48,320 nt of DNA from a bacterium (lineage in GTDB: Bacteria; Zhuqueibacterota; Zhuqueibacteria; Oceanimicrobiales; Oceanimicrobiaceae): NCBI GenBank assembly GCA_046757025.1, contig JBHHXN010000021.1:1-48320 (forward strand), written 5' to 3'. Each line of letters starts with the position of its first letter. Position 1 is the first letter of the stretch. Positions 1-48,320 of the stretch are shown here, in pieces. Position numbers and translations under genes: made by a program. The notes below the pieces were generated by a model. The model saw only the letters and a program-made list of their open reading frames with translations. It had not been told where the DNA came from and made no database searches.

Positions 1-3000
1 GGATTGTGCACAAAATCTCTGTTGTTCGAAATCTGCACACATACTGAATCGGCATTTCTCATTTCGGAAGATGCTCCTTGTTGACAAGACGGATCAGGCC
101 AGAACCAGTTTACCAGCAAGGAATCCCCACGAAAAAATCGTTGTTTTGCATACTCCGCTAAATCAATTTCAGGAATAAAAACCCGGCTGGTATCATTTAA
201 AACCGATTTCGAAATACTGTCTGCAGCACACTTATCATTTCCTTCTGTCTCACAAGGCGTGACTTGATAGGTATATTCAGCACAGGGTTCAAGATTAAAG
301 GTATCCAGAAAAGCCGCTTCTTCAAACACTTCTGGGAAATTGTTAAAAATGAATGTGGTATCCGATTGGCCATTTTTAATCCGCTCAACTTGAAAATGAT
401 TGACATCGCTGCGAGGGAATTTATCGCCGGTGCTTCTACTGCTATCATCCCATTTATCCAATTGCCAATAGGATGCCCAGGATACAAATATCCCATAATC
501 TAAAGGTTGATCTACCACCTCAACAGTTGTCATATCAGGAATGTGCACGTTGCAATGTAAAAATGTACACACAGCTTCTGATTGAGCCGTTCTATGTTTA
601 AAATTTTGTTCTTCAGCAAGTACGGTCACACAATAATCTTTAGCACAGGGGACTTCAACAATTTCAGTTGTGTCGACAGCTACTTTTATAGTATCCCATG
701 GCTGACCATTTTGGGTAATAAACAAAAAATAGTGTATCAAGTCATTTGGATATTTACTGTTTTCTGGTGGACTCCAGTTAATCAACAACTGTGCTGCATC
801 CGGATTCGTATTCACCGAATTTATCACCGGCGCCCGGTTGCAGTGCGTGGAATCGATATTGGAAGTATCCGGTGATTCGGTATTCAGGATGTCGAGTGAA
901 AGCACCGCATAGTAGTAATCCTGGAAAGTCTGCAATGTACTGTCGTCTGGCTGCACAAAACGATCGACGTAATAAAGTGTATCGCCCAAAGACGATACCG
1001 TGCTAATTGAATCGAAACTCGTACTGTCGCCAATCGAACGCAGAATCTCATACGCCACCGCATCGGTGTCCGGTCGGGTCCAGATCAAGTAATTATTCCC
1101 TTCCCAGGGATTGAAATCGCTGCCAGTCAATTTGTTGACGCTATCCGGAGCGTTCGTGACAAACAAATCCTCCACCGGCAGCGGTGGATTGGTTTTCCTG
1201 ATCACCGACAGCACATTCGACCAGGTGGTGGCCTGGCGCCCAAGATTCTGAAACGCCCTGACCATGAAATGGTACGCACCGTCGCTGGTCAACGGCACGG
1301 TTAAACATTTATCCGGTGGATTGACAAATTTCGTGTCGTTGACAACACCGCTGATGCGTATTTCATAAAACTCCACATCCCGGTCGTCATAGTCGTTCCA
1401 GCAAAAACTCAACGTGTCGCATTTAACATAGATCTGCGAGCCGATGGGGATGGTATCACAACCCTCTTCCAAAGCAATCACCGGCCCGATGGCCGCCCGC
1501 AGGATGTCCGACTGACTGGTTTTGCGGTCATCTAGGGCATGCCCAACCACGTCGCTGGAGCCAACTTTGTAGGCGGTGATCTTGTTCGTCCCAATACTAT
1601 TAAAGCTATCTACATAAGTCGTATCAAGGCCACTAATTGTATCAATGGCATCAAATTTTGAATCGAATTCTATAAATTGACGGTAAATCACATAATGCTT
1701 GATCTCACTGGCGGTGTCCGTGGCCGGCTGCCATTTAATAACCACCCCGTTAGAATCCAGATCATTCTGCGCCGTCAAATTCTGGATGTCGCCCGGTTCG
1801 AACACGTCCTGCTTAGCCGACTTAACCTCGGACCACTGACTGATATTGCCATGGACATCCCGGCTCCGCACTCTGAAGAAATATCGGTGGCCGTCCACCG
1901 CGCTGGAATCGTTATCATCTGGCAAAAAGTTAAAAGTAAAACCAAAACCGGGCTCTAAATCGTCGACACTCACCCAGCCGCCGTCGAATAAATCGATGTC
2001 GAGCTGATCGTCGCGGTGATTGTCAAAAAATTTCAGCGAATCTTTTACGGCCTGAAATTGAACAAAATCCGTGCTGCGAAATCCGCTGCATTCGGCCTGA
2101 GTGCTCGGGTCCTGAATGTAAACGGTATTGTTCACCCCTTCCGCAAAGTAATCGCCCGACCTTGAAACCGCATCGTACCATTTTGTAATAATCGGTTTAC
2201 ATTTTCCATGCAAATCGAGTATCACCGGCGGCGACTCGGCCCAATCGGAACGGTTGCCGGCGGCATCCACCGCGGCCACGCGATAGCGGAAAGTTTTCAG
2301 GTCGTTTTCCACGCCCAACGCGTCTGTGTACTCCACAAAATCTTTCAGAGCATACGGTAAATTTTTACTCACGGGTTGTACAAACACCACAAACATTTTG
2401 GGATCGAGCGTTTTTAATTCCGCACCGGAAGCCAGATTGCCCCCCAGCCGGATGATTTCATCCGCCTTGAATGCGGCGTTTCTGGTGAACAGTCGAAAAG
2501 AGCCCACCGAGGTCTGCAAATCTTTGGATTTGAGGTTTTCGGGATTGAATGACTCAAATCCAAGTGCGTTCAGCCAATCCGGTTTGGGACTGATTTTATT
2601 GTCAAAAGCAATATAGACGTGTGATTCGGTTTCGAGTTTAAATGACAAATAATCCGCGGATTCATTCCAGCGGTCGCGCCAGGCGGTTTGTATCATGGCG
2701 CTGCCACGAATGGCTTTGGGAATCTTATTGATGATTGCCAGACTGTCGACGTACAGGGGGTCTTTCTTTTTTACCGCAATAGGCACAAAATTTTTGGGCG
2801 CAATTTGAGAAATCGGAAAGAATGGCAGGGTAAACTCGCTTTCTGCTCCGGTGGCAACCTCGGTACGTGTTATCAAATAATGATCAATAAAACCGATTTG
2901 GTCCGGCTGCTTTGCCCACCGCAGGGTGACGTGGCCCTGAGCATCCACGGTAAATCCATCCATAACGATTTCAGGAGGCGGCAGATTGTCCTGGGTAGAA

Positions 3001-3659
3001 TAAACGATATCAGAATTAAAGGTTTGAAAGCCGCCCTCGCGCTCAACATTTACCTCCACAAAATAACCGTAGCGTACCCCGCCGGTGAGATTGCCGATGG
3101 AGTCGCATGTCGAAGCATTTAGATTGTTCAGGGTGGTCGGGCTTTTGGTGGCATTCCCGTCTGGAAAATGGCGCAGCACGTGCTGATGCGCTGAATCGCA
3201 GGGGGTCCAGCAAAGTGAGTTAAAAATGCCCGGTGAGAAAGGCGGTTCCGGAGCGATTTTCGGCGCCACGCCAAAGCGCACGGTTTTATTGCGCCGGAAG
3301 GTATCGGCGGCAGACTTGAATATGGCCACCAGCTCAAATTTGTGACTTCCGCAATCCGTCTGCGACGGCGCAATTTGAAAGGTCGTTTTCAATTGACCGC
3401 TGCCGTGGATTTCGAGGCGCTCGTCTAAATTGTCCACGAAAGCGGGTCGGCTTTGCTCTCGTATTCGGACCGTCAGCGTACCTTGACCTTCGGCCTCGGC
3501 AATCACTCGAAAAGTCCGAATCTCACCTGGGGCGATCTTGGTTTCGAGATCGCCGACGAGATCGAATCGCGTGATGGGATTTTGAGCAAACAGATTTCCT
3601 GAAAACAGAAAAACGGCGTAAACGATGAGACGAATTTTGGTATTGGTATTTGAAACCAT
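1..3659 (-). CDS. Giant secreted FN3/Ig-like repeat protein, paralog of 16530..21206; 3' end lies beyond the window start (>=1219 aa)
   Basis: Not in the ORF track. ATG at 3659 with AAGGA RBS; translates MVSNTNTKIRLIVYAVFLFSGNLFAQ (signal peptide). Segments I translated match the 1558-aa protein: YSTQDNLPPP, AAVDAAGNRSDWAESPPVILDLHGKCKPII, PEPPFSPGIFNSLCW. The same frame is still open at position 3 (NADSVCVQISNNRDF). Confidence 0.9.
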   Translation of the reverse strand, partial: MVSNTNTKIRLIVYAVFLFSGNLFAQNPITRFDLVGDLETKIAPGEIRTFRVIAEAEGQGTLTVRIREQSRPAFVDNLDERLEIHGSGQLKTTFQIAPSQTDCGSHKFELVAIFKSAADTFRRNKTVRFGVAPKIAPEPPFSPGIFNSLCWTPCDSAHQHVLRHFPDGNATKSPTTLNNLNASTCDSIGNLTGGVRYGYFVEVNVEREGGFQTFNSDIVYSTQDNLPPPEIVMDGFTVDAQGHVTLRWAKQPDQIGFIDHYLITRTEVATGAESEFTLPFFPISQIAPKNFVPIAVKKKDPLYVDSLAIINKIPKAIRGSAMIQTAWRDRWNESADYLSFKLETESHVYIAFDNKISPKPDWLNALGFESFNPENLKSKDLQTSVGSFRLFTRNAAFKADEIIRLGGNLASGAELKTLDPKMFVVFVQPVSKNLPYALKDFVEYTDALGVENDLKTFRYRVAAVDAAGNRSDWAESPPVILDLHGKCKPIITKWYDAVSRSGDYFAEGVNNTVYIQDPSTQAECSGFRSTDFVQFQAVKDSLKFFDNHRDDQLDIDLFDGGWVSVDDLEPGFGFTFNFLPDDNDSSAVDGHRYFFRVRSRDVHGNISQWSEVKSAKQDVFEPGDIQNLTAQNDLDSNGVVIKWQPATDTASEIKHYVIYRQFIEFDSKFDAIDTISGLDTTYVDSFNSIGTNKITAYKVGSSDVVGHALDDRKTSQSDILRAAIGPVIALEEGCDTIPIGSQIYVKCDTLSFCWNDYDDRDVEFYEIRISGVVNDTKFVNPPDKCLTVPLTSDGAYHFMVRAFQNLGRQATTWSNVLSVIRKTNPPLPVEDLFVTNAPDSVNKLTGSDFNPWEGNNYLIWTRPDTDAVAYEILRSIGDSTSFDSISTVSSLGDTLYYVDRFVQPDDSTLQTFQDYYYAVLSLDILNTESPDTSNIDSTHCNRAPVINSVNTNPDAAQLLINWSPPENSKYPNDLIHYFLFITQNGQPWDTIKVAVDTTEIVEVPCAKDYCVTVLAEEQNFKHRTAQSEAVCTFLHCNVHIPDMTTVEVVDQPLDYGIFVSWASYWQLDKWDDSSRSTGDKFPRSDVNHFQVERIKNGQSDTTFIFNNFPEVFEEAAFLDTFNLEPCAEYTYQVTPCETEGNDKCAADSISKSVLNDTSRVFIPEIDLAEYAKQRFFRGDSLLVNWFWPDPSCQQGASSEMRNADSVCVQISNNRDFVHN

Positions 3660-4213
3660 CAAATACGTCCTTAAAAGACTTAAGAAATTCATAGCATTTC
3701 CCCCATTAGCTTAATGAACTAGTGAAAAATTAAGTCAAAGCAATTCGCTTGGTAACTGATTTTCAAAGCAGGCAGTGCAAAGGTGTGAATCAGCGAGAAA
3801 TTTTTACATACGCCGGGAGTTGGAGATATGAATGAATAGACCACTGCTATCCCTCATTAAAATCGAACCAGGATACCTCCTCGCAGAAAATGTATCTGTT
3901 AAAAACCGCTCCTCATTTGTGTCGTTTTTAACATCGACTGCATTCAGGAAAAGTCTATTTTTGGTACCCCTATTAAATCGGATTCAACTGTTCAGGTAGA
4001 ATAAGAAATAATATCGCTGCTACACAGGGTAAGGCATCTTTCGAATTGGGAGACGAGAAATGTAAATTCGACTGCAAAACGTTTGTAAAAATTTAATGCG
4101 GTGCGGGATGTCGTTTCAACAAGCATTTAAATATTTTGGGCTTAATTGCAATTTTTACATGGTTTTGCCGGGATACCAATTGATTATTTAATGCACAATA
4201 TTTGATCCAGCAA

Positions 4214-4242
4214 AATATACAAAATAAATGCAAACTTGTCAA
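4214..4242 (-). promoter_or_regulatory. Sigma70-type promoter for the 1..3659 gene
   Basis: Minus strand TTGACA-N17-TATATT, about 550 nt upstream of the ATG. Confidence 0.7.
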
Positions 4243-4279
4243 GTAATTTATCTTTTTTAATTTTAGTTAATTAAATATA

Positions 4280-4388
4280 CTACAGCGAAAGTTTTTCCAT
4301 AATCGGCTCGAATTAGACTTTGCACGTTGCGAACACCTGCAACGTTTAAACGAGGAACTTTGTGTTCGACTGAAAACTTTCGCTGTAG
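4280..4388. mobile_element. Putative ~109-bp MITE
   Basis: Perfect 16-bp inverted ends CTACAGCGAAAGTTTT / AAAACTTTCGCTGTAG including TA at each end; internal hairpin ACGTTGC..GCAACGT; no ORF. Confidence 0.55.
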
Positions 4389-4447
4389 CGATAGTGTCTG
4401 AACGAAAATTTGAGATATGCGCGATACAAAAACCTCTTCGTGAAGGC

Positions 4448-4473
4448 GTCCCTTCGATAAAACTCAGGACAGG
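4448..4473. repeat. REP-like short palindrome
   Basis: GTCCCTTCGATAAAACTCAGGACAGG resembles the common CCCTTCGACAAGCTCAGG-type extragenic palindrome. Confidence 0.4.
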
Positions 4474-4642
4474 CCCCGCCGAGCCAGGCAGGAATCCACC
4501 CGCGGTCAGGCGGGCTTTTCGAGAATGAGCGAGGCCGTTTTCAGGGAGACACGAAACAGGCGAGGCGACCATCATCTGAGCGTGTTCACAAACGTCCCCC
4601 CACAACCCTAAACTCGAAACCAAGAACTCGAAACTCTGCCTC

Positions 4643-7600
4643 CTAATTCGCTACAAATTTGTACACCGCCTCTGACTTTTGGAGATTTCGGTTGACCAAA
4701 AACAAATTCAAATCCGGTCCATAGTTTTCTACAAAAAAGCCGTAAAAGGTTCCTTCAGGAAGTTGGCGGTTGGCAGAAAGCGGACTGCCCAAATAATCGC
4801 CTCGCAAGTTTGCGATATGAACGCCATTTTGATCCGCGATAAAAAGATAGGTTTCCCTCTTGACCTTTTCTCCTTGAAAAATCAAACCCACCGCATCTTC
4901 CACCACTTGAATTCGGGTGGGAAATGAAAGTTTGATCGGTTGTCCTTCGTCTTTGTTGTAGTTGGTACCAAAGCTTCCAAAGGAGTTCAGCAGTTGGCCG
5001 CGGTTGTCGAGCTGATGAATCCGGTGATGGCCCCAGTCACACACATAAATCAGTCCGCTGGAATCCACGTCCACGCCTTCCGGGCTATTCAACTCCACAT
5101 TCAAAGCGAGTTTCCCCGTTCGTTCACTGCGCGCTGCGTTGGAATAAATCCAGATAGCGTTGTCTTCGGCATTCACAGCTAAAATGCGATCTCCCACCCC
5201 ATCGTACGCCATGTCGCGGATTTCCAGCCTGTTCACAAAATCGTGCAACAGGGGTGAATCAGGCAGTTGCTGCGGAATAGCCGCATCCATGATATAATTG
5301 CCATCCCATCGCCGTACCAGGGGCGTGCGCACATTCGCGGTGGCGGTTTTCAGGCCCGGCGGCGCGGGTTTGAATTGTATTTTTTTGTTCAGGATGACCA
5401 CGGCTTGATTTTCACCTGCTTTCGTAAATGGCAGCGGTTGTTTGTGAGCATAGCAATCGGGGTTGACGATCTCCAATTCCTGGATGGAGTTCAAAGGGAC
5501 GGATGTTTTTACATAAACGCCTTCCTTTTGTTCTAAAATTTCGTCGTCTAATTTCACCACCGTGCTCGAGTGAATGTTATGCGGCAACATCACCACTAAT
5601 TTTAAGCTTGACGACAACGGTCCCCGGATCTCATCGAGCAAATAAGGCAAGTTGGGTACGACATTTTCTGCTAGAAAAATGGAATATCGCAATCGATTGC
5701 GGGACGGATAAATGGCTTTTCTGGGCAGGCCAAATTTCATCAGCCAGTTGATATTTTCATAGGCGTATTGCTGCTGCAAATACTTTTCATCGGCGAGTTT
5801 TTCGTAGGTCAACTGATTCAAATCCAAAGCAGGTTTGAACTCCACATTTTCGATTTCCAACCCTTCCAGCCTCCTTAAATTACCTTTGTCGTTGGCAGCA
5901 GCTAAACCGGCGTTGGCATTGCTGAGCCAGTACTCGCCATAATGATCCGAAAAATTCTGCAGTTTGTCGATGATCACTTCGTAACAGCGTTTGGCGATTT
6001 TGCCTTTGTTGTTGAGACGGTAAATCTCTGCCAGATAAAACAAAGCCCGCAAATAATTGTGCTGTTTGATCAACGGTTGAAAGATCACACGCGCCTGGTC
6101 GAACTCATCGGCAAAAAACAAACATTTACCCCGGATGTAATCCGCTTCATTTTTATTGACGAAATCGGAGCTGATGGTGCTGAGAATCTGCGCGGCCTCC
6201 TTAAAGAGCTGGCTCTTTTCGTTCGGCACCGCCTGAATTTCCGCCTCGAACATTTTCACGATGCCGCGGAAAAAGCGCGTTTCGTTGCTTCTGCGAATAT
6301 TGGTAATTTCAAACAGCCGATTCAAGAGAATGATGTATTTTTCACGGGTGGCGCCGATATTTAAAGCCGCCCTGGGCAGAATAAACATGATGGTGCTGAT
6401 GGCTTGCTCCAGCTTTTCATTTTCGGTACCGTTCAACACATTCAACCAAATTTGAGCGGTATTGTTGGTCAAACTGACGTTGATCAACAGATCCAGCAAT
6501 TCCTGGCGTTTTTGAATGGCCTGACTCTGGGGGGAAAATTGCGCAATGTTTCTGGCCAGCGCATTCAAACGCGAGTAGTTGTTGGACAGATAATACGCTT
6601 CGAAATCCAGGAGATATTTACTGAAATAAGCATCTTCCAGTAAAATTTGCAGGCGATTGGTGAGCAGCCGTTTTTTCTCTACAGCCTCGATGAAGTTCAA
6701 AAAATTTCTACGGCTGTTCTGGTTTTGATTTTGAATCATTTGAATGTTTGCCAGCCAGTAAAACGATTCCGGCAGACTGCGGGAGGAGTCGTAGAAACTG
6801 ATGGCGTAACGATTAAAATCATCGCTTTCGATATCCGGATGGCTCTGATAAAGATTAGCGCGTCGAAACATCTTTTCAGGATGGTAGCTCGCATGGGCCA
6901 ATTTTCGCCAGGCATTCAAAAAGTCCGTGCGACTGCCGTCATCGCGATTGACGAAATAGAGATCGAGATATTTCATCATCTCAAAATAGGTGGCCGCGGA
7001 TCGAAATCCGGCGTGCAGATTGGATTTGCCGGCGAACATTTCAACAAACTTTTGATTATGCAAATAAAACGTAGCCGTTAGCGCCGCGCTGGCTTGCTTA
7101 TTGTCGTCCTTATAATTTTCTATGGATTCGGTGATCAGCCCTTGATAAAGCTTACTCATTTGATATTTCAACGATTCTTTTTGCAAAGCCGCGGCTGTTT
7201 GAATGTCACGTAAATTGTACGGAGACGAATCGTGGGGCTGCTGTGCGATGATGCTATCATAAAGCTGTGCAAGTGACTGATTAGATTTGATCAGCGCATT
7301 TATTTCAGTAACCTGAAAGTTGTAGTCCATGAGATTCAGGAGGCGTAAGGCATTTTCACGGAGTCGGCACTCTGCTGCCATGTATTTTGAAAAGGTCTGC
7401 AGCGAATCCGGAGCATCTGCTGGCAGGTCGGTGAATTCCTTAAAGGCACGCTGTAAGCTGACCTGCGTTTGTTCGCGCAATTCAGCCAAGCGGAAGGAAC
7501 ACCAACCTATTTTATATTTGGAAAAGTGAAAATATTCCCGAAAGTTGGTTTTAAGGTCGGAGCTGTTGTTGGCTTTGCTGAATTCCTGCCACGCATTCTG

Positions 7601-7864
7601 TAACAATTTCTTGATAGCTTCCGGCGTGCTTGCCGCAAACGCTTTGTTGTAAAAACATTCAGCCAAAAAATAGCGCGCCAGCCCCTCTTCATGGGGATTT
7701 TTCTGAATAAAATCCGGCACATAATAAGTGATCAACGAATCGTATTGTGCACGATTGTACATGTTGATGCCATCGATAAAATCCTGCCCCCGTCCATTTT
7801 GCTGAAAGCCAGCAAATAAAACAAACGTAAAAGTCGCATATTTCAAAAAAGGTAAAAAGCGCAT
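4643..7864 (-). CDS. Secreted/periplasmic TPR-like repeat protein with C-terminal NHL/beta-propeller domain (1073 aa)
   Basis: Signal peptide; TPR-like helices (ARYFLAECFY, ADYIRGKCLF, ALFYLAEIY); NHL motifs LNSPEGVDVDSSGLIYVCDWGHHRI and LSFPTRI. Confidence 0.85.
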   Translation of the reverse strand: MRFLPFLKYATFTFVLFAGFQQNGRGQDFIDGINMYNRAQYDSLITYYVPDFIQKNPHEEGLARYFLAECFYNKAFAASTPEAIKKLLQNAWQEFSKANNSSDLKTNFREYFHFSKYKIGWCSFRLAELREQTQVSLQRAFKEFTDLPADAPDSLQTFSKYMAAECRLRENALRLLNLMDYNFQVTEINALIKSNQSLAQLYDSIIAQQPHDSSPYNLRDIQTAAALQKESLKYQMSKLYQGLITESIENYKDDNKQASAALTATFYLHNQKFVEMFAGKSNLHAGFRSAATYFEMMKYLDLYFVNRDDGSRTDFLNAWRKLAHASYHPEKMFRRANLYQSHPDIESDDFNRYAISFYDSSRSLPESFYWLANIQMIQNQNQNSRRNFLNFIEAVEKKRLLTNRLQILLEDAYFSKYLLDFEAYYLSNNYSRLNALARNIAQFSPQSQAIQKRQELLDLLINVSLTNNTAQIWLNVLNGTENEKLEQAISTIMFILPRAALNIGATREKYIILLNRLFEITNIRRSNETRFFRGIVKMFEAEIQAVPNEKSQLFKEAAQILSTISSDFVNKNEADYIRGKCLFFADEFDQARVIFQPLIKQHNYLRALFYLAEIYRLNNKGKIAKRCYEVIIDKLQNFSDHYGEYWLSNANAGLAAANDKGNLRRLEGLEIENVEFKPALDLNQLTYEKLADEKYLQQQYAYENINWLMKFGLPRKAIYPSRNRLRYSIFLAENVVPNLPYLLDEIRGPLSSSLKLVVMLPHNIHSSTVVKLDDEILEQKEGVYVKTSVPLNSIQELEIVNPDCYAHKQPLPFTKAGENQAVVILNKKIQFKPAPPGLKTATANVRTPLVRRWDGNYIMDAAIPQQLPDSPLLHDFVNRLEIRDMAYDGVGDRILAVNAEDNAIWIYSNAARSERTGKLALNVELNSPEGVDVDSSGLIYVCDWGHHRIHQLDNRGQLLNSFGSFGTNYNKDEGQPIKLSFPTRIQVVEDAVGLIFQGEKVKRETYLFIADQNGVHIANLRGDYLGSPLSANRQLPEGTFYGFFVENYGPDLNLFLVNRNLQKSEAVYKFVAN

Positions 7865-7874
7865 AAGCCACCAT

Positions 7875-8468
7875 TTAATTGATTATCATGATATTGTTTC
7901 GGTCGATGCCTTCGAAGTGGTAAATCATGCCGTTTTCCAATTTATCTTTGCGGTCCACGTATTTCAAATTTCGTTTCAGCCCGCGCAAGTCGATTTGAAC
8001 TTTCATGTGCTCCATCTTGGTCGGCACGTTAAAATAATATTTGATAATTCCCTGTTTGTATTGCACAAATCTCCAGGATTCCATGACGCTTTTTATGTAC
8101 TGTCCGGCCTTGGGATGTCCTTTGTCGCGAATGGCGGTGATGGTGAAATTCCCTTCCACGTCTATAACGCCCAGTATCATCACGTCGGCACGGCGATCGA
8201 TTCTTTCCAAAAAATTCCAGTCCAACGGTTTGGGATAGAATTTAAAATCCAGTTGAAATTTAAGCACCTGAATGGGCGGTCCCACGATGCGAATACTTTG
8301 TGTGCCCGGCCGTTTGGGCACGGGAATCTCCTGCTGATCGATTTGTAATGGAATGCTCAATTCCGCGGCCGGCATCTGGCTGATTTGAAATTGCCGGTAA
8401 ACCAACAGCACGGCAAACAGCACGATGACGAAATAAAAGCCGTATCTCACAAGGTATTTAATATTCAT
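7875..8468 (-). CDS. Short TonB-like energy transducer (N-terminal TM, Pro-containing linker, TonB_C-like domain)
   Basis: Single N-terminal TM; segment VMILGVIDVEGNF..KGHP..VMESWRF resembles TonB C-terminal domains; directly downstream of exbB/exbD/exbD. Confidence 0.6.
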   Translation of the reverse strand: MNIKYLVRYGFYFVIVLFAVLLVYRQFQISQMPAAELSIPLQIDQQEIPVPKRPGTQSIRIVGPPIQVLKFQLDFKFYPKPLDWNFLERIDRRADVMILGVIDVEGNFTITAIRDKGHPKAGQYIKSVMESWRFVQYKQGIIKYYFNVPTKMEHMKVQIDLRGLKRNLKYVDRKDKLENGMIYHFEGIDRNNIMIIN

Positions 8469-8485
8469 GGTGTTTGGTCCGTTCT

Positions 8486-9049
8486 TTACAAATCGATTTG
8501 CAGAATGTTGCCGTCGATGGTGACTTTTTTACTGGCGAGGATATCTTCTATGTCGCCGGGTACGCAGCCGTATTCAAAAAAAGGATTGTCGATCAGATAT
8601 TCGATGATGTTGGTGGCGTAGTAAAACGGATACACGTTGGGGCAGCGGATCAAGATGAAGTGCTCTTTATTTCGAAATTTTTTAGAGAATTCAAACAAAT
8701 TTTTCAGCCGCGCCACCAGCTCGTCTTTGCTGATGGTCATTTTATCCAAAAGTAATTGGATTTTCGCCGCCGGATCGTTGGGATCGGGCAGCATGTAACT
8801 ATAATAATGGAGGGTATCTATGGCGGTATAGTCCAGCCAGAAATAATGATCTTTATCGATGATTTGAATGAGGATCTGCGCTTCGCCGGGCTCGTTGATA
8901 GGCGTTGGAATGTTGAGCCTGGCTTCGCCTTTGGACAGGTTGATCATCACGCTGGTGGTAATGAAAAACAGCAGCAGGATAAATATCAAATCGATCAAAG
9001 ACACCATGGGCACCTTGCGGTTTTCGATGAACAGTTTTTTAAAAGCCAT
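8486..9049 (-). CDS. exbD: ExbD/TolR family protein
   Basis: N-terminal VPMVSLIDLIFILLLFF with the conserved TM Asp. Confidence 0.85.
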   Translation of the reverse strand: MAFKKLFIENRKVPMVSLIDLIFILLLFFITTSVMINLSKGEARLNIPTPINEPGEAQILIQIIDKDHYFWLDYTAIDTLHYYSYMLPDPNDPAAKIQLLLDKMTISKDELVARLKNLFEFSKKFRNKEHFILIRCPNVYPFYYATNIIEYLIDNPFFEYGCVPGDIEDILASKKVTIDGNILQIDL

Positions 9050-9060
9050 CCTTCTGATTC

Positions 9061-9654
9061 CTATTTATGACTGGTACGGATGACGATTTGCGGAACGACG
9101 TCTTCGTGCAAGCTGCAGCGGTCCATGATATAGCTTAATATCTTAAACTCGGTATTTTTATCAGCCCGCAGTTCGATGACCGGTCGGGTATTTCCACGAA
9201 ACATTTTCTCGTATTCGATATAGCGGTCGATGGAGTTTGAAATCAAAGTACAGGGCGGAATGGCCTTAAATTCCATCTCCGGCATGTTCACAAAATTCAC
9301 TGGAAATGCGGCGAAAGTGGAGTCGGTGAGGGCTTTTTCAAAGGCATGGCCTCTGGATATTTTGGTGGTGTCGTGCAGGACCGGCCATAAAACGTAGGCT
9401 TTTTTAGCCGTCTGCAACTCGCTGGTGTCCGGAACGATCTGTATCATGAGATTTTCCAGCCAGTCATCCTTGATTTGCGGTAAGTTGGTCTTGGTCGTCG
9501 GCAAATCCATTTCAGAATGGACCTGCGATTCGGAAACGTCGCTGGCTAACGAAAATGCAAACGACACCAGAAAAAAGATCATCAACAAAAACACCACATC
9601 GATGAGCCCGGTCAATTCCAGGCTACGACTTTCATTTTCAAATTGCAGTGGCAT
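9061..9654 (-). CDS. exbD: ExbD/TolR family protein
   Basis: LELTGLIDVVFLLMIFF TM motif; C-terminal VIELRADKNTEF motif. Confidence 0.88.
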   Translation of the reverse strand: MPLQFENESRSLELTGLIDVVFLLMIFFLVSFAFSLASDVSESQVHSEMDLPTTKTNLPQIKDDWLENLMIQIVPDTSELQTAKKAYVLWPVLHDTTKISRGHAFEKALTDSTFAAFPVNFVNMPEMEFKAIPPCTLISNSIDRYIEYEKMFRGNTRPVIELRADKNTEFKILSYIMDRCSLHEDVVPQIVIRTSHK

Positions 9655-9700
9655 GCGGAATCATTCACTCAGATATTCATAACTGATTTCGACAAAGTAA

Positions 9701-11338
9701 TCAGAGTTTTTCCGTGATGGAAATATACACCTCTTCCCACTTGGCATAAATCCATTCCAGCTTATGCTTGAAATAATAGTAAACCAGAATAAAGATAATG
9801 CCGTTAGCCAGGCCAAAAATCGTCGTCCAGAGCGCTTCAAAAATGCCGCTACTCAATTGCTGAATGGTGTTCACAAAATCGGGACGAGCGGTGGTATTGG
9901 ACAGTTGTTGAAAGGCGTAAGTGATGCCGGTCACGGTGCCGAACAATCCCACCAGCGGCGCCAGCGCGCCGTAGTTCCAGAACCATTCAATTTTGGACTT
10001 TCTTCGCAAATTTTCGATCTCGATGGAAGCGCGGTTTTCGAAAGCGCTTTTTACTTCCTCAGATGGTTTGAGCCAGCGGTAACCGTTCATGCGGTGAATT
10101 TCCAGACCGGCGCGAATAATCTTGCTGGTTGGAAACGGATCCAGTCCTTTGCGCAGGTCAAAGATGCCTTTTTTCAAAATCCACTTGCGTATTCGGGCCA
10201 GCAGTTTGTCATCCTTGATCACCGGCTCATAAATTTCATCGATAATTTTGCTCATGTCGATCAAACTGCCGTTGGTGTGCTCGCCGTTGCCGTTTTTAGT
10301 GATCAAATCCTGAAAGCTGTCTTCAATCTTGATCACCAGCTCGGTGAGCAAATCATCCGGTTTTTTGCTGCCATTATGCTCGCCGTTTACGAATGGATAG
10401 GCGATGATGTCTTCGATGGTGCCGATGGCCTTATCGCCGTCGTTGGTCCAATATTCCAGGCAGGCCACGTCCACAGAGGCCATTTTTTCCGTGGCGCTCA
10501 AGCCCTGGGGTATGTTTTTGGTGGCCCTGTCCGCTACCATTCGACTCTTGATAGCGATGGTTTCCCAAGCTTTTAAAATAAATTTGAATTTGTTGGTCAG
10601 GCGGTTTTCATAGGTTTTATCGCAGCTCAATGAAAGCGACCAGAAGAAATTCCGTTTGGTTCTCCTGAAGGGAAAAATGTTTCCCAGATAGAGCGTGCGC
10701 GAGGAATAAAATATCAGCACCAGAAAACTCAAAACCGTTGATATCGACAAAAAGAGAAACGCCACTTTACCCAGCTCGGTTGATTTGTCATAGATTTCTG
10801 ATTTTCCTAGAATCATCAACTGCCAGCGGCCGGGATTTAAATAATAAGTCCAATTTTTGCCGGCCAGCACTGTGTATTGTCGCTTATTGCCCTTTCCGAC
10901 CACGATGGTTGCCGGCGCCGATTCGGCCACCAACATGGCGTTGGCAGAATATGCCCGCACCTTGAACACAAATTTTTTACCCACGGGTTTGTTCAAAAAA
11001 TCGGCGTAGTTCACCCCCGCTACCTTGCGCACGATGGGCCCGGTTTCTCCATCCCATTCAAACAAATAAACTTGAAAGGTCAGCGGCAATTCATCGGCGT
11101 CGTGTTGAATGACTTTCTCCACCCCGTTTCTAATGCTTTTTTCCTCTATCTTCCAGTGCAGCCGCAAATCCACTTCTTTTGGAATGAACAGCCAGTTTTT
11201 TTTCACTTTTAAATACGAAATATCTGAAATGGTAATCTCATAACTGGACTGTGCGGATACGGTCGTAGCCAAAATTGCAAAAAACAAAAAAATACTTCCC
11301 CGGATGTAGACGGTTATTTTCGCTATGGCTTTGTTCAT
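9701..11338 (-). CDS. MotA/TolQ/ExbB proton-channel protein with N-terminal exported FN3-like extension (545 aa)
   Basis: C-terminal APLVGLFGTVTGITYAF and GIFEALWTTIFGL motifs; N-terminal signal peptide, then a beta-rich domain (FVFKVRAYS). Confidence 0.88.
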   Translation of the reverse strand: MNKAIAKITVYIRGSIFLFFAILATTVSAQSSYEITISDISYLKVKKNWLFIPKEVDLRLHWKIEEKSIRNGVEKVIQHDADELPLTFQVYLFEWDGETGPIVRKVAGVNYADFLNKPVGKKFVFKVRAYSANAMLVAESAPATIVVGKGNKRQYTVLAGKNWTYYLNPGRWQLMILGKSEIYDKSTELGKVAFLFLSISTVLSFLVLIFYSSRTLYLGNIFPFRRTKRNFFWSLSLSCDKTYENRLTNKFKFILKAWETIAIKSRMVADRATKNIPQGLSATEKMASVDVACLEYWTNDGDKAIGTIEDIIAYPFVNGEHNGSKKPDDLLTELVIKIEDSFQDLITKNGNGEHTNGSLIDMSKIIDEIYEPVIKDDKLLARIRKWILKKGIFDLRKGLDPFPTSKIIRAGLEIHRMNGYRWLKPSEEVKSAFENRASIEIENLRRKSKIEWFWNYGALAPLVGLFGTVTGITYAFQQLSNTTARPDFVNTIQQLSSGIFEALWTTIFGLANGIIFILVYYYFKHKLEWIYAKWEEVYISITEKL

Positions 11339-11388
11339 GATAAATCACCTCAATTATTACAATAATATTCAATTTATCAAAAAGGACA

Positions 11389-13512
11389 CTAATAGTTGAA
11401 TGTGTAGGTTTCCTCTTTTAGTGCACCGTCTGAAATGGTTTTTGTATATGAATTGATCAACCTGCCTAAGAGATGATCGAGTTGTGCTGTGTTATGAGAT
11501 TCAAAAAAGTCTATCAATTCGTATAATGTGGCTTCGCCTTTGGTTAAAAATCGCGCCAGATCGGAATCCGGGAAAAAGCGTGGAATTTTGGCAAACTCGG
11601 CGAGGTAATCATTTGCACTGGATTGCTCAGCCGTTTTGTACAGGGTAATGGCCTTCAAAAAAAGCACTTCGTCTCCAAACAAGCAGTCTGAAGTCAAGGG
11701 CAAAAACACCGATTCTGGAAAATAGGTATCGTTGAGGTCGATTTCTTTTAGCTCAGTGAGAACCTCCTGAAAGTTATTTTCCACAAAGGCCATGTGCGCT
11801 GAGAAAAATCTTGCCAGCGACTTTTGGTTCAATTTTTCATGAATTAAGTTTCGAGCTTCAGCGGTATTGTGGTTGCGAAACAGCGCAAATGCCTGTAGAT
11901 AATCCACCACTTCTTCCCGCGCGGCAAGCTTGGTACCTGCTAAATCTTCAATGACGTTGATGCGCTTGCCCCAGCTCTGGCCATAATTTTTGCACAAGTT
12001 CATGGCCTGCAGATAATCGCCGGTCAAAATCAGTGACTGTACATAATAGACAAACGATTTGAAATAAGCCTGGCGGTCGTATTCGCTTTTGGTATAATCT
12101 TCAAACAGACTCTTGGATGCGTCCGCCGTGTACAGGATTTTGGTTTTTTTGAATTTTTTGATGGCATTCACCGGGTTCATGATCTCGGCGCTTTTCGCGT
12201 TGCGTAGTACGCTGATGGCGTGCAAAAATTCCATATCGGCCCGCCGCAGGGTCGCTTCATATCTGAATGCGCGTTTATCGGGATTTTTCGCACGTTCGGC
12301 ATTTTTCAAATACTGAATCAGTTTGAGATTGTCGCTGAAAGTCGGCAAATTTTCACACTCGGTGCTAGTAAATTCCGACATACCTTTGAGATACCAGTAG
12401 CGGGCGGTAAAAGGATTGTGATCCACGGAGATGGAGTAACGCGAGCCCACGGCGTCATAAGCGCTCCTTTCTTTGCCGTAAGTGACATCACCGGAGGGCA
12501 CCCAATCGCGGCCCAGCATAATTTCCGGGCTGATGTTGACACCGATGGTAAAAGACTCGTAGTTGGAATTGGCGCCCAGTCGCAGCTTCAGAGGTACATG
12601 CGAGCTAATGACGGACAGATCGTATTCTAACCCGAACATGACGTCGCGGTCACGACCTGGCGGACGCTGAAAACCGTAATCCATGGAAAGCAACAAACCG
12701 CGTAAAATCCCCACGTGTGGCAGGATTGACAATCCCAGAACCCCGGTAGCGGGGATGGGGTCGCTGACTGCCTTTGCACCATAAGAAATACTGGATCCGG
12801 TTAGATCGCGAAGCGTTAAACCCAGGTTGAAAATGCCGGAATTGTGCGTGTATTTTACGCCCAAATCGAAGCTGCTGGCGCTGCCGTTGGCGCCAAACAC
12901 ATCTTGCTGGATGAATTTGGCGGTGACGCCCATATTGATATCGCCACGCAGATATTTCAGAATGCCGGTGGGCGCAACCTGCTTAAATAATCTCGTTAAA
13001 GGATAAGAAACGGAAAAGTATATGGCCGATTGACTGACGGTATTTTCGCTTTGATCCAGGGGCTGCGAAGTATCTTTGTTATAAATCTCGAATTCACCCA
13101 GAGAATGCCACAACAATCCCGCGCCAATGTTGAAATCCTGAATGAAATTGACAAAGGCGTTCTGACTGCTGGCGTTGATAAAAAACAAGCGCAACGGAAC
13201 CGCGCCAGCCAGATAATTGAACGAGGCGCCCTCTTGCAGCGGAATGTGCATGAACATGAAGGAGCCGCCTATACGCGAAAGCGCAGACAACCCGGCGGGA
13301 TTCCAGTACAGGGCGCTGGCGTCATCCGAAATCGACGTGAAAGCCCGGCCCATTCCCAAGGCTTTGGCGCCCACTCCCCAGCGCAAAAATTCTCCTGCCT
13401 GACCCGCGTAATCCTGCGCCGGCAAACGGCTGAACATGAACAATGGAGCAATTATTAAGATCAGGTATGTTCGTTTTCGCATGCTAAAATCCTGTTTGGC
13501 CTGATGATTCAT
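11389..13512 (-). CDS. PorV/PorQ-family outer-membrane barrel with ~340-aa helical C-terminal extension; alternative start at 13482
   Basis: Signature FLRWGVGAKALGMGRAFTSISDDASALYWNPAGL; amphipathic beta strands; TAATG overlap with the upstream gene; AGGA RBS before MRKRTY. Confidence 0.8.
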   Translation of the reverse strand: MNHQAKQDFSMRKRTYLILIIAPLFMFSRLPAQDYAGQAGEFLRWGVGAKALGMGRAFTSISDDASALYWNPAGLSALSRIGGSFMFMHIPLQEGASFNYLAGAVPLRLFFINASSQNAFVNFIQDFNIGAGLLWHSLGEFEIYNKDTSQPLDQSENTVSQSAIYFSVSYPLTRLFKQVAPTGILKYLRGDINMGVTAKFIQQDVFGANGSASSFDLGVKYTHNSGIFNLGLTLRDLTGSSISYGAKAVSDPIPATGVLGLSILPHVGILRGLLLSMDYGFQRPPGRDRDVMFGLEYDLSVISSHVPLKLRLGANSNYESFTIGVNISPEIMLGRDWVPSGDVTYGKERSAYDAVGSRYSISVDHNPFTARYWYLKGMSEFTSTECENLPTFSDNLKLIQYLKNAERAKNPDKRAFRYEATLRRADMEFLHAISVLRNAKSAEIMNPVNAIKKFKKTKILYTADASKSLFEDYTKSEYDRQAYFKSFVYYVQSLILTGDYLQAMNLCKNYGQSWGKRINVIEDLAGTKLAAREEVVDYLQAFALFRNHNTAEARNLIHEKLNQKSLARFFSAHMAFVENNFQEVLTELKEIDLNDTYFPESVFLPLTSDCLFGDEVLFLKAITLYKTAEQSSANDYLAEFAKIPRFFPDSDLARFLTKGEATLYELIDFFESHNTAQLDHLLGRLINSYTKTISDGALKEETYTFNY

Positions 13513-16502
13513 TAAGGTTGCTGCTTTTTGACGCCGATTTTAAATCGCTTTTGAGTTTTGGTGCCCACGCAAATGTAACCACCGCTGGCTACCCAGTCGC
13601 CGTTTCCGTTGCGTCCATCCCAGACGAAATCATGTGTATTCGCTTTTTCCGACACCGTGCGTACCAGATTACCAAAAAAATCGTAAATTTTGATTTCCGT
13701 TTCCGTACTCTCAGCAAATCGAATGGTGATTTTATCATTCAACGGATTAAATGGATTGGGAAAAGCAAACAAGCTGGTAAAGCTTTCCTGTAAAAAAACA
13801 ACCACTGAAGCCGGTTCGCTGAGATTTTCAGCTCCGTCTTGCACCTGCACAATGAGCTCCACTCGCGCCGGTTGTTTTTTTTGAGTTTGAATTTCATAGT
13901 CAACCGTTTCGTTAAGCTGCGCTGCAGAATCTGCCGCATTCCACACCAAACTCACAATGCCGTTTTCGCTGATTTCATATTGCCAAATTTCACCCGGCGG
14001 GGTATCATGTGCGACGATCTGCACCTTGACATTTCTGTCGTTTGTCCAAAGTTGATTGTTTAAAGGATCCGCACCGGGCAGCAAAACATCGTCGATGACG
14101 GGTCGGGTGTTATCCTGGATAGACACGACGGTATCGGAAAACACCTTCCGCAATTGCGTGTCCATTCCAACAATCCAGTAAACGTTCCGCTGTCCGTCCG
14201 CTAAATTCTGAAAAAGATGACAGCTCACACCAGCGGGAGGGTTCGTCACCAGAACGGAATCCTCTGCGGTAAAATCGCCGTTCTCATCTCGAAACAATTT
14301 CAAAGAAGTCAACAAGCCCGAAGCTTCCCAGCAAATTTCCCGGGACAAGCCGGCGGAAAATTCGGGCAGGGCATCCATTTTAATACTCAAAACACCGACA
14401 TAATCACAAACGCTCTCTCCCCCTTCGGTCTGCACGTTGCCTAAAAAATCAAAAGGTAGCACCCGATAGGAGAAGCGATTCGATGACGTGGCCGCTGAGA
14501 AAAGATCGTCGTATTGAACGGCATTCACATCCAGCTCGGCGATCAAATTATTGTCTCTAAGCACTCGATAGCCGGCTAACCCGCTGCAACCCTCCGGCTC
14601 CACGGCCGGACTCCAGCTCAGATGAATGCCGTTGGCATTGAGAAGCTGCTCGCACTTCAGATCGGTCACCGCAGCGGGAGGCGTCGTATCCAAAGTCAGA
14701 GTTATGGGCTGCGAAGTGCGGCTGTTTTCAGCGCCGTCAAAAATGTTCACCACAAGCTCGATGGGGGCGCACGCGGCGGAAATGAGCTCAACGAACAACG
14801 TGGTATCAACTGTATTGGTGATCTGATTCAACGACACCTCTTTATTCAAGAATCCATTTTCCAGGATGGCAATTCTCTTAATTTCGCCCGGACTGGTATC
14901 CCGGGCCTGGATGCGCAAATTGAGCAGTCGGTTCGTCGTCCAATTGTCGCCATTAAAACTGACTGTGTTCAACACCTTCACGGAATCGATTGCTGGCGAA
15001 ATCGCATCCTGAATAGAGAACACGGTGTCGGAAAACACGCTGCGCTGCAGTCGATCCACCGCAGTCACCCAGTAGCAGTATTTCACACCGTCTTCCAGAT
15101 TTGGAAACGTAAAACACGTGTCGCTCACGGTCTGCATTTCGGCCTGAACAAAGTCACAATCCCTGGCCATAAAAACCGAGTACGAATCGATGAGGTCGGA
15201 TCCACGCCAACAGACCCGATTGCTTTTGCCCTGAGTAAACTTCGGTTCTGCATGCATGAAAATTTGCGACACCGGTCTGAAAACACAGGAGGCCGTGCCA
15301 CCCGTTAGCTGAATGTTTGCCAGCGAATCAAACGGTTGCACCTGGTAGCGATAAACCACTTCCGATTGCGTGGCAGACAGGGTGTCGATAAACTGGGTTT
15401 GTGAAGCTTCGACAATCGCGATGAGCGTTTCGTTTCTAAAAATGTGATAACCGGCCAATCCGATTCCCGGAGCGGCGTCAGTGGATTTTGTCCAATTCAA
15501 TTGAACGGTATTTTCTATCTGTTCACAATTCAAGCTCACGCTCGCGGGCGGTGTGGTATCGATTTGTATTTTGATCTGTGCCGGGCTATCGACCGCCGGC
15601 GTCCCGCCGTTACCAGCCAGCTCAAAATGCGGAAAACGGCTCTCCGGTGTGTGCGCGGCGTCCCTTCCTTCGATGCGAAATTCATAACAACCGTCGGCTA
15701 AATTTTGTGTGAAAGCGATTTCGACCGATTCGGCAAATTCAAAACCTGAATCGGTTAATCTGCCCGGATAAGTCGTATCCAAGGTCACTTGTTGCCAGTT
15801 TGCGGATTCGCAATTGCGTCGGAACAGGAAACCCTGCCAGACTCCGGCTGCGTCAAGCAACCGGGCACGTAATTCGAATGTCGATTGATTCCACCATCCT
15901 GCCACGGCTGACGACTGCAATTGTGGAATTCGAACATTCTCAACCCGCGGCGGCTCAGAGTCCTGAATCGACCAGATCGAATCCTCGTATGCGCTGCAAT
16001 GCAGTTGAAGCTGACTGCTGTCGGTTACGGTCTCGCAATTGATGGTGCACACGGGCACAAACAAAGCGGTGGTAAAAGTGTATTTTTTTCCGTTCTCCAG
16101 CGAACCGATGACGTCTTTTTTGGTGGAGTCGTTTTCCAAATTCACCGGTTTTGGAAATTTTAAAGGAGACTCCCCGCTTCCATCCAATACCTGGGTAATC
16201 ACAAACGGATTCAACGCAAACTCGGCGGGTAACGGCAGATCAGCTAAAGTCGGCAGATTAAAATAAATGAAATTGGTCGCTCCCTGGGTATATCTGGGTT
16301 CCGTGAACATGCCCGGAGCGGATAAGTCCTGCGTGCAGTTTTTCGTGCTCAGCCTTTGAATCAAGGCCAAAAGCCTTTGCTGGCGGCGCACTTCCGCTTC
16401 CGCGCCCCTTTGGGCCTGCGCCACACCTCCGCTCAAAATAGAGGTAGTCAGGCACCAGATAGAAATTGTCCAGAGTTTTCTAATCAAATCCCACCACTCC
16501 AA
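13512..16502 (-). CDS. Secreted FN3/Ig-repeat protein with C-terminal FlgD-Ig/T9SS-CTD-like domain (996 aa)
   Basis: Signal peptide (TTG start); about three internal repeats (EPRYTQG/EPKFTQG/LPEFSAG, SIQD, DTTPP); C-terminus AFPNPFNP..IKIYDFFGNLVR..WDGRNGNGDWVASGGY. Confidence 0.88.
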   Translation of the reverse strand: MEWWDLIRKLWTISIWCLTTSILSGGVAQAQRGAEAEVRRQQRLLALIQRLSTKNCTQDLSAPGMFTEPRYTQGATNFIYFNLPTLADLPLPAEFALNPFVITQVLDGSGESPLKFPKPVNLENDSTKKDVIGSLENGKKYTFTTALFVPVCTINCETVTDSSQLQLHCSAYEDSIWSIQDSEPPRVENVRIPQLQSSAVAGWWNQSTFELRARLLDAAGVWQGFLFRRNCESANWQQVTLDTTYPGRLTDSGFEFAESVEIAFTQNLADGCYEFRIEGRDAAHTPESRFPHFELAGNGGTPAVDSPAQIKIQIDTTPPASVSLNCEQIENTVQLNWTKSTDAAPGIGLAGYHIFRNETLIAIVEASQTQFIDTLSATQSEVVYRYQVQPFDSLANIQLTGGTASCVFRPVSQIFMHAEPKFTQGKSNRVCWRGSDLIDSYSVFMARDCDFVQAEMQTVSDTCFTFPNLEDGVKYCYWVTAVDRLQRSVFSDTVFSIQDAISPAIDSVKVLNTVSFNGDNWTTNRLLNLRIQARDTSPGEIKRIAILENGFLNKEVSLNQITNTVDTTLFVELISAACAPIELVVNIFDGAENSRTSQPITLTLDTTPPAAVTDLKCEQLLNANGIHLSWSPAVEPEGCSGLAGYRVLRDNNLIAELDVNAVQYDDLFSAATSSNRFSYRVLPFDFLGNVQTEGGESVCDYVGVLSIKMDALPEFSAGLSREICWEASGLLTSLKLFRDENGDFTAEDSVLVTNPPAGVSCHLFQNLADGQRNVYWIVGMDTQLRKVFSDTVVSIQDNTRPVIDDVLLPGADPLNNQLWTNDRNVKVQIVAHDTPPGEIWQYEISENGIVSLVWNAADSAAQLNETVDYEIQTQKKQPARVELIVQVQDGAENLSEPASVVVFLQESFTSLFAFPNPFNPLNDKITIRFAESTETEIKIYDFFGNLVRTVSEKANTHDFVWDGRNGNGDWVASGGYICVGTKTQKRFKIGVKKQQP

Positions 16503-16529
16503 AAGAATTTAACGTCCAAAGTCACAACA

Positions 16530-19500
16530 TTATTTTAACAACAACATCCTTTGTGATGAAACAAAATCCTTTACGCGCATGCGGTACACATAAAGGCCGT
16601 TTCCAACCACCGTGCCTCTATCGTCGCGGCCATCCCAGACCACGCGGTGTTCTCCAGCCGGTTTTTCATCCTGCACCAGAGTTCGGATCTTCTGGCCGGT
16701 GAGGTTGAAGATTTCGATTTCAACTTTTACCGTACCCGAGCTAACCGCAGGTATGGCATATTTAATCGTGGTCGTCGGATTAAACGGATTGGGATAATTT
16801 TGCTTTAAAGCAAATTGCTCGGGAATATTGGCAGCTTCGTTGGACTCCACTTCCGTCACATTGGTTCCGGTATTTAACTGGCAGAAGAATAAATCCGACC
16901 AGGCGCTATCGAAAGAATTGACCCGTGTTTTAATCCGCCAGTAAATACCCTCCCAGGGCACTTTAAAATTCGTACATTGATCTGTCAACGGGCCAATGAA
17001 GACATTGGTGATAGGGCTGCCAAACAGTTCCACAAATCGTGCACCTTCCAGGAAATAAACCATTTCACTTGCCGGCGCGGTTGACTGTCCCGAACTCCAG
17101 CAAAACGTGGTGTCATCCAAACACCAACCGGAATCAGGCGGGCTGATCATGAATGGCACGCTGCCGGCTTTCGCCAAAGTCTGGCGGTTCATCAGGCTGT
17201 CCACCGCGTGTACCTGCCACTGTAAGTTTAAAAAATTGTCATTGATTTTCACCCGACGGTCAACAAATTTATACACATCAGCGCGGCTACTGTCTCTGGC
17301 CAGAACTTCCTCGTCGCGGGTAATTTCATAGTACCAGGTGCCACTGCAATTGTCATCAACCGCGATCCAACTCAGGTGCACGTTGACCTCTCCCGGCGCA
17401 CCAAAGTCGGGTGCCGCGGTGGAATCGACCATGCTGGTCACGATAGCCGGCGGCAAGGCATCGTAGTGACCGGAAATCGCCCCCAGTTGCGGGTAGTCTG
17501 TTGACCATGGTGACAGATGCTGCCAGCGGTCCTGCGCTCGAATTCGGGCATAAACCACTTCATTTTGCACGCTTGCGAAGGGAAAATCCGGCATCCAATG
17601 AAAAGTGTGTCTTCGACTAAAACCCAACTTTTTGGTACTTTTGTTAAAATTAAAATCGGGATCGATACTCAGCTCAATGACCAGACTGTCGGCGCCAAAA
17701 TTATCGGCTACTATCGACAAATTTTCATCCACCCACGACCAGACCAGCTCCAAACTATCGCGAAAACAGGAAGGCTTCACTTCCAGCAACTTCGGTGTAA
17801 ACACCCAGAATGGCTTGAAGTGCGCATCCTGTACCGTGATGGTATTTGAACGCTGCTGCAAAAAATCAATAGCCGTAACCGTAAAAGAATAGATTTTTGA
17901 GATATCAAATCCCCGTATCAGCAACGTATCTACATCGACCACTTTTGTAGAATCTAAAATCATTTTTGACCCCTTTTCTGACCACTGCACCAAAAACGTG
18001 TTCACCGCTTCCTCGGAATAGCCCTGCCATGACAGAAAAATATCCCCGGATGCAGTACCCGGCGGAACCGGCAGAGCCTGCACGTCAAACGCTACCGGTT
18101 CGGGTAAATTGTCCAGCGGCACCACTAAAAACGGCGCAGGATGGCTGATAAATTGCTCGGCACATCCCTGCCCGGTATCTCCCAACAAAATTTCCCGAAC
18201 CTGGAAATAATAATTGTGCCCGGAAAAGGCATTAAATAAAGTGTAGTCTGTTTTATTAAAAAGCGTATCCACCTGCACCGGCGCGGAATCGGTAACGTCT
18301 TTAAAAACCAACATTTCGACGTAGAAGTCATCGGTGCCGGGCAATCTCGGTGAAGGGCGATTCCAAAACACCTTAATGTTATTTTGGTCGATTTCCGTTT
18401 GGTCTTTCGTGAATTCCGGCGCACGATTGGAAAATTGGCCGACGATGGGATTGACCAGAGAAATCAAGTTGAAACAATCCCGCGCTTGCACCAAATAATT
18501 GTTGCACTCATAAGCACGCAGGGAATGCTTTTCAAATTCGTGCCGCCATTGCAAGCTGTCACCGGGAAGCACCGCAGCCGGCGTCTCTGGCTGGGGTGCC
18601 CCTTGCGGCCAGGTGAAAATCCGATATTCCACAATTTCCAAACTATCGGGATGGGTCCAGGAAAGCAGGATGTCGCCCGTGGGCGCAGATTCGTGTACCG
18701 CAGTCAGGTTTTGAACTCCCGCCAGCGACGCCTTCTTTCGAAAGGTAATGGTGTTGGAAAAAATCGTGGAATCGCCGTTGACATAAAACGCCCGCATACG
18801 CAAACGGTAGATGCCATCCCCGCCATCGATGGGACAATCGAAAGTTTGATTAACCGGAGCACTTATCAACTTACGGTTTTGGGATCCGTCCGGATTGACT
18901 ATTTCAATTTCATACCCCTGCACATTTTCGCTGTTGAATCCGGGCCAGGCAAAGGACAGGGTATCGCGGTTGATTCCTAAAATATCGCTGGAACAGAAAA
19001 GGGTGTTGGAAGAATCCGGGAAAATACGCGGCCCCACCAACGCTCTGATTGCGACTTCCTGGTCGGAATCGACCAGGGAGCGAGCGTTGCCCACCCGATC
19101 CATGGCGCTGATTTTGTAGTGAAAGATTTGATTGACCCCGATGGCAGACAAAGCGTCACAGTAGGAGGTCTCTGCCCCTGAAATAGTATCGACAGCGCTG
19201 AAACTGGCTCCGCCGTCGCCACTGCGATAAACAATATAGGAACTCAGACCGGACACCTCATCGAAGGCCGGCAGCCAGCTCAAGTCAACACAGCCATCTT
19301 CCCCGCCGTCAAAAATGCGCGGACGTGCGGTTAAATTGTGGATATCCGAGGGCGGGAAAAAATCTTGTATGGCGGAAACCGTGTCCGACCAGATGCTGAT
19401 ATTTCCAAACCGATCTTTTCCAGCGGCCCGATAATAATATTTAACGCCGCTCACAAAATTTGGATCTTTTGCCGGGGGCAGCAGATCAAATTCGTAACTG

Positions 19501-21206
19501 AAACTTTCTGGTAAATCAGACAGGCTGAGCCAGCCGGAATCGAACACGTTCACCTGCTCATCCTGCTTCTGGTGGATGCCAAACAGCTCGGTGTTTTCAC
19601 GCACGGCCTGAAAACGCAGCGAATCCGTGCTACGGAAGCCGAGACACTCAATCTGCGATTTTGGATTTTGTACGCGTATCGTATTTTTGACTCCCCTGGC
19701 AAATCGCTGGCCGCGGTCGTTTTCAAACACAAACCAATCCGTGATGATGGGTTTACATTTCCCGTGCAAATCCAAAATTATCGGCGATGAGTCGCTGCCT
19801 TCGCTTGTGTTGCCGGCCGCATCCGCTGCGTGGATTTTATAGTGAAACGTCTCTAAGTCGTGCACCTCTCCTAACGTGTCCGTATATTGGATAGATTCTC
19901 CCTGAGCAAACGGGAATAACTCTTCCACAGGTTTCACAAAGACCGCGTACATATCCGGAACCGCGTTGATGATGCTCGCCCCCACCGCAAAATTACCACC
20001 CAGGGTGACTTCGCCGGCGGCAAACACGTTTCGGCTTTTGTAGAGCTCCATCTGGCCGCGGGAAGTACGCAGATTGCGGCGGAACAAAATGAAGTTTCTC
20101 GCCAGCCATTCTGGTTTGGACTTGAAGCGTTTGTCCAGGGCAATATATATAAAGGACGAGGCGTTTAAACGAAAAGTGAGAAAATTCTCTTGTTCGCGCC
20201 AGCGGTCTTTAATGGATGTTTTCAGCAAAGCAGACCGCTTTATTTCCTGGGGCAAAAAAACAAATTTTAAATCGCCATCCAAATACAGCGATTCACGGGC
20301 TTCCAGCAGCACGGGAAAATAATTTTTCGGTGAAATGTCGGAGACTGGGAAAAATGGTAGGGTGTCAATGGCGGTGTACGCTTGCACGGTTTTATTGCGG
20401 CGAAACAAAATATATTTTTCGATATAACCGAGTTCGTCCGGTTGATGCGGCCACTGTATGGTCACTTCTCCGTCGGCGCTGACGGTAAACTGTTCAACCG
20501 TGACTGCGGGCGGCGGCAGGTTGTCTTGAGTCGAGTAAGTGGTGTCGGAATGCAAAGTCACAAACCTGTCATTGTTAAAAATAGTGGCCTCAACAAAATA
20601 GCCGTAGCGAATGCCGTCCGTGAGATTTTCTACTACATGGCACTGCTGGTCGGTAAAAGTGGCCAACCGTTGCGGGCTGCCTGAAGATTTCCCTGAACCG
20701 GTTGCGGGAAACTGAAACAGCTCCTGACGGAGGGCGTTGCAATTCGTCCAGCATATCGTGTTGGACTCACCGGGCGTGAACGGCGGTTCCTGGGTTATTT
20801 TGGGCACGACTTTAATGGTCATCTTTTTTTCTACTTTTAAAAAGCCTGTAGGCCCGGATAATTGGGCTGCTATAATAAAGGAAAAGATTCCACAATTTTC
20901 AGAAGTTGGTATTAACGTCAGGGTGTCGCTAACCGAACAAACGGGAACACAGGAAATACTTTTTGAATCCCAATTAAAGGCAAAAGGCGGGACAGTTGGT
21001 TTGATTTTTAGGGATAAGACACCAGAAATTTTCGATTGGGCGGAAACGATAACATGGATAATCTCGCCTGGACTAATTCTATTATTTTGATTTCCACTAA
21101 CATTCAGAATGAGATCCGCTTCTTCCAATTCAGCAAAAGCCGTCAAATTACCAATAAGTAAAATTGACAGCACTGCTACACATTTCATTAACTTCCGTAA
21201 GTCCAT
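16530..21206 (-). CDS. Giant secreted FN3/Ig-repeat protein with C-terminal FlgD-Ig/T9SS type A-like sorting domain (1558 aa)
   Basis: Signal peptide; multiple FN3-like YxxxAxDxxGN motifs; C-terminus LKQNYPNPFNPTTTIKY..WDGRDDRG..GLYVYRM..RMLLLK; GAGGAG RBS. Confidence 0.92.
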   Translation of the reverse strand: MDLRKLMKCVAVLSILLIGNLTAFAELEEADLILNVSGNQNNRISPGEIIHVIVSAQSKISGVLSLKIKPTVPPFAFNWDSKSISCVPVCSVSDTLTLIPTSENCGIFSFIIAAQLSGPTGFLKVEKKMTIKVVPKITQEPPFTPGESNTICWTNCNALRQELFQFPATGSGKSSGSPQRLATFTDQQCHVVENLTDGIRYGYFVEATIFNNDRFVTLHSDTTYSTQDNLPPPAVTVEQFTVSADGEVTIQWPHQPDELGYIEKYILFRRNKTVQAYTAIDTLPFFPVSDISPKNYFPVLLEARESLYLDGDLKFVFLPQEIKRSALLKTSIKDRWREQENFLTFRLNASSFIYIALDKRFKSKPEWLARNFILFRRNLRTSRGQMELYKSRNVFAAGEVTLGGNFAVGASIINAVPDMYAVFVKPVEELFPFAQGESIQYTDTLGEVHDLETFHYKIHAADAAGNTSEGSDSSPIILDLHGKCKPIITDWFVFENDRGQRFARGVKNTIRVQNPKSQIECLGFRSTDSLRFQAVRENTELFGIHQKQDEQVNVFDSGWLSLSDLPESFSYEFDLLPPAKDPNFVSGVKYYYRAAGKDRFGNISIWSDTVSAIQDFFPPSDIHNLTARPRIFDGGEDGCVDLSWLPAFDEVSGLSSYIVYRSGDGGASFSAVDTISGAETSYCDALSAIGVNQIFHYKISAMDRVGNARSLVDSDQEVAIRALVGPRIFPDSSNTLFCSSDILGINRDTLSFAWPGFNSENVQGYEIEIVNPDGSQNRKLISAPVNQTFDCPIDGGDGIYRLRMRAFYVNGDSTIFSNTITFRKKASLAGVQNLTAVHESAPTGDILLSWTHPDSLEIVEYRIFTWPQGAPQPETPAAVLPGDSLQWRHEFEKHSLRAYECNNYLVQARDCFNLISLVNPIVGQFSNRAPEFTKDQTEIDQNNIKVFWNRPSPRLPGTDDFYVEMLVFKDVTDSAPVQVDTLFNKTDYTLFNAFSGHNYYFQVREILLGDTGQGCAEQFISHPAPFLVVPLDNLPEPVAFDVQALPVPPGTASGDIFLSWQGYSEEAVNTFLVQWSEKGSKMILDSTKVVDVDTLLIRGFDISKIYSFTVTAIDFLQQRSNTITVQDAHFKPFWVFTPKLLEVKPSCFRDSLELVWSWVDENLSIVADNFGADSLVIELSIDPDFNFNKSTKKLGFSRRHTFHWMPDFPFASVQNEVVYARIRAQDRWQHLSPWSTDYPQLGAISGHYDALPPAIVTSMVDSTAAPDFGAPGEVNVHLSWIAVDDNCSGTWYYEITRDEEVLARDSSRADVYKFVDRRVKINDNFLNLQWQVHAVDSLMNRQTLAKAGSVPFMISPPDSGWCLDDTTFCWSSGQSTAPASEMVYFLEGARFVELFGSPITNVFIGPLTDQCTNFKVPWEGIYWRIKTRVNSFDSAWSDLFFCQLNTGTNVTEVESNEAANIPEQFALKQNYPNPFNPTTTIKYAIPAVSSGTVKVEIEIFNLTGQKIRTLVQDEKPAGEHRVVWDGRDDRGTVVGNGLYVYRMRVKDFVSSQRMLLLK

Positions 21207-21518
21207 AGCAGACTCCTCATAGAGCTTTATAATTAAGCTCTAAATTCCCCCTGCAGAATATGTATTTGATAAAAATATATCAAAAAAAATCGTTCTCTCA
21301 CGCTTTGGTCATTCGAAAGTTACTATCGTTAAATTAATCGCTGTTTTGGATTCAATCAGGTGAAAGAACGAAAAATTTACATTTTTCTATTTAGCTTTTA
21401 TGATATATTAAAATATAACTGAAATTAAATTCAGATTTTCTCCTATCGATTATCACCCCCCCCAAAATTCTGTTTAAGTATCATACGGTTAGAAAAAAGA
21501 GTATCATAAAATGAATTA

Positions 21519-21547
21519 AATATATAATAAATACGCAATATAGTCAA
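21519..21547 (-). promoter_or_regulatory. Sigma70-type promoter of the 21206->4643 operon
   Basis: Minus strand TTGACT-N17-TATATT, about 310 nt upstream of the ATG. Confidence 0.7.
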
Positions 21548-22192
21548 GCTTTTTCTTAATATGTTGCGTTATTTTTAAGAAAAATATATTTTATAAAGAG
21601 TATCTTAATAATTCGAATGGATGCTTTGCGAAACAAGAACTTAAATAAAAATTGTGAGCAAAGGAAGTATCCTCTGTTGAAATCCTGCAAGTTTTTTGAA
21701 TTACGCGTTCCATAAAATCTTACGTCATTTTAACATAATTTGCGTAATTTTTGTAACTTCCTCTATGAAGGATAGGACTACTTGATGAGATTCGACCCTT
21801 TATTTCATGCAGAAGAATTTGCTCATGAGTATTGCAAACGATATGCCAGACACGGCTTATATCAAAATGGCTTCTGCAATCCTCTCGCTCTTCCATTTCG
21901 ACGCCAGCTATTCGGTCAGCCTGTTTCAGACCGTGAAAAATGTGAAAAGAATTCATTGTGAAGCGTTACATTTAATTTCTCCAGCTGAAATCAATTTACC
22001 GGACGTGCGCAAACAATGCACATTGAGTGAATAGATTACACACGTTGATTACGGATTGGGGAAGACGTATTCCGGATTCAAGATCGATGATGGAAGCTGA
22101 ATTTTGAGACACATAGGACAGAGGACCAAGGACGCATTGAGTGCGTGCGGCTCAATTGACAAATCATATCCATTAGATGCTTGAAAATGACA

Positions 22193-23212
22193 TCAAATCG
22201 AAAGCGACTTTGCCTGCACCATCTGCTGCAGCTTTTCGACCTGATTTTCATTGCCCAGCACGATCAACACATCTCCAGCTTGAATCACATTGTCGGCCGA
22301 CGGATTGATGGCGATGGGTTGACCCTGCCGCTGAAAGGCGATGACCAGGGTGCCGGTGCGGCCGCGAATGTGCAGATCGCGAATGGACTTGCCGATGAAC
22401 GAACTATCTTCGCCGATGTCGAATTCTTCCAAACGCAGCGCCAGCTCCTGGTCGCTCATGATGACGTCCAAAAAGTTGACCACCTGTGGTCTGAGCAGTA
22501 CCGAAGCCATTCTGCGTCCGCCGATTTCCGCTGATGAAATCACTTTGGTGGCGCCGGCACGAAATAACTTCGGCACCGCTGCCTCATCTGCGGCTCGGGC
22601 GACGATGGTCAAATTGGGATTAAAACCACGGGCCGTCAAAGTCAGAAACACGTTATCGGCGTCTTCGTGCACCGCAGCGATCAGGCCTTTTGCGGTGACA
22701 ATGCCCGCTTTGATCAGAACTTCATCATGGGTGGCATCGCCCTGAATCACCAGCAGGCCGCTCTCCCTAAGCCGGGCCACTAATTCCGGCTCTTTTTCGA
22801 TGACAACAAAAGGCACCCGGCTTCTTTGCAGCTCTTCACCGGCATGCCGGCCTTCGTTGCCATATCCACAAATAATGATATGATTTTTCAATTCACCAAT
22901 TACTTTGTTCATTTTTCGTGCCTTAAAGATTTCTTTTATTTCGCCTTCAACAAAAAATGCCGCAATGTTTCCGAACCCATATCCCACCGTGGCAATGCCC
23001 ACCACGATCATGCACAGTGTGAATATTCTCCCCACATCTGACAGCGGCTTGACTTCTTGAAATCCCACCGTAGAAATGGTGATGACGGTCATATACAACG
23101 CCTCGGTTGGCGACCACCCTTCGATGATCATATACCCCACGCTTCCCAAGAATAAAATCAGTCCGAAAATGCTGAACGCGACGAGGATTCTTTTAAACGG
23201 AGTTAGCTGCAT
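22193..23212 (-). CDS. Potassium channel protein, two-TM pore plus TrkA-N/TrkA-C (RCK) domains
   Basis: Pore motif TISTVGF; Rossmann HIIICGYGNEG; GDAT; C-terminal TrkA-C (NPSADNVIQAGDVLIVLG). Confidence 0.93.
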   Translation of the reverse strand: MQLTPFKRILVAFSIFGLILFLGSVGYMIIEGWSPTEALYMTVITISTVGFQEVKPLSDVGRIFTLCMIVVGIATVGYGFGNIAAFFVEGEIKEIFKARKMNKVIGELKNHIIICGYGNEGRHAGEELQRSRVPFVVIEKEPELVARLRESGLLVIQGDATHDEVLIKAGIVTAKGLIAAVHEDADNVFLTLTARGFNPNLTIVARAADEAAVPKLFRAGATKVISSAEIGGRRMASVLLRPQVVNFLDVIMSDQELALRLEEFDIGEDSSFIGKSIRDLHIRGRTGTLVIAFQRQGQPIAINPSADNVIQAGDVLIVLGNENQVEKLQQMVQAKSLSI

Positions 23213-23498
23213 TTTATGCCCCCAAACACCATAAAAAAAATGTGGTCAAACTTCGTATGTGTTTTTAGAAAATTTCCCATCATGAAAACACTTTCTGAAT
23301 GGAAATCACAAATCGGAAATTGCCTGTCAAACCTCTATCTTCCATCCTCGACACTACCCCACAACCGAGACTCCGGGCCAAACATTTTCATACGACAAAT
23401 TTAATCATAAAAGAAAGACAAATCAACCAATATCATCGAGATCTCATATAAAAGACAGACCATCACTCAACTCCACTTAAAAAGCTGGGAGTTTTTAC

Positions 23499-23527
23499 TT
23501 GACATTTTAAAGCGCTCTGATTATTTT
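23499..23527 (+). promoter_or_regulatory. Sigma70-type promoter for the amidase operon
   Basis: TTGACA-N17-TATTTT, about 160 nt upstream of 23687. Confidence 0.55.
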
Positions 23528-23686
23528 CTTTTACTTTTAAGCATCATTTGAATGACCTCTTTTCCGTCCCAACCAATCATTCTTTAGACGTTCTAAAATG
23601 AGTTAGATCCTGCTGTTTCAGGGAGGTAAAAAGTAAATTAATTAAATCCAATTATTTATCCATCCATAAATGCAAAGGAGCCATTT

Positions 23687-25000
23687 ATGAGCAATGAGCA
23701 ATTTTTGCCATTAGCGCCTTTTTTAGCTCAGTTAGGCATCATGCTCACATTGTCCCTGGTGGTGGAAAGACTCATGGCCATATTAAACTGGTTGATGAAC
23801 CAGTTGATCGTCATGAAATCCACCACCGAATGGGAAGGCAGCAAGCAGATCAAAGCCGAATTACAGCATGCCAAAAGAGCCAAAGAGGAAGAAGATGTTC
23901 TCAAAACACCCTCGGTGGTAACGGAAGCCCGGGAAATTGAACCTCATCCCAACAAAGCGTACACCCAGCCGGAGTCGCGTTTCGATGTCAAATTCATTTC
24001 ACCACCAAAAGCGCTGGCCGTACTGAAGGAGTTCTGGATCCAGATCATCGCCACGTTTGTAGCCATCCTGGGTTGTTACGTCATGAAATTTTCAATATGG
24101 GTTTTTATCCGATGGGCACAGGAGTTAAAGAATTTTGCCGAAATTCAAAACCAGGCGGAATGGTGGGAATTCGTGATCACCGGCGTCATCATCGGAGCGG
24201 GCAGCAAGCCGGTCAACTTTCTCATGAATTTCATCATCAATCGGAAAATTGTGGTAGCCAGAGAAGAGACCGTGCAAGCAGAAAAAGCGCTACCGATCAC
24301 CAAAGCCGCCACCGCCAAACCCGCACCACTTGTGCCGGCAGTCGCGGCCCCCGCTCCCGAGTTGAAAACCGTCGAAGACCTCGTGGGGTTCACTTACAGC
24401 GGCGGCGATCGGCCAGCGAGATTGGAGCACACTCACCTGTTTCGCAAACCCATCGACCTCATTGTTTACCACCACACAGCCATGCATTCCGAGGCGCCCT
24501 TTGAAGAGGTTATCAAAGAGTTTGACCGCAAAGGCTGGCTGACCGGTTACAACTGCGTCATCATGAAAGACGGCACCATCCACGCGCTGTGCCGCTGGGA
24601 CCGGTTCGGCAATCATGCCCGCGGCTACAACGCCCACTCGTTGGGTGTGGCTTTGCACGGCAACTTTGAACCTAATCCCCGAGTGCCCTTTTCCAACCCG
24701 GATGGCCGCTACGGCATTCTAAAACCCACCCTCAAGCAGGTGGAGTCGGCAGCCAGGATCACGGCACTGTGGAGTTTGATGCACAACATCGAAATTCGAT
24801 TTCCCACGAAAGACGATCCCGAATTTCCAAAAGGCATCGTACCGCATTATGAGCTGGCGCCCAAAGCCTGTCCGGGCGGCAATTTCCCGCACGACATGTA
24901 CCGAAAAAAAGTGCGGGCGTATGCCAAATTGTGGGGCGAAGATGACAATTTCAAACTGGCGTTGGAGGACTTCAAAGCCTCTCCAATGGTCATAGCATAG
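23687..25000 (+). CDS. Membrane-anchored N-acetylmuramoyl-L-alanine amidase (Amidase_2/PGRP type) fused to a holin-like 3-TM domain
   Basis: Three hydrophobic segments, an Ala/Pro linker, then LIVYHHTA, GNHARGYN, SLGVALHGNF and PHYELAPKACPG (His/His/Cys Zn ligands); AAGGAG RBS. Confidence 0.88.
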   Translation: MSNEQFLPLAPFLAQLGIMLTLSLVVERLMAILNWLMNQLIVMKSTTEWEGSKQIKAELQHAKRAKEEEDVLKTPSVVTEAREIEPHPNKAYTQPESRFDVKFISPPKALAVLKEFWIQIIATFVAILGCYVMKFSIWVFIRWAQELKNFAEIQNQAEWWEFVITGVIIGAGSKPVNFLMNFIINRKIVVAREETVQAEKALPITKAATAKPAPLVPAVAAPAPELKTVEDLVGFTYSGGDRPARLEHTHLFRKPIDLIVYHHTAMHSEAPFEEVIKEFDRKGWLTGYNCVIMKDGTIHALCRWDRFGNHARGYNAHSLGVALHGNFEPNPRVPFSNPDGRYGILKPTLKQVESAARITALWSLMHNIEIRFPTKDDPEFPKGIVPHYELAPKACPGGNFPHDMYRKKVRAYAKLWGEDDNFKLALEDFKASPMVIA

Positions 25001-25009
25001 GAGGCGATC

Positions 25010-25588
25010 ATGAACAAAGTTGAAGTCATTTCAATGATGACGTTTATTTTCTTTATTTATTTTATCCTGGCGATTTTTATCGAAAGGGTAATCGAAATTC
25101 TGGTGACCTTCTTTAAATATTTTGAATTTAAATGGAATAAGTACGAAGTCTGGAATCGCAAAGCCCGGAAATACCAGCAAAAATTTGAGCGCTTGTACGG
25201 CATGCAGGCCGACCCGGCAGACAGCAAAGCCAACCTGTTTAGCTGGATCAAATGGAAGGTGCTCACCGAAAAACCCTACCCGGGCGGAAAAGAGATCATT
25301 TCAGCGGAGCTGATTCGCATGAATTTCATCCGCATGGCCAGCCGCATCGTGGCGTTTTTGCTGGCGCTGGGATTCGTGGTGATCTTGAATCTCGACATCA
25401 TCGCCATTGTCGAAAACCTGCTGCCGGATGTGAAAATTCTTCGGGCGGTGACCAACATCGAAATGATCAGAATTCTGCTGACGGCAGCCTTGATTTCCAT
25501 CGGGTCGGAGCCGCTGCATGAAGTCATCAGCTACATTGAAAAAATTGAAAAGCGCAAAAAAGCCCGTGCGAAAGGAGGGGGACAATGA
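25010..25588 (+). CDS. 3-TM membrane protein, paralogous to the N-terminal domain of the amidase; holin-like
   Basis: LAIFIERVIEIL matches LSLVVERLMAIL, and LLTAALISIGSEPLHEVI matches VITGVIIGAGSKPVNFLM; basic C-terminal tail; GGAGG RBS. Confidence 0.75.
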   Translation: MNKVEVISMMTFIFFIYFILAIFIERVIEILVTFFKYFEFKWNKYEVWNRKARKYQQKFERLYGMQADPADSKANLFSWIKWKVLTEKPYPGGKEIISAELIRMNFIRMASRIVAFLLALGFVVILNLDIIAIVENLLPDVKILRAVTNIEMIRILLTAALISIGSEPLHEVISYIEKIEKRKKARAKGGGQ

Positions 25589-26037
25589 ATTTACTGAAAA
25601 TACTCAGCACGCTGAGAGACTTCGCTGACTTTATCATTTTCGGCGTAATCTTTGTAGTCATTCTTTTTCTCTTTTTAAAAGAATTCAAACCCACCAGTAA
25701 AAATTCCTGGGCGATTTTATTGGCTCTGATCGGCATGGGCGGCTTCTTTTTCTTTAAAGCCTGGCAGCGCAAAAAACTGCTGGAAAAATTCAAAGAGCGC
25801 GAAGAGGAGCTGAAAAAACTGGAAGCGGAGTATGATGAGCTCAAAGAAAAAGCTCAGATCACCGATGAAGCCTATCAAAAAGCCAAAACCGCGCTCGACC
25901 AGGCAAAAGTGCAAGCGGGTTTAGGCATCATGCGAGCAGACAATGAGCTGGCCGAACGTATGGATGCAATCGAAAAAGAATTCGAGAACATGTCGGTGGA
26001 CGATTCCCTGGCCAAAATCGAAGCCTCGCTGAAATAA
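25585..26037 (+). CDS. Membrane-anchored coiled-coil protein (150 aa)
   Basis: Two N-terminal TMs followed by a charged heptad region; ATGA overlap with the upstream gene. Confidence 0.8.
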   Translation: MNLLKILSTLRDFADFIIFGVIFVVILFLFLKEFKPTSKNSWAILLALIGMGGFFFFKAWQRKKLLEKFKEREEELKKLEAEYDELKEKAQITDEAYQKAKTALDQAKVQAGLGIMRADNELAERMDAIEKEFENMSVDDSLAKIEASLK

Positions 26038-26055
26038 ACCAATTTGGAGAACATT

Positions 26056-26613
26056 ATGAAAACAGGCATCCTATTCATCTACCTGATGGCGACCATCTCT
26101 TTAGCCGCAGCTCAGGAATTGATCATACAACGCGGGGATCAATCTTTTCCCGTTGAAAAACGCACCGCCAATCTCTGGTACGTCCAGATGGACGGCAAAG
26201 ATTATTATTTGATGGAGCGCCGAATCGCCGATCGACGCTCAAAAATCATCGATTCCCTGAAAGCAGTCATCGAACGCCATGAAAAAGTGCTCGCCATAAA
26301 CGACACCTTGCTGGCAAAATATTCAACCTTTGAGAAAAATGCCAACGAGCATATAGCAGCTCAGAAAGAGCTGCTCAGCACCGCCGACAGCCTGTACCTC
26401 GGCTACAAAGCCATCTACAACGACTTGAAAAAAGCCATTGGCTGGACCACTTTTTCCCTCACCGGCGGCGTGGGCTGGGCCGACCCGCCAGAGAGCCGTT
26501 CGCGTCCCATGGTTTCGCTGGGCGTGGGGTTTCAGAATTGGATCGCACTCTATCAGGTGGGGAAAAATTACAACGGGCTGTCGGTGCTGTATCGACTGCC
26601 GCTAGGATTTTAG
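26056..26613 (+). CDS. Secreted coiled-coil protein with C-terminal amphipathic beta strands ending in Phe (probable outer-membrane anchor)
   Basis: ATG at 26056 after GGAG; signal peptide MKTGILFIYLMATISLAAA; helical middle; tail FSLTGGVGW/VSLGVGF/IALYQVG/LSVLYRLPLGF. Confidence 0.75.
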   Translation: MKTGILFIYLMATISLAAAQELIIQRGDQSFPVEKRTANLWYVQMDGKDYYLMERRIADRRSKIIDSLKAVIERHEKVLAINDTLLAKYSTFEKNANEHIAAQKELLSTADSLYLGYKAIYNDLKKAIGWTTFSLTGGVGWADPPESRSRPMVSLGVGFQNWIALYQVGKNYNGLSVLYRLPLGF

Positions 26614-27449
26614 GAAACGGAATCCGTTTGAACGGCGCTTTTTGCTGCTTCCACGGATTTTGCGGACTCCATCGGCCGGCCTAAATGGTTCAATTTGCGC
26701 GCCAGTTTGAAATACCATGTACGCGGCAAGTTGTGAATCAAGCGGTAGAGCAGGCGCATTCGGAATGGGAAGATGAGCAGACGTTTGCGCCGGGCTACGG
26801 CCTGCACCATGAGTTTGGCGGCTTTTTCAGGAGTCAACATCCAGAAACGATTGGGATTGCCCGCGTTGATGGGGGTATCCACGAAGCCGGGGTGGATTAC
26901 GGTGAATTGAATGTCGGGCAGCTCTGCGGTCAAGCTCTGCAGATAATAATCCAGGCCGATTTTTGACAGGCTGTAAATACTTCTTCGGGGCAAACCCCGC
27001 ATGGACGCCGCGGAGCCGATCCCTACGATGGCACCAAATTTTTGCGGCGCCATGATTTCCAGACAGGCTTGCGTGGTGTAAATGGCGCCCTTTAAATTGG
27101 TATCGATGACGTCTTCCATATTTTCCCAGCGCCAGTTCTCAAAGGAGGTATCCCGGCTGATGCCGCTGTTTATCCAGGCCACATCCAGCCGTCCGATTTG
27201 TCGATGAAATTCTTTCACGCAAGAAACTACCTCTTCCCTGTTCCTGACGTCACACGATTTGAGCCAGAAAGAGCTGCCGCTCTCCCGCAGCTTACTTGCC
27301 AGCGCCTGCAGTTTTTCCCGCCGCCGGCTGAGCAATCCAAAATGAATTCCGTAAGGCGCCAGGGCTTCGACAATGGCCCAACCCAGTCCAGAAGAAGCGC
27401 CCGTAACCAAAACCACTTTATCCGACCAGTATGACTCAAGCGTACTCAA
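26610..27449 (-). CDS. Short-chain dehydrogenase/reductase
   Basis: TGASSGLG, NSGI, YSLSK (YxxxK), HPGFVDT. Confidence 0.93.
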   Translation of the reverse strand: MSTLESYWSDKVVLVTGASSGLGWAIVEALAPYGIHFGLLSRRREKLQALASKLRESGSSFWLKSCDVRNREEVVSCVKEFHRQIGRLDVAWINSGISRDTSFENWRWENMEDVIDTNLKGAIYTTQACLEIMAPQKFGAIVGIGSAASMRGLPRRSIYSLSKIGLDYYLQSLTAELPDIQFTVIHPGFVDTPINAGNPNRFWMLTPEKAAKLMVQAVARRKRLLIFPFRMRLLYRLIHNLPRTWYFKLARKLNHLGRPMESAKSVEAAKSAVQTDSVS

Positions 27450-27588
27450 CTCAATCCCTCCACTAAATCTATTTTCATTTATAAAAACCCTCCCACGCTA
27501 TCTTCCATTTTCAATCTTTTATCCTCTATCTTCTTTCCTCTATCCGCAAACTTCCATTTTCGCTTTTCCCTTCATTCACTCATGGAGA

Positions 27589-29007
27589 TTACGGAAAAAT
27601 CCCCAATTGCATGTACGAAACCGCAATTTTGTTGATGGCGCAGATAAAGGCGGCCGTGCGCAGGTCCTCCACTCCTTCGGTATTGAGCATGGTTTCGCGG
27701 ATGGCGTTGTAAGCGTTGATCATGGTTTCTTCCAGACCGGAATTGACCAGATCGATCTCGTCGGCGCCACGGGAAATGAGACTGCGTTCCTCTGCAGAGA
27801 ATCTTTTACCGGTGATTTTTTCCACGGCGTTCAACATGGCGACGTTGGAAGCCTCTTCAAAGCGCTTACTCATGCGCCCAAACCGCACATGACTGAGATT
27901 TTTCAGCCACTCAAAATAAGACACCGTTACGCCGCCGGCATTTAAAAACATGTCCGGAATGATCATCACCCCGCGTTGGTTGAGAATGGCTTCGGCTTCC
28001 GCCGTGACCGGGCCGTTGGCGGCTTCGGCCACGACTTTGGCTTTGATGCGAGGCGCGTTGTCTTCGGTAATCTGACGCTCCAGCGCTGCCGGAATGAGAA
28101 TATCGCATTCAAACTCCAGAGCGTCCTGGCTTCTGTCAAAGTTTTTTGCATCGGGAAAATTGACAATGGAGCCGGTTTCCTGACGAAAATTCTGCACCGC
28201 CAAAACATCCAGTCCTTCGGCATTGTAAATCGCGCCATCGTATTCGGCAATGGCGACGATTTTCGCGCCCCCCTCCTGGAAAAATTTTGCTGAGTAAAAG
28301 CCCACGTTACCGAGTCCCTGAACCACCACTTTCTTGCCTTGGATGCCGGTGGACAAACCCAGCTTTTGCATGTCCTCTTCAAACGTCAACGCATGGCGCA
28401 CGCCATAATAAACGCCGTTGCCGGTAGCTGCGATGCGACCCTGGATGCCGCCCTGTTCAATGGGTTTGCCGGTGACACAGGCCATGGCGTCGATCTGGCC
28501 GGGATTGAGGGCGCAGTAGGTGTCCACAATCCAGGCCATCTCTCGGGGACCAGTGCCGTAATCCGGAGCCGGCACATCCACGCCCGGCCCGATGAAGTTC
28601 TTCTTCACCAGCTCGGCGGTGTAGCGCCGGGTGATGCGTTCGAGCTGTGCCGGGGTATAATTTCGCGGCTCGATCTTGATGCCGCCTTTGGCCCCACCAA
28701 ACGGGGCGTCCACCAGGGCGCATTTGAAAGTCATCAAAGCCGCCAGCGCTTTGACCTCGTCTTCGGTAGTCATTTCGCTGTAACGGATGCCGCCTTTCAC
28801 CGGCAGCTTGTGGTGGCTGTGCTCCACGCGAAACGCCTGCACAATTTCATACGATCCGTCTTGGTTTTTGAGAGGAAATTTAAATTGGTAAATGCTGTTA
28901 CAGTATTTAATTTGCTCCAGCAAACCCTGTGGATAGGATGTAAAGGCTGCGGCTTTATCAAAAAAAGCTAATACGGTTTCGAAAAAAGACAAATTGGGCG
29001 ATTTCAT
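27589..29007 (-). CDS. gdhA: Glutamate dehydrogenase (Glu/Leu/Phe/Val family)
   Basis: [48 protein letters not shown]. Confidence 0.95.
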
Positions 29008-29406
29008 TTGACATCCCTAAATAAGGTTAAAAAAGCTCTTTAGTTTGTATCACTAACAAAAGCCAGGGGTCTCTTCACAATTATTGCGCAATCTTACCGG
29101 AGACGATAAATTTAATTTAAACTCGCATTTAAACAAACGCAAATCGCGCTGATTATCAGGCTTGAAAAATAATCGAATTTGCATAAAAAAGCAAGAAATA
29201 TTTAACTGACCCAGATTGACTTTTTGAAGGAGTAAACCGTATTTCGTGCGGTATTTTTTCACCGATTGGCATTTCGCTGTGGGTTGTTGGCCGGGGATGA
29301 TAAATTGGTTGTACACCATGAGAAATTTCAAGATTCTGAATATTTGCAAAGGTGGGATTGCAATGGTTAACAAGTATACCGAGTGACAGAATTCCTGGCG
29401 GTTGCT

Positions 29407-29441
29407 TAAACCTTCCAGGTTTCAAAAACCTGGAAGGTTTA
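29407..29441. repeat. Perfect 16-bp-stem palindrome (REP-like)
   Basis: TAAACCTTCCAGGTTT-CAA-AAACCTGGAAGGTTTA. Confidence 0.75.
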
Positions 29442-29499
29442 GAAGTCCTTCCTGTAGCCAACGGCGGAATAGTCGCTAATTATTTAGGACTCTAAACTT

Positions 29500-30138
29500 T
29501 TATAAATCATCCAGTAAATTCAATTGATTTTTATTTTGCTTTTTCGCTTTCTTCTCAGCCGCAATTTTCCGGTTTATTTCAGCCCGGCGTTGCTTTTTCT
29601 CTTGTTCTTTTTGCTCCCTCAATTTTCGCTGATTCTCCGCATACTTTTCAATTTCCTCTGCTGCTTCCCCTTCTACAAATTCAACAATGATTTCCCGATC
29701 CCTTATCATACTTTTCGGAATGATAAACCCTTCAGGAGTTCCATAAAAAGTAAAGGCATCGGTAATCTCCTTGCTGCAGTATCCTTCTGCACCTATTGTC
29801 AGATTACAGGCCTTTTCAATCTGGGTCGCTTTATTGCCAATGGTCGATTTTTTCGCGTTAAAAAAGTCACTTATCACATCTACTGTAATAAAATATTCAT
29901 TTTGTTTGTCGAATAAAAAATTCAGGCGGGCAATGACATAAATAATGGCGGCCGCCCATATTTCTGGCTGCCCCCGCTGTATATTAATTGTTCTTTTTCC
30001 GTTCAGGGTCGTGCATAGTTCTACTGCGTAACCTCTCAGCTCCTCGTTTAAATATTTCTCGCAAAAACGGTTTAGCATGGTTTCGATTTCGAGTGTACAC
30101 GCTTTTTTGTCATCCACAGAATTTGCTTTTGGGCTCAT
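29500..30138 (-). CDS. Hypothetical protein, DUF6398-like
   Basis: FCEKYLNEE..RGQPEIWAAAIIYVIARLNFLFD..STIGNKA pattern; charged C-terminal tail; AT-rich. Confidence 0.75.
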   Translation of the reverse strand: MSPKANSVDDKKACTLEIETMLNRFCEKYLNEELRGYAVELCTTLNGKRTINIQRGQPEIWAAAIIYVIARLNFLFDKQNEYFITVDVISDFFNAKKSTIGNKATQIEKACNLTIGAEGYCSKEITDAFTFYGTPEGFIIPKSMIRDREIIVEFVEGEAAEEIEKYAENQRKLREQKEQEKKQRRAEINRKIAAEKKAKKQNKNQLNLLDDL

Positions 30139-30480
30139 GAAATTATCTTCTTTTTTTCTTATTAAAACAGAATGTATGATTTGGCAAAAGATTTAATATT
30201 TGCAGAGATGTGGATAAATTAAGCACATTTATTTAAAATGTCAAAGGTTTTAAACTTTGATTTTTTGATTTTGAACAATTTAGCAAGAAATTTTACCGCT
30301 ATAAAAACTACTGACTTTTTTCGGTTGCAGGTACCCGACGATATGGAAATCAGACTCGTGATGCTTTGCGCAGTATGCATGCACCAGGATTCAGTTCACG
30401 CAGAATTCAGGCTTTTCAGAAATATACTGCGAGTGTGCAAAGAAGTTTATTTTTAAAGATTGAATGGACTTCAGAAGCAT

Positions 30481-30732
30481 ATTGACACTGGCCAGACGTG
30501 AGCACAAAACAAAGCCCACCACAGATAGTTTTGCACGCACTTGATCCGACAGGCATCTGTTTGGTTCATTTAAACAAATATTGGGTTCTAGGAAATGAAG
30601 TCGGCACACAAGACTTTTGAAGTCGTCGTTCTGTCCCGTTTTGGGGGGATGCAATCCCCGGTTCAATTATTCGAAGGGGATTTCCTGTTAAGTCAAGCAC
30701 ACGGACCACAAATTCACTTTGAGTGAGTGTTA
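30481..30732 (-). repeat. Diverged ~250-bp non-coding repeat, copy 1
   Basis: Colinear with 31248..31500 (shared GCAATCCCCGGTTCAAT, ACTTTTGA.GTC, ATCCGACA, AAAGCCC). Confidence 0.8.
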
Positions 30733-31017
30733 CTTTCTTTCTAACAATTCAACCATTCGTGCAACGCTGTTTGATGCGTCAAATATGGCCCGTGCTAACT
30801 GGCTGAGACCGATAAACAACATTCCCCAAACTGCGAATAGGAAGAAAGCTAAAACAAAATAAATTACTACACCACCTAGAAAACCAACCATCATAAGTTC
30901 TTGTACATTTTTTCCAAGAAAAAGGAAAATAGCTGCGAGGATGAATGGGGCTAAAAATAACCATCCAACCAAAGCAAAAAGGCGTGAGACAATATAACCC
31001 GCTTTGTATTTTTCCAT
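30730..31017 (-). CDS. Small membrane protein (95 aa), cassette-like
   Basis: Strong GGAGGAGG RBS; 2-3 hydrophobic segments; C-terminal QLARAIFDASNS motif. Confidence 0.75.
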   Translation of the reverse strand: MEKYKAGYIVSRLFALVGWLFLAPFILAAIFLFLGKNVQELMMVGFLGGVVIYFVLAFFLFAVWGMLFIGLSQLARAIFDASNSVARMVELLERK

Positions 31018-31066
31018 GCGTTCCTCCTCCCTTTGTTAGCCTTATTTTCAAAAATTATTAATTTAT

Positions 31067-31136
31067 TTCTAACCAAGTAGTTTAGATTCGTCTTCTTGAA
31101 TCCAACATGCACTCTCCAAATATATTTACATTGGCA
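31067..31136 (-). other. Degenerate attC-like site
   Basis: Minus strand GCCAAT..TTTGGA..TCTAAA..GTTAGAA; core lies 50 bp before the ATG at 31017. Confidence 0.3.
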
Positions 31137-31247
31137 CAACAGACTTCGCTGCAATTCCCGATTCAATCCTGCGATATTGTATGGATTTTTCTTCGACCTC
31201 TTTAAAAACCTGTCGTGAAAAACGACGCGCGAGTTTTGAAGTTAAAA

Positions 31248-31500
31248 ATTTGCGCTGGTCAAATGCAACCAACAAAAAAATAAAGCCCGCCAGGCATTTT
31301 CGCACCCACACAATCCGACATGTTTCTCTTTCTTTCATTTTAATAAATTGTTGGCTTCAAGAAGACAAAGCCACAGACAAAACTTTTGAGGTCACCTTTC
31401 TGGCCCATTTTGGAGGAGCAATCCCCGGTTCAATCTTGCGAAAGGGATTCCCTGATGGGTCGAGCACGCGAGCACAAATCCCCATCGAGCTGGGTTTTGT
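31248..31500 (-). repeat. Diverged ~250-bp non-coding repeat, copy 2 (a short third match lies at ~31150-31175)
   Basis: Colinear with 30481..30732; non-triplet indels between the copies. Confidence 0.8.
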
Positions 31501-31698
31501 GGAAAACAGGCATCTTGACTATGCCAAAATCGTAAAAATAATGTTAGTGAAAAACTCTAATCCTGATACCTTATTCCCACGTACTCTTACACTGTGCATC
31601 TTTTCTAAAATTCTTTCCTACTTTGTTTCACAAAAACCTGAATTAAATGGTCTTCGAAACACTTAAACTGACTTGTATTAAGGTGATGAATTTAAATC

Positions 31699-31755
31699 CT
31701 CTAACGCTTATTCACTGTAGCGCTTGAGTCATCCGCGGTGCTGGTTTCGTTGCTT
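31699..31755 (-). other. Degenerate attC-like site (57 bp)
   Basis: Minus strand AAGCAAC-gaaacca-GCACCG..CAGTGA-ataagc-GTTAGAG, at the end of the 32225 reading frame. Confidence 0.35.
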
Positions 31756-32225
31756 TTAAAGTTCTTTACGAATACACTACCTCCACGAAAAAACATGAAA
31801 ATAAGGATAAGTATCCACCAAGATGAAATTCTGATGTTACCGCTAGTAGAACGTTTCCTAATTAATGTTACAACAAATTGTCATTGCGAGCGCAGCGAAG
31901 CCATCTCCTAACTTGCTGAATATCAGGAGATTGCTTCGTCGTTACACTCCTCTCAATGACTGCAATGATAATAAGGAATCGCACTACTAGTCATTACCAA
32001 TAATGCCCCAAAAGCCAATACTAACGTAATTACTGCCCAGGTAACCTGAAAACGTGATGGTTTCTGCGCCAGTTTGGGGTTCAATGGTGGTTTCTCAGAT
32101 TTTGCATAGTTAACCGCATCTTCTAAACTATCATACCTATAACCTTTGTAGATATATTTATTGTTAACCGAAACCGATATTCCATATTTATTCATCACCT
32201 CTTGGCTTCCATCAGTTACTTTCAT
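31701..32225 (-). pseudogene. Small membrane protein gene interrupted by an 81-bp palindromic element
   Basis: ATG at 32225 after GGAGG; premature TGA at 31953 lies inside the element; the same frame resumes at 31880 (FVVTLIRKR..WWILILIFMFF..NKR*). Confidence 0.6.
31880..31960. repeat. 81-bp palindromic element (GTCATTGCGAG...CAATGAC type)
   Basis: GTCATTGCGAGCGCAGCGAAGCCATCTCCT..AGGAGATTGCTTCGTCG..CTCTCAATGAC, a long imperfect hairpin. Confidence 0.85.
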
Positions 32226-32273
32226 TGCTGATTCCTCCATTTAATAAAAAGCTAGATGCGGGACGTATTGAAC

Positions 32274-32324
32274 GCCTAACTATGTTTATGCTACGCTTTA
32301 TAAAATAAACGCAACTGGTTAATT
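32274..32324 (-). other. att-like site with canonical GTTRRRY core
   Basis: Minus strand ATTAAC..GTTTAT..ATAAAC..GTTAGGC; core lies 48 bp before the ATG at 32225. Confidence 0.4.
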
Positions 32325-32988
32325 TATAATTACTTTCGACACTTTAACTATTGTTTATCTTACCACTTGCTACCAAATTCAGATTTCCGTTATCAGATAT
32401 TTCAAAAACCAATCTCTTTTCAAGAATGGTCATGTACTCTGTTTACTTGCAGAAAGGTTTGCCGGCAACCGTTGCCCGTCCTGATATTTTCGATTTATAA
32501 AAATTATTTTGATATACTTTCAAACAACCCATCCGCCCCACCCGCCATTTATGGCGGCCGATCGATTGTTTTCAGGGAGACGCAGCGATTTTTTAATATG
32601 CTGGTACGGTGTTTTGGTCGGTGTGGAGAAGGAAAGTCTGGTTGCGCACCAGCTTGAAAATGATTATAAACAGTACACAAATTAAAATCAACAAAAAATC
32701 CATAAAATAATTACTTTTTGGGTGCATCCTTTTTCATACGGCTGCATCAAAGAAATAAATTTGAATGCAGTAAAAGTTGAAATAAAAAGCTATTTATTCT
32801 GGTTTAGTGAAATGAAATAAGAATTCAGCAGAATTGGCTGTCAGTTAGTATCTTCATGGTTCGATTCCGCTCACTATGAAGGCACTATCATTATATAATT
32901 TAATTATTTAGATAAATATTCATCCTGAGCGGAGGCGAAGGATGAAATATTCAAATTACAGAAATGATGAAAAAAGGGAGTCTAATCG

Positions 32989-33330
32989 ATGGAAAAAATA
33001 AAGCAATTTAGTGACAGCAATTTCAACGACGAAGTCTTAAACTCAGATAAACCCGTGCTGGTGGATTTCTGGGCCGAGTGGTGCGGGCCGTGTCACATGC
33101 TCACCCCGACGGTGAAAGAATTGGCCAACGATTTCGAAGGCAAGATCGTGGTCGGCAAAGTCAATGTCGATGAAAACCAGGGCACGGCCGCGCAATACGG
33201 CATCCGCAGCATCCCGACGTTGATTCTCTACAAAAACGGCCAGGAAGTGCTGCGGCTGAGCGGCGTGCGTCCCAAAACTGAAATTGCCCAGCATCTCAAC
33301 TATCACCTGTCACAAGCGGTAGCGGTGTAA
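32989..33330 (+). CDS. trxA: Thioredoxin
   Basis: VDFWAEWCGPC, SIPTL; GGGAG RBS. Confidence 0.96.
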   Translation: MEKIKQFSDSNFNDEVLNSDKPVLVDFWAEWCGPCHMLTPTVKELANDFEGKIVVGKVNVDENQGTAAQYGIRSIPTLILYKNGQEVLRLSGVRPKTEIAQHLNYHLSQAVAV

Positions 33331-33355
33331 AAACGTCGCTGCCAATTTGAACTGC

Positions 33356-33392
33356 AAAGCCTGGGCGAATACTTTTTGTTCAGGCTTTTTTT
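33356..33392 (+). terminator. Rho-independent terminator after trxA
   Basis: AAAGCCTGGGC..GTTCAGGCTTT followed by a T tract. Confidence 0.75.
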
Positions 33393-33612
33393 ATATTTGA
33401 CTTCAAATCTAATTCTTATTAAATTCTCCCGCAATTGAAAAACTTAAACCGCGAAGCCGCGAAGTTCGCTAAGAACACAAACAACGCTAATTTGGAATTC
33501 CAAATACGAGTCTTTTTATCAAATCGAATTACGCTCTTTTTTTTAGAATATTTGTTGTCGTTATTTGAGAAAGGTCTCTGATTCATTCACAAACAGCGTG
33601 ACAGGATGCTAT

Positions 33613-33742
33613 GCCACGGATTAACACTGATGACCACAGATTGAATCCCATGTTAAAAAAACAGTAATTATTTGTGTTCAATATCTGAAAGAATTAGTAA
33701 TAAAATTTTATTAATCTGTGAAAATCCGTGTGAATCAGTGGC
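33613..33742. repeat. Inverted pair of REP-like 30-mers
   Basis: GCCACGGATTAACACTGATGACCACAGATT (33613-33642) and AATCTGTGAAAATCCGTGTGAATCAGTGGC (33713-33742). Confidence 0.65.
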
Positions 33743-33876
33743 GCTTTTTAATCATGATAGGAAAGCTTTAATATTCATTGTTTGTGCCAGAATAAACCGA
33801 CAATATATTTTCTAAGTGAACTTATTGTTCTTCGCGGCAAGCTCCAATATTATGCAAATTTGGAAGGAACAAAAAC

Positions 33877-35916
33877 ATGAACACAAATCGTGGTGTACAA
33901 ATACTTTTTTACGGCTGGTTGCTGATCGCCATATTAGTCACCTTCAGTTCAGTTTTGGCCCAGGAGAGCCAGCAGGGCTGGACACCCGAGAACATGATCC
34001 AGTTCAACCGGGTGGGCGCCACCGCCATCTCGCCGAACGGTAGACTCATCGCTTATACCGTTTCCAAACCGATCATGAACGAAGAAAAATCCGAATATTT
34101 AACCCACATCTGGGTTACCAGTGCCGATGGCAAAATGAACCGGCAATTTACCCGTGGCGAAAAATCGTGCAGCCGTCCGGCTTTTTCACCTGATGGCAAG
34201 TACTTAGCTTTCCGTTCTACCCGGGGAGACAAAGCGAAAAACCAGATCTGGCTGCTGCCGCTGGCCGGCGGCGAAGCCTGGCCATTGACTGCTGCAAAAT
34301 CCGGCGTCAATTCGTATGTCTGGTCGCCGGACGGCAAGCGAATCGCATTTACCATGAACGAACCTGAAACAGAAGAGCAAGCAAAAAACAAAAAAGCCAA
34401 ACGCGACATGAAAGTGCTGGACAACGATTACAAATACGCGCATCTTTATACCATCGCGGTGGAGGGGGCGAGTGAAAAGAAAAAGGTGCAGCGGCTGACC
34501 GCCGGTGAATTTCACGTGGTGAGTTTCGATTGGTCACCGGACGGCCGCACCATTGCTTTTGCGCACCAGAAAAATCCCAAAGCCGACATCTGGCCCAGCA
34601 CCGATATCGCCACGGTGCCCACCGATAGCGGCACGGTCACCGAGCTGGTCACGGGCGCGGGTTTCGACGGCACGCCCATGTATTCCCCCAACGGCAAATG
34701 GCTGGCTTACACTTCGGATGGCGGCGAGCCGAAATGGGCCTTTGCGCGCGACATCTATGTTCTGCCCGTGCGGGGCGGTGCTGCTAAAAAGTTAGCCACC
34801 ACGCCGGACCGGCGGCCGCAGATGGTGAGCTGGTCGGCAGACAGCAAGCACATTTTCTTCCGGGAAACCGACCGCACGAGCCGGCGCGTCTTTTCAGTGG
34901 CACTGAACGGCACCGCACCGAAAACGTTGACCACAGGCGCGGGAAATTTCACCGGCGTCTCCATCAGTCGAAACGGCAAAGCCATGGTTTTCGTGCACCA
35001 GAGAACCGAGCTTATGCCGGATGTTTACGTGAGTGCGGTCAGCAAATTCAAACCGCGCAAACTCTCGAACGTCAATCCCGATTATCCCAAATTCCGCATG
35101 GGCCGCACCAGCGTCATCACCTGGAATTCCAAAGACGGCCGGGAAATCGAAGGTCTGCTGACCTACCCGGTCGCGTACGACATCGGAAGAGCTTATCCAT
35201 TGGTTTTACAGATTCACGGCAGACCCGCCGGGGTTTACACACAATATTACACCGCCAGCAGCTCGGTATATCCGATTCAGGCTTTTGCACAACAGGAATT
35301 CGCGGTTTTACGCGTGAACCCCAGAGGCAGCAGCGGTTACGGTAAAGATTTCCGTTTTGCCAATTACAACGATTGGGGCTTTGGCGATTTCGATGATCTC
35401 ATGGCCGGCGTCAACAAAGTAGTCGGGATGAACGTGGCGCACCCGGACAGCCTGTGTGTCATGGGCTGGAGCTACGGTGGTTACATGACTTCGTTCATCG
35501 TCACCAAATCCAATCGCTTCAAAGCCGCCAGTGTGGGCGCCGGCGTCACTAATTTGATGAGTTTCACCGGTACCGCGGATATCCCGAGTTTTTTGCCCGA
35601 CTATTTTGGCGGCGAGCCTTGGGACAAACTGGATACGTACATGAAACACTCGGCCATGTTTCAAGTAAAGGGCGTGACGATTCCCACCCAGATCATTCAT
35701 GGCGAAAACGACCGGCGCGTGCCGTTATCGCAAGGGCTGGAGCTTTACAACGCTTTGAAACGTCAGGGCTGCGCCACAGAAATGATCGTTTATCCGAGAA
35801 CCGCCCACGGCCCGCGGGAACCCAAATTTATTCAGGACATTGGTGAACGCATACTGGCCTGGTTTAATAAGCAGCTCGGACGCAAGGGGTTCACGAAATC
35901 AGTGGTGACAAAGTGA
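33877..35916 (+). CDS. S9 family (prolyl oligopeptidase/acylaminoacyl) peptidase, secreted
   Basis: Signal peptide; PD40-like WSPDG repeats; GWSYGG nucleophile; HGENDRRVP; catalytic His in TAHG. Confidence 0.93.
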   Translation: MNTNRGVQILFYGWLLIAILVTFSSVLAQESQQGWTPENMIQFNRVGATAISPNGRLIAYTVSKPIMNEEKSEYLTHIWVTSADGKMNRQFTRGEKSCSRPAFSPDGKYLAFRSTRGDKAKNQIWLLPLAGGEAWPLTAAKSGVNSYVWSPDGKRIAFTMNEPETEEQAKNKKAKRDMKVLDNDYKYAHLYTIAVEGASEKKKVQRLTAGEFHVVSFDWSPDGRTIAFAHQKNPKADIWPSTDIATVPTDSGTVTELVTGAGFDGTPMYSPNGKWLAYTSDGGEPKWAFARDIYVLPVRGGAAKKLATTPDRRPQMVSWSADSKHIFFRETDRTSRRVFSVALNGTAPKTLTTGAGNFTGVSISRNGKAMVFVHQRTELMPDVYVSAVSKFKPRKLSNVNPDYPKFRMGRTSVITWNSKDGREIEGLLTYPVAYDIGRAYPLVLQIHGRPAGVYTQYYTASSSVYPIQAFAQQEFAVLRVNPRGSSGYGKDFRFANYNDWGFGDFDDLMAGVNKVVGMNVAHPDSLCVMGWSYGGYMTSFIVTKSNRFKAASVGAGVTNLMSFTGTADIPSFLPDYFGGEPWDKLDTYMKHSAMFQVKGVTIPTQIIHGENDRRVPLSQGLELYNALKRQGCATEMIVYPRTAHGPREPKFIQDIGERILAWFNKQLGRKGFTKSVVTK

Positions 35917-36141
35917 GGCTGCCAATATAAAGAATTTTAGCATGGTAACATAGAAAGCATTTATAAATTGATTGCAGTTCACCTTTTCAGGGTAAATGGT
36001 ATAGGATATACGGTAAAAGTGCGTCGTCCTGGAGACGATGAAAAAAAATGAATGGTAGTAGATATTTCTGTCCTTGTATTTCGCGTTGTGAATTTTTAAA
36101 TTTTCTACTTAAAGGTCTAATTCGAGGAGGGAACGAAGATC

Positions 36142-36909
36142 ATGATTGAAGTGCAGGATTTAAAAAAACAGTTTAAACTCAGTCGTCAACAAAAGCGCGA
36201 ACTGGGCAGTGGTTTTTCTAACAACCAAATCGATGCGGTTGCCGGCATTAATTTCATTTGCGAGCCGGGAAAAGTGTTTTCACTTTTAGGGCCCAACGGC
36301 GCCGGCAAAACCACCACTTTGCGCATGATCGCCACCATGCTGAAACCGACGTCGGGCAAGATCAAAGTGGCTGGCTACGATGTGGTGCAACAGTCGCAGG
36401 AAGTTCGGCGCAGACTGGGGTTTTTAACCGGCACAACCAAACTCTATGATCGGCTGACGGCCAACGAATTGGTTACGTACTATGCCAATCTGCACAAAAT
36501 GGATGCGGAATTGCTAAAGAAACGCCGGGATGAAATTTTTGATCGTCTAGGGATGCACAGTTTTGCGAGTCAACGCATCGCCAAGCTTTCATCCGGCATG
36601 AAGCAAAAAGTCTCCATCGCCCGTACCATCATTCACGATCCCGAGATTGTGGTGTTCGACGAACCCACAGCCGGGTTAGACGTCATCACCGCCCGCAGCA
36701 TCATCCAGTTGATCAGAGACATGCGCGACCAGGGCAAGACCGTGATCTTTTCCACCCACATCATGGGGGAAGTCAGCCTGTTGAGCGACGACCTGGCTAT
36801 CATCCACAAAGGCACCCTGCGTTACAACGGTCGTTATGCCGATTTTGTCAAACAGATGCAGTCCAAATCGTTAGAGGATGAATTCGTAAGACTGACAGAG
36901 GAGGAATAA
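36142..36909 (+). CDS. ABC transporter ATP-binding protein, NatA-like
   Basis: GPNGAGKT, LSSGMKQK, DEPTAGLD, STH. Confidence 0.92.
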   Translation: MIEVQDLKKQFKLSRQQKRELGSGFSNNQIDAVAGINFICEPGKVFSLLGPNGAGKTTTLRMIATMLKPTSGKIKVAGYDVVQQSQEVRRRLGFLTGTTKLYDRLTANELVTYYANLHKMDAELLKKRRDEIFDRLGMHSFASQRIAKLSSGMKQKVSIARTIIHDPEIVVFDEPTAGLDVITARSIIQLIRDMRDQGKTVIFSTHIMGEVSLLSDDLAIIHKGTLRYNGRYADFVKQMQSKSLEDEFVRLTEEE

Positions 36910-36910
36910 A

Positions 36911-38107
36911 ATGAAAACAATCATGACCATTTTCCGGAAGGAGTTTATCGATACTTTACGAGACCGGCGAACGATTATTACCATGGTGCTGGTGCCGCTG
37001 CTGCTGTTTCCGGTCATCATGACGGTTATGACCAAGGTGCAAACATCCCAAATTAAAAAAGCTAAGGAAAAAGTACTGAAGGTCGGGCTGGTTCATTATG
37101 CACAAGCAGCAGAATTCATAAAAAAATTGCAGGAACGCGATGATATGAAAATCGTAGAAAACATCGATCCGGACAGCGCTCGAAGCTTCATCAGGTCTGA
37201 CAGCCTGGACGCTGCCATCATCTTCAAAGAAAATTTTGATCAGCGCGTGCAAGAACTGCGATCTGGTAGAATTACATTTTACTACAAATCCACCGAAGAG
37301 GGCGACAACATTACTAAGCGGCGCCTGATAAAATTAATTGATGAATACGAAGAAACCCTGATCAGCAGACGTTTTAATGAATTGAATTTAGACAAAAAGA
37401 TTGCCGAGCCATTAAACCTGGTGGAAGTGAATATCGCTACCCCAAAAGAACGTCTGGGTCAGGCAATCGGCGGATTTCTACCCTATTTGTTTATCATTTT
37501 TTGTTTTATGGGCAGCATGTACCCGGCTATCGATCTCGGAGCCGGCGAAAAAGAACGCGGCACCATCGAGACTCTGCTCACCTCACCAGCAAATCGTTTT
37601 CAAATCCTTTTGGGTAAGTATGGGGTAGTGGTTTTAACCGGTATCACATCCGCGGCTATCGCGATGATCGGACTTTATCTATCCATAAAACGAATGCCGG
37701 AAATTCCAAAAGATTTTCTGGATTTGCTCATGGGCATTCTCGAAGTGAAGTCGATCGCACTGGTTTTGTCGCTTCTGCTGCCATTGTCAATATTTTTCGC
37801 AGGTATTTTACTTTCTATTTCCATTTACGCCAAATCCTTCAAAGAAGCCCAAAGCCTGATCACCCCGTTGAATATCATCGTTATTCTGCCGGCGGTTATT
37901 GGTCTGCTGCCCGGTATGACGCTCAATTCCACCACCGCCCTCATGCCCATATTGAACATTTCGCTGGCCACCAAAGACATCATTTCCGGCACCATTCAAA
38001 TCGGATTATTAGCCGAAGTTTACGCGTCGCTTTTTCTGCTGGCGGGATTGAGTCTGTTTTTTTGTTCGAAATGGTTTGAACGGGAAAGTATCATTTTTCG
38101 AATTTGA
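36911..38107 (+). CDS. ABC transporter permease, NatB-like
   Basis: KEFIDTLRDRRT, AGEKERGTIETLL, AKSFKEAQS. Confidence 0.9.
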   Translation: MKTIMTIFRKEFIDTLRDRRTIITMVLVPLLLFPVIMTVMTKVQTSQIKKAKEKVLKVGLVHYAQAAEFIKKLQERDDMKIVENIDPDSARSFIRSDSLDAAIIFKENFDQRVQELRSGRITFYYKSTEEGDNITKRRLIKLIDEYEETLISRRFNELNLDKKIAEPLNLVEVNIATPKERLGQAIGGFLPYLFIIFCFMGSMYPAIDLGAGEKERGTIETLLTSPANRFQILLGKYGVVVLTGITSAAIAMIGLYLSIKRMPEIPKDFLDLLMGILEVKSIALVLSLLLPLSIFFAGILLSISIYAKSFKEAQSLITPLNIIVILPAVIGLLPGMTLNSTTALMPILNISLATKDIISGTIQIGLLAEVYASLFLLAGLSLFFCSKWFERESIIFRI

Positions 38108-38314
38108 CCACGACCAGAAAGGGTTTTTTGAAGGCTCTTTGACCCCATTAGGAATAATGTTGTCATATTCGATAAAAAATTCTTATATGTAGACGAATAA
38201 TTAATAGAGTATCGCCAAAACTGGCAAATCTATTTGTGTGATTAAAAATGATCTTATACTAGACAACTCCTTTGCAGAGAAGCATTTTAGGAAGATATGG
38301 AATAAGTAGAACCA

Positions 38315-39421
38315 ATGAACAATAAAATCCGCGTAGCCATCCTCTTCGGCGGCAAATCCGCTGAACACGAAGTTTCCCTGCAGTCGGCGAAAAATGTCAT
38401 AGAAGCCATCGACAAAAGTAAATACGAAGTGGTCTTGATCGGCATCGACAAACAGGGACGCTGGTACTTAAATGAAGCTTCCAATTATTTGTTGCACGCA
38501 GAAAGTCCAAAACTCATCGCCCTCAACAAATCCAACAAGAACGTTGCGTTGGTGACTGGCAGCAGCGGGGAACGCGAGCTGGTAAGCGTGAACGATCACG
38601 CTTCCTTTGGCAGCATAGACGTTGTGTTCCCAGTATTGCACGGCACCTACGGTGAAGACGGCGCCATTCAGGGCTTGTTGAAACTGGCGAATGTGCCCTT
38701 CGTGGGCGCGGGAGTTTTAGGATCCGCTGTCGGCATGGACAAAGATGTGATGAAGCGATTACTACGCGACGCCGGCATCCCGAACGCCCATTTTCAAGTT
38801 TTTCAGCGGGAAAACAAAGACCAAATTAATTTCGAACTAATTAGAAAGCAACTGGGCCAGCCGATTTTTATTAAACCAGCGAATCTCGGCTCCTCCGTCG
38901 GCATTCACAAAGTTGAATCGCTTGCGCAATTCGAAAACGCGGTTGAGGACGCCTTTCATTACGATAATAAGATCATCGTAGAAGAGGCCATCGCAGGCAG
39001 GGAGATCGAATGCTCGGTACTGGGAAACGAAGATCCCATCGCCTCGATGCCCGGGGAAATCGTCCCTCAACACGAATTCTATTCCTACGAAGCCAAATAC
39101 ATCGATGAGCAGGGAGCGCTGCTTGAAATCCCGGCCAAACTGTCAGATGAAATCGTCAAGAAAGTTCAGGAGCTGGCGGTTCAAACGTTCAAAGTGTTAT
39201 GCTGCGAAGGCATGGCGCGGGTGGACATGTTTTTGACCGAAGACCAAAAACTCTATGTGAACGAATTGAACAGCATTCCGGGCTTCACTAAAATCAGTAT
39301 GTATCCCAAGCTTTGGGAAATCAGCGGCATTCCCTACTCTGAATTGATCGACCGCCTGATTCAATTGGCGATGGCCAGATTTAACCAAGAAAAAGAATTG
39401 AAAACCGCTGTCGAGTTATAG
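38315..39421 (+). CDS. ddlA: D-alanine--D-alanine ligase
   Basis: FGGKSAEHEVS, LHGTYGEDG, KPANLGSSVG, FYSYEAKY, NELNSIPGFT. Confidence 0.96.
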   Translation: MNNKIRVAILFGGKSAEHEVSLQSAKNVIEAIDKSKYEVVLIGIDKQGRWYLNEASNYLLHAESPKLIALNKSNKNVALVTGSSGERELVSVNDHASFGSIDVVFPVLHGTYGEDGAIQGLLKLANVPFVGAGVLGSAVGMDKDVMKRLLRDAGIPNAHFQVFQRENKDQINFELIRKQLGQPIFIKPANLGSSVGIHKVESLAQFENAVEDAFHYDNKIIVEEAIAGREIECSVLGNEDPIASMPGEIVPQHEFYSYEAKYIDEQGALLEIPAKLSDEIVKKVQELAVQTFKVLCCEGMARVDMFLTEDQKLYVNELNSIPGFTKISMYPKLWEISGIPYSELIDRLIQLAMARFNQEKELKTAVEL

Positions 39422-39709
39422 ACAAATAAACCTGGGGCTGAAATTTTCATGCAAGCCCGAAAGTATCGAACTATGAAACAAATCAGGTTTGTTTCATCCC
39501 ACCCTGCTGATCCGAGTTCACCGTCAGTTTCATCACTTGCGCTGTGTTGAGTCATATTCCTCATCAAAACAACTCTCGAAAAAACGCAAAATAAACTGAG
39601 AGAATTTCAGTAAAAGATTTGTCTATTTATGTAAAATCTCTTCGATTTTCATTGGCCATTTTAATGGACCATAAAATGTATCAAGAAATTTCAAGAGAGG
39701 GATGATCGC

Positions 39710-40195
39710 ATGGATTCAAATTACGAATATTTAGAAGAAGAAAAGAGCCACCTCGAATCACAGATGCTTTCGGGGGCTAACTGGTTTTTCTGGATCGCGG
39801 GGTTGTCTCTGGTCAATTCGCTGGTATTTATGTTTGGTGGTCAAGTCAACTTCATCATCGGAATGGGCGTCACCCAGATCATCGACGGTATTGGGTTCGA
39901 ATTGGCTAACGGCATGGGGAACAGCGCGCTCGCTTTCTTCTTCGGTGTCAACGTCTTCATAGTAGGTTTTTTTGTGCTTTTCGGCTACTTTGCCCGTCTC
40001 GGAAATCGCTGGGCCTTTGCTATCGGTATGATCGTGTATTCATTAGATGGCCTACTGTTTCTGTTTGTTCAAGATTTTGTTGGGATAGGATTTCATGGCC
40101 TGGCGCTGTTTTATCTATTCCGCGGTGTCAAAGCTTGTGGCATGCTGCACGAGTCTAAATTTAAGGCCATGAACACCATCGGGCAATTGCGCTAA
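39710..40195 (+). CDS. Hypothetical multi-TM membrane protein
   Basis: GANWFFWIAGLSLVNS motif; 4-5 hydrophobic segments; GAGGGA RBS. Confidence 0.82.
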   Translation: MDSNYEYLEEEKSHLESQMLSGANWFFWIAGLSLVNSLVFMFGGQVNFIIGMGVTQIIDGIGFELANGMGNSALAFFFGVNVFIVGFFVLFGYFARLGNRWAFAIGMIVYSLDGLLFLFVQDFVGIGFHGLALFYLFRGVKACGMLHESKFKAMNTIGQLR

Positions 40196-40235
40196 CCGCA
40201 CAAAAAGCGTTTACTATTTTTCGTCATAATGCAAG

Positions 40236-40338
40236 ACAATTTTATGGTGGATGGATTAAATTCCTCCGTTCCACGGCCGGGTGCTTCCTCCTCAAACCTT
40301 TCCACTGCGGTGGAAAGTCAAGCACCCGGTATTTTTTT
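40236..40338 (+). ncRNA. Candidate small RNA or structured 3' element ending in a terminator
   Basis: Two hairpins each carrying TTCCTCC; closing stem CCGGGTGCTT/AAGCACCCGG followed by a T tract. Confidence 0.4.
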
Positions 40339-40699
40339 GTGCTGCGCATTGTCCAGTGCATGGGTTTAAATTAACTTCCCTTTTCATCTTAATCTCACAA
40401 AAGCATCGTTTAAGTGCGACAAAACAATCTTGATAAAGCCTTTCTATTTACGTTTAGTTTATTATCTTATGAAAATAAATTCGACCATTTCTAATTCTGT
40501 CGTCAAAGAATTAAACCTCGAGCTGTGCCCCAAAAGACTCTCAATGCACTTGTCTTCATGCTGAGTCCTGAAGTCATTTCGGAAAAGCATAACTGTTTCT
40601 CTGCAACTGACGACACTCTTTCATCGACGCAGTCAATCCAGAGCTTGACGAAGGACTCAGGAAAAAAAGCGACTTTTGGGACAGTCACAGGAATGCGAC

Positions 40700-41038
40700 T
40701 TATTTCAAAGCGGCTCTTAATTGGTAGCCGGTCATCGCGGCAAGTCCGCCCACCAAACCTCCAATCACAGCCGATATGAACAGCAACAGAACAGGAATTG
40801 AAATATGGAACATCTCCCCCACTCTGGTGGTGAGAATGCCGCCAGAGCTGAAATGAAAGTAGCCTGCGGTTGCCAGCCACAGCAGCCCGATGCCGACGAA
40901 GCCGGCCCAGAATGCCCTCCAGCCGGATTGGCTTCGCCACCAGCCAACCACCAACGCCACCAGCGCAATCGACCACCAGGGCAACACAAGCTCTGCCACA
41001 AACCCGGCCACTAAGATCATTAGAACGGCAAAAATCAT
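40700..41038 (-). CDS. Small membrane protein coupled to the acylase gene
   Basis: ATGA overlap; LPWWSIA..AFWAGFVGIGLLW hydrophobic pattern. Confidence 0.8.
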   Translation of the reverse strand: MIFAVLMILVAGFVAELVLPWWSIALVALVVGWWRSQSGWRAFWAGFVGIGLLWLATAGYFHFSSGGILTTRVGEMFHISIPVLLLFISAVIGGLVGGLAAMTGYQLRAALK

Positions 41039-43464
41039 TTTCCCTCCAAAAATAACTTTGACACAATTCGCTCATCTTGCTCTTCTGGGGACTTCAGAAA
41101 TAGCAGCTCCGCTAATTTCCCTTTAACCCAACTTTCGATAAAATCATCATAGTGCGGGCTACCCGGATTGCCCGACTGCCCGCCGGGGTAAATGCCCCAG
41201 GCTTTCACTTCCGGCTCAAACGCCACCACCATGCGCCAGGAAGGCCCGTGCCGGCGACCAGTAGCGTTGACGATGCCCAGATCGCCGCCCACATCCAGGT
41301 CCATCCTACCCAGGCCCGGAATGCGCGCCAGATGCAAAATGTCCGTGCCTTTGTATTGGCCCCACTGCCACTTTTCACTTATTTCACCCCGTTCTTCTAC
41401 CATCTGGTTGAAAGCCGCTTTAAAAGTGCGATTGACTAATTCAGCCAATGTTTCAATGGGCTCGGTTTGCACATCGTCAAACCATTCTGCCTGGTGTTCT
41501 TTTGTGATCATCTGAATGGTTCTATCTCCGGATGGATAGCGCAGGTAGCCGATTTGCCCACCGAATTCATCCTGCCAGATGGTCTGGAAGAGTTTGTTCC
41601 ACCACAAATCAAAAATCGTTGGGGCGAGTTTGTCGGCATCAAAATGGAAGTTCCAGGCATGCAATTCTTTCAAAACCGCGGATTCACTCGCGCTCAGATT
41701 TTCTCTCTCGACCAGATCGAGCAAGGTTGGCAGCAAGGCTTCTGCCTGTAAATCGCGCGTGTCGAGCTGCAAGCGTCGAATAGCATCGGGGGTAATCTTT
41801 TCCATGTTCGACAAAAGCTGATTGATTCGGTGGCCGCGATTGGACGACGCAAACCGCCAGCTCAAAAAATAGGGATACGAGGGGTCGGTGGCATTCTGGT
41901 TGGCTGAGCTGACAAAGCCGCGCTCGGGATTTTTAATGTGCGGCTTTTGCTCATGCGGAATCCAGGCCTGCCAATCGTAACGGGGATCGCTGCCATCCCC
42001 GATGTACTTGCCCTGATTGCGCCATTTCGCCGGAAATTTTCCGTTGTGCCATAAAGCGATATCGCCGTGTTTATCTGCAAAAGCAAAATTTTGTGCAGGG
42101 CAGCCGTAATCGGCCAGGGCAGCCACGTAGTCATCATAATTCTGTGCCCGGTTGAGTTTGTAGAACGCCAGCGCTTCGCTAGTGGGATCGTGGCCGAGCC
42201 AGCGCACGGCATAGCCGGGCGGCACCTGACGGCTGAACGGCTTCTCGGTTTTCAGGTAAGGCACCGGCCCATGATGCGTGAACACTACGGTATCGACGAC
42301 AGTTTCGCCGCCGCGAACCTGGATGATTTCTATGCGGCGCTGCGTGGCCTGCCATTTCCCATCATACCAGTAAGCGTTCATGGTGGAATCTTGAAATTGA
42401 ATTTCATACCAGTCCATGACATCGGCTTGCGAGTTGGTGACCCCCCAGGCGATGTTTTCGTTGAATCCGATGATGACATTCGGCGAGCCCGGCAAAGTGA
42501 CCCCATAAACGTTCACACCCGGTGCCACGAGCTGCAGCTCATACCATATGGATGGCAAATTCAATTCCAAATGGGGATCGTTAGACAAAATCGGATAACC
42601 GCTGGCGGTTTTTTTGCCGGATACTGCCCAGTTGTTGCTGCCATTCGCGGCGTCAGCCTGGAGCGGTAAAATTTTGTCGACTATTTTGGGGGTGAAAAAA
42701 TGTTGCGGCATTTTCAATTTGATCGGACTGAAATTCCACGGAGTACCGACGGGAATCACCGGGTCCGCGTTCGCGGGGTAGTGCGGAAACAACTCATCCA
42801 TTACCTCCGGTCCAAACCGCGCCAGGGTGTTGCTCATCTGCAAGTCCGAGCTGCGGCCGGTGAGCATCCAGGCCATGTATTTGAGCAGCAGCGCACACTT
42901 CAGCGGAGTCCAGGCTTCGGGTTCGTAATCCAATATTTTGTACTCCAGCGGATATTCCGCCGGCGTCAACGATTCGATGTAGGCGTTCACGCCATCTGTG
43001 TAAGCCTGTACCACCGCCTTGATTTTAGAATTTGCCTGCATGAATTGCAGGGCTTTTTCAGCGCCGTAAACCATGCCGATTCGGCGTTGAAAGCGGTCGT
43101 ATTCAAGGGCGCGCCGGCCGATGATCTCAGACAACCGCCCGGCGGCTGCATGCGTCTGGAACTCCATCTGCCACAACCGGTTTTGGGCTGTAACATATCC
43201 CTGAGCAAAATATAAATCGTGCTCGTTTTCGGCGAAAATGTGTGGAATCTGCCGGTCGTCCAATAAAATGGTTACCGATTCCTCTAGACCGGTGACATGC
43301 GTGGTTATTTCATTTGCTTCGGTTGAAAATTTCGTGTTTCGCCAGAAGCCGTGAATGGGATCGAGGAATTTTCCCAGCGGCGGCAGGGCGGCAATTTTTA
43401 TATTTAAAATAACGATCAACGCGCATGTAACGACCAAAGAAATGACGAATTTCAGCCAGTGCAT
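41035..43464 (-). CDS. Penicillin acylase family (Ntn hydrolase) protein
   Basis: Start reassigned to MHWLKF (GAGGGAG RBS); IPHIFA, GSNNWAV (Ser nucleophile), NDPHL, PGGQSGNP. Confidence 0.93.
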   Translation of the reverse strand: MHWLKFVISLVVTCALIVILNIKIAALPPLGKFLDPIHGFWRNTKFSTEANEITTHVTGLEESVTILLDDRQIPHIFAENEHDLYFAQGYVTAQNRLWQMEFQTHAAAGRLSEIIGRRALEYDRFQRRIGMVYGAEKALQFMQANSKIKAVVQAYTDGVNAYIESLTPAEYPLEYKILDYEPEAWTPLKCALLLKYMAWMLTGRSSDLQMSNTLARFGPEVMDELFPHYPANADPVIPVGTPWNFSPIKLKMPQHFFTPKIVDKILPLQADAANGSNNWAVSGKKTASGYPILSNDPHLELNLPSIWYELQLVAPGVNVYGVTLPGSPNVIIGFNENIAWGVTNSQADVMDWYEIQFQDSTMNAYWYDGKWQATQRRIEIIQVRGGETVVDTVVFTHHGPVPYLKTEKPFSRQVPPGYAVRWLGHDPTSEALAFYKLNRAQNYDDYVAALADYGCPAQNFAFADKHGDIALWHNGKFPAKWRNQGKYIGDGSDPRYDWQAWIPHEQKPHIKNPERGFVSSANQNATDPSYPYFLSWRFASSNRGHRINQLLSNMEKITPDAIRRLQLDTRDLQAEALLPTLLDLVERENLSASESAVLKELHAWNFHFDADKLAPTIFDLWWNKLFQTIWQDEFGGQIGYLRYPSGDRTIQMITKEHQAEWFDDVQTEPIETLAELVNRTFKAAFNQMVEERGEISEKWQWGQYKGTDILHLARIPGLGRMDLDVGGDLGIVNATGRRHGPSWRMVVAFEPEVKAWGIYPGGQSGNPGSPHYDDFIESWVKGKLAELLFLKSPEEQDERIVSKLFLEGK

Positions 43465-43589
43465 GTCTTGTTCTCCCTCATGAAAGATTGGGGTTCGATT
43501 TGAGTGGTGAAAAGAGGTAAAAATAAAATAATTCCCAATATAAACTTCAGAAAACAAAAAGCAAAGATTTTGTAAGGAATGCCTTCATT

Positions 43590-45953
43590 TTATGTTTGCG
43601 TGGAAATTTCAGAATGAATGGAAAGACATTTTAGCTGCACTTCAAAAACGGTCTCCTGGCCGGGAATACTGGCCACGGTAATTTTCCCATTATGCGCTTC
43701 CACCACGCTCTTGCAGATGGCCAGGCCCAGTCCCGAGCCCTTTATTTTGTGTTTGGAATTTTTACCGCGGTAAAAACGATCAAATATTTTATCGACTTCA
43801 TTTGCGGGAATACCTAGTCCGGTGTCAGTCACTTTCAGAATAATTTCCTCGTTGAAACACGCCAGACTGAGACCGACCTTGTGCCCGGTGCTACAAAATT
43901 TGAGGGCGTTCTCCAACAGATTAAAAACCACTTCGTTAAGCCGGTTGGAATCGCCGCTAACGTAACAATTTTTTTGGATTTGGTGATGAAGCTCAATGCC
44001 TTTATCTTCAGCAATTTTGCGGGCGTGTTTCATCTGACTTTCACAAATGGCAGAAAAATCCACCGTGTCCTGCAAGGCGGCGATATTATCGGTGTCGGCT
44101 CGGGCCAGCGTCAGCAAATTGTCGACGATTTTCGACAGGTATTCCGTTTCTTCTGCCACGATGTGCAGCACCTCCTGATTCTTTTCAGGATTTTTCTCCC
44201 ACTTTCTGGCGATTTCAATACCGCTTTTAATGAGGGTTAAGGGTGTGCGCAAATGGTGAGACGCATCGGAAACAAAATTTGATTTTAGGCGGTCCAGTTC
44301 TTGCAGTTTAATATTGGCCTCCTTGAGCTCCTGGTAGAGTTTGGCATGCATGACCGCGATTCCCAGCTCGTATTGAACAGAAGCCAGCAAACTTCGGTTG
44401 ATGGTTTGACCGGTGCGTTCATCTTCAAATAGCAAAACAAAAGTGCCGATCCAATTGCCTTTAGCAGAAAGGGGGACGCAAATTCTAAACAGACCCTCGT
44501 CTGAATGTGGGCTCTGTATTATGCCTTCCACAATTTTGTCTTTGTTTTGAGAACGGGCATTCACGCACACTGCACAATCTTTTGAAATCTGCTGAGCACC
44601 GCAGAAATCCTGATAATAAGTTCGGGCTTCCCGGGATGATCTGAATCCAACAAAAGAAACCACTTTTGCATGATCGTTTTCTTGTAAAGTCACCCAACCC
44701 CGGGTGGCTGAAAAAATTTCAATCAAGCGCAGTAACGCCCCGTCAACGGCTTTATCCAGTTCTAGACTTTCATTGACTTTCATGATAACCGAATTAAGCG
44801 CGGCTAATTCTTCGTTATTTTTAATGATTTCGTGCTCAAACTGCTTTAAGCGCGTGATGTCGCTGAATGCGACGCTGTATAATTCACTGTCCGAGCCAAC
44901 TTCCTCACCGGCAGAAACCTCACTTGTTTCATTCCGCAGCCGGGTTGTATTCATAAGAACATCGATGGCGGGTCCGGATTTTGGTAAGATTCTGAGCTCA
45001 ACGTCAGCCACGACACCAGATTGCGTTATTTGGTGCCAGATAGCCGGCCAACCCAGCTCATGTGGTTCCACAGTTTGAACGAATTCGCTTAAATATTTAT
45101 TTACAATTTCGTGTTTATCAAAATCCAGAGCTTGCAATGCGTGCTGGTTACAGTCCAAAATTCTGCCCTCCGCATCCAGGCTAAAAAACATCGCCGGCGC
45201 GTTTTCATACAAGTTCTGGTAACGCTCTTGTGAAATCAGCAGGCGTTGGTGCCGCAGTCTTAAGTCCGCCATCATTTGATTGAAGAGCCTGGCTAAGCGG
45301 CCGATTTCATCCTGAGAAGAAACCGCCACGTCTCCTGTGTATAAAGTTTTTTTTATGATTTCCTGCATTTGTTGGTACAACTTAGAAATGGAAAAGGTGA
45401 TGCGTTTGATGACACCATTAATGAATACAAATCCGATTAAAAAGGACAAAAACGTAATGATCACCGTGACCAATCGCACCTGTTTGATCTTTTTATTCAA
45501 ATTTTGCAAGCCGTAACCCAGCACGAGAAAACCCAGAGTTTCACTTTCTGTGCCCGGTATTTTCTGTTTTATAACCACGGCATCCGGCGTTCTCACCACG
45601 CTGGAGGTGTCCCCCATCACGCTATCTTGCAACAACAGGTCTTGAGGATTATACACATCCAATTCCTTCCCATCCTCTTCCAGAAAATAAATGTACAATA
45701 TATTATTATTGAGACGGGCATTATTGACGGCGGTTTGCAAATGTTCGAAACTGTGATGGCTGAGCGCGTACGAAACCGAAACGGAAAACAGCTCCACGAT
45801 TCGCTGTGCTTCTCGAGTATGCGACTCCACCAGGCTGTTCTTAAAATAAATCGGAAAGTAAATGTAAATGGCAATCAGCATGACAGCCAATGCCGTAATC
45901 ATGGGGACGATCAGCTTAACACGGATGGGTAAATTTCGAAAAGTAAGATTCAT
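43590..45953 (-). CDS. Membrane sensor histidine kinase (HAMP-PAS-GAF-HisKA-HATPase)
   Basis: Two TMs; DEIGRLARLFNQM; PAS; GAF; SHHLRTPL; NLLENALKF; DTGLGI; GSGLGL. Confidence 0.93.
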   Translation of the reverse strand: MNLTFRNLPIRVKLIVPMITALAVMLIAIYIYFPIYFKNSLVESHTREAQRIVELFSVSVSYALSHHSFEHLQTAVNNARLNNNILYIYFLEEDGKELDVYNPQDLLLQDSVMGDTSSVVRTPDAVVIKQKIPGTESETLGFLVLGYGLQNLNKKIKQVRLVTVIITFLSFLIGFVFINGVIKRITFSISKLYQQMQEIIKKTLYTGDVAVSSQDEIGRLARLFNQMMADLRLRHQRLLISQERYQNLYENAPAMFFSLDAEGRILDCNQHALQALDFDKHEIVNKYLSEFVQTVEPHELGWPAIWHQITQSGVVADVELRILPKSGPAIDVLMNTTRLRNETSEVSAGEEVGSDSELYSVAFSDITRLKQFEHEIIKNNEELAALNSVIMKVNESLELDKAVDGALLRLIEIFSATRGWVTLQENDHAKVVSFVGFRSSREARTYYQDFCGAQQISKDCAVCVNARSQNKDKIVEGIIQSPHSDEGLFRICVPLSAKGNWIGTFVLLFEDERTGQTINRSLLASVQYELGIAVMHAKLYQELKEANIKLQELDRLKSNFVSDASHHLRTPLTLIKSGIEIARKWEKNPEKNQEVLHIVAEETEYLSKIVDNLLTLARADTDNIAALQDTVDFSAICESQMKHARKIAEDKGIELHHQIQKNCYVSGDSNRLNEVVFNLLENALKFCSTGHKVGLSLACFNEEIILKVTDTGLGIPANEVDKIFDRFYRGKNSKHKIKGSGLGLAICKSVVEAHNGKITVASIPGQETVFEVQLKCLSIHSEISTQT

Positions 45954-45971
45954 GCCAGATGGAGGCGGAGT

Positions 45972-46499
45972 TTAATGTTTGTTTGATTTCTTTTTTGTTT
46001 TAATGTTTTTTTTGAAAGTGTAATTTGGATCGAGAAAATTATGACCGTCGATTACAACAGCCCTGACCGAATCGCTTTTATTTATTTTGAACTCTTCAGC
46101 GCTTAAAAAGCCAATGGTGTTACCCTTAGACAAAAGGCATTTCATAAATTTATTCATTGCTGAAAAATTTTTCGGCGGCAAAACCCGCTCGCCTGAGAAA
46201 ATCAACCTCAGCCAGTGTTTACCAATGGCATACGCATCGAGGTTGTATAATTTTTTATAAAATTCATCGCTCACAGATGAAAATTCCACGATCTGAAATA
46301 GCCGCCCGTCACCTTTTTCAACTGGCTGGCCTTTAAATATTTTCTGAAGGGTTTTGGTGGAAAGGCTATCGACCGGGCTTTTAGCTGGTACCACAATCAC
46401 AATTTGAGCCGCTAAGGAACCGGCCATGAGCAGGGTCAGTATGACTGCAAAGAGCGCAGTTTTACAGCGTGATTTTCTGGTTAAAAATTTGGGCAGCAT
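45972..46499 (-). CDS. Small periplasmic binding-protein-like protein (PstS-like short family)
   Basis: Signal peptide; IVIVVPAKSPVDSLSTKTLQKIFKG..WLRLIFSG..PP..IGF pattern. Confidence 0.75.
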   Translation of the reverse strand: MLPKFLTRKSRCKTALFAVILTLLMAGSLAAQIVIVVPAKSPVDSLSTKTLQKIFKGQPVEKGDGRLFQIVEFSSVSDEFYKKLYNLDAYAIGKHWLRLIFSGERVLPPKNFSAMNKFMKCLLSKGNTIGFLSAEEFKINKSDSVRAVVIDGHNFLDPNYTFKKNIKTKKKSNKH

Positions 46500-46508
46500 T
46501 CGATTTGT

Positions 46509-47561
46509 TTAAAATATCACAGCTAAGGACGCGATGGCCAAAATGTAATTCGTACGGGGAGCATTTTCGACATACCAGAAATGCACCTCCGCTTTCGCCA
46601 CCACCTGATGGATAATTTGCAAACTGGTCGCGATTGTGAAATCCTTTTCTAAATCGTTGGAGATTTGGCGATCGGAATCAAAAATATCGTAGCGCACCAG
46701 CAGCGATTGGCGGCCAAAAATATGATAGGCAATTTCACCATAAATGGCATTTGCCCGCAATCCTCTGGCAGCCGTATTCCCGTTGTCCAGAATAGAATGC
46801 GCATATTCCCCGCTGATACGCAATTTATTAAATTCAAAACGCAGATCCCAGGCATGAGAGGTTTGACGTGTATTTTCAGCCAGTCCGTTTTTTCCCGTGT
46901 AGAAGGAATAGCCCAATTTCAAACCCATGCCGGGAATATCCGATTGAATTCGCAAGCCAAACGCTTTATCCGAATTATCGTCCTGCTCAAACGCATTGTC
47001 CCCTCGACCGTTGGCTAAAAAAATCTGATATTTAAATTGAGCGCCGCGGTAGTCGAAGGTGCCCAATGCTTGTACTCCCAAGGAAAATTTCGAGTAAAAT
47101 TTTTGGGAGTCGCCAAAGGGATTTTCGTGTTGCCCGTAAATGGATCGAGGCAGAATGGAAGTATCGAAAGCCGGCGCCGCATCGTGTATTTCATTATAAA
47201 TACCATAAGGCGTTAAAAACTTACCAAATCGCAATTTGAACTTTGTGAGAAATGCATATTCAAACCAGGCTCTTTCAATGCGCACGATGCCAAAACTCCT
47301 GCCGGCTTCTTCTTCCTCGGTGTCGGCTCCGTGTTCCCATTCAATTTCACCGAAAACCCGCGCTTGGGGATTGATCAAGTAATTCCCCAGCAAATTAAAA
47401 TGGTGCAAATCAAACGTCCCCCGTCGGCTCACTGAATCCTTATTGCCGATTTCCGCCTCAAAAGTCAAATAACCGTGTGGTCCAATGAGTTCCTGAGCAG
47501 CAGCAAACTCAACTAACAAAAAGAAGATAAATAAAAGGAAAGGATACTTTTTGTGGATCAT
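46509..47561 (-). CDS. Outer-membrane beta-barrel/porin (350 aa)
   Basis: Start reassigned to MIHKKY (ATGA overlap with the regulator); signal peptide; EIEWEH, IERAWFEY, GKFLTPYG; terminal Phe. Confidence 0.82.
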   Translation of the reverse strand: MIHKKYPFLLFIFFLLVEFAAAQELIGPHGYLTFEAEIGNKDSVSRRGTFDLHHFNLLGNYLINPQARVFGEIEWEHGADTEEEEAGRSFGIVRIERAWFEYAFLTKFKLRFGKFLTPYGIYNEIHDAAPAFDTSILPRSIYGQHENPFGDSQKFYSKFSLGVQALGTFDYRGAQFKYQIFLANGRGDNAFEQDDNSDKAFGLRIQSDIPGMGLKLGYSFYTGKNGLAENTRQTSHAWDLRFEFNKLRISGEYAHSILDNGNTAARGLRANAIYGEIAYHIFGRQSLLVRYDIFDSDRQISNDLEKDFTIATSLQIIHQVVAKAEVHFWYVENAPRTNYILAIASLAVIF

Positions 47562-48238
47562 GCTTCCAAAACTTTCATCATGTAGCCGACACCGCGAATG
47601 GTGTGAATCAGCGGCCGTTTCGAGCCGCAATCCAGCTTGAGTCGCAATCGGTTGATGTAAACTTCGATGACGTTGGTGTTGGTGTCTGCAAACACTTTCC
47701 AAACATTCTCGAAGATGTCGGACTTGGTCACTACTTTGCCTGTGTTACTCAGCAAATACTCTAACAAGCAAAACTCCCGGTCTGAAAGGAAAATAAAGGA
47801 GCCGCCTCGTTTCACTTCCCGGCGCACCGGCGCCAGCTCCAGATCGTCCAATACCATCTTTTGAGTCAGCGGCATGGAAGAAGTTCGGCGCAGTAGCGCT
47901 CGAATTCGCGCCAGAAGCTCTGCAAACGAGAAAGGCTTCACGATGTAATCATCCACACCGTTGTCTAACGCAGAGATGACATCGTTGGTGTTATCCATGC
48001 AGGTTACCATTATCACCGGCACTTGCACCCCCTGCTTGCGCCAGTGGCGACAAAGCTCCAGACCGCTTTTACCAGGAAGCAGCCAGTCCAACAAGATCAA
48101 GCCGTATTCGTTAACCGAAACCAAGCGTTCGCCCTGCTCGGCGTCTTCGGCAATGTCCACGGTATAGCCGGCTTCTTTCAGCACTTTACGAGTAAAATTC
48201 GCAACCCGTTTTTCGTCTTCAACAATTAAAACTCGCAT
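47558..48238 (-). CDS. OmpR/PhoB-family response regulator
   Basis: LIVEDE, LLDWLLP, DDYIVKPF, winged-helix IHTIRGVGY. Confidence 0.95.
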   Translation of the reverse strand: MRVLIVEDEKRVANFTRKVLKEAGYTVDIAEDAEQGERLVSVNEYGLILLDWLLPGKSGLELCRHWRKQGVQVPVIMVTCMDNTNDVISALDNGVDDYIVKPFSFAELLARIRALLRRTSSMPLTQKMVLDDLELAPVRREVKRGGSFIFLSDREFCLLEYLLSNTGKVVTKSDIFENVWKVFADTNTNVIEVYINRLRLKLDCGSKRPLIHTIRGVGYMMKVLEA

Positions 48239-48320
48239 TACAACCTCAGTGCATTTTTTATAATGTAACTGTAGTTTGGCAAATTTTCATAATTATGTAA
48301 ACTTGAATGCAATTTTATTC

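What the first reader, a model, noticed from the sequence alone, without database searches (positions are those of the whole stretch)
4643..21206. Candidate dedicated secretion/surface-assembly system: PorV-like barrel, ExbB-ExbD-ExbD-TonB motor and TPR-NHL protein co-transcribed with CTD-bearing giant proteins
Seen: eight same-strand genes with gaps of 50 bp or less (one overlap) behind one promoter, in the order cargo 1558 aa, cargo 996 aa, PorV/PorQ-family barrel, ExbB/TolQ, ExbD, ExbD, TonB-like, TPR+NHL. Both cargoes end in PNPFNP..WDG..GxY sorting-like domains. No TonB-dependent receptor, TolB or Pal is in the locus. Known: in Bacteroidota, PorV binds type A CTDs and T9SS is powered by the PorL/PorM (GldL/M) motor; one TolQ plus two TolR-like subunits with TonB-like and TPR partners is the composition of the Myxococcus Agl-Glt machinery. 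Inference: a T9SS-related export or display module energised by an ExbBD-TonB-type motor rather than PorLM, dedicated to large surface proteins.
Basis: partly seen in the sequence, partly recalled or inferred. Interest (0 to 1): 0.88.

Follow-up and report, generated by a model that had tools for sequence, protein, structure and literature searches.

The report
Proton motor wired to surface anchor
Uncultured KSB1 bacteria keep eight genes in a fixed order that join two large surface-type proteins and an outer-membrane carrier barrel to their own proton-driven motor, which likely pulls on the protein that the barrel is predicted to hold at the cell surface.

Summary
The eight genes are real, and the barrel-to-TPR order is kept in 49 of 52 informative loci across the KSB1 phylum. 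This is not a self-contained secretion system. The barrel has the PorV carrier fold plus a 340-residue TPR tail. The SprA translocon lies elsewhere, in 163 of 167 genomes, while GldM and GldL pass their cut-offs in none (no positive control). The 996-aa protein looks like the barrel's partner. All 12 CTD proteins directly upstream of a barrel in this genome have atypical tails, whereas the 1558-aa protein has an ordinary one. The module occurs in only 60–63 of 167 genomes, so it is not the general T9SS motor. Best reading: a private Ton/Agl-type energy chain that pulls on a barrel-anchored surface protein. A second operon here repeats the plan with a PorP/SprF barrel. Ten literature searches found no description. 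This scan noted similar gene trains earlier on other genomes; those notes are not independent support.

The parts
21519..21547 (-). Sigma-70-like promoter match (TTGACT-17-TATATT), about 310 bp upstream of the first gene; candidate only
   Evidence: 10 of 12 matches; 40 sites found vs 26 expected in shuffles
16530..21206 (-). Cargo A, 1558 aa: predicted signal peptide, FN3/Ig-type body with no catalytic domain found, canonical type-A-like CTD (about 1465-1558); likely exported by the housekeeping SprA/PorV route
   Evidence: TIGR04183 26.6 > 23; genome CTD score 118.5, unpaired median 113; 63
13512..16502 (-). Cargo B, 996 aa: predicted signal peptide, three copies of an FN3-like repeat shared only with cargo A and C, atypical CTD closest to PorZ's; inferred cognate partner of the barrel
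   Evidence: (directly upstream of the barrel in 45 of 47 loci)
11389..13512 (-). PorV-fold 14-strand barrel (about aa 83-365, N-terminal plug 33-82) fused to a helical TPR-like tail (about 370-706), inferred to be periplasmic
   Evidence: PorV_fam 70 bits, cut-off 90; pLDDT 81.7; top hits 8gl6_F and 6h3i_F, then FadL
9701..11338 (-). ExbB/TolQ-type subunit, 545 aa, with an N-terminal extension, a long conserved insert after the first helix, and intact channel threonine motifs
   Evidence: PF01618 77 bits; most conserved gene, median 63% identity within the family
9061..9654 (-). ExbD/TolR-type subunit 1 with transmembrane Asp
   Evidence: (PF02472)
8486..9049 (-). ExbD/TolR-type subunit 2 (a distinct family from subunit 1) with transmembrane Asp
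   Evidence: (PF02472)
7875..8468 (-). Short single-pass putative force transducer, 197 aa: TM 5-23, proline-flanked D-box-like strand at 54-65, possible TonB_C-like domain at about 91-146; no SHLS motif
   Evidence: Atlas TonB_C features 0.92, only 118 of 256 shared; HHalign probability 16%; 0 of 36 match TonB_C
4643..7864 (-). 1073-aa predicted periplasmic adaptor: TPR solenoid 30-711, poorly modelled conserved linker 712-750, beta-sandwich 752-833, NHL propeller about 830-1073; no lipobox, no CTD
   Evidence: (pLDDT 85)
3..3692 (-). Cargo C: paralogue of cargo A (35% over 976 aa), cut by the contig end, 950 bp downstream with its own promoter-like site (4242-4214)

Best explanation
The operon encodes an ExbB-ExbD-ExbD proton motor, a PorV-fold barrel with a TPR tail and two CTD-bearing proteins, and it likely works as a private energy chain in which the motor pulls on the barrel and so on the surface protein that the barrel is predicted to hold. 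Steps: (1, inferred from the known T9SS pathway) both cargoes cross the inner membrane by Sec and leave through the SprA translocon encoded elsewhere. (2, inferred from gene pairing and CTD type) cargo B is picked up by this barrel and stays bound through its uncleaved tail; cargo A, with an ordinary tail, goes by the general PorV/PorU route and probably joins cargo B outside. (3, shown at sequence level) the motor keeps its proton-conducting residues. (4, inferred, untested) force passes from the two ExbDs to the short TonB-like protein, which is too short to span the periplasm, then through the TPR-NHL adaptor to the barrel's tail. (5, least certain) the output is tension on, or movement of, the displayed adhesin-like complex, with release from SprA possibly being the first stroke of the same pull.
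For: Barrel-to-TPR order kept in 49 of 52 informative loci, from 60 stretches of 55 genomes spanning more than one class. An atypical-CTD gene lies directly upstream of the barrel in 45 of 47 loci. In this genome all 12 CTD proteins followed by a barrel have low canonical-CTD scores (19-78), against a median of 113 for 160 unpaired ones, of which 16 score under 80; p = 6e-8. Cargo B's tail is closest to PorZ's, which is retained on PorQ (PMC10202324, passages). The barrel's best structural matches are PorV. ExbD Asp is present in all 105 copies (99 by pattern, 6 by reading the printed sequence), and the ExbB threonine motifs are kept. No receptor, TolB or Pal in 60 stretches. A sister operon repeats the plan with a CHU_C cargo and a tailed PorP/SprF barrel; its ExbB is in 62 of 167 genomes and sits with the barrel in 17 of 20 fetched loci. 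In Bacteroidota, force reaches dedicated carriers through their periplasmic tails (PMC12635249, PMC10994853, passages).
Against: The transducer lacks SHLS (0 of 36), matches no TonB family model (0 of 36) and has only weak fold-level support. The barrel misses the PorV_fam cut-off. Eleven other CTD-barrel pairs and about 160 ordinary CTD proteins in this genome have no motor of this kind beside them, so export here does not need a private motor. No track or ring proteins (GldK/N) were found. The loci were picked by their ExbB or TPR-NHL gene, so synteny is conditional on those, and relatives are not independent. The cargo's ligand is unknown.
Confidence: 0.5

Rival explanations
1. The motor serves only biogenesis: it extracts the loaded barrel from SprA and helps assemble a static cargo A/B surface structure, with no later movement.
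For: [quoted passage not shown] The phylum lacks recognisable GldLM. Cargo A and B share a private repeat, as subunits of one structure might.
Against: Other barrel-cargo pairs in the same genome have no such motor next to them, and SprA-bearing families lack the module. In one class cargo B is only about 360 aa, hardly needing special extraction.
Confidence: 0.2
2. It is an energised uptake or surface-sensing system: the surface proteins capture a ligand and the motor opens the barrel's plug, or the barrel's tail reports binding inward.
For: The barrel is of the FadL superfamily with an N-terminal plug. In this genome, cargo-barrel pairs also flank TonB-dependent receptors at three loci, and one TPR-tailed barrel precedes a SpoIIE/HATPase signalling protein.
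Against: The fold is closer to PorV than to FadL (E 4e-8 vs 1e-5). No catabolic enzyme, inner-membrane transporter or regulator is conserved in the operon. The genome has about 21 receptor-like ORFs and separate ExbBD-TonB sets.
Confidence: 0.12
3. It is the general PorLM substitute that powers all T9SS export in this phylum.
For: SprA in 163 of 167 genomes, GldM in 0 and GldL over cut-off in 0; 185 CTD proteins in this genome.
Against: The module is in only 60-63 of 167 genomes and was not found in families f7, f8, f10, f11 or f12. Fifteen ExbB loci fetched from four 95-100% complete SprA-bearing genomes include neither this module nor its sister.
Confidence: 0.06
4. It is a Tol-like envelope-maintenance device that tethers or remodels the outer membrane, with the surface proteins as passengers.
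For: The adaptor has TPR, Ig-like and propeller parts, the ingredients of PorE, which PMC12204202 proposes as an outer-membrane tether. Other barrels here carry OmpA or SH3 tails.
Against: A complete Tol-Pal set exists elsewhere in the genome. The adaptor has no lipobox (0 of 36) and no OmpA domain. The module is patchy in the phylum.
Confidence: 0.12

Closest known systems
Dedicated T9SS carrier-cargo pairs: SprB-SprF and other type B CTD/PorP-SprF pairs; PorZ-PorQ (PMC10202324, PMC12618676, PMC12635249; passages read)
   Same: Cargo gene directly followed by its own barrel; atypical, probably retained CTD; barrel with a periplasmic C-terminal extension through which force or anchoring could act.
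   Different: The barrel is PorV-fold, not PorP/SprF. Its tail is a 340-aa TPR domain with no conserved cysteine. The energy source is a co-encoded ExbBD-type motor, not GldLM with a GldK/N track.
Agl-Glt 'core complex' (AglR, AglQ, AglS, GltG, GltC/D/E; PMC3169522, passages read)
   Same: One TolQ-type and two different TolR-type subunits, a TonB-like single-pass protein and a large TPR protein in one operon; optional small outer-membrane barrel-like gene in one class.
   Different: No GltG or AgmX/PglI-tail match for the window's transducer, whereas two other loci of this genome do match. One TPR-NHL protein instead of GltC/D/E. Linked to T9SS-type barrel and cargo.
Ton system (ExbB-ExbD-TonB with a TonB-dependent transporter)
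   Same: ExbB and ExbD with proton-path residues; transducer with a D-box-like strand after the membrane anchor.
   Different: No receptor in the locus; no SHLS motif; no long proline-rich arm; two different ExbDs; ExbB of 445-560 aa.
Tol-Pal (TolQRA-TolB-Pal-CpoB) and PorE
   Same: Motor, transducer, periplasmic propeller and TPR domains.
   Different: No Pal/OmpA domain or lipoprotein; the propeller is NHL-type and fused to a 680-aa TPR solenoid; the genome has its own Tol-Pal.

Membership tests
Canonical Bacteroidota T9SS | SprA/Sov translocon | tested here: met
   Outside the locus: own genome; 163 of 167 genomes
Canonical Bacteroidota T9SS | General carrier PorV and sortase PorU | tested here: met
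   outside the locus: PorU 844 bits (cut-off 420); best PorV candidate 303 bits on PorV_fam and 240 on PorV (cut-off 250)
Canonical Bacteroidota T9SS | GldL/GldM (PorL/PorM) motor | tested here: inconclusive
   GldM 0 of 167, GldL 0 of 167 over cut-off; no control genome carries these genes, so absence is not proven
Canonical Bacteroidota T9SS | GldK/GldN ring | tested here: inconclusive
   Own genome only: GldN none; GldK best 79 bits vs cut-off 350; no positive control
T9SS type A substrate (cargo A) | Type A CTD, TIGR04183 | tested here: met
   26.6 bits vs cut-off 23
T9SS type B substrate (cargo B) | Type B CTD, TIGR04131/PF13585 | tested here: not met
   19.2 vs 35 and 18.5 vs 27; best match is the PorZ tail, E 1e-11
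PorV/PorQ family barrel | Sequence score over the NF033709 cut-off | tested here: not met
   70.3 vs 90
PorV/PorQ family barrel | 14-strand FadL-type barrel with N-terminal plug, nearest to PorV | tested here: met
   Model; Foldseek ranks 8gl6_F and 6h3i_F first (TM by target 0.59-0.62), FadL next
Dedicated carrier-cargo pair | Barrel gene directly downstream of its cargo | tested here: met
   45 of 47 loci; 1-bp overlap in the window
Dedicated carrier-cargo pair | Barrel binds and retains the CTD | not tested
Dedicated carrier-cargo pair | Cysteine motif in the periplasmic tail bonding to GldK (SprF, PorG) | tested here: not met
   No cysteine column exceeds 11 of 36 rows in the barrel-tail alignment
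Ton system | ExbB channel threonines and ExbD aspartate | tested here: met
Ton system | TonB C-terminal domain | tested here: inconclusive
   Atlas features point to TonB_C (0.92, 118 of 256 shared); HHalign 16%; Pfam 0 of 36; PDB profile search none
Ton system | SHLS motif in the transducer helix | tested here: not met
   0 of 36 rows
Ton system | TonB-dependent receptor as partner in the locus | tested here: not met
   No BLAST hit of three receptors from this genome in 60 stretches; none in the window
Tol-Pal | TolB and Pal next to tolQRA | tested here: not met
   a full set lies on contig C97
Agl-Glt core complex | One TolQ-like plus two TolR-like subunits, TonB-like and TPR partners | tested here: met
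Agl-Glt core complex | Homology to GltG (AgmX/PglI tail) and GltC/D/E | tested here: not met
   No such NCBIfam hit for window proteins; hits do occur for loci C7 and C33

The most novel reading that the evidence does not exclude
KSB1 bacteria run a third kind of surface conveyor: T9SS-delivered, barrel-anchored adhesins moved by a TolQR/AglQRS-type motor instead of GldLM, built twice independently (PorV-fold and PorP/SprF barrels). It would show that the T9SS translocon and carriers work without the Bacteroidota energy chain and can be coupled to interchangeable motors, challenging the proposal that the T9SS arose as part of the Gld gliding machine.
Probability: 0.2. Interest if true: 0.9.

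Novelty: new variant of a known kind. Interest (0 to 1): 0.66.

Why it matters
In Bacteroidota the T9SS needs the GldLM motor and a GldK/N track to eject and move carrier barrels. Here a phylum keeps the translocon, carriers, sortase and about 185 cargoes per genome with no recognisable GldLM, and two separate operons place a Ton/Agl-type motor next to a tailed carrier barrel. If the coupling is real, it names the parts of an undescribed trans-envelope machine with a receptor-less output for a 5:2 proton motor. It also makes a standing question testable: how T9SS-type export and surface display are energised outside Bacteroidota.

Tried and rejected
Complex prediction (barrel tail against TPR-NHL 560-1073 and the TonB-like protein) was not available, so nothing is known about interfaces. 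No RNA holder was listed, which says nothing about expression. The metagenome scan with the ExbB alignment gave only generic ExbB hits; the TonB-like alignment could not be used there. The TPR-NHL search of cluster representatives was swamped by NHL repeats, and the 20 clusters looked up gave no useful taxon names, so range outside the phylum was not established. Homologue names show KSB1 and 'Calditrichaeota' labels only. The domain inserted in cargo A (285-435) has no PDB sequence match and could not be run in the Atlas; its likeness to a carbohydrate-binding module is recalled, not tested. The second-look alignment of the barrel model never ran. The sister operon's 352-aa protein is not detectably related to the TonB-like protein. 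An sprA-exbB linkage was seen in 6 of 20 SprA loci, all of one family; it was rejected as general. The module occurs with and without flagellin, so there is no exclusion signal for motility. SprE (8gl8_I) appears among TPR matches at rmsd 21.9 A; this is generic TPR likeness and was not used. Coevolution was not attempted on 36 paired sequences (too shallow).


Full report
OBSERVATION. The window is a whole contig (G000:C21) of a 5.96-Mb genome, 94.8% complete. Two of the four named relatives are labelled candidate division KSB1, and both are same-family genomes of the genome set, so I call the phylum KSB1. Eight minus-strand ORFs run from 21206 to 4643 with gaps of 27, -1, 50, 46, 11, 17 and 10 bp. 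Family scans give a type A CTD on the 1558-aa protein, a weaker CTD on the 996-aa protein, a PorV-family hit below cut-off, MotA_ExbB, two ExbD, nothing for the 197-aa protein, and TPR plus NHL. Co-transcription is inferred from spacing only.

ANATOMY. The 707-aa protein models (pLDDT 81.7) as an N-terminal plug, a 14-strand barrel and an all-helical tail from residue 370. Its best structural matches are PorV from two T9SS structures, then FadL. With an even strand number the tail should face the periplasm (inference from outer-membrane barrel topology). The 1073-aa protein models (pLDDT 85) as a TPR solenoid, a beta-sandwich and an NHL propeller, with no lipobox in 36 homologues. ExbB keeps both threonine motifs and is the most conserved gene, and every ExbD keeps the membrane aspartate. 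The 197-aa protein has one helix, a conserved proline-flanked strand that fits 6 of 7 positions of the D-box pattern given in PMC10907165 (passages; my comparison by eye, and a weaker fit in other classes), and a domain that the Atlas places near TonB_C. It lacks SHLS (0 of 36) and matches no Pfam TonB model (0 of 36). About 65 residues separate its helix from that domain, which is short for a periplasm-spanning arm.

CONSERVATION. The TPR-NHL marker is in 63 of 167 phylum genomes and the TonB-like marker in 60 of 167: 16 of 20 in the window's family and 37 of 42 in the other classes for TPR-NHL, but none in families f4, f7, f8, f10, f11 or f12. I fetched 60 stretches from 55 genomes. In 52 both the barrel (or its tail) and TPR-NHL are visible. 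Of these, 49 show barrel, up to two extra genes, ExbB (one or two), ExbD, ExbD, TonB-like, TPR-NHL. Two have an insert before TPR-NHL and one has an unrecognised transducer (gene-picker misses of an ExbD corrected). The other 8 are cut by contig ends or hold a lone TPR-NHL gene. One class adds a gene of about 360 aa with an FN3-like domain and a probable small barrel, read by eye from the alignment. No receptor, TolB or Pal was found in the 60 stretches. The loci were chosen by ExbB or TPR-NHL hits, and kin are not independent.

THE TWO CARGOES DIFFER. The genome has 185 proteins with a C-terminal CTD and 25 PorV-like barrels. Of 172 CTD proteins with a known downstream gene, 12 are followed by a barrel. 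All 12 score 19-78 on a profile of the genome's common CTD, against a median of 113 for the other 160, of which 16 score below 80. Cargo B is in the paired group (43) and cargo A in the common group (118.5). An atypical-CTD gene sits directly before the barrel in 45 of 47 loci, its body ranging from about 360 to 2177 aa, and its tail is closest to that of PorZ. This is the arrangement of dedicated carrier-cargo pairs in Bacteroidota (PMC10202324 and PMC12618676, passages). Cargo A, B and the paralogue C share an FN3-like repeat found in no other gene among 5509 called in this genome, so they look like parts of one structure.

GENOMIC CONTEXT. SprA is in 163 of 167 genomes, GldM in 0 and GldL over cut-off in 0. 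GldN and GldK were not found over cut-off in this genome. No control genome has these genes, so absence is not proven. PorU and a PorV proper lie elsewhere. The genome also has Tol-Pal, two ExbBD-TonB sets, two GltG-type loci and about 21 receptor-like ORFs, so this motor is not needed for those jobs. A second operon (C15) repeats the plan with other parts: CHU_C cargo, tailed PorP/SprF barrel, extended ExbB, two ExbD, a 352-aa protein and a TPR protein. Its ExbB is in 62 of 167 genomes, and the barrel is in the same cluster in 17 of 20 fetched loci. Fifteen ExbB loci from four 95-100% complete SprA-bearing genomes (one weak hit not fetched; a fifth searched genome not fetched) contain neither module. 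The module is therefore accessory, not the general T9SS motor.

MECHANISM. In Flavobacterium, energy ejects carrier plus cargo from SprA, and the same chain moves carrier-anchored adhesins (PMC10994853) through the carrier's periplasmic tail (PMC12635249). I infer the same logic with another engine: ExbB-ExbD1-ExbD2, then the short transducer, the TPR-NHL adaptor, the barrel tail, and retained cargo B. Because other pairs manage without such a motor, I favour an action after export (tension on or movement of an adhesin-like complex) over extraction alone. Shown: genes, order, folds as predicted, motor residues, CTD classes and distribution. Inferred: every contact and the output. No complex model could be run.

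COMPARISON AND NOVELTY. It works like a dedicated T9SS carrier pair joined to an Agl-Glt-core-type motor (PMC3169522, passages), but it fails membership tests for the canonical Ton, Tol-Pal and Agl-Glt systems and for type B substrates. PMC12204202 (passages) describes other unusual transducers beside TPR, TolQ and paired TolR genes, but not this one in the passages I saw. Ten full-text searches listed no paper on a PorV-type barrel linked to an ExbBD motor; I saw only listings for most hits, and the library omits most subscription papers. PMC12611786 (passages) already reports SprA across FCB phyla; I could not read its Extended Data Table 2 and did not open its supplement, which may list KSB1. 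PMC12635249 infers that the T9SS arose within the gliding machinery, which this phylum's gene content would put to the test. Earlier notes of this scan describe similar gene trains in other genomes; sequence look-ups found no look-alikes of this stretch. They are unchecked and not counted as support.

VERDICT. A real, conserved and apparently undescribed envelope module. Interest 0.66; new variant of a known kind.

Noticed in passing
G000:C15:13168-23890 (L127): Sister operon: CHU_C cargo, PorP/SprF barrel with a 300-aa tail, extended ExbB, two ExbD, 352-aa protein of no known family, TPR, 236-aa protein. Common in families f6, f8 and f10, which mostly lack the window's module.
   Followed up: partly
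G000:C16, C29, C60 (L142, L143, L145): Three triads of TonB-dependent receptor, atypical-CTD protein and PorV-like barrel, suggesting a barrel-tethered surface partner for a transporter.
   Followed up: partly
G000:C33:21402-27813 and C7:17596-28230 (L128, L129): Two Agl-Glt-core-like loci with GltG/AgmX-PglI-tail proteins and giant TPR proteins; also seen in three relatives.
   Followed up: partly
G000:C10:61911-67986, C84:5918-13284, C6:65568-67478: Other PorV-like barrels carry different tails: TPR (followed by a SpoIIE/HATPase signalling protein), OmpA plus CARDB, and SH3.
   Followed up: no
G000:C3:24047-34585; L315; L323: Conserved cluster in three families: CTD protein (seen in two of the three), two PorV-family barrels, two further genes, then a highly conserved ExbB (73-75% identity), two ExbD and TonB; absent from the two f11 genomes checked. 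A candidate housekeeping energiser.
   Followed up: partly
L107-L112 (family f6): sprA is followed by one gene and then exbB-exbD(-tonB-like) in 6 of 6 f6 loci, but in none of 14 SprA loci from other families.
   Followed up: partly
L311, L312, L317, L321: Another recurrent motor cluster in genomes lacking both modules: TPR of about 1000 aa, a 560-610-aa protein, ExbB, ExbD and a 270-295-aa protein (ExbD not picked in L312).
   Followed up: no
G000:C25:31869-37023: MotA/MotB-like pair among TPR genes in a genome with no flagellin match.
   Followed up: no
window 22193-23212: TrkA-domain potassium channel gene upstream on the same strand; a gene of similar size and ends holds this place in several family members.
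   Followed up: no
L038-L039, L088-L089, L096 with L165, L153 with L164: Four genomes carry two diverged copies of the module, in one case in tandem, beginning with a cargo A paralogue like the window's gene at 3-3692.
   Followed up: partly
window 23687-26613: Four-gene plus-strand run starting with an Amidase_2 protein, followed by three proteins with no family over cut-off.
   Followed up: no
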